Assembly (NCBI GenBank): GCA_016700135.1 | Contig: CP065004.1 | Location: forward strand, 1,050,001-1,082,000 | Reading direction: 5' to 3' | Length of the DNA: 32,000 nt | Origin: Candidatus Saccharimonadota bacterium | GTDB lineage: Bacteria; Patescibacteriota; Microgenomatia; UBA1406; GWC2-37-13 | Shown: positions 1-32,000 of the stretch, piece by piece | Numbering within the stretch: the stretch's first letter is position 1 | Layout: every line of letters begins with the position of its first letter | Made by a program: the position numbers and the translations under genes | The notes under the pieces: model-generated | The model's database searches: none | Told to the model about the DNA's origin: nothing | The model's input: only the letters and a program-made list of their open reading frames with translations

Positions 1-65
1 TACAACAAACCGTTGTATCAACATTAATACGGGACCTTATACCCCGGCAACCGCTTCTGACCCCT

Positions 66-569
66 ATGATTGCACATAAACTGTCACACCACAAGATCAT
101 CAAACAGAAAGAAGCATTCAGTCTTATAGAAGTGATTGTATTTATGACGTTAGTAAGTATAGTATTGATATCTGCCGTCGGATTTACCATGCGGCTCGTG
201 CACAACATGTCATACAATCAGCACAAGCTGTATGCGACTCATTATGTGCAGGATCTCAAGGAATGGCTGGACGGTGAACGGGAAGCGGACTGGCAGGCGT
301 TTCAAAGTTATTCATCTCAAGCAGGAACTACTTATTGTGCCAACAATGCATTGGCTATTACCGATACGCTTGCATCATTGAGTACCGGAACCTGTCCGTT
401 TACCGGTGTCGGGACACAAGACCCGCGGGTATTTAGAAGAACCCTCATTCTTACCAAGGACGTTGCCGGTACGGCCACAAGAGTTACTGCCCTTCTTGAG
501 GTTGCTTGGATGGAAGACGGAGTACAACAGACGGAAAGCATTACAACAGTTTATTCACTCTGGCAATGA
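66..569 (+). CDS. type IV pilin-like protein (pseudopilin) with prepilin N-terminal cleavage/methylation segment
   Basis: 167-aa ORF. The N-terminus KQKEA|FSLIEVIVFMTLVSIVLISAV has a short basic leader, F at +1, E at +5 and a ~20-residue hydrophobic helix. The stop overlaps the next start (ATGA at 566-569). Confidence 0.75.
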   Translation: MIAHKLSHHKIIKQKEAFSLIEVIVFMTLVSIVLISAVGFTMRLVHNMSYNQHKLYATHYVQDLKEWLDGEREADWQAFQSYSSQAGTTYCANNALAITDTLASLSTGTCPFTGVGTQDPRVFRRTLILTKDVAGTATRVTALLEVAWMEDGVQQTESITTVYSLWQ

Positions 570-1153
570 TGCAACAAATAAAGAAAAAGGGGTATACGCT
601 GATAGAGATGATGCTTGTGATAGCGCTGGTTGCTCTATTGATGCCTGCAGTATTCAGCATTTTGTACGTCATCATGCAGCAGCAGGTCAAGATCTATGAG
701 CTCACCGAAACAAAGCGGCAGGGCGATTATGTCATGCAGCTGATGAAAGAGAAAATAATGAGAGATGCAGTAAGCTTAAGACGTGATGATGACGGGATTT
801 TTGCAAACGTCGCAGTAATCACGAACATATGCAACAACACCGGTACCAGCTTTACATCAGCAAGTAACGGTCAGGATTTTGTTTTTCTGAATGATCTTAA
901 CAATCCGTTCCAGTACGTCCAGTCCGGAAATACAATAAGGTTTCGGGAAATCGGAACGCCGAATGTGGATGCTGCATTAAGCAGTAACCGTGTCATTATC
1001 TCGAATTTTCAGATTACATGCGCAGTCAAATCAACCTACACTGATCCAGTCGTGAGTTTTTCCTACACGGCAACTTTTAATCGCGCTGTTCCGAATCCAC
1101 AACTGGGTACTACACAACTTCAGTATCAGACAAAAATTAAGTTGAGGATTTAG
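566..1153 (+). CDS. type IV minor pilin-like protein
   Basis: An internal ATG at 566 gives MMQQIKKKG|YTLIEMMLVIALVALLMPAVF, a classic G|(F/Y)TLIE prepilin motif. The upstream 20 codons of the ORF-track call overlap the previous gene and were dropped. Confidence 0.7.
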   Translation: MMQQIKKKGYTLIEMMLVIALVALLMPAVFSILYVIMQQQVKIYELTETKRQGDYVMQLMKEKIMRDAVSLRRDDDGIFANVAVITNICNNTGTSFTSASNGQDFVFLNDLNNPFQYVQSGNTIRFREIGTPNVDAALSSNRVIISNFQITCAVKSTYTDPVVSFSYTATFNRAVPNPQLGTTQLQYQTKIKLRI

Positions 1154-1184
1154 CGATCCTGCATTGATTTTTAGTACTCCTCTC

Positions 1185-1193
1185 TGCTACTCT
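1185..1193 (+). promoter_or_regulatory. extended -10-like element TGCTACTCT, 6 nt upstream of the pilM ATG (leaderless geometry)
   Basis: TGCTACTCT is followed by taatgt and then ATG at 1200. No SD is present. The same geometry recurs at many other genes in the window. Confidence 0.35.
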
Positions 1194-1199
1194 TAATGT

Positions 1200-2216
1200 A
1201 TGGCAAGCAATTTTTTTTCCATAGATTTAAGTGAACAGTATACCCGCCTCGCACATCTTGAAACAAAAAAAAATAAGATTGAGCTACTGTCTCTCGGATA
1301 TGATGCAACCATGCCGAATTTTTATACAAATCCTGATGAAAAATCCGCTCAGGAAGAAGCGAAGCTGATAACTACTCTTCACCGTCAGCTAAATATTTCT
1401 TCAACCCGTGCACATGTGGTGGTGCCTGATACTCTGACGTATTCGCAACTATTATTGATGCCGGAACTTTCTGAAGAAGAGCTTGTCAAGGCCATTCGTC
1501 TCCAGGCTGATGAATTGGTTCCGCTCCCGATAAGTGAAGTATATCTTGATCTTGAAATTATCAGTAAGCTTCCAAACGGTAAGCTGCTTATTCTGTTTGT
1601 TGCTTCACAAAAGAAAATCGTCGATCATATTTACAAAACTATCGAATATGCCAATCTCGAACCGATTTCACTTGAGAATGAACTTACTGCAATAGGACGT
1701 TTTTTGACGGAGTTTTTTAAGTTTATAAAAGAACCGTCAATCCTTTTGAATTTCGGCTATTCCGGAAGTACCATATATGTGATCAATCCCGCATTTCCCT
1801 TTTTTCAGGTTACCCGGACATTACGGATCGGTTTTGATGTCATTTTCAGAGACTTAAAACTGAATACAAACCTGAGTGATCAAAAAGCTCTTGAAGCATT
1901 GAAGACAATTGGCCTAAACGCGAGCGGGAGCGTCAATGTATACTCGGTAATATACCCCGTACTGAACGAACTGTTTTCTGAGGTGGAAAAAACGATACTT
2001 CTGACTCAGGAAAAATATCATCTTCCCATCAGAAACATCTATCTTTTCAACTATGATAATCAGATTGCCAATATTCATGAAACGGTACAAAAGCGTCTTT
2101 CACTTCCGACGCAGTCCTTTCCTCTATCCAATATTCTCGTTCCCAATACAATTACCCAGACATTTTCTCAGGTTCTTTCGACATTCATACCAGTTATTGC
2201 GACTCATATTAGATGA
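1200..2216 (+). CDS. pilM: type IV pilus assembly protein PilM-like (actin-like ATPase fold)
   Basis: 338 aa. The N-terminal FFSIDLSEQYTRLAHLE resembles the first phosphate motif of the PilM/FtsA family. It is followed, with an ATGA overlap, by two bitopic proteins in the usual pilMNO order and sits downstream of the pilin genes. Confidence 0.65.
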   Translation: MASNFFSIDLSEQYTRLAHLETKKNKIELLSLGYDATMPNFYTNPDEKSAQEEAKLITTLHRQLNISSTRAHVVVPDTLTYSQLLLMPELSEEELVKAIRLQADELVPLPISEVYLDLEIISKLPNGKLLILFVASQKKIVDHIYKTIEYANLEPISLENELTAIGRFLTEFFKFIKEPSILLNFGYSGSTIYVINPAFPFFQVTRTLRIGFDVIFRDLKLNTNLSDQKALEALKTIGLNASGSVNVYSVIYPVLNELFSEVEKTILLTQEKYHLPIRNIYLFNYDNQIANIHETVQKRLSLPTQSFPLSNILVPNTITQTFSQVLSTFIPVIATHIR

Positions 2217-2794
2217 AACGCAGACTTAATCTCTTTACACAGAGATCTCGATCACGCCAGATCGTGAGTTATTACGGGCTAATCAGGAAAATATCTCTGA
2301 TTGTATCCGGCGTGGGATTTATTATTTTGATAGCTGTCGGATTTACATATTATTATCTGCTGCAGGAAAAGCAAACGGTAGATTCGGATTCGGCAAGCTA
2401 TCACCGGTATATTCTATTGAATGAATCATTCTCCAAACAGATACAGCAGTTTGTTTTTAAATACAATGCATTACAGTCATATCTGAAGGAAGATGCACAC
2501 AGTTATGATTATTATGAAAAAACAATCGGCATATTTGAAAAAACGGCAGCAGCTGAAGCTCTTGAAACCTTTTCAGTCAACAACAGCCGTGAAGCGGAGA
2601 TTACCATCAACTTCAGTGATTACAATGATGCATTATCATTCATCGAAGAACTTGAAACACCTCTTTTCAGCGACAGCTTTGAGCGAATTGCAATTGCCGG
2701 TTTCAGCGTAGTACAGGAAAATCAGGAAGGTTACCAGTTGACACTTGACGGTGTATTTATATCACCCGATGCAGATACAACTCGATCAGATTAA
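2213..2794 (+). CDS. pilN: PilN-like bitopic pilus assembly protein
   Basis: 193 aa. A basic N-terminus (KRRLNLFTQR, similar to the PilN INLLP-type motif) precedes one TM helix (ISLIVSGVGFIILIAVGFTYYYLL). ATGA overlap with pilM. Confidence 0.5.
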   Translation: MKRRLNLFTQRSRSRQIVSYYGLIRKISLIVSGVGFIILIAVGFTYYYLLQEKQTVDSDSASYHRYILLNESFSKQIQQFVFKYNALQSYLKEDAHSYDYYEKTIGIFEKTAAAEALETFSVNNSREAEITINFSDYNDALSFIEELETPLFSDSFERIAIAGFSVVQENQEGYQLTLDGVFISPDADTTRSD

Positions 2795-3392
2795 ACGGTT
2801 TATACTGAACGCGAATTTTTTGCCTATTACATTGTTTCTTGTGATGGATGTTGTTCTGCTGGGTTTTATCATATATCTGGGGCTCAATGCCTGGAACTTG
2901 TACAATGAGTTGGAGCTGAAAAAATCCGATCTAGAAGCAACAAAGCAAACGGCGAATTTGATAAAAAATAACAAAGCACTTCTTGAGGAGAATATTGGCA
3001 CATACAACGAGATATTGAATGAACTAATCCCTGATGAAGAGTCATACTTTAAAGTCATTGCGGCTTTTGAGAGGCTCGGAGCCGAAACCGGCGTAAACAT
3101 CCAGTCTTACAGCATCAACCTTGATGACACGACAGAAGAAAAGTTGTCTCTTGAACTGACGGTAAGCGGGACACGGGAAAGTGTCGAGCAAATGTTTAAG
3201 GACTACAACTTTGTGAGCGGAAGACTGATCACAAACGAAGAAATGATGGTAACTTTTGAGGACGGAGCTTCCACTACCTTTACCGTTAATCTCATCCACA
3301 GGCCGTTCGTCTCAAGTGATTCTCAAACCACGGAAACAATCACCCAACAGGATGTGGATTTTCTTGAAGAAATAAGATCAATCGTGAAATAA
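2769..3392 (+). CDS. pilO: PilO-like bitopic pilus assembly protein
   Basis: One TM helix (FLPITLFLVMDVVLLGFIIYLGL) is followed by a predicted coiled coil (ELELKKSDLEATKQTANLIKNNKALLEEN). ATG at 2769 is preferred over the TTG at 2745 used by the ORF track. Confidence 0.45.
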   Translation: MQIQLDQIKRFILNANFLPITLFLVMDVVLLGFIIYLGLNAWNLYNELELKKSDLEATKQTANLIKNNKALLEENIGTYNEILNELIPDEESYFKVIAAFERLGAETGVNIQSYSINLDDTTEEKLSLELTVSGTRESVEQMFKDYNFVSGRLITNEEMMVTFEDGASTTFTVNLIHRPFVSSDSQTTETITQQDVDFLEEIRSIVK

Positions 3393-3399
3393 TGAAGAA

Positions 3400-3651
3400 T
3401 TATTCAAAAACGACGTTTTCCTTGTTCTTGAGAAGTCTTTCAAGACCTTCAGAAATCAGTGCGCCTTTTGATTTCCAGTAATCGAACCGTTCTTTGTTGA
3501 TGCGGATGTTGTTTTTATCATCCAAAGGATGATACAGTCCGACCTTTTCGATATAAGAACCGTCCCGCTTTTTTGTTTTATCAAGCGCAACTATTCGATA
3601 GTACGGCTGTTTTCTTTTGCCGAATCTCATGAGTCTGAGTGCTACTGCCAT
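3400..3651 (-). CDS. rpsP: 30S ribosomal protein S16
   Basis: MAVALRLMRFGKRKQPYYRIVALD... is the canonical bS16 N-terminus. 83 aa. Confidence 0.95.
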   Translation of the reverse strand: MAVALRLMRFGKRKQPYYRIVALDKTKKRDGSYIEKVGLYHPLDDKNNIRINKERFDYWKSKGALISEGLERLLKNKENVVFE

Positions 3652-3706
3652 GTATATGAATTACAAAATTGTAAAATAACTTTTTTACGGAAAACTTATT
3701 ATATCG

Positions 3707-4402
3707 TTATTTAGCCAATAATTCCAGCGCATTTTGTGCGGCATTTTCTTCTGCCTGCTTCTTGGATTTTCCTGTTCCTTCCCCTTTTATTTCCCCGTTG
3801 ACCAGCACATGAACGGTAAAGGTTTTCTTGTGTTCAGGACCGGTGGCTTCTATCAGTTCATAGACGGGAAGGTCTTTATATTGTGCCTGAGTGATTTCCT
3901 GAAGTCTGCTTTTCGGTGAAAGATACAGCTTATTTTTTACGATATGATCAAGCCTCTCTGCGAAGAGATATTCGGTTATAAAACGGTAGGCACGGTCAAA
4001 TCCCTGATCAATAAAGATAGCGGCAATCAGGGCTTCAAAAACATCGGCAAGAATATTGGTCTTTGTACGTCCTTTTCCTTTTTCTTCTCCGTGGGAAAGA
4101 TACAGAAAATCTCCCAGATCAAGTTCCTTTGCCACTTCTGCAAGACTTTCAGTACGGACGATTGCGGCTTTGATATCGGTATAATCCCCTTCCTGAAGGT
4201 GCGAGTATTTGTGATACAGATAAATCGAAGTTGCAAGGGAAAGTACGCTGTCTCCCAAAAATTCAAGCTTCTCATTGGACGGTAACTCGAAATCGCGATT
4301 TTCATTCAGATAAGAACGGTGCACGAATACATTCCTCAGAAGTTCTCGATTTTTAAAGTCAATATGAATTCGGGTTTCAAGTTTATTCAGATTTGTTTCC
4401 AT
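3707..4402 (-). CDS. rnc: ribonuclease III
   Basis: Contains the RNase III signature NEKLEFLGDSVL, the catalytic DVFEALIAAIF region and a C-terminal dsRBD (KKQAEENAAQNALELL). The start is placed at METNLNKLE (4402). The longer ORF-track N-terminus overlaps nusB. Confidence 0.9.
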   Translation of the reverse strand: METNLNKLETRIHIDFKNRELLRNVFVHRSYLNENRDFELPSNEKLEFLGDSVLSLATSIYLYHKYSHLQEGDYTDIKAAIVRTESLAEVAKELDLGDFLYLSHGEEKGKGRTKTNILADVFEALIAAIFIDQGFDRAYRFITEYLFAERLDHIVKNKLYLSPKSRLQEITQAQYKDLPVYELIEATGPEHKKTFTVHVLVNGEIKGEGTGKSKKQAEENAAQNALELLAK

Positions 4403-4796
4403 CTGACGGTTCTTTACTGGTAATATCGTTGACGACTGATCCGAGAACTGCATTGACAAACGCGTATGAACGTTCATTTCCCATTTCTTTTGCAAGTTCA
4501 ACCGCTTCATTGATGATTACTTTTGTCGGCTGTTTTTTTTTGACAAAGAGAAGTTCGTAAATAGCAAGCTGGAGAATACTGATATCGATTTTTGCAATTT
4601 TCTCAACGGGATATTTCGGTGCATATTTCTGAATACAGGCATTTATTTCCTCTTTATGCGCAAGAATATCCTTTGAGAATGTTTCATCTTTAAAAGGAAC
4701 TTCGACAAAATTCTTATCGCCTTCAAATGAAAGTGCAAAAAGATTTTGTACGGTTTTTAACCGTTTATGGTGTCGTGGATCCATATGGTAGCTCAT
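4383..4796 (-). CDS. nusB: transcription antitermination factor NusB
   Basis: 137 aa and all-helical. The RHHKRLKTVQNLFALSF N-terminus and the VIINEAVELAKEMG...FVNAVLG segment are typical of the NusB family. Confidence 0.8.
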   Translation of the reverse strand: MSYHMDPRHHKRLKTVQNLFALSFEGDKNFVEVPFKDETFSKDILAHKEEINACIQKYAPKYPVEKIAKIDISILQLAIYELLFVKKKQPTKVIINEAVELAKEMGNERSYAFVNAVLGSVVNDITSKEPSDGNKSE

Positions 4797-4865
4797 CGGA
4801 TGTAGGATGTAAGTTGTAGGTATTTGTGTAACCGTTTACTGCCTACCACCTACGGCCTATTTATA

Positions 4866-5021
4866 TTATTTTCCGCAATTTTTACATTGACGATGCGGCA
4901 TTTTCTTTTTTCCGCACTCTTTACAGACAACAAGACCTGGAAGAGTGGATTCAATTTTTCTTTCCAATACTCGTTTGCCTTTGCGTGCTTTTGAGTGTTT
5001 TCTTTTCGGTAAAGGGGCCAT
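4866..5021 (-). CDS. rpmF: 50S ribosomal protein L32
   Basis: MAPLPKRKHSKARKGKR...CKECGKKKMPHRQCKNCG has the bL32 N-terminal motif and a CxxC...CxxC zinc ribbon. Start at the internal ATG 5021. Confidence 0.9.
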   Translation of the reverse strand: MAPLPKRKHSKARKGKRVLERKIESTLPGLVVCKECGKKKMPHRQCKNCGK

Positions 5022-5096
5022 AAATGTATCAATAAAATTATATTTCGATATCGTAATAATATCACGAACAGGGTGATAAAACAAGCAGTATCAAGA

Positions 5097-7157
5097 CTAG
5101 TCGCGGCTGATCTGGTCAAGCTGATATCTGTCAATCATATCTTTGAGAAGCGGATGATCCTGAAGTTTGAAATATTTTGAAAACGTATGCACTGCATCTT
5201 TGACATCATGGACCTGTCTGTAATTTGTGATATCGGCAAGCTTCAGATCAGTATAGCCGTGCTGCATCGTGCCGTATAGATCTCCCGGTCCCCGAAGTTT
5301 TAGATCATACTCTGCGAGCTTAAGTCCTGAATTTGTCGATGCAAAAAATTGAAGACGTGACTTCAGTTGCGATTCTTTTGTGCTCGTAAAAAGGAAACAG
5401 TATGACTGTTTGTCCGACCGGCCGACACGTCCCCTCAGCTGATGAAGCTGAGCGATACCGAAACGCTCCGCTCCTTCAATAAGCATTATTGTCGCATTAG
5501 GGACATCTACGCCTACTTCAACTACAGACGTTGATACAAGAATATCGTACTTCTTTGCCTTAAAATCCTGCATGACTTCTTCCTTCTCTTTTGCCTTCAT
5601 TTTGCCGTGCAGGAGCGCTACATTGTAATCCCTGAATATGTCATTTTTCAGATATTCATATTCTTTGGTCGCTGCACGGACTGACTTAAGAGTCTCGGAC
5701 TCTGACTCCTCTACCAGAGGGCAGATAATGTATACCTGAGCTCCGTTTTCGCTGATCTGTTTTTTTATCCACTCATTGCCCTTTTCACGTTTTTCCTGCG
5801 GAGTGACATAGGTCTTTATGGGTTTGCGTCCTTTCGGCATTTCGTCAATCACTGATAAATCAAGTTCGCTGTATAGTGTTAAGGATACGGTCCGGGGAAT
5901 AGGGGTAGCAGTCATGGTCAGAAGATGCGGATTTGCCCCTTTATCTTTGAGCATCGCCCGCTGTCTTACACCGAAACGGTGCTGTTCGTCTATGATCACA
6001 AGTCCGACACGATCAAAATTAAGGTTTTCAGTGATAAGAGCCTGTGTCCCGACGATAATATCGTATTCAAGTGATGATTTTTTCTTTGAGATTGCTTTAT
6101 GAGAACCTGTTTGTAGACCTACCGAAATTGATGGGTCCATCAGCGCGGAAATAGTTTTGTAATGCTGCTGTGCCAGGATTTCAGTCGGGGCCATAATCAG
6201 TGTTTGCAACTTGTTCAAGTGTGTTACATATGCCGCAATAGCCGCAACTACCGTTTTGCCGGAACCGACATCTCCCTGGACAAAGCGGTTCATCGGAGTG
6301 GATTTTTGGATATCAGCAAGGATCTCATCCGTTGTCCGCTTCTGTGCATCGGTCAAATCAAACGGCAAAGATTTTATGAATGTATCAAGAGACTTCTGAA
6401 CGGATTTTGTAATATGAATGGGTGTTGTGGTCGTCTCCTGTTTCCATTTTTCCCGGACAATATGTGACGAAAGGACCCTGATGAAAAGTTCGTTAAAAGC
6501 TATGCGGCGATGTGCCTGTTGCTGTTCCCTTTTTCCCGGCGGCTGATGGATCCATGACAGCGCCTGTTGTTGCCCGATAAGGTTATATTTGTCTAATATT
6601 GATTCGGGCAAAAATTCAACAAGTACAGGATCAATAGTCTGAAACAATCCCAGTACATACATGATTTTCTCGCGAATGGTCTTTGATGAAAGTCCGTATA
6701 TCTGTGAATATACAGGGACCAGTCTGCCGGTGTGAATCGTCGGCGCAGTCGGTGAAGACAGTATCTCATATTCCTGAGGTGTAATATTCACGGATCGTCC
6801 GAATCGATCAACCGTTCCTGCCACCGCTATGTGCATACCTTCTTTTAGTACTTTTGTGAGGTACATCTGGTTGTACCATACGGCCTCAATAATTCCCGTA
6901 TCATCGGCTATTACCGCTTTTTGAAGTTTGAATCCCCGCTTGGTAAAGCTGTTTGTGAATGTCTTTATTGTTCCCTTTATTGTCACGGTCTCACCCGGTT
7001 GGGTGGTAGCGATTTTTGCAACAGATGAGTAGTCGTCATACCTAAACGGGTAGTAATGAAGTAAGTCTTCATACGTATTTATTTCAAGCTTTTCAAGCCG
7101 CTGAATTGTTCGTGGACTGGTACGCGGCAGTGAGGAAACAGGTTTCTGAAAATCCAT
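5097..7157 (-). CDS. recG: ATP-dependent DNA helicase RecG
   Basis: 686 aa. It has an N-terminal wedge/OB region, Walker A GDVGSGKT, DEQHRFG, TATPIPRT and HQLRGRVGR motifs in RecG order. Confidence 0.95.
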   Translation of the reverse strand: MDFQKPVSSLPRTSPRTIQRLEKLEINTYEDLLHYYPFRYDDYSSVAKIATTQPGETVTIKGTIKTFTNSFTKRGFKLQKAVIADDTGIIEAVWYNQMYLTKVLKEGMHIAVAGTVDRFGRSVNITPQEYEILSSPTAPTIHTGRLVPVYSQIYGLSSKTIREKIMYVLGLFQTIDPVLVEFLPESILDKYNLIGQQQALSWIHQPPGKREQQQAHRRIAFNELFIRVLSSHIVREKWKQETTTTPIHITKSVQKSLDTFIKSLPFDLTDAQKRTTDEILADIQKSTPMNRFVQGDVGSGKTVVAAIAAYVTHLNKLQTLIMAPTEILAQQHYKTISALMDPSISVGLQTGSHKAISKKKSSLEYDIIVGTQALITENLNFDRVGLVIIDEQHRFGVRQRAMLKDKGANPHLLTMTATPIPRTVSLTLYSELDLSVIDEMPKGRKPIKTYVTPQEKREKGNEWIKKQISENGAQVYIICPLVEESESETLKSVRAATKEYEYLKNDIFRDYNVALLHGKMKAKEKEEVMQDFKAKKYDILVSTSVVEVGVDVPNATIMLIEGAERFGIAQLHQLRGRVGRSDKQSYCFLFTSTKESQLKSRLQFFASTNSGLKLAEYDLKLRGPGDLYGTMQHGYTDLKLADITNYRQVHDVKDAVHTFSKYFKLQDHPLLKDMIDRYQLDQISRD

Positions 7158-7195
7158 ACGATTTGAAACGTTTGTAACGGATCACTTCTTGAGGA

Positions 7196-7306
7196 TCAAA
7201 GATAAAAGAACGGAGCAAAGCTTGTGATGATAAGAAGAAGTGATGCAACTACGATGATAACCCGGGCAATATTTTTCGGTTTTAATATTTTTTTAAGTCT
7301 TCGCAT
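7196..7306 (-). CDS. small (36 aa) basic-N-terminus single-TM protein, hypothetical
   Basis: MRRLKKILKPKNIARVIIVVASLLLIITSFAPFFYL. An exact TGCTACAAT extended -10 lies 9 nt upstream (7324-7316), and recG follows 38 nt downstream on the same strand. No homology evidence. Confidence 0.35.
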   Translation of the reverse strand: MRRLKKILKPKNIARVIIVVASLLLIITSFAPFFYL

Positions 7307-7315
7307 AGTGTGATT

Positions 7316-7324
7316 ATTGTAGCA
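7316..7324 (-). promoter_or_regulatory. extended -10 promoter TGCTACAAT (minus strand) for the small ORF and recG
   Basis: This exact 9-mer also occurs at 7364-7372 (+) and 25414-25422 (+). ATG 7306 lies 9 nt downstream. Confidence 0.45.
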
Positions 7325-7363
7325 CATTTTTCTCCTGTTTTTACAGTTGAAACAGGCGGAATA

Positions 7364-7372
7364 TGCTACAAT
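7364..7372 (+). promoter_or_regulatory. extended -10 promoter TGCTACAAT for the PBP1A gene
   Basis: TGCTACAAT is followed by gaaccct and then ATG at 7380. It is divergent from the identical element 39 nt away. Confidence 0.45.
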
Positions 7373-7379
7373 GAACCCT

Positions 7380-9929
7380 ATGGCATATGTCCCTCGTCGA
7401 AGGCGGAGCAGCCGTCCTTCTTTCGGTTTATTTTCCGGTCTCAACAGGCAGAAACTCATGATGTATGCCGTGTTCGGCATCATCGGAATGATTGTATTCG
7501 GCTATATCGGTGCATTTGCATTGTTTGCCTGGTATGGTCGTGACTTACCCGAACCCGGCAAGCTGTCTGAGAGCCGCGGCAACTCCACAATTTTTTATGA
7601 CAGAAACGGTGAAATTATTTATGAGATGTACAAAGATGCAAACCGTGTACCTGTCAAAAGCGATGACATCTCAAAATATCTGAAACAGGCTACTGTTGCC
7701 ATCGAAGACAAACGGTTTTATGAACACAACGGTATATCAGAGTACGGGATTATGCGTGCGGCATTCAACAGCATGATCGGAAATCCGCAGGGAGGATCTA
7801 CCATTACGCAGCAGCTTATCAAGAATGTCCTCCTTACATCGGAGCGGAAACTGTCGCGTAAAATCAAAGAAGCAATCCTTGCGTATCAGGTTGAAAACAA
7901 ATACTCCAAAGAGGAAATACTTGAAATGTATCTCAATGAAGCGCCTTACGGAGGCACTTTCGTCGGCGTGGGATCCGCTTCAATGGGATATTTCGGCAAA
8001 TCCCCGAAAGAACTGAGCCTTGTTGAATCGGCTATTCTTGCCGGGCTTCCTCAAAATCCTCCTGCCTATTCTCCTTTTATCGGGAAAAAAGACGCATGGA
8101 AAGGCCGGGCGAAAGATGTCCTGCGACGCATGGAGGAAGACGGATATATCACGAAAGATGAAAAGGAAAAAGCTTTATCCCAGCTTGACAAAGTGAAATT
8201 TTCTTCACCGAAACTTGCTATCAATGCGCCTCACTTCGTTTTTTATATAAGAAAATTAATTGAAGAAGAATACGGCCAGGCATTGCTTACGAAAGGTGTA
8301 AAGGTAAAAACAACCCTAGACCTTGAACTGCAGAAAAAAGCGGAAAAAATAGTGAAAGAAGAAATAGAAGGACTGGAAGACTATGATGTCGGGAACGGTG
8401 CGCTTGTCGCTCTTGATCCCGAGACCGGCGAGATCATCACGTATGTCGGTTCGTATGACTACAACAATGATGAATACGGTAAGTATGATGTCGTGTCTCA
8501 GGGAAACCGACAGCCCGGATCAACTCTCAAACCGATTGAGTATGCCGTGGCACTTAAAAAAGGATATACAGCGTCTTCAGTCATCATGGATGTACAGACA
8601 GAGTTCCCTGACTCAAGCCAGGACGAAGCATACAAGCCGGTCAATTATGACGGTAAGTACCGCGGTCCTGTGCAAATACGATTTGCATTGGGAAATTCTC
8701 TGAATGTACCTGCAGTAAAAATGCTGGCCATGCTCGGACTTCGCGACTTTTTGCAGCAATGCTATGACATGGGAATTGACTCTCTCGAACCGACCACCGA
8801 AAATATGAATAATCTCGGATTGTCTGCATCTCTCGGAGGCGGAGAGACTACACTTCTTGATCTGACGCAGGCATTTTCTGTTTTTGCAAACGGCGGCAGC
8901 CGTGTCGAACCGGTGGGGATTCTTGAGATTACGGAATTCAACGGGAAATCCGTATATAAAAAGAAAGATGAAAAAGCAAAGGAAGTCCTCTCCCCTGCCA
9001 TCAGTTTTATTATTTCCCACATTCTTTCCGATAATAATGCCCGTATTGATACGTTCGGTCCGCGTTCATACCTCAATGTTTCCGGAAAAACAGTAGCCGT
9101 AAAATCAGGAACAACCGATGACAAACGCGACAACTGGGCAGTCGGATTTACCAAAAATATCACTCTCGGTGTATGGGTCGGAAATAATGATAACTCAAAG
9201 ATGAATCCCAATATCGCATCAGGTGCTACCGGTGCGTCCCCGATCTGGCACGATGTGATGGTCGAGCTTCTGAAGGAATATGATGACGGTATTATTGAAA
9301 AGCCCGACGATGTTGAAGCGATCCAGATCGACAGTTTCTTCGGCGGTCTGCCGAAAGATGGAGGATCGACCAGATCTGAATATTACATCAAAGGAACCGA
9401 ACCGACGGAAGTGTCACCGTTTTACAAAAAGCTGAAACTTTCGAAATCAAACGGAAGGATTGCAAATGAAGTAGAGGTCAGAAGCGGTAATTATGAAGAA
9501 AAGGAATTTTATGTCGTGACGGAAAATGATCCCATATCCGGTGACGGGAAGAACAGATGGCAGGAAGCAATCGATGCCTGGGCGCGTGAACAGGGTGATG
9601 AGAAGTGGCATTATCCGACGGAAACTTCAGACTCATCATCAGAAGATGTCGTAGTCAGCATCAAAAATCCCGGCAACGAGTCAAAAGTTGAATCAAGTGA
9701 CAAAAAAGTCGAAGTACGGGCACGAATCACATCTCTTGAGCCGGTTAAAGAAGTAAAAATCTGGATCAACGGCAATGAAAAGAAAGTAATCGGCGGAGAC
9801 CGTGATGAAATATCCGAAACATTTGAACTCGACAACGGGAAATATGAAATTAAGGTTCGGGCTGAGAATGAAAAGGGAAAAATGGGAGAGTCAACTATTA
9901 AAATCGGCGTAAACGAGGACTGGAAATAA
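7380..9929 (+). CDS. bifunctional class A penicillin-binding protein (glycosyltransferase/transpeptidase, PBP1A type) with C-terminal Ig-like extension
   Basis: GT51 motifs are EDKRFYEHNG, GGSTITQQL and RKIKE. Transpeptidase motifs are STLKP (SxxK), SLN (SxN) and KSGTT. There is an N-terminal TM helix. Start 7380 was chosen because the -10 element covers ATG 7371. Alternatives are ATG 7371 and TTG 7347. The last ~150 aa form an extra beta-rich domain. Confidence 0.9.
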   Translation: MAYVPRRRRSSRPSFGLFSGLNRQKLMMYAVFGIIGMIVFGYIGAFALFAWYGRDLPEPGKLSESRGNSTIFYDRNGEIIYEMYKDANRVPVKSDDISKYLKQATVAIEDKRFYEHNGISEYGIMRAAFNSMIGNPQGGSTITQQLIKNVLLTSERKLSRKIKEAILAYQVENKYSKEEILEMYLNEAPYGGTFVGVGSASMGYFGKSPKELSLVESAILAGLPQNPPAYSPFIGKKDAWKGRAKDVLRRMEEDGYITKDEKEKALSQLDKVKFSSPKLAINAPHFVFYIRKLIEEEYGQALLTKGVKVKTTLDLELQKKAEKIVKEEIEGLEDYDVGNGALVALDPETGEIITYVGSYDYNNDEYGKYDVVSQGNRQPGSTLKPIEYAVALKKGYTASSVIMDVQTEFPDSSQDEAYKPVNYDGKYRGPVQIRFALGNSLNVPAVKMLAMLGLRDFLQQCYDMGIDSLEPTTENMNNLGLSASLGGGETTLLDLTQAFSVFANGGSRVEPVGILEITEFNGKSVYKKKDEKAKEVLSPAISFIISHILSDNNARIDTFGPRSYLNVSGKTVAVKSGTTDDKRDNWAVGFTKNITLGVWVGNNDNSKMNPNIASGATGASPIWHDVMVELLKEYDDGIIEKPDDVEAIQIDSFFGGLPKDGGSTRSEYYIKGTEPTEVSPFYKKLKLSKSNGRIANEVEVRSGNYEEKEFYVVTENDPISGDGKNRWQEAIDAWAREQGDEKWHYPTETSDSSSEDVVVSIKNPGNESKVESSDKKVEVRARITSLEPVKEVKIWINGNEKKVIGGDRDEISETFELDNGKYEIKVRAENEKGKMGESTIKIGVNEDWK

Positions 9930-9950
9930 CCGGTCACTCACCCGAGTATG

Positions 9951-10856
9951 TTATGAAAGCCATTCCGTCATCATTTTCCCCAACTCTTCCTCTTTCCCGT
10001 CAAATCCGTGCCCTGTATCGGAAATAATTTCGAATGTAGTATGGGATTTAGGATTTGTATTTTTTTTCAGCGCTTCCACACAACCATTGACGTTGTTAAA
10101 ACAGAATTCATCCTGTTCTCCGTAGACGATAAGCATAGGCTTTTCAATATTCCGGTACATATCGAAAAGAGGTTTCTTTGACAGTCTTTGTTTATGTAAA
10201 TACTCGTAAAAGGGAAAGGTGTTGTAATCTCCGTCGGGATTCAGAACATCATACAGAGAACGGTACGTGTACGGTTCCGGATATAAATATTTTGGCGCGA
10301 TTTTCATTTCATTTCCGCGGTCAATCTCCTGTTTTGCCCGTTTGAGTGCCGCCTGAAAACGTTTCTCACCGAACATTTCATAATTCAATCCTGTGTCATC
10401 GCCTCCTGCCAAAAGTATGTATTTACTGACAGGATTTTGTTTAGAAAGCTGATTATATACCACAATTTTATTCGCTCCTGTTGAATGCCCAATCAGATAA
10501 AAGGTGTTATACCCATTTGCTCTCAAAAATGTTATCGCTCCGTCGATGTCATTCACGCACTCTGCAATCCGTTCGTAATATGTCCCGCCGAGAATTCTCT
10601 CAGCTTCTGCTTCTCCCGTTTCCTGATGAAGAGACTTCACCAGATGTGCTCCTCTGTTATTGAAAGGGAAAAATGCAATATTTTTTTGGGTAAACTGCTT
10701 TCCCCACAGGTTCATGACCGGTTTGTAAAACACCGAAGAGCTTCCACAACCATGCAGATATATCGCCGCACGTTTTGTCGGGGTTTTCGGTTCGTACAAC
10801 AGACCGGGCAATCTCAGCTTGTCGGTCGTTAAAAAATGAACAAGTGTAGTACTCAT
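9951..10856 (-). CDS. alpha/beta-fold hydrolase
   Basis: 301 aa with the nucleophile elbow LIGHSTGAN (GxSxG) and a C-terminal DTGHGF (His of the triad). ATGA overlap with the upstream HAD gene. Confidence 0.8.
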   Translation of the reverse strand: MSTTLVHFLTTDKLRLPGLLYEPKTPTKRAAIYLHGCGSSSVFYKPVMNLWGKQFTQKNIAFFPFNNRGAHLVKSLHQETGEAEAERILGGTYYERIAECVNDIDGAITFLRANGYNTFYLIGHSTGANKIVVYNQLSKQNPVSKYILLAGGDDTGLNYEMFGEKRFQAALKRAKQEIDRGNEMKIAPKYLYPEPYTYRSLYDVLNPDGDYNTFPFYEYLHKQRLSKKPLFDMYRNIEKPMLIVYGEQDEFCFNNVNGCVEALKKNTNPKSHTTFEIISDTGHGFDGKEEELGKMMTEWLS

Positions 10857-11488
10857 ATCAGATCGATAAGTTCTTTGAAATGTTTAATGGTATGGGTCGG
10901 CTTGTGACGGGAGAACATGTTATGAGGATAATAAAGTTCATGAATATCAGGATAGTACCAAATTCCCGTGACATGTGCGGCATGACCGGCCAGAATATCC
11001 ACTTCATTGTCCCCTATCATGATCGTTTCCTCAGGTTTAGAATCCAGTCGCTCCATCGCAAGCAGAAGCGGATCGGGATCAGGTTTGTTTCTCTCAGTAT
11101 CTTCCCATGAGAGAGTCGTATCAAAAAGTGTCTCACAGTTCAGAAGTGTAAGTACTCTATCGAGTGTCGGTCTCAAGGTAGATGTTACGATTGCCGTTTT
11201 TATCCCCCGGGATTTTAATATCTGCATCAGATCCAGGAATCCTTCATGAAGCTGAATTTCCTTTTGCAGCATGTCAAAATTTGCATATAGATCATACTTG
11301 AATACTTCTACGTCAGGGATTTTGAGTTCCGGTTTTGCATCCCACCTGTGGAATGCTTTATCAATGATGTCCCTATCAGACATTGGGATTCCTAGTGCGT
11401 CAAACGTTTTTCGAAAACTTTTAAGCCATACGGGAAGCGAATTTACGACACAGCCGTCGAAGTCAAAAAGTATGGTGCGGTACTTCAT
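10853..11488 (-). CDS. HAD-superfamily hydrolase (phosphatase, subfamily IA-like)
   Basis: Motif I ILFDFDGCVVNS, motif II IVTST, and a motif III/IV region with K...MIGDNEVDILAG. Confidence 0.85.
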   Translation of the reverse strand: MKYRTILFDFDGCVVNSLPVWLKSFRKTFDALGIPMSDRDIIDKAFHRWDAKPELKIPDVEVFKYDLYANFDMLQKEIQLHEGFLDLMQILKSRGIKTAIVTSTLRPTLDRVLTLLNCETLFDTTLSWEDTERNKPDPDPLLLAMERLDSKPEETIMIGDNEVDILAGHAAHVTGIWYYPDIHELYYPHNMFSRHKPTHTIKHFKELIDLI

Positions 11489-11494
11489 GAAGAC

Positions 11495-11503
11495 ATTGTA
11501 CCA
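11495..11503 (-). promoter_or_regulatory. extended -10 element TGGTACAAT, 6 nt upstream of the HAD ATG (leaderless geometry)
   Basis: The minus strand reads ccctggTACAATgtcttcATG, immediately after the pheT stop. Confidence 0.45.
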
Positions 11504-11524
11504 GGGAACATGAAGAAGTTTCCG

Positions 11525-13543
11525 TTAAATAGTCTTTTGAATTTTTTCCAGCTCTTTTTTTGCATCTTCTTCTGTGATATTTTTTGAAGAATCGGCAAAA
11601 TAAAAACGGATCGTCAGATTGTCCTTGTATCTATCAATTATTTCGATATTCTGCAGGAGGTGTGAGGTGTCATATGCCTTCTTTTCGAGTTCGCCATATA
11701 CTCTCTCTTTCATGTCGATTGTCACATCAAGCTTAATTATCGCTGTCGTGACAGGGTCTTTGTATGGCTTCGTGATCGAATAATTGTTTTGGATGAAACC
11801 GAAGTCAATCTCTGCGATGTATACGTCTTCTGAAAGTGCCATGTTATCGGCATACTCTTTCTTCAGCATACCTAGTCGGCCGACCTGTTTGTCTCCGGAC
11901 ATAAGGGTTGTTGATGTGTTTTGAGAAAATAAGTCAGTTTCTTTCGGCTCGTAGGTGTAATTGTAGATATTAAGCTCTCTCATCAATCCTTCCACAATTC
12001 CTTTCAGATCAAAAAAATCTGTCGTAACCGCGATCCCGAGAATATATTGCTCTTCCGGAAGATCATTGTCACGGGGTATATAAATTTTTGCAATTTCAAA
12101 TATCTTTAATATGTCCTTCTTACCCTGATTATCTTTAATATTTTTGACAAGTGACACGGCAAGAGACCGTCTCATATACTCAATCTCTTTTGAAATGGTG
12201 TTTGACAATTTCAGATGCTTTGAGGGATCCATACCGAGATTTTTCAGAAGCTCTTCTGATACCATTGAGTAATTGATGAACTCATGGAGTCCGATATGTT
12301 TCAGATAGTGTTTTGATTTGGAGATCGTTTTGAAAAGCATCTCCATATCATGCAGCTGCTTGATATAGATAAGCGGTGAAATGGTGTTCGGGAGATTGTA
12401 GTATCCGTATACCCGTGCGACTTCTTCAATGATATCTTCTTTGATATCGACATCGTCAGTGCGATATGTCGGAACGGTCACTTCAAAGTATACCCCGTCA
12501 GGATATGCCAGCTCTTCATTCTCATGACGTTTCACAGAAAAACCGAGATCTTCAAGAATGGCGGTGACTTTCTTTTCATCAATCGTCACGCCGATGACTC
12601 GATGGATATCCTTGAGATATACCTTTACTTTTTTCTCTTCGCGCTTGTGAGGATAAAGATCAACAAGTTCCGAAGCTGCATGTCCGCCGGTTGCTTCAAG
12701 AAGAAGATCAATACCGTATACAAAAGCCGTTTCGACCCGTTCGGGATCAAGTCCTTTTTCAAAGTATGTAGCGGCCATTGTCCGCTGTCCGGTTGTCATT
12801 GAAGTCTTTCTGATATGGCGCTTGTTATAAGTTTGCACAAAAAAGAGTACGTTTCTCGTATCTTCCGTTATGGATGAATTCTCGCCTCCCATGATCCCGC
12901 AGAGATCGATAATTCTACCTGATCCGTCTTCGATAATGATGTCATCTCCCGGAAGGGTAAATTCCTTTCCGTCCAGTGTGGTCATTTTTTCACCTTTTTT
13001 GCTGCGGCGGAGAATCATTTTCTGTCCTTTGATCTGATCAAAATCAAACATATGAGTCGGCTGCCCGAGTGAAAGCATTAGATAGTTTGAAATATCAATG
13101 ACGTTATTGAGTGATCTGATGTCGGAAAGTTCCAGTCTTTTTTTGATAATTTCCGATGACGGCTTTATTTGTACATCAGAGATGACCATCGCCGTAAACC
13201 GTGAACAAAGTTCGGCATCCTCGATTGTGACATCAAGTTTATGTGTGGGCACCGGTTCTGCATGAAGATTTTCAAACGTATATTTTTCAAGCGGGTTAAA
13301 TTTCAGTTTTGCCTTCTTTCCGAATTGAGGTAAAATCGCCTGAGCTTCCTGCGCGACTCCGAAAACACTTGCCATATCAATACGGTTTGACGTGATTTCG
13401 ATATCAAATACATAATCATCACCGACTTTTTCCACCGTTTCGATCGACGGGCCGCTGAGTGAAAGATACTTCTGCATCTCATAGGGATCGGCATCCGTTT
13501 CAAGATACTCCAAAAGCCAGTCATACGTGATTTTGATATTCAT
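11525..13543 (-). CDS. pheT: phenylalanine--tRNA ligase beta subunit (lacking the B2 OB-fold tRNA-binding domain)
   Basis: The N-terminus MNIKITYDWLLEYL (B1) runs directly into DIEITSNRIDMAS (TPNRxD-type motif). B3/4, B5 and the C-terminal domains are present. 672 aa, located immediately downstream of pheS. Confidence 0.95.
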   Translation of the reverse strand: MNIKITYDWLLEYLETDADPYEMQKYLSLSGPSIETVEKVGDDYVFDIEITSNRIDMASVFGVAQEAQAILPQFGKKAKLKFNPLEKYTFENLHAEPVPTHKLDVTIEDAELCSRFTAMVISDVQIKPSSEIIKKRLELSDIRSLNNVIDISNYLMLSLGQPTHMFDFDQIKGQKMILRRSKKGEKMTTLDGKEFTLPGDDIIIEDGSGRIIDLCGIMGGENSSITEDTRNVLFFVQTYNKRHIRKTSMTTGQRTMAATYFEKGLDPERVETAFVYGIDLLLEATGGHAASELVDLYPHKREEKKVKVYLKDIHRVIGVTIDEKKVTAILEDLGFSVKRHENEELAYPDGVYFEVTVPTYRTDDVDIKEDIIEEVARVYGYYNLPNTISPLIYIKQLHDMEMLFKTISKSKHYLKHIGLHEFINYSMVSEELLKNLGMDPSKHLKLSNTISKEIEYMRRSLAVSLVKNIKDNQGKKDILKIFEIAKIYIPRDNDLPEEQYILGIAVTTDFFDLKGIVEGLMRELNIYNYTYEPKETDLFSQNTSTTLMSGDKQVGRLGMLKKEYADNMALSEDVYIAEIDFGFIQNNYSITKPYKDPVTTAIIKLDVTIDMKERVYGELEKKAYDTSHLLQNIEIIDRYKDNLTIRFYFADSSKNITEEDAKKELEKIQKTI

Positions 13544-13545
13544 AG

Positions 13546-14592
13546 TTAGAATTGTTCCAAAACTCTGATGTCGCCGTCATACAGCAGTCTCATATTGCTC
13601 AGTCCGATACCGGGCCGCATCATCATGACACGCTCTACACCAAAACCGAATGCCCAGCCGGTATACTCATCGGGATTGATACCGCCCGCTTTCAATACGT
13701 TCGGATGGACCATACCGGTTCCGCCCAGTTCAAGCCATCCCTGTTTGCAGAGACGGCATTTTTCACCGTTTACTTTACCCGTTCCCTGACAGATATCACA
13801 GGTGATATCTACTTCAAACGAAGGTTCGGTAAACTGGAAATGAAACGGACGAAGCCGTGTCTCGCGATCTTCTCCGAAAAACTGCTTGGCAAAATAATCA
13901 ATTGTTCCTTTCAAATGAGTGATATTTATTCTTTTATCGACACACAGACCCTCAAACTGATGAAACATCGGTACATGAGATGCATCCCAATTCGGGCGGT
14001 ACGTTTTGGCGATATTGATCATGCGAATCGGCGGTTTTCCGAGTCTCCGCATCTCTCTGTTTTGTCCGGATGATGTATGAGGTGTCAGTACCATCTTCCC
14101 GTGTTCTTTGTGCGGTTCGTAATCCATAAAAAAAGTCTCAAAATCGTCCCGAGCTGGATGATCTGACGGCATATTGAGAGCTTCAAATGAGAAGAATTCC
14201 CATTCTACTTCAGGGTATGACATGCGGATAAATCCGATTTTTTCGAAAATATGACTGATCTCTTCTATTGCATAGGTTACGAGATGAAGACTTCCCTGAG
14301 GATATTGTGTTGCAGGAAGTGTGGTATCTATCTTTTTTCTGCTGTTTTCGTTTTTCAACAGCTCAGTCCGCTTCGCTGATAATTCTTCCTGAATCTGCTG
14401 TTTTACGGTATTGATTTCCTGTCCGAATGTTTTCCTTTCTGAAGGATCGATATCTTTTATATTTTTCAGTTGCTGATTAATGATTCCGTTTCGTCCCAAA
14501 TACTCAGTTTCGAGAATTTCAAGCGTATCAAGTTCTTTTAAGGTAGATAATTGTTCCTTGAATTGGAGCAGAAGTTCTTTAGGAGATTTCAT
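13546..14592 (-). CDS. pheS: phenylalanine--tRNA ligase alpha subunit
   Basis: Class II motifs SDHPARDDFETFF, LRPFHFQFTEPSFEVD and GWAFGFGVERVMMM. Confidence 0.95.
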   Translation of the reverse strand: MKSPKELLLQFKEQLSTLKELDTLEILETEYLGRNGIINQQLKNIKDIDPSERKTFGQEINTVKQQIQEELSAKRTELLKNENSRKKIDTTLPATQYPQGSLHLVTYAIEEISHIFEKIGFIRMSYPEVEWEFFSFEALNMPSDHPARDDFETFFMDYEPHKEHGKMVLTPHTSSGQNREMRRLGKPPIRMINIAKTYRPNWDASHVPMFHQFEGLCVDKRINITHLKGTIDYFAKQFFGEDRETRLRPFHFQFTEPSFEVDITCDICQGTGKVNGEKCRLCKQGWLELGGTGMVHPNVLKAGGINPDEYTGWAFGFGVERVMMMRPGIGLSNMRLLYDGDIRVLEQF

Positions 14593-14598
14593 GTAATA

Positions 14599-14607
14599 AT
14601 AGTACCA
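14599..14607 (-). promoter_or_regulatory. extended -10-like element TGGTACTAT, 6 nt upstream of the pheS ATG
   Basis: The minus strand reads tcTGGTACTATtattacATG. No SD is present. Confidence 0.4.
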
Positions 14608-14631
14608 GACTTAGAGAAAGAATTGACATTA

Positions 14632-14695
14632 TGTCATCCCGAACGGATTTGAAGGATCCGGGATAAGGATTCTTCGGTTTCACCTCAGAATGACA
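14632..14695 (-). promoter_or_regulatory. 64-nt compound hairpin between rplT and pheS (REP-like / possible attenuator or processing site)
   Basis: On the minus-strand RNA, the outer 12-bp stem UGUCAUUCUGAG...UUCGGGAUGACA pairs completely if 3 G-U pairs are allowed. On the plus strand the same positions are C-A mismatches. Two alternative local hairpins are possible (ATTCT..AGAAT and ATCCCG..CGGGAT). Confidence 0.4.
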
Positions 14696-14710
14696 GAGTC
14701 AGAAATAATC

Positions 14711-15058
14711 TTATTTCTTGACTTCTTCTACGATCTTATCAAAGACGGTCGGATGTTCAAGTGCAATCTGTGCCCAGATTTTCCTGTCAACTTTGGATTT
14801 TTTCTCCTTGAGTTTGTGAATAAACTCATTGTATTTCATGCCGTTTTCTTTCAAAGCTGCATTGATACGTGTGATCCAGAGTGAGCGAAAGTCACGTTTC
14901 TTAAGTTTTCGTCCTTTAAAGGCATACTCACCGGCATGCAAAACGGCTTCCTGTGCTTTTTTGAACTGAGTGCTTCGGGACATCCAATATCCTTTTGCAA
15001 GTTTCAGAACTCTATTATGTTTTCTTTTTGAGGCGATTCCGCCTTTTACACGTACCAT
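14711..15058 (-). CDS. rplT: 50S ribosomal protein L20
   Basis: MVRVKGGIASKRKHNRVLKLAKGYWMSRS is the canonical bL20 N-terminus. Confidence 0.95.
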   Translation of the reverse strand: MVRVKGGIASKRKHNRVLKLAKGYWMSRSTQFKKAQEAVLHAGEYAFKGRKLKKRDFRSLWITRINAALKENGMKYNEFIHKLKEKKSKVDRKIWAQIALEHPTVFDKIVEEVKK

Positions 15059-15075
15059 ATGATATAAGTTATTTC

Positions 15076-15279
15076 TTAGGCAACACCTAGCAACTGTTTA
15101 ATTTTTTTCGCAGCACGACCTTCTACGTTCTTTTCAAGTCGCAGACTGCGGATTCGTTTACTGGATTTTTTTGACAAAAGATGTCGGAATTTCTGAGATC
15201 GGTGAGAAACCTTACCGGTTCCCGTGACCTTAAATCTTTTTGAGGCACCTTTATGTGTCTTTTGTTTATTTTTTGCCAT
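15076..15279 (-). CDS. rpmI: 50S ribosomal protein L35
   Basis: MAKNKQKTHKGASKRFKVTGTGKVSHR is the canonical bL35 sequence. Confidence 0.95.
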   Translation of the reverse strand: MAKNKQKTHKGASKRFKVTGTGKVSHRSQKFRHLLSKKSSKRIRSLRLEKNVEGRAAKKIKQLLGVA

Positions 15280-15346
15280 AACTATTCGTTTGAAAGTTTA
15301 TATTGTACCTGAAAATTTAAAAAAGTGTAACTGTAATCGTAACTGC

Positions 15347-15892
15347 TTATTTTTTTCTTGAAACAACTGCTCTTACGACGCGTCCTTCCAGCCGCGGCTC
15401 CTTCGAGATATTTACATCGCCCAGTCCCGCAATGAATTTATTCAAAAGATCAAAAGCCATTTGTTTTTTGACAATTTCACGGCCTTTCAGTGTTAAATTA
15501 AGACGAACTTGATTACCCTCATCCAAAAATTCCTTCGTCTTATTTATCATTCTTTCTAGATCGGCAGGGCCGATAAACAATGAAAGCTTGATATCTTTTA
15601 CTACACTTTTCTTTGCCCCTTTCTTCGCTTCTTTCTGCTTTTTTTCCTGTTCGTACAAAAATTTCTTGAAGTCAGTGATTTTCGCGACGGGAGGCTTAGC
15701 GTTTTGAGCAATCAGCACCAGATCAAGTCCTCTTTTCGTAGCTTCGTCAAGTGCTTCATCCCGTGACAACACCCCAACCTGTTCCCCTTTGCTATCGATA
15801 ACGCGCAGTTCCTGCTCTTGAATTCGTGAATTTGTGTAAAAGTACTTGCCTGTTTTATTCGTTCTGCTGCTAAAGTATCTTTGGTTCCTCAA
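15347..15892 (-). CDS. infC: translation initiation factor IF-3
   Basis: ELRVIDSKGEQVGVL, DLVLIAQNAKPPVAKITDFKKFLYEQ and the C-terminal domain are present. There is no in-frame ATG upstream of the conserved N-domain. The ORF opens with TTG at 15892. Confidence 0.9.
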   Translation of the reverse strand: MRNQRYFSSRTNKTGKYFYTNSRIQEQELRVIDSKGEQVGVLSRDEALDEATKRGLDLVLIAQNAKPPVAKITDFKKFLYEQEKKQKEAKKGAKKSVVKDIKLSLFIGPADLERMINKTKEFLDEGNQVRLNLTLKGREIVKKQMAFDLLNKFIAGLGDVNISKEPRLEGRVVRAVVSRKK

Positions 15893-15919
15893 GTTGGTAA
15901 AAGTGAATTTATCAATATA

Positions 15920-15971
15920 CCCCGTAAAACAGAATGTATCACTAAGGATACATGCTCTGTCATATACGGGG
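15920..15971 (-). promoter_or_regulatory. long imperfect hairpin in the infC 5' leader (candidate L20-responsive leader)
   Basis: Minus-strand RNA CCCCGUA-uaug-ACAGA-gc-AUGUAUC-cuuagu-GAUACAU-UCUGU-uu-UACGGGG has 19 paired positions. It begins about at the predicted TSS of the promoter at 15979-16007. Confidence 0.4.
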
Positions 15972-15978
15972 TTTAGTT

Positions 15979-16007
15979 ATTATAAATGGAAATTTATCTA
16001 TTTGCAA
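15979..16007 (-). promoter_or_regulatory. sigma70-type promoter TTGCAA-N17-TATAAT for infC-rpmI-rplT
   Basis: Read directly on the minus strand, starting 6 nt after the thrC stop. Confidence 0.5.
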
Positions 16008-16013
16008 GGCAAT

Positions 16014-17285
16014 TCATCTATTGATAACAGCCTCTACAATGCGTTTCAGTTCACTATATGAGTTGCCTGAAGAAAAGACTGTTTGGGATTGATGATACGT
16101 CGGTTTTTGATCGGGTACAGTGATATCCGCTGACATCTTGATTTCCTCTGCAAATTTGACCGGGGAAGCGGTGGAAATAATGACGGGCGAGTCTAGCTTC
16201 AGGATATCAGCTGCCTTCCACGCGACTGCCGTATGCGGATCCAGAATGTAGCTATAAGTCTTATGTACTTTTTGCATCACTTGCTTCGTTTCTTCATCAG
16301 TCACTCGTACCGCAGTAAAAATTTCTTTAAAAAGTCCGTAATCACTTTTTACAGCATCCAGGATACGCTCAAAATTACTGGGATGTCCGATATCCATGGC
16401 CGTACTAAGAGTCTTGTGAGCGGGTTGCTTTTCATACATTCCCGTTTTGTAATATTTCACCACAGGATCATTGCTGTTGCAGGCAATGATGAGTTTTCTT
16501 ATCGGAATCCCGATCATTTTTGCATACAAGCCCGCTGTTACATTTCCCATATTTCCTGAGGGGACAACGAATGTAAGATTATCCTCCCGAAGTTTGGCCC
16601 AGGAAGAAGCATAATAAATCAACTGCGGAAGCAATCGTCCGATATTGATGGAGTTTGCCGAGGTAAGATTGTATTTTTTAAAATCAGAATCGGTAAAGGC
16701 CTGTTTTACCATCTTTTGACAGTCATCAAATGTTCCTTCGACTTCGATCGGATATATGTTTCTGCCGACATGTGTCAGCTGTTCTCTCTGAAGTTTGCTG
16801 ACTCTCCCTTTCGGAAAGAGAATTACGACTGATATATTGTCTTTTTCTGAAAATCCGTGTGCGACAGCACCGCCCGTATCACCGGATGTTGCCGTAATAA
16901 TCAATGTTCTTCGATTGTTCTTCCTGAGATAGTATTCCATAATTCCCGGCAGGACATGGGCTGCAACATCTTTAAAAGCCATTGTCGGCCCGTGAAACAA
17001 TTCCAGAATCCGTCGTTCTTGTACTGTCCGTATAGGAAGCGGAAATGACAGTCCTTCGGCAACGATCTTCATCAGTTCCGTTTGCGGAATGTCATCAATG
17101 AAAAGAGACAGTATTTTTGAGCCGATTTCTTCGATTGGTGCGCCCCGGAATGACGACAGCTCATCTCCGGAAAGGGAAGGAAACTTCTCAGGCACATACA
17201 ATCCTCCGTCCGGAGCAAGTCCCTGAAAAACCGCATCTTTAAATGTTACAACGTCTGCATGTGTGCGGGTACTTCGGAATTTCAT
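16014..17285 (-). CDS. thrC: threonine synthase
   Basis: 423 aa. The N-terminus FKDAVFQGLAPDGGLYVP and the PLP-lysine motif HGPTMAFKDVA are typical of ThrC. ATGA overlap with the upstream kinase gene. Confidence 0.9.
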   Translation of the reverse strand: MKFRSTRTHADVVTFKDAVFQGLAPDGGLYVPEKFPSLSGDELSSFRGAPIEEIGSKILSLFIDDIPQTELMKIVAEGLSFPLPIRTVQERRILELFHGPTMAFKDVAAHVLPGIMEYYLRKNNRRTLIITATSGDTGGAVAHGFSEKDNISVVILFPKGRVSKLQREQLTHVGRNIYPIEVEGTFDDCQKMVKQAFTDSDFKKYNLTSANSINIGRLLPQLIYYASSWAKLREDNLTFVVPSGNMGNVTAGLYAKMIGIPIRKLIIACNSNDPVVKYYKTGMYEKQPAHKTLSTAMDIGHPSNFERILDAVKSDYGLFKEIFTAVRVTDEETKQVMQKVHKTYSYILDPHTAVAWKAADILKLDSPVIISTASPVKFAEEIKMSADITVPDQKPTYHQSQTVFSSGNSYSELKRIVEAVINR

Positions 17286-17911
17286 ACTGCCTCGATATGT
17301 TCAATGAAATCTGAAGCCGTGAAGTCTTCCTGCCTGTGGATATCAAACGGGATGGTTATGTCAGCAATGTTCCCGTATTTTTTTGCCCGGAATGAGAGAA
17401 GATTCTGGTAACAACGCGCGAGAGCTTCTTCATTGGTTTCACCTTCCTTCGGCTTGTATGACTCTCCCCAGATAATCGGTTTGGGATTGCGTAAAAATTC
17501 CTGATAAATCTCCTGTTTTTTCTCTTCAGGTATGTCTAAATAGATAACAGAACTGATTTCTTTTAATCTTTTCAGAACACTACCCGTGGTGTATATTACG
17601 CTACCTGTAGTGTCTATAACTATTTTTTTCGGATTTCCGTTCATTGAAGTGATTTCGTCAAATATTTCCTCCATTACCTCGGTTTCAAAATCGAGGTATC
17701 GTTTACTTGTCTTCGGGTACTGAGGTTCATACGGATGTCCCATCCACTTTGCTACTTCATGGAGTCCCCGATATCCGTTTTTCCGCAGTTCAGGAGCAAG
17801 TCGCTTCTCAATCAGATCATCACATGTGATACGGGTGAAGCCGTGTTTTTGGAGCTCAAAAGCCCAGTATGTCTTGCCGGCACTTGACATGCCGACGAGT
17901 GAAATAATCAT
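17282..17911 (-). CDS. P-loop NTPase, shikimate-kinase/NMP-kinase-like small-molecule kinase of unknown substrate
   Basis: Walker A is at the extreme N-terminus (ISLVGMSSAGKT), followed by CDDLIEKRL and a VIDTTGSVIY segment laid out like the shikimate kinase family. It is translationally coupled to thrC. Confidence 0.65.
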   Translation of the reverse strand: MIISLVGMSSAGKTYWAFELQKHGFTRITCDDLIEKRLAPELRKNGYRGLHEVAKWMGHPYEPQYPKTSKRYLDFETEVMEEIFDEITSMNGNPKKIVIDTTGSVIYTTGSVLKRLKEISSVIYLDIPEEKKQEIYQEFLRNPKPIIWGESYKPKEGETNEEALARCYQNLLSFRAKKYGNIADITIPFDIHRQEDFTASDFIEHIEAV

Positions 17912-17929
17912 AAAAACGCTTATTAATAA

Positions 17930-19666
17930 CTACTGTTTATCGCTGATTTGTTTGACAGCTGCTTTGGTGAAATCTTCAAGTTTCATTGTCTCCGTGTTGC
18001 CGTCTCTGGATCTTACATTCACTTCTCCCGCCTCGACCTCTTTATCTCCGATAACAAGCATGTACGGAATTTTGGCTTTTTGTGCCGTTCTGATTTTCTT
18101 CTGCATCGATTCGGATTTATCGTTGAGTTCTGATCGAATCGCTTTTTCAGTTAATTCATTCCTGACTTTTTCCGCGAACTCATTATGTCGGTCTGCAATC
18201 GGAATAATCTCCACCTGTACTGGTGCAAGCCAGAACGGAAATGCTCCGGCATAATGTTCGATCAGGATGGAAAGGAACCGTTCGATCGATCCCATGATTG
18301 CGGCATGGATCATGACAATGCGTTCTTCTTCTCCTTTTTCATTGACACATGTCAGATCAAACCGTTCGGGCATGTTCATATCAAGCTGAATTGTTGCAAC
18401 CTGCCATTCACGGCCGAGCGAATCTTTTGCCATAAAATCAAGTTTCGGACCGTAAAAAGCCGCTTCTCCTTCCGCTTCTTCAGCCTCCGCATGGTGTTCT
18501 TTGATAATTTCGCGAAGCATGTTCTCGGCTTCCTGCCACTTATTTTCATCTCCGAGATATTTTTCCGGCTCTTTCGGATCATGGAGAGACAATCTGATTT
18601 TCAGATTGAATCCGAACGTACTGTAGAATGTCTGCACAATGTCCCAGATTTTCAGAAACTCATCCTTCACCTGTGAGAACCTTGCAAAAACATGTGCATC
18701 GTCCTGACTGAAAGCACGAACCCGCGAGAGTCCGGAAAGTTCACCAGTTTGTTCATCGCGATAACAGGTTGTCGTATTGGCGTATCGCTGCGGCAGTTCA
18801 CGGAAACTCCATTTTTTGCGGGCATAGATCTGTGTATGATGCGGACAGTTCATCGGTTTCATGGCAAATTCGTGTCCTTCGCGTGTCGTAATTTTGAAAA
18901 GTTCATCAGAAAACTTTGCCCAGTGCCCTGATGTTTCATACAGTTCCTTTTTTGTAATATGCGGTATCTCAACCCGTGAATATCCTTTTTCCCGTCTCAG
19001 CTGCCAGACATATTCATCCAGCAGATTCCTGACAAGGGTTCCTTTTGGTGTCCAGAGCGGTAAGCCCGGTCCCACCAGTTCCGAAAAAACAAACAGATCA
19101 AGCTCTTTTCCCAATTTTTTGTGATCTCTTTTTTTTGCTTCATCACGTTGTGTGATAAAGGCCTCGAGTTCTTCTTTTGTCGGGAAAGCCGTACCGTAAA
19201 TGCGGGTAAGCATGTTGTTCTTTTCGTTGCCTCGCCAGTAAGCTCCTGCGAGTGACATCAGTTTGAAGTGTCTCAGTTCTTCCTTCGGGTTTTCAATATG
19301 GCCTCCGCGGCAGAGGTCAATGAATTCTCCGGATTTATAAAGCGTGATTTCTTCTTTTTTTTCTTCGAGTTCTCTGATAATTTCCAGTTTGTATTCGTTT
19401 CCATTGAATTGATTCCGCGCTTTTTCTGCATCGACGGGGATTTTTTCAAAGCTTTCCCATTTCTTGACCAGTTCTCTCATTTTCTGTTCGATTTTACCCA
19501 GATCCTGCTCTGATATCGGTTCCTTAAATTCAAAGTCATAGTAAAAACCATCTTCTATCGGTGGTCCGATAGTCGGCTTTGTATCAGGATAAAGTTCAAG
19601 AACTGCCGCTGCCAATAGATGTGCGGCTGAGTGTCGGAGTGCATCAAGAGATTGCTGGTCTTTCAT
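17930..19666 (-). CDS. thrS: threonine--tRNA ligase (no N-terminal TGS domain)
   Basis: Contains the editing-domain motif RHSAAHLLAAAV, class II motif 2 CYRDEQTGELSGLSRVRAFSQDDAHVF and a C-terminal anticodon-binding domain. ATG 19666 is preferred over the TTG at 19690. Confidence 0.95.
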   Translation of the reverse strand: MKDQQSLDALRHSAAHLLAAAVLELYPDTKPTIGPPIEDGFYYDFEFKEPISEQDLGKIEQKMRELVKKWESFEKIPVDAEKARNQFNGNEYKLEIIRELEEKKEEITLYKSGEFIDLCRGGHIENPKEELRHFKLMSLAGAYWRGNEKNNMLTRIYGTAFPTKEELEAFITQRDEAKKRDHKKLGKELDLFVFSELVGPGLPLWTPKGTLVRNLLDEYVWQLRREKGYSRVEIPHITKKELYETSGHWAKFSDELFKITTREGHEFAMKPMNCPHHTQIYARKKWSFRELPQRYANTTTCYRDEQTGELSGLSRVRAFSQDDAHVFARFSQVKDEFLKIWDIVQTFYSTFGFNLKIRLSLHDPKEPEKYLGDENKWQEAENMLREIIKEHHAEAEEAEGEAAFYGPKLDFMAKDSLGREWQVATIQLDMNMPERFDLTCVNEKGEEERIVMIHAAIMGSIERFLSILIEHYAGAFPFWLAPVQVEIIPIADRHNEFAEKVRNELTEKAIRSELNDKSESMQKKIRTAQKAKIPYMLVIGDKEVEAGEVNVRSRDGNTETMKLEDFTKAAVKQISDKQ

Positions 19667-19715
19667 AAATTGAGTTTTCTTGCTTTGCAAGCTAAATGGT
19701 AATAATACGGTATAT

Positions 19716-19740
19716 AAAAAAAATCCCTCCGTTTGGAGGG
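19716..19740 (-). terminator. intrinsic terminator CCCTCC-AAAC-GGAGGG followed by A+T8
   Basis: The minus strand reads gaagCCCTCCaaacGGAGGGaTTTTTTTTata. It lies downstream of a strong promoter and 50 nt upstream of the thrS ATG. Confidence 0.75.
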
Positions 19741-19767
19741 CTTCAAAAAATCACGTGACTACCCTCC
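19735..19767 (-). promoter_or_regulatory. candidate antiterminator pairing (upstream GGAGGG 19767-19762 with CCCTCC 19740-19735)
   Basis: The 10-nt AAACGGAGGG occurs twice (19771-19762 and 19734-19725). Both copies can pair with the single CCCTCC, so the two structures are mutually exclusive. Confidence 0.55.
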
Positions 19768-19769
19768 GT

Positions 19770-19820
19770 TTAACGGATAATGTCGGTAGCGGTTGTGATT
19801 CGGTCCGTCGTTGTGATCAT
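19770..19820 (-). CDS. Thr/Ile-rich leader peptide MITTTDRITTATDIIR (thr-operon-type attenuation leader)
   Basis: ATG lies 7 nt after the -10 hexamer (leaderless). The 16 codons include 6 Thr and 4 Ile. The TAA stop lies 2 nt before the antiterminator arm. Confidence 0.55.
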   Translation of the reverse strand: MITTTDRITTATDIIR

Positions 19821-19827
19821 TAGTACA

Positions 19828-19855
19828 ATTGTAACACTCTGCCATGATATGTCAA
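19828..19855 (-). promoter_or_regulatory. near-consensus sigma70 promoter TTGACA-N16-(TGt)TACAAT
   Basis: Read on the minus strand 6 nt after the pilin stop: caaagTTGACAtatcatggcagagtgtTACAATtgtactaATG. Confidence 0.65.
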
Positions 19856-19861
19856 CTTTGC

Positions 19862-20380
19862 TTAGGAACAGCTTGGATGGTAGGTTGCAAGTTGTGTCAC
19901 GATGTCATCACCAGTGTTGAATAAACCGTCAGGACCGACGCTTCTTATAGAGTCCCGCCGGCAAGGGTTGGTGGGATATTCTCCGTCGTTTTCATCGACA
20001 ACATACGGACTTCCCCAGGGATCACGGGTATATTCGGTGATATCACCGTATCCTGCTGCGGAAACGGTATTCATGACATTTATCCAACGCTGCATACAGA
20101 TATGTGAAGTGGGGACATTGCGAAGATCGCCGGTATTGCATGCATTACAAAAACTGCAGTAATTTCCGGTGATTTGTCCGAACAACTGACCAGATTTTAC
20201 CCGCGCTGTTTCTACGCCTTTTTTAATATCTTCCAAGTCAGTCTCAGCGCTTGAAACACGGGTGTCATCTATGGTACTTCTGAATGACGCGGCACCGACT
20301 GTGGCAATTACGCCGATTATGCCCAACACAATAACAAGTTCAAGAAGTGTAAATGCTTTGTTCATGTCCGGGAATGTCAT
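19862..20380 (-). CDS. type IV pilin (candidate major pilin), Cys-rich globular domain
   Basis: MTFPDMNKA|FTLLELVIVLGIIGVIATVGAASF is a prepilin signal. The C-terminal domain has 7 Cys. The gene has its own promoter and terminator. Confidence 0.8.
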   Translation of the reverse strand: MTFPDMNKAFTLLELVIVLGIIGVIATVGAASFRSTIDDTRVSSAETDLEDIKKGVETARVKSGQLFGQITGNYCSFCNACNTGDLRNVPTSHICMQRWINVMNTVSAAGYGDITEYTRDPWGSPYVVDENDGEYPTNPCRRDSIRSVGPDGLFNTGDDIVTQLATYHPSCS

Positions 20381-20386
20381 ATGTAT

Positions 20387-20392
20387 ACTATA
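20387..20392 (-). promoter_or_regulatory. -10 hexamer TATAGT, 6 nt upstream of the pilin ATG
   Basis: The minus strand reads attgatTATAGTatacatATG. This supports the 20380 start and a leaderless mRNA. Confidence 0.35.
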
Positions 20393-20422
20393 ATCAATTT
20401 TCTGTTGAAAATCACATCGGGG

Positions 20423-21418
20423 TCATGCTACTCCAACTGCATCTTTTACTTCTCTGAGTGTTTGTTCGGCAATAAGGTTTGCCTTTTCTGCACCTTTTTT
20501 GCGGAGTTCCGAAATACGATCCATATCGTGCTGCAGTTCTTCCTTTCGCTTTTTCATATCGGCAAAATACTCAAGGAAATAATTAAGAAGAATTTTTTTG
20601 ATTTCGACATCACCGATTGTACCATTCTTATACCGCTCTTTCATATCTTCGAGTTTATTCCTCTCATACTCCATAAGCCCGAGATATGTAAATGCAACGT
20701 TTTTGTCCGGATCACCGGGATCAGTGGGATGAATACGGGCAGGATCGGTCGTGACTGACATAATTTGCTTTTTCACAATATCTTCAGAAGCAAAAATCGG
20801 AATATCATTTCCGAGTGATTTACTCATTTTGCGTTGGCCGTCAATACCGGGAACACGGGCAACATCCTTTTTGACAAATAGCTCAGGAACTTTCAGCACG
20901 TCTCCGTATCTGTTGTTGAATGTCCGCGCAATATCCCGGCAGATCTCAACATGCTGTGTCTGATCTTCACCCACAGGGATAACATCGGGATTAAATGCGA
21001 GAATATCAGCAGCCATAAGCACCGGATATGAAAACAGCCCGAAATTTATGGCATCCTGAGACACATCATTCTGCAGCTTATCTTTGTAGGCGTGCATCCT
21101 TTTGAGCTCCGCAACCGTCACTGCGTTATTCAGTATCGTCTGCAAATACGGAATGCTGTGAATATCGCTTTGGATATAAAATGTCGTCTTCTCAGGATCA
21201 AGACCGAAAGCCAGATATTCGATGAAAATATTCATCGTATTTTTATGTACTTCCTCAGGGTCAAAAACATTATTCAGTGCATGAAGATTCGCTATAAAGT
21301 AAAAACAATCACCTTTCTCCTGAAATTCAATGTGAGGTTTGACTGCTCCAAGATAATTTCCGAGATGAAGTCCTTTGGCTGAACTCGGCGTTATTCCAGA
21401 TAGTATTCGTTTTTGCAT
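20423..21418 (-). CDS. trpS: tryptophan--tRNA ligase
   Basis: Class I motifs GLHLGNYLGA (HIGH region) and KMSKS are present. Start at MQKRILSGITPS (21418). The ORF-track extension was rejected. Confidence 0.95.
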   Translation of the reverse strand: MQKRILSGITPSSAKGLHLGNYLGAVKPHIEFQEKGDCFYFIANLHALNNVFDPEEVHKNTMNIFIEYLAFGLDPEKTTFYIQSDIHSIPYLQTILNNAVTVAELKRMHAYKDKLQNDVSQDAINFGLFSYPVLMAADILAFNPDVIPVGEDQTQHVEICRDIARTFNNRYGDVLKVPELFVKKDVARVPGIDGQRKMSKSLGNDIPIFASEDIVKKQIMSVTTDPARIHPTDPGDPDKNVAFTYLGLMEYERNKLEDMKERYKNGTIGDVEIKKILLNYFLEYFADMKKRKEELQHDMDRISELRKKGAEKANLIAEQTLREVKDAVGVA

Positions 21419-21430
21419 ATTACTCTCACC

Positions 21431-21439
21431 ATTATAGCA
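21431..21439 (-). promoter_or_regulatory. extended -10 promoter TGCTATAAT for trpS
   Basis: The minus strand reads cgaTGCTATAATggtgagagtaatATG. Confidence 0.45.
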
Positions 21440-21478
21440 TCGTTTTTCCGTATAATGAAAACATACGAGGTCATTTTT

Positions 21479-23476
21479 ATGGCGAAGAAACCAATTAATT
21501 TTCATTCTTTACTACTGCCGGGAATACTGCTTCTTCTTACTCTTGCGGCCGGCGGAGTGATTTTCTTTGCGCTGAAACAAAGTGATACGTCAGAGAAGCA
21601 CGAAACAATCCAGGATATCCCCACAGAGGCTTCTCAATCGACAAATATTTTGGTTTATGATGTGACAGCCCCTGATACGGCTTTTACGGGAACGGCAAAG
21701 GAAAAAAATACTGAAGCGAGCGTACCTCTTAAGTTCAGAACAATTCGGTCTACTGATTATGACTATGACGACGAACGGGAACAGTACAAGACAACCGTTG
21801 TGCGACTGGCCACACGGACTGATATGACATTAGCGGTAACTATTCCGGGCAACCCGACCAGTGCCGTGCTGAGAAGTCCGACAGCTGATCTCCCGGTGAC
21901 TGTCTCAGGCGGGGTGGTGACGTTTGACTTACCGGCGATACCCGGAAATTATTACTTAAAAACGAATCTGCCGGATGAAGGCGAGTACATCCAAACAATG
22001 GTATTCTGGGTAGATAAACTTGATGACATCACCGTTACCAAGCCGACACAGGCAACTGAAGTATTGCCGGGGCAACCTCTTCAGGCCGTGATCGACGGTG
22101 CTCAACCGGGAACGATGATTTATCTTGCGCCTGGTATCCACTCGGCATCAGGAATTCGAATCGATTCAAAGAATGATATCTCACTTATTTTTCATCCGAA
22201 TGCCGTTTTAAATCAGACTTCAACCGACGAGAAATTTATCGATATAAACAGGTCCTCAAACGTGACAATAAAGGGGCCGGGAGAAATCCGGGCAGCCAAA
22301 GGTAACGGTCAAACAGTCTTATATGCACATGACTCCAACAACCTGATTCTTAACGACTTTTTCATCTATAAAATCCATCATCGTGACGGCTGGACTCTTC
22401 ATGTGTACCGTGATGACACCGTGCAGGTCAACCAGGTGAGAATTATTTCCGGAAATGACGGAACAGATCCTGACAGCTCGAAGAACGTGACTTACAACAA
22501 TATTTACATCGAAGCTCAGGATGATGCTGTAGCGATTAAGACACGGGGAGGAGAAGCAAATACCATTACGCTTAACAACGTTTTAGCAAAATCCGCCGCA
22601 TCGTCTTTGAAAATCGGAGAGGCAACGGTTGATTCTTTGACGACCAATATTACTTTCAAAAACAGTACGGTATTTGACAGTGATCGCGCTCTGGTGGTGA
22701 TGCCACGCGGCAACGGACGGATCGGGAATGTGCTCTATCAAAATATCCGGGTACTTTCGATGAGATCAAATAAGGAAGGGAGAACGATTCGTGTACTGAA
22801 ATCCGCAACGGATACAAGCGGCAGTATATTTGACGGGTCCTCCATTGTGTTTGATAATGTGTATGCAGAGTTTATCAAACCTGCTGAAATCAGACAGGCT
22901 GTGACGATCAAACATTCCAGGTTTGTTTCAAATGGTGGGATGAATATGTTTCCGGATACCTGTCCAACATTGATCAACCTGACTCTCGAAGGAGGGGCGA
23001 CGACAACCTGTACTATCCAAACGGAACCGACGTATACTCCTACTCCGACTGTGGGAGGTACCACACCTACTCCTACTTCTCCTGCTGCTACGGCAACAGT
23101 CCCACCGGGGACAACACCGACTCCTACTGCCGCAGCATCAACTCCGACACCGACAACGACAGCCCCGACCCCTACTCATACGGCTACGCCCACCTTGACT
23201 CCTACTCCTACATTGACGCCGACTCCCACCGCTACCCCGACTCCTACATCCACACCAACTCCGACCAGTACGCCGACTCCAACATCTACTCCGACGCCTA
23301 CATTTACCCCGACTCCCACGTTTACTCTTACTCCTACTCCGACTCAAACACCGGTGCCGACTGCAACATTTACACCTGTACCTGAGCTGAAAGTAAACGG
23401 TCAGCCGCCGGGATTCAATCCTCTCTACTTTGTAGGTATTCCTCTCATGATAATTATTGCGGCGCTGCTAATGTAG
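21479..23476 (+). CDS. secreted right-handed beta-helix protein, GH28 (polygalacturonase)-like, with Pro/Thr linker and C-terminal TM anchor
   Basis: N-terminal signal/TM MAKKPINFHSLLLPGILLLLTLAAGGVIFFAL. SGNDGTDPDSS and QDDAVAIKT resemble the GH28 NTDG and GDDC(I/V)AIK motifs. A ~120-aa (T/P)-rich linker follows, and the protein ends in the hydrophobic YFVGIPLMIIIAALLM. GAGG lies 8 nt upstream of ATG 21479. Confidence 0.7.
   Translation: MAKKPINFHSLLLPGILLLLTLAAGGVIFFALKQSDTSEKHETIQDIPTEASQSTNILVYDVTAPDTAFTGTAKEKNTEASVPLKFRTIRSTDYDYDDEREQYKTTVVRLATRTDMTLAVTIPGNPTSAVLRSPTADLPVTVSGGVVTFDLPAIPGNYYLKTNLPDEGEYIQTMVFWVDKLDDITVTKPTQATEVLPGQPLQAVIDGAQPGTMIYLAPGIHSASGIRIDSKNDISLIFHPNAVLNQTSTDEKFIDINRSSNVTIKGPGEIRAAKGNGQTVLYAHDSNNLILNDFFIYKIHHRDGWTLHVYRDDTVQVNQVRIISGNDGTDPDSSKNVTYNNIYIEAQDDAVAIKTRGGEANTITLNNVLAKSAASSLKIGEATVDSLTTNITFKNSTVFDSDRALVVMPRGNGRIGNVLYQNIRVLSMRSNKEGRTIRVLKSATDTSGSIFDGSSIVFDNVYAEFIKPAEIRQAVTIKHSRFVSNGGMNMFPDTCPTLINLTLEGGATTTCTIQTEPTYTPTPTVGGTTPTPTSPAATATVPPGTTPTPTAAASTPTPTTTAPTPTHTATPTLTPTPTLTPTPTATPTPTSTPTPTSTPTPTSTPTPTFTPTPTFTLTPTPTQTPVPTATFTPVPELKVNGQPPGFNPLYFVGIPLMIIIAALLM
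23021..23383 (+). repeat. low-complexity Pro/Thr-coding repeat (ACNCCN-type periodicity) inside the GH28-like gene
   Basis: The translation is TPTPTxTPTPT repeated. The antisense frames give an artefactual Arg/Ser/Cys ORF. Confidence 0.85.
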
Positions 23477-23493
23477 AAAAGTGAGTTGGTTAT

Positions 23494-23700
23494 TTATTCA
23501 TCAGGCATGATGCCGCGCTCAGTAAGTTGATTTCTGAGGTTCAGCATCTGATCATATGCATCTGCTGTCGGGTCTCGTTCGGCTGATTCCATCAAAAACG
23601 AATTGTCTGCTTGATGCGGTATGACAGACAACTGCATAAGAAGTATTTGATATCGGAGAAGAAGAATCTGATCCTGATGGGGTAATGAAACATGTTCCAT
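23494..23700 (-). CDS. hypothetical 68-aa protein (weak call)
   Basis: Open frame with an ATG start 11 nt downstream of the tRNA 3' end. There is no SD and no recognisable motif. Confidence 0.25.
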   Translation of the reverse strand: MEHVSLPHQDQILLLRYQILLMQLSVIPHQADNSFLMESAERDPTADAYDQMLNLRNQLTERGIMPDE

Positions 23701-23711
23701 ACGGGAAAGTG

Positions 23712-23785
23712 TGGGCGTATCAGGACTTGAACCTGAGACCTTTACAATGTCAATGTAACGCTCTAGCCAACTGAGCTATACGCCC
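23712..23785 (-). tRNA. tRNA-Val (anticodon GAC)
   Basis: Hand-folded cloverleaf: acceptor GGGCGTA/TACGCCC, D-arm GCTC-AGTTGGCTA-GAGC, anticodon arm TTACA-TTGACAT-TGTAA, variable AGGTC, T-arm TCAGG-TTCAAGT-CCTGA, discriminator A. CCA is not encoded. Confidence 0.9.
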
Positions 23786-24784
23786 TGTGAACGCTCTAGC
23801 CTCCGCCGGCTGGCGCCTCCGCCGGTTGGCGGATGAGCTATACGCCCTGTGAACGCTTCTGGCCTATGAGCCTCCGCCGGTTGGCGGATGAGCTATACGC
23901 CCTACGCCCTGGCGGATGAACGCCCTGTCTAGCCTCCGCCGGTTGGCGGATGAGCTATACGCCCTGTGAACGTTTCTAGCCTCCGCCGGTTGGCGGATGA
24001 GCTATACGCCCTGGCGGATGAACGCTGTGAACGTTTCCAGCCTCCGCCGGTTGGCGGATGAGCTATACGCCCTGTGAACGCTCTAGCCTCCGCCGGTTGG
24101 CGGATGAGCTATACGCCCTGTGAACGCTTCAGCCTCCGCCGGTTGGCGGATGAGCTATACGCCCTGTGAACGCTTGGCGGATGAGCTATACGCCCTGTGA
24201 ACGTTTCCAGCCGGTTGGCGGATGAGCTATACGCCCTGTGAACGCTCTGGCCTCCGCCGGTTGGCGGATGAGCTATACGCCCTGTGAACGCTTCCTCCGG
24301 TTGGCGGATGAGCTATACGCCGGTTGGCCGGATGAGCTATACGCCCTGTGAACGCTCTAGCCTCCGCCGGTTGGCGGATGAGCTATACGCCCTGTGAACG
24401 CTCTAGCCTCCGCCGGTTGGCGGATGAGCTATACGCCCTGTGAACGCTCTGGCCTCCGCCGGTTGGCGGATGAGCTATACGCCCTGTGAACGTTTCTGGC
24501 CTCCGCCGGAACGCTCTAGCCTCCGCCGGTTGGCGGATGAGCTATACGCCCTGTGAACGCTCTCCAGCCTCCGCCGGTTGGCGGATGAGCTATACGCCCT
24601 GTGAACGCTCTAGCCTCCGCCGGTTGGCGGATGAGCTATACGCCCTGTGAACGTTTCTCTAGCCTCCGCCGGTTGGCGGATGAGCTATACGCCCTAACGC
24701 TTCTAGCCTCCGCCGGTTGGCGGATGAGCTATACGCCCTGTGAACGTTTCAGCCTCCGCCGGTTGGCGGATGAGCTATACGCCC
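23786..24784 (-). repeat. tandem array (~21 units, 46-nt consensus) of a tRNA-Val 5'-fragment with a 16-nt GC hairpin insert
   Basis: Consensus on the tRNA strand is GGGCGTATAGCTCA TCCGCCAACCGGCGGA GGCTAGAGCGTT CACA. Twelve units are 44-49 nt and near-perfect. Nine are truncated, partially duplicated or scrambled. There are no spacers. Confidence 0.95.
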
Positions 24785-24804
24785 TTTCAAAATCAATACG
24801 TTAT

Positions 24805-24813
24805 ATTATACCA
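24805..24813 (-). promoter_or_regulatory. extended -10 promoter TGGTATAAT upstream of the repeat array and tRNA-Val
   Basis: The minus strand reads gacggtTGGTATAATataacgtattgattttgaaaGGGCG. It is the only promoter-like element between the upstream gene stop (24839) and the tRNA. Confidence 0.45.
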
Positions 24814-24838
24814 ACCGTCTCAAAATAATTCGAACAAT

Positions 24839-25348
24839 TTATTCGGAAGAAGATTCCTGCTGAGGCTGCGAGTACAATGCCACTGCTTTATCAATGACTT
24901 CGCGTGTCGAATATCGCGGATCATATTTTACGGTTTGTATCGTTCCTTCAATCTGCTTTATCACTGCTTCCTCGGGCAGCTGTCCTTTTTTATAATCTCC
25001 GGCGAGGACATATATGGTCGGCTTAATTTCCCCGATAAGATTTGATGCATTTTTTTCTGCATACGATACGACATAATCAACTAATGATACTGATGCCAGA
25101 ACCTTCATGCGATGTTCGAGTGAATTGACAGGCCCTTTAGGATTGGCAAATTGCTTTATCGCGTCATCTGACTGCACACCTGCGAAAACTACATCACCGT
25201 GTGACCTTGCCTGCTCAAGAAAATAAATGTGTCCCGGATGTAGGATATCAAAAACTCCATTTACGAGCACAACTACTTTACTGATTGATTTAAAGTTGTA
25301 CGATAGGTTTGCGGCAAAATCAAGTTCGGCAACTACTTTATTTTCCAT
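24839..25348 (-). CDS. cytidylyltransferase-fold protein resembling HldE/RfaE domain II (D-beta-D-heptose 1-phosphate adenylyltransferase)
   Basis: NGVFDILHPGH (HxGH), PVNSLEHRMKVLASVSLVDYVV and LAGDYK match the layout of the RfaE domain II family. 169 aa, stand-alone. Confidence 0.75.
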   Translation of the reverse strand: MENKVVAELDFAANLSYNFKSISKVVVLVNGVFDILHPGHIYFLEQARSHGDVVFAGVQSDDAIKQFANPKGPVNSLEHRMKVLASVSLVDYVVSYAEKNASNLIGEIKPTIYVLAGDYKKGQLPEEAVIKQIEGTIQTVKYDPRYSTREVIDKAVALYSQPQQESSSE

Positions 25349-25413
25349 AGAATAGTTTTATTGTAGCGTATTTTTTGTGATATTTTCAAAGGGATCCCTC
25401 GATTTGACGAACA

Positions 25414-25422
25414 TGCTACAAT
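25414..25422 (+). promoter_or_regulatory. extended -10 promoter TGCTACAAT, 6 nt upstream of the PPC-domain gene ATG
   Basis: acaTGCTACAATgaccgtATG. No SD is present. Leaderless geometry. Confidence 0.45.
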
Positions 25423-25428
25423 GACCGT

Positions 25429-25848
25429 ATGAACATCATCAAACAACAAAGTAACTCATACATTCTGAGATTTGACCGCGGTGAAGAGTTTATTTCAGCA
25501 ATACAGGACTTCTGCACGAAAAACAATATTAAGTCCGGATATTTTCACGGTATCGGGGCCTGTCATAAACTGGAGCTGTCTTGGTACAACCTTCAGACAA
25601 AAAAGTATGAAACAAAGGTTATTGAGGAAAATCTTGAAATTACATCTTTGACCGGGAATATTGCATTGATTGACGGCTCGGTTTTTGCACATACTCACGG
25701 TGTTTTCGGGGGCAGGCAACTTCAGGCAATAGCGGGGCATGTCAAAAGTATGGAAATATCTGCAACCTGTGAGATCAAACTTGATATTTTTGAAGGGACA
25801 ATCGAACGCATATTTGATGAAGCGACAGGTCTCAAGCTGATGAAGTGA
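25429..25848 (+). CDS. PPC (DUF296) domain protein
   Basis: 139 aa. FISAIQDFCTKNNIKSGYFHGIGA...LTGNIAL.DG....H.H is typical of the PPC/DUF296 fold. Confidence 0.75.
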   Translation: MNIIKQQSNSYILRFDRGEEFISAIQDFCTKNNIKSGYFHGIGACHKLELSWYNLQTKKYETKVIEENLEITSLTGNIALIDGSVFAHTHGVFGGRQLQAIAGHVKSMEISATCEIKLDIFEGTIERIFDEATGLKLMK

Positions 25849-25913
25849 GTGAGGTTCCGATAAGGGTAAATTTTGCTATACTGAATACATTATCCATTAA
25901 CTAATCGTATCCT

Positions 25914-26543
25914 ATGCTACGGAAAAATTTCATTGAATTTCTCGGTACATTTTTTCTGGTTTTGACTGTCGGTATTTCCCAGAATCCTTTTGCCATCGGA
26001 GGAGTCCTAGCAGCACTTGTCTATATGGGCGGATATATTTCCGGAGCACATTACAATCCGGCCGTTACATTGGCGGCGCTTCTTAACGGCAAGATCAATT
26101 TGAAAGCTGCGCTGCAGTATATGGTCGTACAGCTTTTGGCAGGTGTAGTTGCTGCCGCCGCTGTCGAGACGATCAATGATACCGCTTTTATTCCCACTGT
26201 CGCAGAAGGTGCCAAAATGAGTTCTGCGCTTCTTGTCGAAGTTCTTTTTACATTTTTATTAGCGTTTGTAGTATTACATGTAGCCTATTCAGATAAGGTT
26301 AAAAATAATCATTATTACGGCGCTGCTATCGGCCTGACGCTAATGACTGCGGCTTTTATCGGCGGGCCAACATCAGGCGGTGCTTTCAATCCGGCAGTCG
26401 GCCTGAGTCCGTATCTGTATAAATTTGCCGATCTCAGCAAGAATATTGATGCGGCAGGTTTTTATCTGATCGGTCCGATGATCGGGGGGATTTTGGCCGG
26501 TATGGCGTACAAAATGACGCAGTCTATAAAGACAACAAAGTAA
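25914..26543 (+). CDS. MIP-family channel (aquaporin/glycerol facilitator)
   Basis: Two NPA boxes (GAHYNPAVT and GGAFNPAVG) and six hydrophobic segments. 209 aa. Confidence 0.9.
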   Translation: MLRKNFIEFLGTFFLVLTVGISQNPFAIGGVLAALVYMGGYISGAHYNPAVTLAALLNGKINLKAALQYMVVQLLAGVVAAAAVETINDTAFIPTVAEGAKMSSALLVEVLFTFLLAFVVLHVAYSDKVKNNHYYGAAIGLTLMTAAFIGGPTSGGAFNPAVGLSPYLYKFADLSKNIDAAGFYLIGPMIGGILAGMAYKMTQSIKTTK

Positions 26544-26550
26544 TTATTAA

Positions 26551-27265
26551 GGCTCTAGACTAGCAGAGTAGTGCTAAACTAGAGGTATGGTTTGTAACAA
26601 TAGGCCGATATCAAAATACAAGAGAAAAAAGATACTATGGTGTTTTGCACACGATCTGAGTGCTACACAGACCTCTGGTATTTTGGGTCTCAACCGCAAT
26701 ACAGTCAACAAATATTACAATAATATTCGTCAACTCATATATCATCACCAAGTGCACCAGATGCAACGATATGTTGGTGGTGAGATAGAAATTGATGAAT
26801 CATACTTTGGACCTCGAAGGATGAGAGGCAAGTCAAGTAAAAGAGGTCGTGGGACGTCATTTAAGCAGGTAGTATTTGGGATATATGAGCGTCAAGGACG
26901 TGTATTTACTCGTATCATTCCAAACTGTAAAAGAAGAACGCTACATGCTGTTATGAAGGGAAAGATTGACTTGAACAGTACTGTATATTCAGATTCGTGG
27001 AGCGGATACAACGGACTTGTTGATGTCGGGTATGACAAACATTTGAGAATCAATCACAAGAAAAATGAGTTCTCAAATACAAAAGGGGTCCATATCAATG
27101 GCATAGAGTCATTCTGGTCCTTTTGTAAAAGACGTCTCGTTAAGTTCAATGGTGTAAAGAAAAACTTTCCATTACACTTGAAAGAGTGTGAATGGAGATG
27201 GAGCAAATCCCCATCGATCCTTTACAATGAACTATTACAAATTGTTAATGTGCTAGTATAGAGCC
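26551..27265 (+). mobile_element. IS1595-family insertion sequence (IS1016-like subgroup), 715 bp
   Basis: Terminal inverted repeats GGCTCTAGACTAGCAGAGTA (26551-26570) and GGCTCTATACTAGCACATTA (complement of 27246-27265) match at 17/20. A single transposase ORF fills the element. No flanking direct repeat was found. Confidence 0.8.
26587..27261 (+). CDS. IS1595-family (IS1016-like) DDE transposase
   Basis: An N-terminal HTH-like segment (KKILWCFAHDLSATQTSGILGLNRNTVNKYYNNIRQ) is followed by IEIDESYFG, GRG..KQVVFGIYERQGRVF, YSDSW.GY and INGIESFWSF, as in IS1016-group transposases. Confidence 0.9.
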   Translation: MVCNNRPISKYKRKKILWCFAHDLSATQTSGILGLNRNTVNKYYNNIRQLIYHHQVHQMQRYVGGEIEIDESYFGPRRMRGKSSKRGRGTSFKQVVFGIYERQGRVFTRIIPNCKRRTLHAVMKGKIDLNSTVYSDSWSGYNGLVDVGYDKHLRINHKKNEFSNTKGVHINGIESFWSFCKRRLVKFNGVKKNFPLHLKECEWRWSKSPSILYNELLQIVNVLV

Positions 27266-27972
27266 AAAGTATTTGACCCGGTAATATTGGTATTAATCAG
27301 GTTGAACAAATCGACCTGTACTCTGCTGTCTCCCGTCATAATAATTCCGTCAGGTATAAGCAACACGTTTTTACCGGTGTCAGCAATTGCCTGAATCGTC
27401 GTCTCCACTTCTGCATCATTTTCGTTGATGGTTTCACTCTGGATTGCAGATTCAGTACTGACCAGTATGTTTTGACAGCTATCGGTTAAATTCAAGATGT
27501 CCTGAGTGTCGAAGTTATGAGATAAGATAAGCATGCAATTACCTGCACCTGTAATATTGGTATTTATAACATTGTCCACAGTGACTACGTTTTCAGCATT
27601 TCCCGTTCGGATAACCGGTGCTGTCAGTGTTACGGTAGGTACCGGTGTTACTTCTTGAACAATCACACTGCTCGGGCTGGCTTCTTCTGTAGATTGTTCC
27701 GATTTGATTAAGTCATCCGTAGTCATATCGATAGTGGGAATCACCGTGGGAGTAATTTCAGTAACCGGGATCGGTGGGGTAGTAATCAATTCTTCAGGTG
27801 TCGGTGAGATTTCTGTCTCAGGTGTGAGACTCGGTTCAGGCACGGGTGTTTCTGTAACTGCTTCTTCGACTGACGGTGTGGGAGAAATATCCGGAGTTTC
27901 CGTGACTGCAAAAACGGCAAGAGGCTGTGCTATCGTCAACGTGAAAATGAGAAGGAATGTTAGGTATTTCAT
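27253..27972 (-). CDS. secreted Pro/Thr/Glu-rich protein with NTNITG/TGDS repeat core; 3' end apparently replaced by the IS
   Basis: Signal peptide MKYLTFLLIFTLTIAQPLAVFA. The last codons and the TAG stop (27253-27265) lie inside the IS right inverted repeat. The second repeat (VDLFNLINTNITGSNT) breaks off where the first continues for ~90 aa. Confidence 0.6.
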   Translation of the reverse strand: MKYLTFLLIFTLTIAQPLAVFAVTETPDISPTPSVEEAVTETPVPEPSLTPETEISPTPEELITTPPIPVTEITPTVIPTIDMTTDDLIKSEQSTEEASPSSVIVQEVTPVPTVTLTAPVIRTGNAENVVTVDNVINTNITGAGNCMLILSHNFDTQDILNLTDSCQNILVSTESAIQSETINENDAEVETTIQAIADTGKNVLLIPDGIIMTGDSRVQVDLFNLINTNITGSNTLALY

Positions 27973-28078
27973 AGTCAATTCCGTAATTTATTTCAGGTCT
28001 TTTTAGTAAAAAATCTGAAATAAACAACGTTTCTTACAGACTGGCTTGTCCGAACAAGGTACAATATCTTATCTTTCC

Positions 28079-28105
28079 GTGCCCCGGGGATTTTCCCCGG
28101 GGCAC
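28079..28105 (-). terminator. perfect GC-rich palindromic hairpin GTGCCCCGGGGA-ttt-TCCCCGGGGCAC downstream of the 314-aa gene (no U-tract)
   Basis: A 12-bp perfect inverted repeat 17 nt after the stop at 28122. It is not followed by a T-run on either strand, so terminator function is uncertain. Confidence 0.4.
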
Positions 28106-28121
28106 TGGAAACCCTACAAGA

Positions 28122-29054
28122 TTAACTCAACCAAAAGAAAAGCATATCCATAATATTTCCGATAAAGGAACTATTTGAATTGCCTTCCGCAGCAGAGCCA
28201 ACTTGTACACCTGCTCCACCAGTCATCATTCCGGTTCCGCCGATGTTGTCATCAGCGTCATTGTGACCTGAATTGGTATGTGTCATGATACTTTGCAATA
28301 CAGTCATCAAATTTGAACTCGATGAGCTCATAGATGTACTTGTATGTACATTTGTGTCTGTATCAAGATCATCTCCCGTGTTAACGATACTGGTCATATT
28401 CCCTCCTTCGTGAGAAGAAAGTGAACTCATTCCCCCACCAAGTCCGATTGCTGTTGTGTTGTCATTGACATCAACGTCAAAACCAACGGCAGCAGCAGCG
28501 TTACCTGTGGTAAGAGTCGGTCCAGAACCAATATTGTCATCAGCATCATTATGTCCGGTGTTAGCATGAATGTTTGCAGCTTGTTGGACGAATGCAGAAT
28601 TCATACTGTTTACTGAAACATTCGTGGTAGAATTTGCAGAAGTATCAATATCTGCATCATCTCCCGTGTTGACGATATCCGTCAAATTGGAATCACCGTC
28701 TCCGCTACTCACTGCAATAGCTGTCTGATTCTCATTTGCATCGACATCTAGACCGATTTGTGAAAGTGCGCTACCTGTCATAATTGACGTTCCGGCACCA
28801 TTCAAACTGATATTTCCGTCAGCAGAATTGTGACCAGTGTTAACATGTGCCTGTACTTGTTGAGTAATGGCAGCTACGTTGGTATTTGACACATTCACAT
28901 TTGTTGATGTTGATGAGGAAGTTGTCACCTGTGCATCATCACCGCTGTTGACGATATTTGTGGTATCGGAAGCGGCAAAAGCTGCCGGTGTTGCAACCAG
29001 CCCCATTATTGCGAGCATTGAGATTCCAGTTAGTAACATTTTCTTATTTAGCAT
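28122..29054 (-). CDS. secreted repeat protein, three ~95-aa NTGDD...NTGHN.AD.NI...TG.A modules
   Basis: Signal peptide ...LVATPAAFA|AS. ATG 29054 is preceded by GGGGGTGA at 9-nt spacing. It is a paralogue of the upstream 682-aa protein. Confidence 0.8.
   Translation of the reverse strand: MLNKKMLLTGISMLAIMGLVATPAAFAASDTTNIVNSGDDAQVTTSSSTSTNVNVSNTNVAAITQQVQAHVNTGHNSADGNISLNGAGTSIMTGSALSQIGLDVDANENQTAIAVSSGDGDSNLTDIVNTGDDADIDTSANSTTNVSVNSMNSAFVQQAANIHANTGHNDADDNIGSGPTLTTGNAAAAVGFDVDVNDNTTAIGLGGGMSSLSSHEGGNMTSIVNTGDDLDTDTNVHTSTSMSSSSSNLMTVLQSIMTHTNSGHNDADDNIGGTGMMTGGAGVQVGSAAEGNSNSSFIGNIMDMLFFWLS
28167..28961 (-). repeat. three tandem ~93-96-codon protein repeat modules (approximate bounds)
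   Basis: N(S/T)GDD occurs at aa 40, 133 and 229, and N(T/S)GHN(S/D)AD(G/D)NI at aa 76, 169 and 265 (ORF-track numbering). Confidence 0.6.
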
Positions 29055-29062
29055 ATTTCTAT

Positions 29063-31111
29063 TCACCCCCTTTCATCAATTTTGAACGTATAACTTCTGG
29101 AAGCGTATGTAGTTTTCCTTAATACTCCGCCGGAAAGCAAGACTGCGAGCGATGCAAGCAAAAAGGAAATCATATCTTCAGGACCCGTGGTAGGAAGTCT
29201 GCTTACGGATGCTCCAAGCACATCTCCCGTGGTGAAGGGAACGCCGCCTTTATATCCTGTTGTAGATGTCGAAGCCAGTGTTGTTCCTCCACCGCCGGTT
29301 TTGGTTCCTCCGTTATTTCCCCCGTTGCCTGTCGGTGTTGTGGTCGGTGTTGCGGTAGGATTCGGTCCGGATGTCGGTGTAGGTGTGACTGTAGGGTCCT
29401 GAGTCGGTGTGGGTGTGGGTGACGGATCGGCTTTTGCTATAACCTGACAGCCAACTTCAGTTTTGTTTGTATTTGCATTGGCCTCAGTTTGCACGGCCAG
29501 AACAGCGTCGCCTGTCCCGATAATACCTGTCTGACTGCCGATATTTCTGCTTGAGGTATTGGATCCAGTGTCTACCTGTCCTGTGATTTTTTGGACAAGG
29601 AATGCTTTATTGGTATTTGTCACGGAAATATCTGTTGTACTTGTTGTTGAAGTATCAGTCTGGAGATTGTCTCCGGTGTTTATGATTTCCGTATTTTGTC
29701 CTGAAGTTCCGCATGCTGTATATAGCGGATCACTACTGCTGCTGTCAGCGACCGGGTCGTTTGTTTCTTCCTTTAGGGTTGCGGAATTTTCATTCGCTTT
29801 TGCGTCCATTTTCACAATGACGGCAGCGTCTCCAGTAAATATGACCCCTGCGTCGCCGCCGAAGCTAATATTTCTGTTGGCCGTATTATATCCGGTATTG
29901 GCTACGGCATTGACCTGTTGATTGATTGCAGCCTTGTTTGTGTTTGTGACATCAGTATTAGTTGTGTCAGATGAAGATGTATCTGAAGTTGTATTGTCTC
30001 CGGTGTTGAGTATATCGGTACTGTTTTGGCTACTGTTTCCGTTGTTTGCAATCGTTGTGCTGTTGTCGTTTGCATCTGCTTTCATGTCTACATATACCAG
30101 TGCATCTCCGGTTTGAATTATTCCCGCACTTCCCGCAAGTCCGATATTGCGGTCAGCATGATTGTGCCCTGTATTTGCCATGCAGAGTGCTTGACCTGCT
30201 CCGCAGCTTTGTGAGATGAGTGCAGAGTTACTGTTCCTTATCGTGGTCGAGCGTTGCTTCATCAATCTGGAAGCAAAGTCATTATTGTCTCCGGTGTTTA
30301 CGAGGATGATAGATGCTCCGCTGCCCGGTCCGTTGCCATTACTGTCTCCCCCGATAAGGATGACACTTCCGTTTGCAGTCGCGAGAAAGTTGGTAGAGGT
30401 ATATGCCGAACCTGTCAGTATAACTCCGGCACTCCCGCCGATACTGATGTTTCCGTCTGCGGTATTGTGTCCGGTATTAGCCTCAGTCTGAGCCTGCTGA
30501 TTTATTACCGTTTCATTGTTATTGTTTACCATTGTTAACGTTGTATTTTGCGATGATGATGTCTTAGTCATACCGTTACCGGTATTAGTTGTATCGGAAG
30601 AAGTATTTGAAGTAGCCCCTGAGTATCCAATGGATGTTGTATTTTTATTCGTATCTGCTTTTGCGGTTGTCTGAACTCCGGCATTCCCTGTCACAATAAT
30701 TCCTGCATTACCGCCGAAACTGATATTTTTACCCGCTTCATTGTGTCCGGTATTGGCCGTTGCCGTCACCTGTTGATTGACGGCAGCTGTATTGTTGTTA
30801 TCTACTGCAGTTTCGGATGTACTCTCTGATTGATTTGTTTCCGAAACGTTATCTCCTGTATTAACCGTCGTATTTGACTGCTCTTGAGTAGGTTGTGTGG
30901 TTTCCTGTGTATTATTTTGTTCCTGATTTGAGGTTTGAAGTTCCTGTTGGGCCTGTGTTTGTATCTGTTCGGTCAGCGTATTCTTATCAGGAGGAGGGGT
31001 TTCTTCGGCCCAGGCGATGGGTAAAGGAAACAGAATCAAACTCAATGTAAGGTAACTAAATAAAGAGAATGAAACTGCTGTTCTGATAAATTTTGCTATA
31101 TGTATTTTCAT
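29063..31111 (-). CDS. LPXTG-anchored cell-surface protein with five ~91-109-aa NTGDN...NTGHN...TGDA modules
   Basis: Signal peptide ...LFPLPIAWA|EE, a Q/T/N/E-rich spacer, five modules, a P/T linker and then a C-terminal sorting signal: LPTTG (29186-29200), hydrophobic ISFLLASLAVLLSGGVL and basic RK. ATG 31111 is preferred over the TTG at 31123. Confidence 0.85.
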   Translation of the reverse strand: MKIHIAKFIRTAVSFSLFSYLTLSLILFPLPIAWAEETPPPDKNTLTEQIQTQAQQELQTSNQEQNNTQETTQPTQEQSNTTVNTGDNVSETNQSESTSETAVDNNNTAAVNQQVTATANTGHNEAGKNISFGGNAGIIVTGNAGVQTTAKADTNKNTTSIGYSGATSNTSSDTTNTGNGMTKTSSSQNTTLTMVNNNNETVINQQAQTEANTGHNTADGNISIGGSAGVILTGSAYTSTNFLATANGSVILIGGDSNGNGPGSGASIILVNTGDNNDFASRLMKQRSTTIRNSNSALISQSCGAGQALCMANTGHNHADRNIGLAGSAGIIQTGDALVYVDMKADANDNSTTIANNGNSSQNSTDILNTGDNTTSDTSSSDTTNTDVTNTNKAAINQQVNAVANTGYNTANRNISFGGDAGVIFTGDAAVIVKMDAKANENSATLKEETNDPVADSSSSDPLYTACGTSGQNTEIINTGDNLQTDTSTTSTTDISVTNTNKAFLVQKITGQVDTGSNTSSRNIGSQTGIIGTGDAVLAVQTEANANTNKTEVGCQVIAKADPSPTPTPTQDPTVTPTPTSGPNPTATPTTTPTGNGGNNGGTKTGGGGTTLASTSTTGYKGGVPFTTGDVLGASVSRLPTTGPEDMISFLLASLAVLLSGGVLRKTTYASRSYTFKIDERG
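29456..30865 (-). repeat. five tandem protein repeat modules (approximate bounds)
   Basis: NTG(D/N)(N/G) occurs at aa 88, 179, 276, 373 and 482. (N/D)TG(H/Y/S)N occurs at aa 124, 216, 317, 409 and 519 (ORF-track numbering). Confidence 0.6.
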
Positions 31112-31230
31112 AATAAATAACAAAGCTATTTACAAATTTTGTTATGGGGTAATCATAAGGTTGCTTCATAAAGATAGTGAAAGACTCTTATAAAAAAACA
31201 GTAAGGAAGTGAATGATAACTGATCCAAGG

Positions 31231-32000
31231 CTATGAAATGAGTTCAATAGTCTTACGAAAGACTTCATCAACAGTTACGGAACTGACATATGATTTCATA
31301 TGACCGCACGATTCAATTTCATTCAGCGGAATTTGAGAATCACGATCAAAAAGCGGTTGCCGACATACTTCACATTCCTGAATCCATGAGATAGCAGTGC
31401 GGTTTGTTGACCTTGTGACCGGAGACCAGTGGATCATGTTCGGGAACCAATAGATTCCGATCGTCGGTATCCCGATCGCACGGGCGAGATGCATTGGTCC
31501 GGTGTCGTTGGATATTACTGCTCGGGTTTGCTTGAGAACTCCGATAAGGGCTCTCAATGATAGTTTTCCGCACAGATTGACGGCCTGATGTTTCATCGCT
31601 TTTTGCACTTCAGTTATGATGTTTTCCTCAGATATAGTACCTGTAAGAACGATTTCATATCCTTCTTCATATAACCGATCTCCTAATTGAGCGTAGGAAT
31701 CAGCCGGCCAGATTCTTCGACTGTCACTTGCTCCGGTGTGAAGTACCACATATGGAGAGTTTATTCCTCTGATAAACTCCGTTGCTTCACGGTAATCTTC
31801 TTCAATTGTCGGAATCTTCGGGTCTATCGCTACAGGAGATGCTCCGGCCAGTGACACTACTTCAAGATATCGGTGAACTTCATGCTGATACAGCCGATAC
31901 GGAATTGTTTTATCAAGATCGGGGGCATCATCGGTTTTCATTCCGATTGTATAGTTCGCGCCCAGCCTCTTTACAAAAGGGTTAGAGTTTCTACCGCCGC
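31231..32000 (-). CDS. glycosyltransferase family 9 (ADP-heptose-dependent heptosyltransferase-like), 5'-partial at window edge
   Basis: The C-terminal GT-B domain has VVLHTGASDSRRIWP, NLCGKLSLRALIGVL and VISNDTGPMHLARAIGIPTIGIY. The frame stays open from 31941 to the window end (…GGRNSNPFVKRLGANYTIG), so the real start lies beyond 32000. Confidence 0.85.
   Translation of the reverse strand, partial: GGRNSNPFVKRLGANYTIGMKTDDAPDLDKTIPYRLYQHEVHRYLEVVSLAGASPVAIDPKIPTIEEDYREATEFIRGINSPYVVLHTGASDSRRIWPADSYAQLGDRLYEEGYEIVLTGTISEENIITEVQKAMKHQAVNLCGKLSLRALIGVLKQTRAVISNDTGPMHLARAIGIPTIGIYWFPNMIHWSPVTRSTNRTAISWIQECEVCRQPLFDRDSQIPLNEIESCGHMKSYVSSVTVDEVFRKTIELIS

Follow-up and report, generated by a model that had tools for sequence, protein, structure and literature searches.

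A putative leaderless threonine-codon attenuator upstream of thrS in an uncultured member of the Patescibacteria

Leader-peptide attenuation of an aminoacyl-tRNA synthetase operon is known in its classical form from E. coli pheST, where Phe codons of the pheM leader peptide are read on an mRNA leader with a ribosome-binding site. E. coli threonyl-tRNA synthetase (ThrRS) autoregulates through mRNA structure, the thrS translational operator, while Bacillus thrS carries a T-box. In both cases the gene and the logic are the same as those considered here, more ThrRS being made in response to poor charging of tRNA-Thr or to a shortage of ThrRS. The E. coli thr leader (thrL, Rfam RF00506) combines a short Thr- and Ile-rich ORF of 21 codons with mutually exclusive 1:2, 2:3, and 3:4 pairings and an intrinsic terminator, and allows read-through into the operon, starting with thrA, at low charged tRNA-Thr.

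Leader peptides translated from leaderless mRNA have been described in Streptomyces lividans TK24 (thrL-thrS, leuL2-leuS, trpL2-trpS, and alaL-alaS; PMC8079986). There, a mini-ORF with cognate codons lies directly upstream of the synthetase gene and is followed by hairpins, an arrangement read as ribosome-mediated attenuation. The S. lividans thrL peptide, MKRVRPFLETTPGFVPAR, contains only two Thr codons and is followed by no clear U-rich terminator, the data being RNA-seq of one organism (PMC8079986). In mycobacteria, ribosome stalling on poly-Cys leaderless short ORFs remodels downstream RNA and switches on operon genes (Canestrari et al., bioRxiv 10.1101/834739).

The window (the whole 32-kb stretch of DNA analysed here) comes from an uncultured Roizmanbacteria (CPR) bacterium, and the thrS leader that it contains is most likely an attenuator that raises expression when charged threonine tRNA is low. 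It shares with the E. coli thr leader the Thr-rich ORF (also containing Ile), the exclusive pairings, the intrinsic terminator, and, by prediction, the response, and the operon of its clade likewise includes threonine synthase and a probable homoserine kinase. It differs in that thrS is the first regulated gene, the ORF has 13-16 codons and is apparently translated from leaderless mRNA, and the host belongs to Patescibacteria, not Proteobacteria; neither by sequence nor by structure is it a member of RF00506. Compared with S. lividans thrL, to which no sequence similarity was expected or seen, the window element, known from sequence alone, stands out by its Thr runs, by a canonical terminator with a defined antiterminator, and by its conservation across lineages. 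With the mycobacterial attenuators, which are leaderless as this ORF is predicted to be, it shares short ORFs with runs of codons for a single amino acid, while its canonical intrinsic terminator and predicted Thr sensing set it apart. Unlike the T-box and the E. coli thrS operator, it has a conserved, translated-looking ORF and neither a T-box match nor anticodon-like operator loops. Given the S. lividans and pheST precedents, the claim of the initial annotation that attenuation of a synthetase gene from a leaderless mini-ORF is unusual was overstated.

Sequence and gene context of the leader element

The promoter, ORF, stop codon, pairing arms, terminator, and 10-mer repeat reported in the initial annotation were all located where it had placed them, on the minus strand (Table 1). 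The promoter matches the consensus at 11 of 12 positions and has an additional TG. The −35 and −10 elements are separated by 16 nt, the last three of which are TGT (extended −10); the earlier notation, N16-TGtTACAAT, had the elements right but was slightly off, since TGt belongs to the 16-nt spacer. Seven nucleotides (tgtacta) lie between the −10 box and the leader ATG, and the predicted transcript start is therefore at or next to the AUG, which would make the mRNA leaderless. No Shine-Dalgarno motif precedes the ORF. Such motifs are scarce in the source genome (2 of 27 starts), and in several of its genes an extended −10 box lies 6 nt ahead of the ATG. Both features make leaderless initiation plausible in this organism, which seems to use leaderless mRNAs routinely.

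Table 1. Features of the thrS leader and of the genes that follow it (window coordinates)
Feature	Position	Strand	Remarks
−35 hexamer TTGACA	19850-19855	−	sequence read and promoter scan
Extended −10 box TGtTACAAT	19828-19836	−	−10 hexamer TACAAT at 19833-19828
Leader ORF MITTTDRITTATDIIR and TAA stop	19770-19820	−	16 codons; ATG at 19820, TAA at 19772-19770
First Thr run, codons 3-5 (ACA ACG ACG)	19806-19814	−	not conserved among homologues
Putative main regulatory Thr codons 9, 10, 12 (ACA ACC GCU ACC)	19785-19796	−	equivalent ACU/ACC in every homologue
Region 1: 5' arms of 1:2 helix (GAAUCAC, GCUACC, CCGU)	19773-19801	−	within ORF
Region 2: ACGGAGGGUAGUCACGUGAUUU	19748-19769	−	partner is region 1, or region 3 via GGAGGG (19767-19762)
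Region 3: CCCUCC	19735-19740	−	antiterminator 3' arm and terminator 5' arm; invariant in 11 sequences
Region 4: GGAGGG (19730-19725), A, U8 (19723-19716)	19716-19730	−	intrinsic terminator with region 3
thrS, threonine--tRNA ligase	17930-19666	−	predicted first regulated gene; 578 aa, no TGS domain
P-loop kinase	17282-17911	−	209 aa; candidate shikimate-kinase-like homoserine kinase
thrC, threonine synthase	16014-17285	−	TIGR00260, 259.8 bits

Six of the 16 codons of the leader ORF specify Thr and four Ile. The TAA stop is followed by AC and then by GGAGGG, and the 10-mer AAACGGAGGG, of which GGAGGG is part, occurs twice (19771-19762 and 19734-19725). Across the stop codon, the RNA can form a small hairpin, CCGU-UAA-ACGG. 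The terminator, CCCUCC-AAAC-GGAGGG-A-U8 (−10 to −12 kcal/mol), was recovered as a hairpin and T-run by a terminator scan. Promoter and terminator together enclose a unit of ~105 nt. The arrangement of promoter, ATG within 5-9 nt, short ORF, and terminator occurs once in the window. The leader folds more stably than shuffled sequences (z = −2.5), and its minimum free energy fold consists of the 1:2 helix and the terminator.

The U-tract ends 49 nt before the thrS ATG. The 209-aa kinase gene follows, and its stop codon is overlapped by the start of thrC. A PDB sequence search with the kinase returned nothing useful; a shikimate-kinase-like homoserine kinase has been described in Desulfovibrio (PMC5764234). 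The gene upstream of the leader encodes a pilin. The window also contains a thrS-infC-rpmI-rplT-pheST neighbourhood, and pheS is found in the same neighbourhood in E. coli.

Searches of the window and 33 related loci against Rfam, at gathering and at permissive thresholds, returned only tRNAs. No covariance model identified the region as a known riboswitch; such an identification is what the initial annotation had named as fatal to its proposal. The score of the window for Thr_leader (RF00506) was 13.3 bits against a gathering threshold of 55 (E = 5.5), which is noise, and neither the window nor any of 14 loci with such leaders gave a match at gathering. The Phe_leader (RF01859) score, 17 bits against a threshold of 55, was likewise noise. 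The T-box model (RF00230) matched nothing in positions 19600-19900, whether at gathering or with E ≤ 10 allowed, and nothing in the 33 related thrS loci; the window element is also much too short for a T-box.

Conservation and alternative pairings in close homologues

We compared the window leader with 172 thrS loci of related Patescibacteria. Ten close homologues (L001, L081, L161, L162, L163, L165, and L167-L170) form with it what we refer to as the W family. ThrRS proteins of this family are 69-98% identical to that of the window. Apart from L001, scans of metagenomes and genomes yielded no relative above 71% ThrRS identity; closer ones were obtained through protein matches. The −35 position is conserved in all nine homologues with upstream sequence (TTGACA in eight, TTGACT in L167), L081 starting at a contig end and having no promoter region in its sequence. 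The distance from −10 box to ATG is 6-8 nt in the window and L161-L170, and also in the more distant L088, L100, L103, and L120.

An in-frame leader ORF of 13-16 codons was present in the window and all 10 homologues. Its stop codon lies 2-5 nt before an invariant GGAGGG (5-8 nt when counted from the first stop base), and CCCUCC-loop-GGAGGG-U6-8 is kept in every W-family leader. Thr codons are found 2-8 codons ahead of the stop in the 10 homologous leaders, and the mini-ORF and its Thr codons thus passed the conservation check suggested in the initial annotation. The peptides are otherwise diverged, as can be seen from MSFGIFCKLVQTTISR and MITTTDRITTATDIIR. L168 and L169 have just two Thr codons each. 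The first Thr run of the window peptide is missing in L161, L162, L165, and L168-L170, and is probably dispensable for the proposed switch.

Three alternative pairings were predicted in all 11 sequences. In a long 1:2 helix (−17 to −22 kcal/mol), the Thr-codon region is paired with the segment that follows the stop codon. The initial annotation recognised the competing hairpins but overlooked this helix, which carries the covariation and completes a four-region attenuator. In a structural alignment, N-padded and fitted by hand, 95.6% of cells were paired, compared to 39-53% when partners were slid. Compensatory changes were found in six of the seven pairs of the outer 1:2 stem, mostly from one split, between the L168-L170 clade and the window clade; the observed covariation score was reached in none of 500 shuffles. 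A plain MAFFT alignment mis-registered CCCUCC and the L168 clade and was rejected; what RNAalifold found on it was limited to the middle helix, the apical helix, and a portion of the terminator. The GGAGGG and CCCUCC arms, for which compensatory changes had been anticipated, are invariant in the close family and show no covariation there, but the 2:3 pairing is maintained with other arm sequences in the distant analogues.

The 2:3 antiterminator (−12 to −18 kcal/mol) competes with the 3:4 terminator (−11 to −13 kcal/mol). Under equilibrium folding with the ribosome-covered Thr codons masked, the full-length window transcript still favoured the terminator, and only L165 and L081 switched. The thermodynamic argument by itself is thus insufficient for switching of the window leader, in which read-through must depend on the order of co-transcriptional folding, as in classical attenuators.

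Threonine-codon leaders in more distant lineages

Leaders of the same design, poly-Thr (up to seven Thr codons) but differing in their arm sequences, were found in eight more distant CPR lineages: L027 (xRPAFVQATTTTTIIPG), L065 (MITLFSTTTTTFS), L088 (MFNRFTTITTTNA), L100 (MHRTTTTTTTS), L103 (MGLVSFTCTTTTTTRSPG), L120 (MARLVSTTTTTTRTP), L157 (MKQTFVTTTYAL), and L154 (MKLYRIATTTCTTTTPRLERVFTL). Their ORFs have 11-24 codons and contain runs of 5-7 Thr, written in mixed synonymous codons and always in frame; in four of the eight the ATG lies 6-8 nt after the −10 box. The antiterminator pairing of L027 is weak. Among the CPR thrS loci sampled, only some 10% had a leader of this kind.

Short ORFs with at least five Thr in six residues were found upstream of thrS on the thrS strand in 7 of 146 loci and on the opposite strand in none; no other amino acid exceeded two loci in the same screen. 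A relaxed screen (three identical residues in a six-residue window) was non-discriminating (Leu, 12 loci; Ser, 10; Thr, 11). When loci were selected without regard to amino acid, by a terminator, a complementary upstream arm, and an adjacent ORF stop, almost only Thr-rich ORFs were recovered. The non-Thr candidates of this structure-first screen (L014, L054, L094, L135, and L144) were rejected for want of real U-tracts or promoters, and the L117/L118 candidate (MIKVVRKTTATTIIIPS..., 448 nt upstream) because it lacks the context of a proper terminator or promoter. No clear enrichment of Ile was seen in short ORFs upstream of thrS, and stalling at the final two Ile codons of the window leader would place the ribosome over GGAGGG; the data thus lend no support to the Ile codons, also proposed as stall sites in the initial annotation, in a regulatory role.

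Region 2 starts 2-10 nt past the first stop nucleotide in the 17 tabulated leaders, and in 16 of them, including the W family, a distance of 11-21 nt separates it from the last clustered Thr codon upstream. The exception is L120 (8 nt), with a lone late Thr after the main run. Given the size of the ribosome footprint, a ribosome at the stop codon would mask region 2, while one at the Thr codons would leave it free. A covariance model seeded with seven close leaders matched non-seed leaders at exactly the coordinates that had been found independently, both close (L081, E = 7e-8; L169; L168) and distant (L088, 0.0015; L065, 0.0028; L157, 0.02).

Proposed mechanism, alternatives, and significance

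The analysis shows the elements in the sequence and their conservation, together with alternative pairings and covariation. The element combines a short ORF rich in cognate codons, an intrinsic terminator ahead of thrS, a 2:3 pairing exclusive with that terminator, and a 1:2 pairing that overlaps the ORF. Most likely, thrS-kinase-thrC is controlled here by ribosome-mediated transcription attenuation, with a leader peptide as the sensor of charged tRNA-Thr. The relatives support the core of the initial annotation, in which Thr codons of a leader peptide decide between an antiterminator and a terminator hairpin. Transcription would start at or next to the AUG of the 16-codon ORF, and the leaderless nascent RNA would be translated. 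When Thr-tRNA is plentiful, a ribosome at the UAA would cover ~12 nt downstream and with them GGAGGG, whose start is 5 nt from the first stop base; CCCUCC would then pair with the second GGAGGG, and the hairpin and U8 would terminate transcription 49 nt before thrS. When Thr-tRNA is scarce, a ribosome stalled at Thr codons 9-12 would melt the 1:2 helix and expose GGAGGG 20 nt downstream. Pairing of GGAGGG with newly made CCCUCC would form the 2:3 antiterminator and block the terminator, and RNA polymerase would read into thrS, the putative homoserine kinase gene, and thrC. Without translation, the 1:2 helix would sequester region 2, and termination would occur by default. We infer the transcription start, translation of the leader, stalling, and the rise of read-through under charged-tRNA limitation from this arrangement.

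The same hairpins could instead answer to a protein such as ThrRS, to tRNA, or to a ligand, with the ORF incidental and ACUACC kept for its pairing with GGUAGU. ACUACC/GGUAGU and GGAGGG/CCCUCC are indeed nearly invariant as RNA elements in the W family, so that conservation of the Thr codons could be partly structural; two homologues have just two Thr codons, and autoregulation of E. coli ThrRS through mRNA structure provides a precedent. Such a switch would not explain, however, why, throughout the W family and in half of the distant analogues, the ATG keeps its distance from the −10 box, why the frame stays open despite indels and near-complete divergence of the peptides, or why the W-family stop is held next to the arm. 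The distant in-frame Thr runs with their mixed codons, and the enrichment of Thr alone on the sense strand alone, also argue against it. Neither an Rfam family nor the length required of a T-box was found, and a search of the W family for a conserved anticodon-like loop (xGU in a 7-nt loop) was negative, leading us to reject mimicry of the ThrRS operator. We consider an RNA-only switch improbable.

We give slightly less weight still to the possibility that the ~105-nt unit bracketed by promoter and terminator is an independent gene for a short RNA or micropeptide, or just the pilin terminator, in which case thrS would have an unrecognised promoter of its own further downstream. Action in trans is known for RNAs derived from attenuators, such as rnTrpL (PMC6614838). 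The gap between terminator and thrS is 100-200 nt in L163, L162, and L027, which leaves room for a promoter, and L027 carries TGCTACAAT there; in the window, TATTAT is found 35 nt before the thrS ATG. Yet the 49 nt available in the window contain no promoter-like site at the scan threshold, and the terminator lies downstream of the leader promoter, contrary to what a pilin terminator would require. The unit always directly adjoins thrS on the thrS strand, whichever gene is upstream (pilin, a trpS-like gene, or tRNA), and its Thr-codon content fits what the downstream gene does. The idea that promoter-like site, short ORF, and terminator came together by chance and have no regulatory role has very little left to recommend it: lenient promoter and terminator scans do yield about as many sites in shuffled as in real sequence, but conservation of the whole arrangement down to 69% ThrRS identity, its recurrence in distant lineages, the covariation, the significant covariance-model matches, and the fold stability effectively refute it.

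The attenuation mechanism proposed for the window leader is classical, and our understanding of attenuation itself is unchanged by it; the element appears to be previously undescribed in this bacterial group. The covariance model picks up similarity that extends from Roizmanbacteria to distant CPR lineages. We lean, on balance, towards viewing the element as a member of an old, undescribed family of leaderless Thr-codon attenuators across Patescibacteria. Such a family would make ThrRS, and in one clade also a salvage module of P-loop homoserine kinase and threonine synthase, answer to tRNA-Thr charging, and would be the first defined amino-acid-sensing cis-regulator of this largely uncultured radiation. 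The element offers a small regulatory part, taken from an uncultured lineage, that lends itself to testing. In CPR genomes it can guide the annotation of "intergenic" stretches of ~100 nt and of spurious short ORFs, and it provides functional context for an uncharacterised P-loop kinase by linking it to threonine synthesis. Patescibacteria have tiny genomes and few recognisable regulators, and depend for their amino acids on hosts or the environment. If the proposed reading is true, these bacteria would monitor amino-acid supply directly via the ribosome, using leaderless translation.

Architecture of the thrS leader and its operon

All elements listed in the initial annotation (promoter, ORF, stop codon, arms, terminator, and 10-mer repeat) were found on the minus strand, where gene order was assigned with Pfam and NCBIfam. 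In a promoter scan, the promoter of this leader (hereafter W) matched the consensus at 11 of 12 positions and carried an extended −10 TG; its elements had been identified correctly, with the correction that TGt lies inside the 16-nt spacer. The 10-mer AAACGGAGGG is present twice in W. The arrangement of a promoter, an ATG within 5–9 nt, a short ORF, and a terminator occurs only once in the window, at W.

Features of the W leader and its neighbourhood
Feature	Position	Strand	Basis or remark
tRNA-Val(GAC)	23711-23785	minus	sole RNA gene detected in the window
Trp/Tyr-type aaRS	20423-21505	minus	Pfam/NCBIfam
Type IV pilin-like protein	19862-20380	minus	Pfam/NCBIfam; leader next in order
−35 TTGACA	19855-19850	minus	sequence reading
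16-nt spacer, last bases TGT (extended −10 TG)	between −35 and −10	minus	sequence reading
−10 TACAAT	19833-19828	minus	sequence reading
Leader ORF MITTTDRITTATDIIR	ATG 19820; TAA 19772-19770	minus	ATG 7 nt past −10 box
First GGAGGG	19767-19762	minus	
CCCTCC	19740-19735	minus	
AAAC, second GGAGGG, A, T8	GGAGGG 19730-19725; T8 to 19716	minus	
thrS	17930-19666	minus	TIGR00418, 698 bits; no TGS domain
209-aa P-loop kinase	17282-17911	minus	between thrS and thrC
thrC	16014-17285	minus	TIGR00260, 260 bits
infC, rplT, pheS	after thrC	minus	Pfam/NCBIfam

The 115-nt leader folds at −29.0 kcal/mol, compared with −21.1 in dinucleotide shuffles (z = −2.5). In the minimum free energy fold, the second half of the ORF (region 1) forms a long three-part helix with the segment following the stop codon (region 2; GAAUCAC/GUGAUUU, GCUACC/GGUAGU, and CCGU/ACGG). 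Region 2 includes the first GGAGGG, and regions 3 and 4 make up the terminator; W is therefore a classical four-region attenuator, with 1:2, 2:3, and 3:4 pairings. The competing 2:3 and 3:4 arms had been recognized in the initial annotation, which overlooked the long 1:2 helix.

The kinase stop codon overlaps the thrC start. The kinase matched the NCBIfam "homoserine kinase" model NF040667 weakly and partially (38.6 bits, cut-off 197), and is a candidate non-orthologous homoserine kinase; the type of that model is the shikimate-kinase-like homoserine kinase of Desulfovibrio, DvMF_0971 (PMC5764234). In the 578-aa ThrRS, the domains detected are limited to tRNA_SAD, the class II core, and anticodon-binding; an N-terminal TGS domain is missing, and its CPR relatives are of the same length. 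Its sequence is identical to that of a ThrRS annotated in a Candidatus Roizmanbacteria MAG, which places the organism among the CPR/Patescibacteria.

Across the window, only 2 of 27 ORF starts are preceded by a Shine-Dalgarno-like motif. A −10 box ends 6 nt before the ATG at 11488(−), pheS 14592(−), 25429(+), and pilin 20380(−); it is TG-extended (TGnTAnnAT) at the first three and TATAGT at the pilin gene. This suggests that leaderless mRNAs are widespread in this Roizmanbacteria genome and that leaderless initiation is routine, which makes translation of the W mini-ORF plausible and its predicted leaderless start less exceptional.

Conservation and covariation in close relatives

ThrRS genome and metagenome scans yielded 160 loci with 60–71% identity (98% for L001), and closer relatives (74–91%) were obtained via protein matches. 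A homologous leader was present in 11 sequences including W, with the peptides MITTTDRITTATDIIR (W), MITTTYRITTATDIIR (L001), MINTMNQITTTTTIIR (L161), MITNRITTATTIIR (L162), MISKMNRITTTTIIIR (L163), MFLTSKIITATICIR (L165), MIDTIITATRTTD (L167), MIYIQESLTTTRKSR (L081), MSFGIFCKLVQTTISR (L168), MRFGVFCKLSPTTINR (L169), and MRSPSFCQLAHTTITR (L170). All ten leaders with upstream sequence (L081 starts at a contig end) have a TTGACA-like −35 element (TTGACT in L167), a 16–17-nt spacer, a −10 box (TG)TAnAAT, and an ATG 6–8 nt further on. The Thr mini-ORF, on whose conservation the initial annotation had staked its reading, is kept in all 11: a frame of 13–16 codons stays open despite indels and near-total peptide divergence, and Thr codons (ACU/ACC) lie 2–8 codons ahead of the stop. 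An invariant GGAGGG follows the stop by 2–5 nt, and CCCUCC, a variable loop, GGAGGG, and U6–8 are likewise present throughout. Each leader was predicted to form 1:2 (−17 to −22 kcal/mol), 2:3 (−12 to −18), and 3:4 (−11 to −13). In the W subclade, a U4–U6 run (GUGAUUUUUU; 19748–19742(−) in the window) directly follows the 1:2 helix; it is absent from the L168–L170 clade. The run resembles a hairpin-dependent pause signal, and could keep RNA polymerase in step with the ribosome.

Because a MAFFT-only alignment left parts mis-registered, pairs were counted on an N-padded structural alignment. In this alignment, which was hand-fitted to the structure and in which one clade split lies behind most double changes, 95.6% of 1:2 and 3:4 cells were paired (39–53% with partners slid by 1–3 columns), double-change cells numbered 18 versus 6.5 ± 1.8 in shuffles, and the observed covariation score was reached by 0/500 shuffles. 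Compensatory changes are seen in six of seven pairs of the outer 1:2 stem (AUCAC/GUGAU, UUUUGC/GCAAAA, AUCUC/GAGAU), whereas the middle stem and the GGAGGG/CCCUCC cores of terminator and antiterminator, the arms whose covariation had initially been put forward as a check, are invariant within the close family and hence uninformative.

The kinase and thrC both follow thrS in L001, L081, and L161–L170. Both are missing from L171 and L172 (ThrRS identity 70% and 69%), the nearest relatives of this kind, which have no leader before thrS; the leader and the kinase-thrC insertion therefore co-occur within Roizmanbacteria. In these two loci (1811–3001), 32 nt separate thrS from a trpS-like gene, itself preceded by two tRNA genes, and infC directly follows thrS. 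In one relative (L163/L164, 2800–3000), a ~200-nt insertion between the attenuator terminator and thrS, possibly a small mobile element or a structured one, contains an imperfect inverted repeat of 25 nt whose arms are 76% complementary and separated by 61 nt.

Threonine leaders in distant Patescibacteria

Short ORFs before thrS were screened for runs of three or more identical residues, with a hairpin and T-tract after the ORF, which revealed Thr runs in L027 (identical to L104), L065, L088, L100, L103, L120, and L157; L154 was added later. The peptides include MHRTTTTTTTS, MGLVSFTCTTTTTTRSPG, and MARLVSTTTTTTRTP. On the thrS strand, 7 of 146 distinct loci have at least five Thr within six residues; the reverse strand has no such locus, and any other residue reached this density in at most two loci. 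A structure-first screen blind to amino-acid content matched Thr-rich ORFs almost exclusively.

Seven analogues have their terminator 3′ of the ORF; in these, the stop is directly followed by a G-rich region 2 that is complementary both to the Thr-codon region and to the 5′ arm of the terminator of the same locus. These sequences vary between loci (GCGGGG/CCCCGC, GGCGGGG/CCUCCGCC, GGGUGGUC/GACCACCC, GGCGGUGUAG/CUACCCCGCC, and GGGGAGG with a CCUCUCU-type arm). A −10 box lies 6–8 nt ahead of the ATG in four of the eight analogues; in L157, a GATAAT lying 12 nt upstream is a possible candidate, and L027 and L154 show no clear promoter.

Two loci differ in layout. In L065 (1–161), the ORF MITLFSTTTTTFS starts 5 nt (UUUUU) past the 3′-terminal CCA of a tRNA gene (anticodon GAC, Val). 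This interval contains no promoter; tRNA and leader may share a transcript, with the leader left nearly leaderless once the tRNA is processed. In L154 (600–705), the terminator (CCCGC-CUCGA-GCGGG-U5) lies inside a 24-codon ORF, MKLYRIATTTCTTTTPRLERVFTL, with 7 Thr, beginning directly after the Thr run and ending 29 nt before thrS, so that a stalled ribosome could block it directly, without a separate antiterminator.

A covariance model seeded with seven W-clade leaders matched, outside the seed, L081 (7e-8), L169 (5e-5), L168 (7e-5), L088 (0.0015), L065 (0.0028), and L157 (0.02), exactly at the independently determined leader coordinates; L027 and L100 were weak matches. Homology, as opposed to convergence, may thus account for at least some of the distant leaders. 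No kinase or thrC follows thrS in the distant loci, L081, itself of the close family, being the exception. The constant target of the Thr leaders is thrS.

Proposed mechanism and relation to known attenuators

The leader geometry fits ribosome-mediated attenuation. In 17 leaders, region 2 starts 2–10 nt past the first stop-codon base. A terminating ribosome, with ~12 nt covered downstream of its A site, would mask region 2 there and allow the terminator to form. In 16 of the 17, 11–21 nt separate the last clustered Thr codon from region 2 downstream of it (8 nt in L120); a ribosome stalled at Thr codons would open 1:2, while region 2 would stay available for pairing with region 3. The sensor in W is likely the conserved second Thr cluster (codons 9–12); conservation does not extend to the first TTT run. 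Ile codons had also been proposed as an input, which is unsupported, since Ile is not clearly enriched and a ribosome halted at the final two Ile codons would sit over GGAGGG. In equilibrium folding of the full W transcript with a masked ribosome, the terminator still formed; the switch must therefore be kinetic, as it is in classical attenuators, and 2:3 would form ahead of the synthesis of region 4. The 49 nt that separate the U-tract from thrS contained no promoter-like site in the promoter scan, so thrS expression should depend on read-through past the W terminator.

At gathering thresholds, Rfam returned no matches apart from tRNAs, and hence no known riboswitch class, in the window and 33 related loci. 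A T-box identity was rejected on this ground, as was RF00506 membership, W scoring 13.3 bits with Thr_leader (17 with Phe_leader) against gathering scores of 55. The likeness of W to the E. coli thr leader would therefore be one of working, not of family membership.

Among aminoacyl-tRNA synthetase genes, E. coli pheST is preceded by the pheM leader. His leaders have been predicted before hisS paralogues in Bacilli (PMC2965389), and leaderless poly-Cys attenuator ORFs have been shown experimentally in mycobacteria (bioRxiv 10.1101/834739). Leaderless attenuation of an aminoacyl-tRNA synthetase gene had initially been considered unusual; leaderless starts look routine here, and in Streptomyces lividans, RNA-seq-defined leaderless leader peptides precede thrS, leuS, trpS, and alaS (PMC8079986). 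No paper tying leader peptides or attenuators to CPR was found in the literature searched. The feature is real and its original interpretation as an attenuator essentially right: judged from sequence and comparison, W probably attenuates thrS through a Thr leader peptide with a predicted leaderless start, and is of an already known kind and recurrent in Patescibacteria.

Follow-up and report, generated by a model that had tools for sequence, protein, structure and literature searches.

The window, that is, the whole 32-kb stretch of DNA analysed here, is core chromosome. It carries the genes for TrpRS, ThrRS, both the alpha and beta subunits of PheRS, IF3, L20, RNase III and NusB, together with those for RecG, PBP1, threonine synthase and type IV pilus components. 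Within it we found a tandem array of a 46-nt hairpin repeat derived from tRNA-Val, which abuts the 5' end of an intact tRNA-Val(GAC) gene and is in phase with it. The initial annotation had placed this array at 23786-24784 on the minus strand, adjoining tRNA-Val(GAC), and our analysis confirmed both the coordinates and the anatomy. The features of the locus are listed below in order of position.

23494-23700, minus strand: small conserved ORF of 68 aa, starting 10 nt past the tRNA; a neighbour, outside the repeat
23711-23785, minus strand: intact tRNA-Val(GAC), the parent of the repeat (ARAGORN; Rfam RF00005, 72.3 bits)
23786-24784, minus strand: tandem array of the tRNA-Val-derived 46-nt hairpin repeat (TRF, unit splitting and hairpin search)
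23786-24072, minus strand: most degenerate, tRNA-proximal part of the array (units 16-21), with patchwork units, a 7-nt stub and partial duplications
24600-24645, minus strand: example of a consensus unit, consisting of tRNA nt 1-14, TCCGCC-AACC-GGCGGA, tRNA nt 18-29 and CACA
24785-24804, minus strand: 20-nt leader between the -10 box and unit 1, ending in ...TTTTGAAA
24805-24813, minus strand: putative extended -10 element TGgTATAAT, 100% identical to that of the closest relative (locus L001)
24839-25348, minus strand: cytidylyltransferase-like gene of 169 aa (Pfam PF01467), upstream of the array

The array thus lies between a promoter-like element and the tRNA gene. Boxes of the type TGnTAnAAT occur 7-30 nt upstream of tRNA-Val in eight different genomic contexts, and TGgTATAAT is probably part of the promoter of tRNA-Val. 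A simple sigma-70 scan missed this element because its -35 region is poor. The stop codon of the cytidylyltransferase-like gene, whose product is 100% identical to QQS43602.1 (Candidatus Roizmanbacteria), lies 25 nt from the -10 box. We found no terminator-like site on the transcribed strand within the array. Since there is a promoter upstream and no terminator, the array is probably transcribed as part of the 5' leader of the tRNA.

No partner gene for the array was found at the locus. The 68-aa ORF had no Pfam or PADLOC match and is also present at L001 and L003, two related loci that are both free of the array; downstream of it lies a convergent gene. Among the 30 ORFs of the window, Pfam and PADLOC searches returned no integrase, reverse transcriptase, Cas protein, ToxN-like toxin or defence system. 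A weak Cas3-like_C_2 overlap inside RecG was the sole Cas-type signal, and the sole mobile-element gene in the window encodes an IS1595-family transposase, 1.8 kb from the array.

Anatomy and predicted fold of the repeat unit

Cutting the minus strand at GGGCGTA divides the 999 nt of the array into 20 units and one 7-nt stub. The initial annotation had counted about 21 units; its tandem array stands, and the count becomes 20 units plus the stub. Unit lengths range from 31 to 67 nt, with eight units of exactly 46 nt, and four units are identical to the consensus, GGGCGTATAGCTCA-TCCGCCAACCGGCGGA-GGCTAGAGCGTT-CACA. On clean stretches of the array, TRF reported a period of 46 with 91-97% matches. 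The units adjoin one another directly, through the junction sequence CGTTCACAGGGCGTATAGCTCATCC, and neither spacers nor cargo are present. GC content is 62.9% in the array and 42.8% in the remaining window, in good agreement with the island of about 60% GC in about 40% GC DNA that had been described. The longest stop-free stretch within the array is 67 codons in any frame, which bears out the earlier view that the array is non-coding.

Each consensus unit is a partial copy of the adjacent tRNA with a foreign insert. Unit nt 1-14 are tRNA nt 1-14, covering the 5' acceptor strand, nt 8-9 and the 5' D-stem strand, and unit nt 31-42 are tRNA nt 18-29, exactly as the initial annotation had reported. 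Between these blocks, the GTT of the tRNA-Val D-loop is swapped for TCCGCC-AACC-GGCGGA. This 16-nt palindrome is present in 17 exact copies and two copies with 1-2 mismatches in the 32-kb window, where 0.02 copies would be expected by chance. All copies lie within the array on the minus strand, and no other copy of the insert was found in the window or in 18 related loci. The CACA that ends the unit can be read in two ways: as one inserted C followed by tRNA nt 30-32 (ACA), or as C72-A73 plus the first two bases of the trailer, since the tRNA gene ends GCCC-ACAC.

The predicted structure extends beyond the insert. RNA folding predicts the entire 46-nt unit to form a single long imperfect hairpin of -24.3 kcal/mol (z = -4.8; none of 200 shuffled sequences was equally stable). 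In this fold, an outer stem runs from G1-C43 through U6-G38, a middle stem runs from U8-A35 through U12-G31, and a 6-bp GC clamp closes the AACC loop; a 3-nt ACA linker follows the hairpin. Nt 1-32 of the native tRNA are predicted to adopt the same hairpin topology more weakly, at -9.1 kcal/mol. Moreover, two changes do not come from the tRNA, the GC clamp and an additional C paired to G1, and both extend this pre-existing quasi-palindrome in the predicted fold. The full predicted fold is retained by 13 of the 20 units and lost in the other seven. When the full transcript was folded without constraints, the acceptor 5' strands of the units competed for the single 3' acceptor strand of the tRNA.

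Do the units still count as tRNAs? The initial annotation had held that none of them is a tRNA gene and had suggested that they would score as fragments only. The units have no anticodon arm, T-arm or 3' acceptor strand, and ARAGORN and Rfam found one tRNA only, the parent. Even at E<=10, no unit matched the tRNA model or any other Rfam family, which upholds the first point. Apart from the tRNA, the permissive Rfam search returned three matches only: one to Plastid-ycf2, antisense and spurious, and two due to chance.

Related loci, the assembly and variation between units

The source genome is CP065004 (Kalu_18-Q3-R12-55_MAXAC.194_uni), a circular chromosome of 1,448,136 bp assigned to Ca. Roizmanbacteria (Singleton et al. 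2021, PMC8012365) and placed by GTDB in Microgenomatia; UBA1406; GWC2-37-13; g__UBA1450 (PMC8012365). The organism is a wastewater CPR bacterium. We scanned the GTDB species representatives (185,579 genomes) with the 3' 45 nt of the tRNA as query, and nine loci were returned. All nine carry one tRNA copy behind a TGnTAnAAT-type box and no array. The tRNA-Val sequence is identical in seven of them, including L001/L007 and L003/L009, and differs by one base in L006 and L008; it is also identical in L014 and L015, two further contigs. Synteny with the window extends to L001, L003, L014 and L015, in all of which promoter and leader run straight into tRNA-Val without an array; the flank protein is 92% (L001), 81% (L003) and 70% (L014 and L015) identical to that of the window.

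The comparison with L001, the closest relative, is the most direct. The two sequences are collinear at about 91% nucleotide identity (BLASTN), and at the array the window is longer than L001 by exactly 999 nt, with breakpoints at 23786/24771 in the window and 7430/7444 in L001. The same alignment contains a separate IS-associated replacement (an insertion/deletion) that has no sequence link to the array. No version with one or two units was seen in any relative examined, and TRF detected no comparable array in the 18 related loci. Further afield, the gapped unit, with any insert of 8-30 nt, gave zero matches in the GTDB species-representative genomes, the hairpin core gave zero matches in JGI metagenomes and IMG/VR, and the unit-unit junction gave zero matches in JGI metagenomes. 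The initial annotation had raised the question of whether the unit always neighbours tRNA-Val in related genomes and metagenomes; these searches yielded no second array, and the tRNA-Val genes of relatives are array-free. Only one array-bearing genome is therefore known from our scans. Since the relatives lack it, we regard the array as a derived insertion in a single lineage, and it would have arisen after the roughly 9% nucleotide divergence from the nearest sampled relative.

A further question is whether the array was created during assembly. Genomes labelled '_uni' were assembled with Unicycler v0.4.6 (--no_correct --no_pilon --mode bold), CP065004 at 19.5x Illumina and 14.4x Nanopore coverage, and the later polishing was described for Flye genomes only and not for the Unicycler MAGs (PMC8012365). 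Unicycler joins single-copy contigs via long reads and normally takes the bridge sequence from a path in the short-read graph; if the graph offers none, the gap is filled with the raw long-read consensus, and in bold mode the program accepts low-quality bridges (PMC5481147). It is conceivable that the array, or much of its length, was produced by hybrid assembly and is absent from the organism. Two features do resemble an unpolished Nanopore consensus, namely the patchwork units on the tRNA side and the A/G, T/C and small-indel changes confined to one context. However, a bridge requires long reads anchored in both unique flanks, and the 16-nt insert and the extra C, 17 unit bases in all, are found nowhere else in the window, so that no mis-joining of the tRNA gene could have produced them. 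At either end of the array the junction is exact and in phase. Moreover, an array-free short-read graph would run straight through the site, as it does in L001, and the other ORFs of the window are intact and match those of relatives. Because of the flank-anchored bridge, the unique bases and the exact junctions, we judge that the array very probably exists at its length of about 1 kb, and that wholesale creation by the assembler is very unlikely. The assembly artefact proposed in the initial annotation is thus unlikely for the array as a whole, whereas for the differences between units the concern is well placed in an unpolished assembly.

These differences are unevenly distributed. Positions 1-21 are essentially invariant across the 20 units, whereas positions 34-38, in the purine tract GGC-T-AGAG-CG, hold nearly all of the changes and vary in most units through A/G and T/C swaps and indels of 1-3 nt. 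The T-to-C change at position 34 disrupts the predicted A9-U34 pair and is uncompensated. Simple neutral decay would not be expected to yield so uneven a pattern, which calls for sequencing noise, for a hot spot of slippage or for selection acting on the remaining positions of the unit. We put the chance that much of the inter-unit variation is read noise at roughly even or slightly better. Noise is suspected because context-specific errors in a recurring k-mer context would give this pattern in an unpolished consensus of 14x Nanopore reads; a methylated motif is possibly the source of such errors. Similarly, the degenerate units 16-21 reflect either microhomology-type rearrangement or an artefact of an unpolished long-read-bridge consensus.

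Three further ideas about the units were rejected. DGR-type adenine mutagenesis does not account for the variable tract, in which G and T vary too. Quasi-palindrome 'correction' fails as well, as the variants gain no complementarity to the 5' arm. An internal promoter within the units (TTCACA-5 nt-TATAGC) was ruled out by its wrong spacing.

Known tandem repeats, rival readings and the origin of the array

The initial annotation recognised no described element with this architecture. That claim was overstated, since there are precedents in plastids and in E. coli. In Solanaceae, plastid trnF(GAA) pseudogene arrays lie immediately 5' of the functional gene and hold 1-7 partial copies, each 32-73 bp long; such arrays also occur in Brassicaceae, Asteraceae and others, are lineage-specific and have been attributed to duplication and slippage (PMC3786074). 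Like those arrays, the one described here consists of head-to-tail partial tRNA copies 5' of an intact gene and near its sigma-70-type promoter motifs. Brassicaceae plastid trnF arrays reach somewhat more copies than the 1-7 of Solanaceae. [quoted passage not shown] Moreover, our array has about 20 copies and a foreign 16-nt GC hairpin, and it lies on a free bacterial (CPR) chromosome. With these differences, the plastid trnF arrays are its nearest described analogue.

The bacterial precedent lies at tyrT-tyrV of E. coli. There we found a 178-bp repeat downstream of tyrV in 3.1 copies, with the 3' 19 nt of tRNA-Tyr recurring in each; these copies overlap the small RNA annotated as RttR (rtT RNA, tpr). 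As at our locus, tandem repeats with a piece of a tRNA in every unit lie beside the bacterial gene for that tRNA; in E. coli the repeats are co-transcribed with the tRNA and a small RNA is annotated there. However, the E. coli repeats contain a 3' fragment, lie downstream, number only three long units and are conserved in E. coli, whereas the array described here contains a 5' fragment, lies upstream, has about 20 copies of a 46-nt unit and is known from one genome only. With tRNA-identical segments in 20 units, incomplete copies beside an intact parent and a lineage-specific presence, it falls within the class of partial-tRNA arrays.

The array is also a non-coding tandem repeat of period 46. 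In this it resembles bacterial VNTRs and minisatellites such as mycobacterial MIRU, which are non-coding, have periods of tens of bp and lie in intergenic or transcribed DNA. Such repeats grow and shrink by slipped-strand mispairing. MIRU-type units, however, form dispersed families with many loci per genome, whereas this array occupies a single locus and its unit comes from the adjacent gene.

Other repeat systems were compared as well. ToxI arrays of type III toxin-antitoxin systems consist of a promoter followed by spacer-less structured RNA units of about 36 nt that are cut into monomers, and the order of promoter and spacer-less structured repeats is indeed shared. However, ToxI systems need a ToxN/AbiQ-type endoribonuclease gene directly downstream, and here the tRNA and then the 68-aa ORF follow. 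We therefore rejected a ToxI/ToxN-like system: there is no toxin gene, and the 68-aa ORF, being present in array-free relatives, predates the array. REP and BIME elements are likewise imperfect palindromes, short and rich in GC, that form clusters in transcribed intergenic DNA. REPs are associated with RAYT transposases and are dispersed in hundreds of copies, whose orientation often alternates. In the 32-kb window, by contrast, the copies are all direct, tRNA-derived and at one locus, and no dispersed REP/BIME-like copies were found outside the array in the 32-kb window, the 18 related loci or the public collections scanned. A CRISPR array, already dismissed in the initial annotation, was ruled out by the absence of spacers and of nearby cas genes, with no Cas family among the 30 window ORFs save the weak signal in RecG.

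Could the array have a function of its own? One reading is that the leader is cut at unit boundaries, so that each transcript releases about 20 stable hairpin RNAs that act as a decoy or sponge. RNase P would cut 5' of each G1, a proposal suggested by two features retained in the unit, the closing pair G1-C and a final ACA that resembles C72-A73-CA, and the hairpins would mimic the acceptor/D-arm side of tRNA-Val and so target a tRNA-binding enzyme or nuclease. The promoter directly upstream, the lack of a terminator-like site in the array, the very stable predicted hairpin, the strengthening of that hairpin by both the GC clamp and the extra C, and the invariance of the 5' arm in all units are consistent with this proposal, as is the finding that RttR, a repeat RNA co-transcribed with tRNA in E. 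coli, can be stable. Moreover, a structured leader of about 1 kb before what is possibly the sole tRNA-Val(GAC) gene of a streamlined 1.45-Mb genome seems expensive to maintain, and a function is therefore conceivable. However, the array is not conserved, being absent from all relatives with the identical tRNA and promoter and from all scanned collections; there is no partner gene nearby; and the uncompensated loss of the A9-U34 pair and the loss of the full fold in seven of 20 units also count against the proposal. We consider a functional RNA array unlikely. A specific version, in which the array is a newborn RNA gene cluster whose transcript starts at the tRNA-Val promoter and is cut by RNase P into about 20 46-nt tRNA-mimic hairpins that sponge a tRNA-binding factor, has only a slim chance of being correct; the factor could be RNase P itself, a modification enzyme or a nuclease that attacks the anticodon or the acceptor.

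A regulatory role of another kind was also considered. Slippage could change the number of units, and with it the length and structure of the leader, and in this way tune the supply of tRNA-Val(GAC) between cells or strains, in the manner of a contingency locus. The array sits between promoter and tRNA, its units are heterogeneous in length, and hairpin repeats such as those of VNTRs are prone to slippage. On the other hand, relatives do not have even a one- or two-unit version, and known contingency loci have repeats far shorter than 46 nt, sited in promoters or ORFs; we find such a regulator improbable. The initial annotation also offered a target or scar of a site-specific recombinase or mobile element, for which the tRNA-Val gene would be the attachment site. 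tRNA genes are frequent integration sites, and the IS1595-family transposase gene is 1.8 kb away. However, that IS belongs to the separate insertion/deletion, the window contains neither an integrase nor an island, and the genes on both sides follow the same order as in relatives. Integrative elements duplicate the 3' part of a tRNA, whereas here the 5' part is repeated, and the units adjoin without inserted cargo. An att-site duplication is therefore ruled out, and a recombinase origin is extremely unlikely.

We conclude that the array is probably a minisatellite that grew by slippage from a partial duplication covering the 5' third of the tRNA-Val gene: young, lineage-specific, non-coding and situated in the leader of the tRNA. 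Among the explanations listed in the initial annotation, this is the one that the data favour. The unit derives from the adjacent gene and is in phase with it, the ancestral state is array-free, no machinery is associated with the array, and the native tRNA already contains the weaker precursor of the hairpin. Two observations sit less comfortably with this account. No source for the 16-nt insert was found in the window or the 18 related loci, and variation is non-uniform between positions 1-21 and 34-38, unlike simple neutral decay.

How might such an array have formed? The process would begin with a short tandem duplication of tRNA nt 1 to about 32 or, alternatively, with a copy in which nt 1-29 were fused to the 3'-terminal C72-A73-CA. 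The quasi-palindromic copy would then acquire the 16-nt GC clamp in the former D-loop and the C that pairs with G1, giving a stable 43-nt hairpin. Finally, slipped-strand mispairing or unequal sister-strand exchange, aided by the hairpin, would expand the unit to about 20 copies. At first, slippage may have taken place between the 14-nt and 12-nt blocks that copy and tRNA gene have in common; in later rounds entire units may have mispaired, and the hairpin may have stabilised slipped intermediates. As a consequence, read-through from the conserved tRNA promoter would produce a highly structured leader of about 1 kb, from which RNase P would free the tRNA at the last array junction. We infer this order of events, together with the read-through transcription and the release of the tRNA by RNase P. 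In the folding model, self-pairing of the units may prevent their acceptor 5' strands from occupying the single 3' acceptor strand of the tRNA; each unit would sequester its own copy, so the tRNA could still fold. Searches of context, conservation and RNA families gave no sign of an independent function for the array, whose effect would at most be an altered amount of tRNA-Val(GAC).

Altogether, the array looks unusual but is ordinary in kind, belonging to the class of tRNA-derived tandem pseudogenes and minisatellites, and it is most likely not a new functional system. What is new relative to known arrays is the copying of the 5' part of the tRNA, the upstream site, the short unit, the foreign GC clamp, the number of copies (about 20) and the CPR host. 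Our work also carries a practical warning: fine 'variation' within repeats of unpolished hybrid assemblies should not be taken as biology. If the idea of a newborn RNA cluster were true, the locus would show how, in nature, a piece of a tRNA can turn into a decoy array. If read-level data confirm the array, it would offer a clean snapshot of the birth of a structured tandem array, of RNA or DNA, from a tRNA gene in a streamlined CPR genome, with the ancestral state kept in sister lineages and the parent gene still attached. It would then be a useful small case for studying the birth of minisatellites, hairpin-promoted slippage and how long a 5' leader a bacterial tRNA can bear.

An IS1595-family replacement near the array

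The array of 46-nt tRNA-Val-derived hairpin repeats is not the only lineage-specific rearrangement in this part of the genome. Two features mark a second:

26550-27266, + strand: IS1595-family (ISXO2-like DDE) transposase, with its ORF at 26587-27261
27253-27978, - strand: 241-aa ORF adjoining the transposase

At the position of the transposase, the syntenic contig of the closest relative, L001, has ~1.7 kb that includes a 145-aa ORF and the greater part of a 665-aa CLIPPER-domain gene. In the window, the 241-aa ORF looks like the truncated remnant. The IS1595-family replacement is a second lineage-specific rearrangement, and it lies <2 kb from the array.

Coding repeats and surface proteins

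Two further features of the window involve repeats:

23198-23343, + strand: 18- and 24-nt tandem repeats inside the ORF at 21413-23476
28122-31123, - strand: two large secreted or anchored proteins of 314 and 686 aa

At the protein level, the tandem repeats form a linker rich in Pro and Thr (TPTPTxTPTPT...), close to the C-terminal end of a protein of 687 aa. This protein shows a weak match of the glycosyl hydrolase 28-like type and carries a membrane anchor at its C-terminus. Since the orthologues in L001, L014, and L015 have the same repeats, this is an ordinary coding repeat. The 314- and 686-aa proteins are Asn/Thr/Ser-rich, contain repeated 'NTGHN.A..NI' segments, and are kept in L001, L003, and L014. 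Neither has a match in Pfam, and they appear to be CPR-specific surface proteins.

Flanks of tRNA-Val in the window and its relatives

Downstream of the intact tRNA-Val(GAC) is one small ORF:

23494-23700, - strand: 68-aa ORF beginning 10 nt beyond the 3' end of tRNA-Val and sharing its strand

This ORF is kept in L001 and L003, where it is annotated as 72 aa, and has no match in Pfam or PADLOC. It may be co-transcribed with tRNA-Val. Antisense to the tRNA (23711-23785, + strand), there is a sub-threshold Rfam match to the Plastid-ycf2 5'UTR RNA (27.3 bits versus a gathering score of 65.7). We consider this match spurious, because the model evidently overlaps tRNA-like sequence.

Several of the related loci compared here (L005, L007, L009, L012, and L013) are TPA metagenome-assembled genomes labelled 'uncultured Gammaproteobacteria bacterium'. 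Each either shows synteny with this Roizmanbacteria locus or contains its exact tRNA-Val, and the taxonomic label of these records seems to be wrong.

In L001, L003, and L010-L014, an extended -10-like box (TGGTATAAT, TGGTATACT, TGGTAGAAT, or TGGTAAAAT) precedes the identical tRNA-Val by 7-30 nt, in intergenic contexts that are otherwise unrelated. The box is a hint that these Microgenomatia share a conserved type of promoter whose -35 is weak.

Follow-up and report, generated by a model that had tools for sequence, protein, structure and literature searches.

What do two adjacent genes for exported proteins, each built from the same unfamiliar tandem module, make at the surface of a bacterium of the Patescibacteria? 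To our knowledge, little is understood of how CPR/Patescibacteria cells build their envelope and attach to hosts, and their surface proteins mostly lack annotation. Here, we analyse the locus within the window, by which we mean the whole stretch of 32,000 nucleotides, and compare it with its relatives in other genomes. The comparison supplies a definition of the module, three recurrent architectures at different depths of the envelope and a conserved operon. We favour, with some reserve, a reading in which the locus represents, in Roizmanbacteria, a conserved three-gene envelope cassette of Patescibacteria that serves surface assembly, the product of gene A, and probably that of gene C, tethering or templating that of gene B.

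A module new to the domain databases

The module spans about 92 aligned columns and starts at residues 82, 174, 270, 367 and 476 of protein A and at residues 34, 127 and 223 of protein B. An earlier note on this DNA had counted five and three copies from a list of motifs; the motifs recur in the alignment, and a module HMM derived from the window recognizes every A and B module at i-E values of 1e-29 to 1e-35 (1e-30 to 1e-35 for the five of A) and orthologues from other genomes at 1e-11 to 1e-29. These scores far exceed a compositional effect. The suspicion that the repeat is an N/T/S/G-rich, low-complexity artefact with no defined domain arises from the 43-48% of T, N, G and S in each of A and B, and we regard it as refuted for practical purposes: invariant residues are kept at specific positions across 78-101 aligned sequences, HMM E-values reach 1e-35, 528 clusters match at E<=1e-30, the co-evolution ladder is coherent and the reversed-profile control fails. 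TRF found no tandem repeats at the DNA level for the A and B modules, so the duplications are old. An internal duplication of half a module (NTGD... against NTGHN...) was considered and dropped, the hhalign comparison of the halves being non-significant (E 0.042, probability 1.2%).

The earlier view that the module belongs to no known family held up when a match to a characterized repeat family was looked for in Pfam, NCBIfam and the PDB. Searched against Pfam-A 2025 and NCBIfam 20.0, proteins A, B and C gave no match to the module at E<=1, ten further members gave none at E<=0.01 beyond sub-threshold hits attributable to chance, and a profile of 78 modules matched nothing in Pfam, NCBIfam or the PDB sequences (for the last, nothing at E<=10). 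A word-indexed search with the 92-residue profile returned only 10 short fragments and a narrower module alignment recovered 8 + 8 loci; the exhaustive profile search found at least 3,483 clusters (50% identity) at E<=1e-3. The family is thus large as well as new to these databases, and the proposal of a narrowly lineage-specific system gives way to a module apparently spread across Patescibacteria. The named members are all 'hypothetical' proteins of Roizmanbacteria, Parcubacteria or Patescibacteria, with no Firmicutes protein among the named matches, and a search of phage sequences gave no match. Among 173 members classified, the B-type architecture is the commonest; a sister subfamily is very Asp/Asn-rich, and P0035, of the D/N-rich subfamily, has no A or C neighbours. 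The module is a real, uncurated domain family, carried by a gene cassette, and offers material for a new domain-family entry.

Gene A encodes a putative sortase substrate

Gene A (IPM65_05665, 682 aa) lies on the minus strand at 29063..31111, read from the ATG at 31111; a TTG start would give an ORF at 29063-31123 on the same strand. The 682-residue form is identical to QQS43608.1 at NCBI, and the orthologue of Roizmanbacteria UBA1450 is 53% identical. The protein consists, in order, of a signal peptide, an N-terminal motif, a spacer rich in S, T and Q, five modules, a P/T linker and an LPTTG sorting signal, all on the minus strand. The predicted signal peptide (residues 1-35; 31007..31111), with n-, h- and AxA regions read from the sequence, would be cleaved between PIAWA and EE. 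The mature N-terminus carries the motif PDKNTLTEQIQTQAQQE (30941..30991; consensus P-(N/D)-(K/R)-x-x-L-x-x-x-I-x-Q-x-A), which in about 18 of 22 LPXTG-type relatives comes immediately behind the signal peptide and is absent from the B-type proteins compared. The modules occupy 29417..30868 (residues 82-173, 174-269, 270-366, 367-475 and 476-565). Module 3 contains a Cys-bounded insert (C303 GAGQAL C310; 30182..30205) at module positions 34 and 41. In 17 of 20 A-type proteins a Cys pair there (position 34 with position 41-52) brackets an insert whose length varies and which may be a disulfide-bounded variable loop. The P/T-rich linker (residues 562-595; 29327..29428), followed by a spacer rich in G, N and T, may span the cell wall.

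The C-terminal sorting signal (29066..29221) comprises VLGA (residues 631-634), LPTTG (639-643), a hydrophobic segment of 18 residues (647-664) and then RK and a 16-residue tail, the terminal stretch being RKTTYASRSYTFKIDERG. Pentapeptide, hydrophobic segment and basic tail, the three sequence features of an LPXTG sortase substrate, are all present in A, as the earlier note had stated. The anchor models score just below threshold (PF00746, 18.9 bits against a GA of 20; TIGR01167, 15.4 bits against a cut-off of 15.9), probably because the 18-residue tail is unusually long. Among the 173 family members, 19 combine LPxTG with a transmembrane segment, in most with VLGA 3-8 residues upstream; the A proteins of loci L005 and L018 are without a clear LPxTG. 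A would thus be attached covalently to peptidoglycan by a sortase, and a domain search found no sortase gene within the 32 kb window. Plus-strand ORFs also lie within A and B, for example at 29187-30538; as candidate genes they were set aside and treated as antisense artefacts of repeat-rich coding sequence.

The layout of A, from signal peptide and repeats to P/T linker and LPxTG, is classical for an adhesin. It invites a rival account, which we hold to be unlikely though worth serious attention, in which A, B and C act separately, as fibrillar adhesins or stalks that do not co-assemble and differ only in their attachment to the envelope. The modules would be rigid rods like the G5-E repeats of SasG/Aap, projecting a distal binder, which could be the conserved N-terminal motif or the module-3 Cys loop, and both of these features of A favour it.

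Gene B and its junction with gene A

Independent adhesins fit gene B less well, since its product has no anchor and no recognizable binding domain. Gene B (IPM65_05660, 310 aa) lies on the minus strand at 28122..29054, from the ATG at 29054; a GTG start would give an ORF at 28122-29066 (minus). The 310-residue form (P0001) is 100% identical to the NCBI annotation IPM65_05660. A predicted signal peptide (residues 1-27, with putative cleavage between AFA and AS) precedes modules at residues 34-126, 127-222 and 223-298 and a short hydrophobic C-terminal tail, GNIMDMLFFWLS (28125..28160, minus), which is predicted to be helical; AlphaFold2 places a helix at residues 301-309. Similar hydrophobic tails, of 10-14 residues and without a basic cluster, end 68 of the 173 family members. 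The helix could also act as a cap that blocks end-to-end polymerization, a point against co-assembly. In agreement with the earlier reading, the sequence of B contains neither a sortase signal nor an anchor.

The junction between the two genes (29055..29075, minus) consists of an SD-like AAAGGGGGTGA, which overlaps the stop codon of A, and an 8-nt spacer to the ATG of B. The gap of 8 nt reported previously (ATAGAAAT), between the TGA of A and B with AAAGGGGGTGA just upstream, stands with the ATG start. A promoter and terminator scan found no minus-strand terminator between A and B and fewer promoter-like sites than in shuffled sequence, a result that is compatible with co-transcription of A and B without being evidence for it.

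Gene C is interrupted by an insertion sequence

Downstream of B, the earlier note had described a 239-aa gene sharing the module core. The shared core is real, the repeat of C being homologous to that of the A and B modules (hhalign probability 96.2%, E 2.5e-9, against E 0.53 for a reversed-profile control); the complete gene is not. What remains of gene C (27265..27972, minus) is codons 1-236 of a protein of about 665 aa, and the 239-aa ORF consists of these native codons before it runs into an IS1595-family insertion sequence of 714 bp (26551..27264, plus) that interrupts the gene. The element has the two features that define its family: a transposase ORF (26587-27261, plus; PF12762 DDE_Tnp_IS1595, E 1.7e-27) and terminal inverted repeats, GGCTCTAGACTAGCA at 26551-26565 and GGCTCTATACTAGCA at 27250-27264, which match at 14 of 15 bases.

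The remnant keeps a signal peptide, a spacer rich in P, T and E and two of four degenerate modules, and has lost a CLIPPER/DUF11 domain and a C-terminal transmembrane anchor. It aligns with residues 3-238 of the 667-aa orthologue of locus L008 at 77.5% identity, where the match ends, and shares 37% identity with that of L001 (678 aa). C is intact at the corresponding position in relatives L001, L008 and L009; PF01345 (CLIPPER/DUF11) lies downstream of the truncation point in the orthologues of L001, L003 and L005, and C orthologues end in transmembrane tails. The fragment in the window matches no Pfam entry, PF01345 included. This strain tolerates the loss of most of C, so the gene can be dispensed with, in the short term at least. 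The Ig-like CLIPPER/DUF11 domain of the C orthologues, as a stalk domain, counts in favour of separate adhesins.

Conservation of the three-gene cassette

The locus had been taken for a two-gene system. In the relatives it is one of three genes: the order A (LPxTG), B (secreted), C (membrane-anchored) on one strand recurs in about 14 distinct loci whose neighbourhoods otherwise differ, with A and B tightly coupled, by an 8-nt gap or an overlap. The pairing of A and B inferred from their adjacency is therefore conserved across genomes, and the strict order and tight coupling suggest a functional unit, which speaks against three adhesins acting independently. A sortase gene (PF04203) stands beside the cassette in a single relative, L003, close upstream of it with a 2,301-aa SpaA-type gene between them, and in that locus an S26 peptidase follows the cassette. 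At L017, the genes immediately upstream are two of the TasA-like Peptidase_M73 type and one for a signal peptidase. These neighbours, being genes for surface assembly, favour the cassette reading.

A predicted beta unit with two long arms

Within the module, 14 of the 30 strongest co-evolutionary couplings fall on i+j = 97-101, against a background of 5.2% (p = 5e-11), and this paired-arm pattern recurs in two disjoint subfamilies. AlphaFold2 predicts B to be all-beta (pLDDT 77, pTM 0.53), with strands at matching positions in all three modules. Co-evolution and prediction together indicate a long two-armed beta unit in each module. Natural Cys pairs at module positions (-9, 80), (-8, 17) and (50, 55) point, provided that they form disulfides, to NTGD as a reverse turn and to module ends that are near each other. 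Other coupling bands, of the N-terminal segment with the tip or with arm 2, were not accepted as contacts; they mostly involve near-invariant motif columns, where joint decay of motifs is possible. Between modules, i-i couplings dominate, as expected from repeat similarity alone, and are therefore uninformative for in-register stacking and for hairpin versus arch.

Foldseek searches with two models returned only parallel beta-solenoids or functional amyloids. The top match of both was FapC (9u4u_A; E 7.1e-4 and 8.8e-4), with a TM-score of 0.10-0.21 and an rmsd above 30 A, and CsgA was matched at E 0.16-4 with a TM-score of about 0.05. No solved fold matches the module at these TM-scores (0.05-0.2), so a likeness to amyloids and solenoids is not established, and nothing solved so far corresponds to the predicted fold, whose paired arms are very long. 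The earlier idea of a beta-solenoid or fibre is compatible with the predictions in the sense of an all-beta, solenoid- or fibre-like architecture; the unit may be a hairpin sheet or a cross-beta solenoid. Very little probability attaches to the proposal of a beta-helix enzyme or ligand binder, such as a polysaccharide lyase or hydrolase or a Ca2+-binding or ice-binding protein. It would draw on weak matches to pectate lyases, tailspikes, ice-binding/antifreeze beta-helices and RTX blocks and on the Asp/Asn richness of the sister subfamily; every such match stays at E>0.1 and TM<=0.1, Pfam yields neither an enzyme model nor an RTX model, and conservation falls on small or polar residues of a structural kind (N, G, T, A, V, Q), with no evident catalytic-type pattern.

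The elongated sheet of long antiparallel paired arms would also suit the rods of independent adhesins, and a pTM of 0.53 with good local pLDDT fits beads on a string; a solitary single-layer sheet leaves the conserved face of the module unexplained.

A model for surface assembly

In the three-gene cassette as we read it, the products would be paralogues, all built on a single uncurated module that is rich in beta strands and about 92 residues long. A would be exported, with 4-6 modules, and fixed to peptidoglycan through LPxTG; B would be exported, with 3-4 modules, a short hydrophobic helix at its end and no anchor; and C would carry four degenerate modules, the CLIPPER/DUF11 Ig-like domain and a C-terminal transmembrane anchor. 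Each module would have two arms of about 25 residues, N.N.A.V.Q.V.A.A and TG.A.V.V....AN.N.T, joined by a tip, NTGxN...NI.GG, with the IVNTGD motif forming the turn at the opposite end, and conservation would be confined to one face of the two arms. Such modules may stack or align to give an extended scaffold of beta-sheet whose edges are exposed, so that A, and probably C, could tether or template free B into a surface fibre or coat, by the logic that links long chaplins to short ones and, in curli, CsgB to CsgA. The three proteins thus probably make up a fibre or coat that is anchored at the surface and would serve attachment or envelope integrity in small, probably host-dependent cells; as a candidate for a fibre, coat or adhesin of CPR, the cassette lends itself to testing. 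The family, the anatomy of its module, the sorting signals, the gene order and the paired-arm contacts are shown, whereas sortase anchoring, fold class, co-assembly and biological role are inferred, as are the earlier note's suggestions that B may associate with A and that the locus may bear on an epibiotic lifestyle. Against the model count the anchor scores just under threshold, the A proteins of L005 and L018, the absence of a sortase gene from the window, the loss of most of C in this strain and P0035, with neither A nor C beside it.

Two further readings carry less weight. It is improbable, in our judgement, that the cassette is a functional-amyloid-like system found throughout Patescibacteria, in which each module is a rung of a flat, two-sheet cross-beta solenoid with Asn/Gln/Thr ladders, A and C template B, and the product is the main fibre or sheath for host attachment or envelope integrity; were the cross-beta structure to hold, this would be a functional amyloid of a new, sortase-linked type. 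Slightly more doubtful still is a two-dimensional, S-layer-like or sheath-like coat, with B as the abundant lattice subunit and A and C as wall and membrane tethers. The wide spread of the family in Patescibacteria, the predominance of the B-type architecture and the module's one conserved and one variable polar face speak for such a coat, as does the reported prevalence of S-layers in Patescibacteria (bioRxiv 10.1101/2024.05.28.596244). Against this, Pfam and NCBIfam searches revealed no likeness to known S-layer proteins or to anchor domains such as SLH, the number of modules varies, and AlphaFold2 and Foldseek carry no lattice information.

Comparison with known systems

The G5-E proteins SasG and Aap are sortase-anchored fibrillar adhesins with rod-like beta repeats. 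Like A, they combine a signal peptide, elongated beta modules, a wall-spanning linker and LPXTG, and their modules, like the present one, are long and thin with little hydrophobic core. Among stalk-domain HMMs, however, G5 and Ig-like ones included, none matches the module, and those adhesins have neither the obligatory partner gene without an anchor nor the third paralogue found here. The TasA/TapA/SipW system (Peptidase_M73) resembles the cassette as a monoderm operon for an anchor or accessory protein and a fibre subunit, whereas TasA, a jellyroll whose assembly proceeds by donor-strand exchange, has no homology to the module, and the cassette in the window lacks a signal peptidase.

Curli (CsgA/CsgB; PF07012) and the FapC/FapB system of Pseudomonas share with the module tandem imperfect repeats, conserved Asn/Gln/Gly at alternating positions and a strand-turn-strand unit with two facing arms, and with the cassette the placing of nucleator and major subunit genes side by side. 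The curlin repeat has about 22 residues and follows S-X5-Q-X-G-X-G-N-X-A-X3-Q; that of Fap has about 35-40, against about 92 here. No Pfam match to PF07012 was found in A, B or C at E<=1, and neither curli nor Fap matches the module by HMM or PDB sequence, the structural comparison staying at TM-scores of 0.05-0.2. Curli and Fap also use an outer-membrane channel, CsgG or FapF, whereas the envelope here is of monoderm type with sortase anchoring.

The chaplins have long, multi-domain forms fixed to peptidoglycan by sortase through a C-terminal signal and short secreted forms, which co-assemble into a surface layer (PMC5618241). The Streptomyces proteins (ChpA-C long, ChpD-H short; PF03777) are, like A and B, paralogues with a common assembly domain. 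They have no sequence relationship with A, B or C (no PF03777 match), and their domain of about 40-55 residues is hydrophobic, whereas the module of about 92 residues is polar (rich in N, T, S, G and D). On paper the division of labour is the same, with one anchored and one secreted partner, and to it the present cassette adds a third, membrane-anchored paralogue that the chaplins do not have.

Two adjacent genes built from one repeat module

Two minus-strand genes, here termed A and B, encode proteins built largely of tandem copies of a repeat of about 92 residues, which we refer to as the module. The ORF scan placed A at 29063-31123 and B at 28122-29066; read from the ATG at 31111, A is a 682-aa protein identical to NCBI QQS43608.1 (IPM65_05665, Candidatus Roizmanbacteria), and B, read from the ATG at 29054, is a 310-aa protein identical to the adjoining NCBI protein IPM65_05660 (P0001). 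With these starts, the stop codon of A lies 8 nt from the start of B, with AAAGGGGGTGA directly upstream. The modules start at aa 82, 174, 270, 367 and 476 in A and at aa 34, 127 and 223 in B, and all eight can be aligned over about 92 columns; against an HMM derived from these eight, every module of the window reaches 1e-29 to 1e-35, and modules from orthologues in other genomes reach 1e-11 to 1e-29. The module duplications are ancient, since no DNA-level repeat was found in the module region of A and B. Towards its C-terminus A carries, in this order, a P/T linker, VLGA, LPTTG, a hydrophobic stretch of 18 residues and a basic tail, with VLGASVSRLPTTGPED as the predicted sortase-substrate peptide, and Pfam and TIGR anchor models score slightly below threshold on it. 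The earlier note, made from sequence alone, had described two adjacent genes with five and three modules of listed motifs, the larger ending in a sortase signal, and the ORFs, alignment, HMM scores and anchor layout bear this out.

Several further elements are conserved. Directly after the signal peptide, A-type proteins carry the motif P-(N/D)-(K/R)-x-x-L-x-x-x-I-x-Q-x-A (window 30941-30991, A aa 41-57), which is missing from B-types and may form a distal-tip interaction helix. Most A-types also have a conserved (S/D)VLGA (window 29210-29221, A aa 631-634) placed 3-8 residues ahead of LPxTG, perhaps an extension of the sortase recognition site peculiar to these CPR substrates. Other envelope-related genes of the window encode a 687-aa protein with a weak match to GH28, a parallel beta-helix family (21413-23476, plus strand), a protein with a prepilin-type N-methylation motif (19862-20380, minus strand) and PilM (1200-2216, plus strand).

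A large family outside curated domains

The earlier note had been unable to assign the module to any domain family, and the searches agree, as Pfam-A, NCBIfam and the PDB yielded no characterised repeat family that the module matches with confidence. At E<=1, A, B and C (the gene that follows B) match nothing in Pfam-A or NCBIfam except the anchor, and 10 further family members likewise gave no domain match; A had no match among PDB sequences, a profile of 78 modules had none there at E<=10, and phage records gave none. Neither the module nor the three-gene cassette has a curated entry, and by all tests run their sequences show no relationship to known repeat families; sortase-linked cell-surface repeat proteins as a general kind are already known.

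A word-indexed search with B recovered 36 relatives, all with signal peptides, most with four modules and none with a Pfam domain. An exhaustive HMM search of 1.84 billion cluster representatives with the module profile (alignment A2) returned 3,483 proteins at E<=1e-3, of which 2,040 reach E<=1e-10 and 528 reach E<=1e-30. The taxonomic spread is read from the source names recovered for a part of the 3,483 matches, every one of which is a "hypothetical protein" from Roizmanbacteria, the "Parcubacteria group" or the "Patescibacteria group". From these counts and names the family is large and apparently Patescibacteria-wide, which contradicts the earlier suggestion of a lineage-specific system if that is meant narrowly.

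Four MAG contigs (L008, L009, L011 and L013) are titled 'uncultured Gammaproteobacteria', yet their cassette, and in part their synteny, is that of Roizmanbacteria/Patescibacteria genomes, and B in L008 and L009 is 91-98% identical to B of the window; the titles are probably placeholder mislabels. The distant relatives P0026, P0028, P0035 and P0036 form a very Asp/Asn-rich sister subfamily with the pattern ISGNGxxSxN...DQDNxAxVxNDVDVDAxTGxNDAxxNTGGxV.IxTGDA and, in every second linker, paired Cys (CC, CxC); the composition suggests Ca2+ binding. Upstream of P0035 (L016) there is no A-type gene; on the downstream side only about 240 bp of contig remain, and a C-type neighbour may lie beyond its end.

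A conserved three-gene cassette

The two genes belong to a conserved operon. Wherever the flanking DNA of a relative extends far enough, an A-type gene is followed by a B-type gene and then by C on one strand, incomplete cassettes being cases at contig ends, and the neighbouring genes vary between loci. The full arrangement occurs in about 14 distinct loci (L001, L003, L005-L009, L014, L015, L017-L019, L022 and L023). A-types contain 4-6 modules, as a rule with LPxTG and a TM segment (LPxTG is doubtful in L005 and L018), and B-types have 3-4 modules and end in a 10-14-residue hydrophobic tail without a basic cluster. This tail, which AlphaFold2 predicts to be a helix, has the consensus G-x-(L/M)-(G/D)-x-(L/W)-(L/F)-x-(L/M)-(L/F).... 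in the window (28125-28160) and 68 relatives; it falls short of the length of a TM helix, is unlike any known C-terminal sorting signal, and could serve as a cap, docking helix or lipid-binding helix.

C-types are proteins of 536-757 aa, orthologous to each other (BLAST E 1e-31 to 0). They contain four degenerate units and, after every one of these, an N(T/V)N(I/L)xGxNW...INxFD...GDIIxP segment. Most have a C-terminal TM segment and basic tail, and several contain PF01345 (CLIPPER, formerly DUF11), an Ig-like domain treated in a survey of isopeptide bonds (PMC12617251). Profile-profile comparison finds the C unit homologous to module positions 18-79 (probability 96.2%, E 2.5e-9; the reversed control gave E 0.53), in line with the earlier remark that the third gene shares the module core; that the module is a compositional artefact is unlikely. 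A, B and C are therefore paralogues, predicted to lie at three depths of the envelope, namely wall, free and membrane.

Further surface-assembly genes adjoin the cassette in two relatives: in L003, a sortase and a 2,301-aa SpaA-type protein (368-7850) lie beside it, with an S26 signal peptidase downstream (12791-13423), and the cassette of L017 is directly preceded by a pair of TasA-like Peptidase_M73 genes together with a signal peptidase (566-2487).

Gene C of the window is a remnant, part of it replaced by an insertion element. Its 239-aa ORF is 77.5% identical to the 667-aa orthologue in L008 over residues 1-236, where the match ends, and its reading frame enters, at 27264/27265, a 714-bp IS1595-family element (26551-27264; PF12762, E 1.7e-27) with 15-bp terminal inverted repeats (14/15 bases matching) and a plus-strand transposase ORF (26587-27261). 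A MIP gene lies directly beyond the element, so the roughly 430 distal codons that C is short of, and the 161-aa neighbour gene seen in L001, have been lost. The event is recent and strain-specific, because two close relatives, L008 (whose B is 98% identical) and L009, retain an uninterrupted C.

Predicted architecture of the module

AlphaFold2 modelled B at pLDDT 64 with 34 homologues and at pLDDT 77 (pTM 0.53) with 101, as an all-beta protein with the same pattern in every module: a strand of 6 residues, a strand region of 31, short strands at NTGHN...NI.GG and a further strand region of 20, with a C-terminal helix after the last module. As an independent line of evidence, mean-field DCA (627 modules, 188 proteins, Neff 614) puts 14 of its top 30 couplings on the antidiagonal i+j = 97-101 (background 5.2%, hypergeometric p 5e-11), in a ladder from (20,77) to (45,55) that was seen again in two disjoint subfamilies (10/30 and 11/30). 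This contact pattern pairs two arms, N.N.A.V.Q.V.A.A and A.V.V....AN.N.T, antiparallel over about 25 residues with NI.GG at the tip. Only alternate, conserved arm positions are coupled, corresponding to one face; couplings between modules are uninformative because the repeats resemble each other.

Foldseek searches of the PDB with the B models gave no true fold match (TM 0.05-0.2), and the predicted fold is one without a solved counterpart. The sole match below 1e-3 was the functional amyloid FapC, and the other weak matches, namely SufD, tapirins, CsgA, antifreeze/ice-binding proteins, pectate lyases and tailspikes, are all parallel beta-solenoids. The one-face coupling, the conserved Asn/Gln in mid-arm and these matches lead us to lean towards a beta-arch or cross-beta stack rather than an H-bonded hairpin sheet. 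That the cassette is a new sortase-linked cross-beta system of functional amyloid-like kind is rather improbable, and an enzymatic or ligand-binding beta-helix is unlikely.

Recurrent Cys pairs suggest that IVNTGD makes a reverse turn and that module ends lie adjacent. In 17 of 20 A-type proteins, arm 1 of module 3 has a Cys-bounded insert whose length varies from 6 to about 20 residues; in the window it is framed by the pair C303-C310 (30182-30205). This candidate for a disulfide-bounded specificity loop recurs in module 2 of many four-module B-types, the three-module B of the window having neither insert nor Cys. Arm 2 ends in a conserved N-x-T at module positions 73-75 (for instance ANENQT, NDNTT and NKNTT in A and B), which in formal terms makes an N-glycosylation sequon, and the cassette is flanked by genes for glycosyltransferases (of type GT9 in the window, 31231-31941, and in L001 and L005; GT4 in L001 and L005). 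A structural reason for N-x-T is at least as likely, because T75 co-varies with N24.

A possible surface assembly

Our tentative preference is for a tethered co-assembly, in which A would be fixed to peptidoglycan by a sortase and C located in the membrane, and B, unanchored but sharing the assembly-competent module, would be retained by binding A and/or C along an edge or a face, the product being a surface fibre or coat. A less probable reading is that the proteins act as independent rod-like adhesins, for which the N-terminal motif of A or the variable Cys loop would supply the binding element, and an S-layer-like coat seems rather improbable. The surface structures of CPR bacteria are poorly understood, and the cassette offers a defined and widely distributed candidate for them. 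For the preferred co-assembly of B with anchored partners, the closest documented logic is that of the chaplins, where long, sortase-anchored forms tether co-assembling short paralogues (PMC5618241), much as A might tether B; the curli pair CsgB/CsgA is likewise comparable.

Follow-up and report, generated by a model that had tools for sequence, protein, structure and literature searches.

Heptose glycans are textbook components of Gram-negative lipopolysaccharide (LPS), and among monoderms, heptose derived from GDP-heptose occurs in the S-layer glycan of Aneurinibacillus thermoaerophilus. Cytoplasmic glycosylation ahead of export also has precedent in monoderm adhesins, where GtfA/GtfB act with GspB/Fap1, and these monoderm S-layer and adhesin systems draw on GDP-heptose or hexoses, employing either GT4/GT2 enzymes or en-bloc transfer of a lipid-linked glycan. 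In the sequence-only reading of the window (the whole stretch of 32,000 nucleotides analyzed herein), a GT9-like gene located just upstream of Ser/Thr-rich repeat proteins was likened to the aah-aidA and tibC-tibA pairs, and heptosylation of the repeat proteins, or of another wall polymer, was suggested. TibC possesses a ~97-residue N-terminal beta-barrel ahead of the catalytic domain, and a four-Cys iron finger (C339, C342, C358, and C370) inserted into its C-lobe contacts the protein substrate (PMC4358343).

The GT9 gene, here termed GT9a, was found at positions 31231-32000 of the minus strand, where a frame with its stop at 31231 stays open up to the window edge. The 255 residues encoded within the window matched PF01075 (Glyco_transf_9) with an E-value of 2.9e-34 (118.9 bits versus a cut-off of 22), and agreed with 100% identity with positions 100-354 of P0001, a protein of 354 aa encoded on a 1,448,136-bp contig and annotated as 'glycosyltransferase family 9 protein [Candidatus Roizmanbacteria bacterium]'. 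The full-length protein was thereby recovered; the window holds the 3' 72% of its gene, and the N-terminal 99 codons lie past the window end. A 236-aa ORF listed at 31231-31941 was rejected as the true gene extent, being a window-end artefact. With its stop at 31231, GT9a was confirmed to be separated by 119 nt from the gene of the 682-aa repeat protein (rep1), which lies on the same strand and has its ATG at 31111.

The AF2 model of GT9a (pLDDT 94.8, pTM 0.92) adopted a GT-B fold with two Rossmann-like lobes, and a Foldseek search with this model retrieved 3tov, 1psw, and 2h1h with a probability of 1.00, the TM scores being 0.80 to 3tov, 0.75 to WaaF, and 0.67-0.69 to WaaC. D15, R194, E223, and D264-T265-G266 of GT9a aligned to D13, K192, E222, and D261-T262-G263 of WaaC, which we take to be the catalytic Asp and the ADP-heptose-binding residues. 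Among 49 GT9a orthologues, D15 was invariant, and R194, D264, and G266 were each at least 90% conserved. Neither a signal peptide nor a transmembrane segment was detected in GT9a. The full-length protein scored below the cut-offs of the NCBIfam LPS heptosyltransferase equivalogs TIGR02193 (93.8 vs 185.3), TIGR02195 (82.8 vs 134.6), and TIGR02201 (79.4 vs 170.2). A phylogenetic tree placed GT9a in a clade of its own (94% bootstrap), apart from WaaC/WaaF and from the bacterial autotransporter heptosyltransferases (BAHT; Aah/TibC), as well as from a second clade, GT9b (100%); each of the two clades spans three phyla, and no fewer than 150 cluster representatives (clustered at 50% identity) scored better than 1e-77. 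The matches obtained for the genes of this locus are clear homologies and not due to chance, and GT9a is a cytoplasmic WaaC/WaaF-type GT-B enzyme belonging to a distinct and widespread GT9 clade.

Comparison with related genomes revealed that GT9a orthologues always stand with heptose-pathway genes. They are fixed members of a cassette encoding a GT4, an MshA-like GT4::GmhA, an SDR, GmhB, HldE, GT9b, GT9a, and a GT2, which is common to Roizmanbacteria, Anaerolineae, and Pontibacter. The synteny of this cassette was found in UBA1450, GCA_964582715.1, L013/L014, L008, Pontibacter, and Anaerolineae, and further pairs of GT9a and HldE matches came from apparently common contigs (P0007/P0124, P0016/P0155, and P0024/P0133). 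In Roizmanbacteria, an MsbA-like ABC exporter adjoins the cassette; an assignment of this 600-aa protein as an ABC-F translation factor was rejected, because it has a single nucleotide-binding domain behind a hydrophobic N-terminal half. The co-location with GmhA, GmhB, and HldE in the relatives bears out the suggested link to heptose, and points to heptose as the probable donor sugar of GT9a. No description of this cassette was found in the searched literature on heptosyltransferases in CPR bacteria or Chloroflexi and on heptose pathways in monoderms. To our knowledge, CPR bacteria and Anaerolineae are devoid of LPS, and thus the acceptor of GT9a cannot be Kdo2-lipid A; lipid A and Kdo genes were not found within the window.

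At the locus studied here, most of the cassette is gone. The exporter, both GT4s, GmhA, the SDR, GmhB, HldE, and GT9b are absent from the syntenic position in this genome, and the sister genome L038 (GCA_964504235.1) has the same reduced layout. The place occupied by GT9b in the relatives is filled with tRNA-Val(GAC) (23711-23785) and an apparent ~1-kb array of 46-bp tRNA-derived units (23786-24785), the whole spanning 23711-24785 of the minus strand. On the plus strand lie the genes of a PCC-domain protein (25429-25848) and of a syntenic MIP-family channel (25914-26543). The PCC gene diverges from the HldC-like gene described below, whereas in the relatives it diverges from GT9a; with this gene on the other side relative to GT9a, the locus must have been rearranged, not merely deleted. 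A tblastn search of the window with the missing cassette genes detected no remnants and no heptose kinase, isomerase, or phosphatase. The gmhA, gmhB, and heptose kinase genes called for by a heptosylation pathway were likewise lacking at the syntenic place of L038. Among the best 120 HldE matches (all with at least 43% identity), none came from the 1,448,136-bp contig, although other proteins of this contig were present in the database and orthologues from three other Roizmanbacteria, including UBA1450, were recovered (52-100% identity). We infer from these best 120 matches that the genome probably lacks an orthologous HldE.

The remaining piece of the cassette, other than GT9a, is a stand-alone nucleotidyltransferase of 169 aa (24839-25348, minus strand), orthologous to a gene located between HldE and GT9b in the relatives. 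Its best NCBIfam model was rfaE_dom_II (TIGR02199), with 137.9 bits under the cut-off of 181.5, whereas the UBA1450 orthologue exceeded the cut-off with 185.3 bits. Its nearest solved structure was Burkholderia HldC (5x9q, E=2.6e-22), and the HxGH motif is present as HPGH at residues 37-40. A promiscuity motif, (F/L)xxGRSTT, has been described for such nucleotidyltransferases (PMC11573728); by our own placement on the translation, the corresponding position reads YDPRYSTR. Since this gene is additional to a complete HldE in the relatives, the specificity of its product for nucleotide or sugar may differ. The assignment as an ADP-heptose-type adenylyltransferase hence held insofar as the protein is HldC-like, but not as the sign of a nearby pathway, as it is the last piece of a cassette whose kinase, isomerase, and phosphatase genes are absent from the syntenic place. 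Compared with L038, the gene showed a dN/dS of 0.077 at a dS of 0.41, indicating purifying selection. GT9a has an intact 354-codon frame and keeps 54 of 56 conserved positions, its two deviations being fewer than those of orthologues from genomes with a full cassette. As judged from this conservation, both enzymes appear to be still in use.

Between the HldC-like gene and GT9a lie three repeat-protein genes, all on the minus strand. The secreted 682-aa rep1 (29063-31111) is composed of six NTGD...NTGHN modules of ~95 aa, together with a Pro/Thr linker and a sorting signal, LPTTGPEDMISFLLASLAVLLSGGVLRK, in which LPTTG is followed by a hydrophobic stretch and an RK basic tail. PF00746 matched this signal with 18.9 bits, slightly under the cut-off of 20, and the L-P-x-x-G pattern was near-invariant in 33 homologues (L, P, and G each at least 90% conserved). 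rep2 (28122-29066), a secreted 305-314-aa protein, has three modules of the rep1 type and 66% identity to its UBA1450 orthologue, and rep3 (27253-27978) is truncated to 241 aa from an intact form of 569-678 aa with a C-terminal CLIPPER/DUF11 domain. According to blastn breakpoints against L001 and L038, an IS1595-family element (26551-27265, plus strand; transposase 26587-27261, PF12762 E=1.7e-27) has replaced 1.74 kb comprising the distal part of rep3 and a gene for a 145-aa membrane protein. Ser and Thr account for 26.5% of the 682-aa protein (Asn 11%) and for 24.5% of the 314-aa protein. The cores of the rep1 modules were predicted with pLDDT values of ~90 and the Ser/Thr-rich segments with values below 50, and this stretch of each module may thus be flexible. 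Foldseek returned no significant relatives of rep1, the top rows being the FapC and CsgA amyloids with E-values of at least 0.1. All 96 rep1 homologues belonged to Roizmanbacteria, Microgenomates, or Parcubacteria wherever the source was named, and beyond CPR the trio yielded no homologous matches. The initial description of Ser/Thr-rich repeat proteins with a sortase-type signal was thus sound, and the organism belongs to CPR.

The 119 nt that separate GT9a from rep1 (31112-31230, minus strand) contain a promoter-like TTCACT-18-TATGAT at 31181-31152, whose match to the consensus does not reach significance by itself. In its proximal ~75 nt, the spacer is conserved in a closer relative, L019, in which a radical-SAM gene rather than GT9a is located directly upstream of a rep1 69% identical to that of the window. 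The 21 other trio loci examined (L015, L016, and 19 metagenome loci) were likewise free of GT9 and heptose genes over the flanks available, which extended over several kb at about nine of these loci and up to 10 kb at most, and the Ser/Thr-rich segments are conserved in genomes without a GT9 nearby. The short-read contigs L001 and L038 start 51-65 nt upstream of rep1, and hence are silent on GT9a; a 32-mer from the window end had no exact match among the metagenome contigs. The succession of GT9a and rep1, 119-126 nt apart, was seen in this genome and UBA1450, and is absent at five other loci of GT9a orthologues as well as the 21 trio loci. In a third genome, GCA_964582715.1, a rep1 homologue is located 141 nt downstream of GT9b, and the matches to a rep1 homologue (P0243) and an HldE (P0142) suggest that both lie on one 19,026-bp contig. 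The trio is an autonomous surface-fibre module of Microgenomates with a promoter-like spacer of its own.

Taken together, the explanation that we favor, with about even confidence, is that GT9a is a heptosyltransferase of envelope glycans that stands beside the rep genes by descent, in a genome where its cassette has largely been lost. The donor made by the ancestral cassette would have been used by GT9a, GT9b, the two GT4s, and the GT2 to build a heptose-containing glycan. Given that Anaerolineae, Pontibacter, and Roizmanbacteria all carry this cassette, the ancestral acceptor was most likely common to these phyla, for which a membrane- or lipid-linked envelope molecule, rather than a protein, would fit. 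The trio would have come to adjoin the cassette in one subclade of Roizmanbacteria, so that the order of GT9a and rep1 would reflect synteny by descent. In this genome, GT9a and the HldC-like enzyme persist, and probably serve to put heptose on an acceptor not made by the lost transferases.

Some observations fit less readily with this explanation. Were GT9a to act at a late step, on a glycan assembled by the lost GT4s, GT9b, and GT2, it would be expected to decay, and no decay was seen; its preservation is compatible with an acceptor, such as a protein, whose synthesis does not require the cassette. Moreover, the linkage of the trio with the cassette has survived rearrangements, as seen in UBA1450, this genome, and GCA_964582715.1.

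An alternative that we regard as unlikely is the one closest to the original proposal, i.e., that rep1, rep2, and rep3 are O-heptosylated by GT9a on their Ser/Thr-rich segments while still in the cytoplasm and are then exported by Sec, with the HldC-like enzyme completing ADP-heptose synthesis. The conserved short distance to rep1 on the same strand in two genomes, the rep1 homologue behind GT9b in a third, the lack of a signal peptide and transmembrane segment in GT9a, the possibly flexible Ser/Thr-rich stretch in every module, and the retention of GT9a and HldC under constraint beside the trio after the loss of all other cassette transferases are in favor of it. On the other hand, neither its sequence nor its domain composition nor the ranking of similar folds places GT9a among the BAHTs: it scored 20.3 bits against the BAHT model TIGR04414 (cut-off 200), the full-length protein showing no match at 1e-5; hhalign aligned only 104 C-lobe residues with TibC at 58% probability; and the TM score to TibC (~0.54) was below those to 3tov, WaaF, and WaaC. 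Unlike the 406-aa TibC, the 354-aa GT9a has no N-terminal beta-barrel but a normal Rossmann N-lobe from residue 3-4. Furthermore, orthologues reside in cassettes of phyla where no trio homologue was found, the trio is conserved without a GT9 within up to 10 kb and, in L019, without an upstream GT9a, rep1 has its conserved promoter-like spacer, and heptose isomerase, kinase, and phosphatase genes are missing at the locus, as is an HldE of the contig among the best 120 matches. The parallel with aah-aidA and tibC-tibA that had been drawn is, therefore, only weakly supported. Neither an oligosaccharyltransferase nor an accessory Sec system nor an initiating phosphoglycosyl transferase was found at the locus.

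The Cys-rich finger of GT9a deserves separate consideration. GT9a has a conserved CxxC-x18-CxH finger (C308, C311, C330, and H332), which is also carried by the Anaerolineae and Pontibacter orthologues (42-47% identity) from phyla in which no trio homologue was found, and this distribution weighs against heptosylation of the rep proteins. The finger lies 26 residues past the strand that in TibC precedes the iron finger by 21 residues, and its placement, like that of the substrate-contacting finger in TibC, speaks for a protein substrate and counts against the envelope-glycan reading. Homology of the two fingers was not detectable, since the profile alignment of GT9a and TibC ends before the finger, and thus only an equivalent position can be claimed. 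In the wider clade, the strict CxxC-x(10-30)-CxH pattern was present in 47 of 109 full-length representatives, and hence marks a subclade only. A minimal two-gene system retained after the loss of the other cassette genes, in which HldC would activate scavenged or otherwise made heptose phosphate and GT9a would O-heptosylate the rep proteins recognized through the finger, is a decidedly speculative proposal.

It is also improbable, in our estimation, that the cassette has merely been relocated within the 1.45-Mb genome, possibly to just upstream of GT9a, and that the full pathway operates. The switched side of the PCC gene attests to a rearranged locus, the strong constraint on HldC and GT9a would be most easily explained by an intact pathway, and the region upstream of GT9a, to which the precursor block could have moved, lies beyond position 32000; however, the best 120 HldE matches included three other Roizmanbacteria but not this contig, and the reduced layout is common to two genomes. 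That GT9a is a decaying, functionless remnant, or that its donor is not a heptose nucleotide, is very unlikely, since, although the core of the cassette has been lost, GT9a is absent from the equivalent position in L019 and scores here under every NCBIfam heptosyltransferase cut-off, and the HldC of the window scores below its UBA1450 orthologue, the reading frame is intact, the conserved columns are better preserved than in cassette-bearing genomes, the catalytic Asp and heptose-binding D-T-G are retained, HldC has a low dN/dS, and orthologues in relatives invariably accompany heptose-pathway genes.

Comparative synteny thus overturned the first impression at the GT9a locus, and cautions against inferring an Aah/TibC-like system, when genomes are scanned, merely from a glycosyltransferase gene that precedes a repeat adhesin gene. 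Roizmanbacteria, Anaerolineae, and one Bacteroidota genome have in common a complete ADP-heptose cassette with two GT9 clades, and identification of its product and acceptor would establish a new class of envelope glycoconjugates. The present locus constitutes a natural experiment, in which the retention of only GT9a and a monodomain nucleotidyltransferase narrows the pathway step of GT9a, and leads one to ask from where a symbiont with reduced metabolism would acquire activated heptose. If true, the two-gene system would be the first case of protein heptosylation beyond the Aah/TibC family of proteobacteria, and would have arisen from a WaaC-like enzyme by independent evolution in an LPS-free organism.

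In comparison with the known systems, GT9a shares the Pfam family and the two-lobe GT-B fold with WaaC and WaaF from E. coli and 3tov from Veillonella parvula, and has counterparts of the WaaC catalytic Asp, the basic residue that binds phosphate, the Glu, and the D-T-G motif for heptose. As with LPS heptosyltransferases, the GT9a of relatives stands with GmhA, GmhB, and HldE beside an MsbA-like exporter. It differs from these enzymes in its identity of 20-25%, its separate clade, its scores under all equivalog cut-offs, the extra Cys3His finger, and, here, the separation from its pathway. The 169-aa protein resembles Burkholderia HldC and HldE domain II in size and in the HxGH motif, but the copy in the window falls under the TIGR02199 cut-off and has no kinase, isomerase, or phosphatase partner near. 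The locus resembles monoderm S-layer and serine-rich-repeat systems in that glycan genes adjoin a gene for a Ser/Thr-rich surface protein, and Aah/TibC in that the gene directly upstream of that for a repeat-rich surface protein codes for a cytoplasmic enzyme related to GT9, which carries a putative metal-finger insertion at a topologically equivalent place in the C-lobe. In contrast to the iron finger of TibC, however, that of GT9a has three Cys and a His with other spacing and no alignable similarity, and the proteins that GT9a might modify are repeat proteins of the sortase type instead of autotransporter beta-helices such as AIDA-I and TibA.

The glycosyltransferase gene GT9a reads on the minus strand from the window edge at 32000 to a frame stop at 31231, and its product was assigned to Glyco_transf_9 (Pfam, E=2.9e-34 over 255 residues). 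The window residues are identical to residues 100-354 of P0001, a database protein of 354 aa under the name 'glycosyltransferase family 9 protein [Candidatus Roizmanbacteria bacterium]' that is encoded on a contig of 1,448,136 bp; the 99 N-terminal codons fall outside the window. On the same strand follow three repeat surface-protein genes, namely rep1 (29063-31111; 682 aa) 119 nt downstream, rep2 (305-314 aa, three modules of the rep1 type) and rep3 (27253-27978), shortened to 241 aa. The rep1 product has a signal peptide and six ~95-aa modules, together with a Pro/Thr linker and LPTTG with a membrane segment and RK, and both rep1 and rep2 are rich in Ser+Thr (25-27%) and Asn (11-12%). Beyond an IS element lie genes for a MIP channel (25914-26543), a PCC-domain protein and a 169-aa HldC-like nucleotidyltransferase (24839-25348); the last had HldE domain II as its best family model, below the cut-off (137.9 versus 181.5 bits), and Burkholderia HldC (5x9q, E=2.6e-22) as its nearest solved structure. 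The sequence-only reading was thus correct on all its factual points, i.e., the GT9 gene, its spacing, the Ser/Thr-rich repeat protein and the adenylyltransferase.

The IS1595-family element (26551-27265) replaces 1.74 kb kept in close relatives, comprising the distal two-thirds of rep3 (including a CLIPPER/DUF11 isopeptide-type domain) and a gene for a 145-aa membrane protein. Since a Logan contig (L001) 99.4% identical across the rep genes has no such element and carries an intact 569-aa rep3, the insertion is polymorphic. The window MIP showed only 67% protein identity to that of L001 (5193-5816), though this contig is otherwise 98-99% identical, and was 99% identical to that of the more distant sister genome GCA_964504235.1 (L038); a small stretch here is mosaic or recombined.

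An orthologue of GT9a (59% identity) occurs in the Roizmanbacteria relative UBA1450 in the order PCC(-), GT9a, rep1, rep2, rep3, a 161-aa gene(-), MIP(-), MsbA-like ABC(-), GT4, GT4::GmhA fusion, SDR, GmhB, HldE, HldC-like, the paralogue GT9b, TrpRS, pilin and ThrRS. Two more Roizmanbacteria-like genomes read PCC(-), GT9a, ABC(-), GT4, GT4::GmhA, SDR, GmhB, HldE, HldC-like and GT9b, with no repeat genes between the cassette genes, and an Anaerolineae MAG and Pontibacter ummariensis share GT4, GT4(::GmhA), SDR, GmhB, HldE, GT9b, (GT2), GT9a and GT2, the fusion being missing in Pontibacter. The best NCBIfam models were GmhA for the SIS domain (196-212 bits), GmhB for the HAD protein (150 bits), HldE for the PfkB and nucleotidyltransferase protein (333 bits), MshA for the GT4 of the fusion (286 bits) and MsbA for the ABC protein (267 bits), while the SDR is a classical one. 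The cassette is conserved at L012 5806-13128, L005 9038-16540, L010 1388-9936 and L009 1-12152. As the GT9a and GT9b clades each cover all three phyla (Roizmanbacteria, Anaerolineae and Pontibacter), the pair is old, and three more GT9a matches appear to share contigs with HldE matches. GT9a is hence a standing member of a pathway making and using ADP-heptose, which lends good support to heptose as its putative donor. Neither the cassette nor the function of GT9 enzymes in CPR or Chloroflexi was described in the literature searched.

On its minus strand, the window follows the gene order of UBA1450. The genes from the ABC exporter through HldE are gone from the MIP/HldC-like interval, which PCC occupies, and in place of GT9b stand tRNA-Val(GAC) (23711-23785, minus strand), a repeat array of 1 kb and the gene of a GH28-like surface protein; tblastn in the window detected no remnants of the missing cassette genes. 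The identical reduced layout in L038 (rep1 91% identical) indicated that the loss is real and older than the split of the two genomes. A Roizmanbacteria HldE query retrieved orthologues that were 49-56% identical, that of UBA1450 among them, and none from the 1,448,136-bp contig among the best 120 matches (each at least 43% identity), other proteins of this contig being present in the same database. This points indirectly to a genome lacking an orthologous HldE, with which a divergent pathway elsewhere would still be compatible. At the locus, the adenylyltransferase-like gene is present and the kinase, isomerase and phosphatase genes are missing.

The tRNA-Val is preceded by ~22 tandem 46-bp units (whole region 23711-24785), each joining the first 14 nt of the tRNA to a GC-rich palindromic insert of 18 nt and to D-arm sequence. 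In L038 the tRNA and its flanks are the same, and the array, which may be a genuine expansion or an artefact of long-read assembly, is missing. The 687-aa protein at the GT9b position (21413-23476) combines a beta-helix region resembling GH28/pectate lyase (PF00295, E=1.1e-5), an extended Pro/Thr-rich linker, a hydrophobic C-terminal anchor and many potential O-glycosylation sites, and is a probable further surface protein. The pilin-like genes are one at 19862-20380, whose product has the PF07963 N-methylation motif, and two ORFs at 66-1153 that resemble it in their N-terminal segment; three ORFs at 1200-3392 may, from their translations alone, be pilus-assembly proteins.

The rep trio is a conserved three-gene Microgenomates module of ~95-aa Asn/Gly/Ser/Thr-rich units (NTGD...ANTGHNxAxxNI...TGxA), seen in the window (27253-31111) and at L015, L016, L020, L028 and L030-L032. 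AF2 predicted confident beta-hairpin cores for the modules, whose only structural matches were non-significant ones to the functional amyloids FapC and CsgA, and the trio is possibly a fibre-forming system. We found 96 rep1 homologues, assigned, where the source is named, to Roizmanbacteria, Microgenomates or Parcubacteria. No GT9 or heptose gene lay within 10 kb of the intact trio in two other Roizmanbacteria (L015 and L016), and tblastn with all cassette proteins gave zero matches at 19 further trio loci from JGI metagenomes, several kb of flank being available in seven of these and in the two Roizmanbacteria loci. An S26 signal peptidase recurs 2-6 kb downstream in 7 loci, some possibly copies of the same contigs. 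At L019, whose rep1 is closer to that of the window (69% identical) than that of UBA1450 (53-57%), a radical-SAM gene, found 2 kb upstream of GT9a in UBA1450, stands directly upstream of rep1, and PCC and GT9a are not at this position. Because the proximal ~75 nt of the spacer, containing a promoter-like TTCACT-18-TATGAT, are conserved between the window and L019 despite the different upstream genes, rep1 is probably driven by its own promoter. Ser/Thr-rich stretches also occur in homologues without a GT9 neighbour and are a family trait. The trio is thus a module independent of the cassette, which does not support the proposed parallel with aah-aidA and tibC-tibA.

Within the subclade, GCA_964582715.1 carries a 586-aa rep1 homologue 141 nt downstream of GT9b, and another homologue, P0243, appears on the same 19-kb contig as an HldE; trio and cassette thus stayed neighbours through rearrangements, which counts against pure coincidence. 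Synteny by descent also extends over the entire region, as far as TrpRS, pilin and ThrRS. In the GT9a-rep1 spacer, the two independent short-read assemblies L001 and L038 both end at 51-65 nt from rep1 on its upstream side (window ~31162-31176), a break that may reflect strain- or population-level structural variation at the junction.

Between the window and L038, dN/dS was 0.077 for the HldC-like gene (dS 0.41), 0.049 for TrpRS (dS 0.40) and 0.12 for rep1 (dS 0.38). GT9a departs from consensus at 2 of the 56 columns with 90% or higher conservation among its orthologues, those from full-cassette genomes doing so at 5/57 and 3/58; under neutrality, many such columns should be lost over comparable divergence. 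Both genes thus appear to be in use. Late action on the lost GT4/GT9b/GT2 glycan would leave the retained GT9a no substrate, suggesting an acceptor made outside the cassette. We accordingly give about an even chance to GT9a being an envelope-glycan heptosyltransferase with an ancestral acceptor common to Chloroflexota, Bacteroidota and CPR, the simplest candidate being a lipid, or a molecule linked to one, on the inner side of the membrane, as for WaaC; it would adjoin rep1 through shared descent. Heptosylation of the rep proteins by GT9a, as the sequence-only reading had it, would fit the adjacency to rep1, the persisting linkage of trio and cassette, the kept GT9a/HldC pair and a Cys finger in GT9a, but we consider it doubtful, given that GT9a is no member of the Aah/TibC family (BAHT), that its orthologues serve phyla without the trio, that the trio usually lives without a GT9 and that the donor pathway is not visible. 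A cassette moved elsewhere in the genome would account for the constraint without new biology and is similarly improbable. Set against this constraint and the cassette membership of GT9a, it is quite unlikely that the gene is dead or that its enzyme does not use heptose.

The AlphaFold model of GT9a, built with an alignment of 49 orthologues, was confident (pLDDT 94.8), and among solved structures Foldseek matched it to Veillonella GT9 (3tov, TM 0.80), E. coli WaaF (0.75), WaaC (0.67-0.69) and TibC (0.50-0.56); a subunit of the plant chloroplast NDH-PSI supercomplex (9grx, 7wff, 7f9o) also matched at ~0.7, ranking above TibC. D13, K192, E222 and D261-T-G of WaaC, the residues that carry out its chemistry, correspond to D15, R194, E223 and D264-T-G. 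GT9a matched every NCBIfam LPS heptosyltransferase model, each under its cut-off, and did not reach that of the Aah/TibC model (20 versus 200 bits). Its identity was 20-25% to WaaC, WaaF, WaaQ and WaaU and 19% to TibC, and a neighbour-joining tree placed it in a separate clade (94% bootstrap); it is a member of a known family, from an uncharacterised clade and in an unusual genomic state. Profile-profile comparison with TibC (ETEC H10407) was confined to 104 C-lobe residues (58% probability), and GT9a, beginning directly at the first N-lobe strand, is without the beta-barrel of ~97 residues that the TibC family has. A feature reminiscent of TibC is CxxC-x18-CxH (C308, C311, C330 and H332), nearly invariant among GT9a orthologues, absent from GT9b and strictly kept in only 47 of 109 full-length sequences representing the wider clade. 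This finger lies 26 residues past the strand that stands 21 residues before the iron finger of TibC, and has three Cys and a His where TibC has four Cys; the two are equivalent in position only, homology not being demonstrable.
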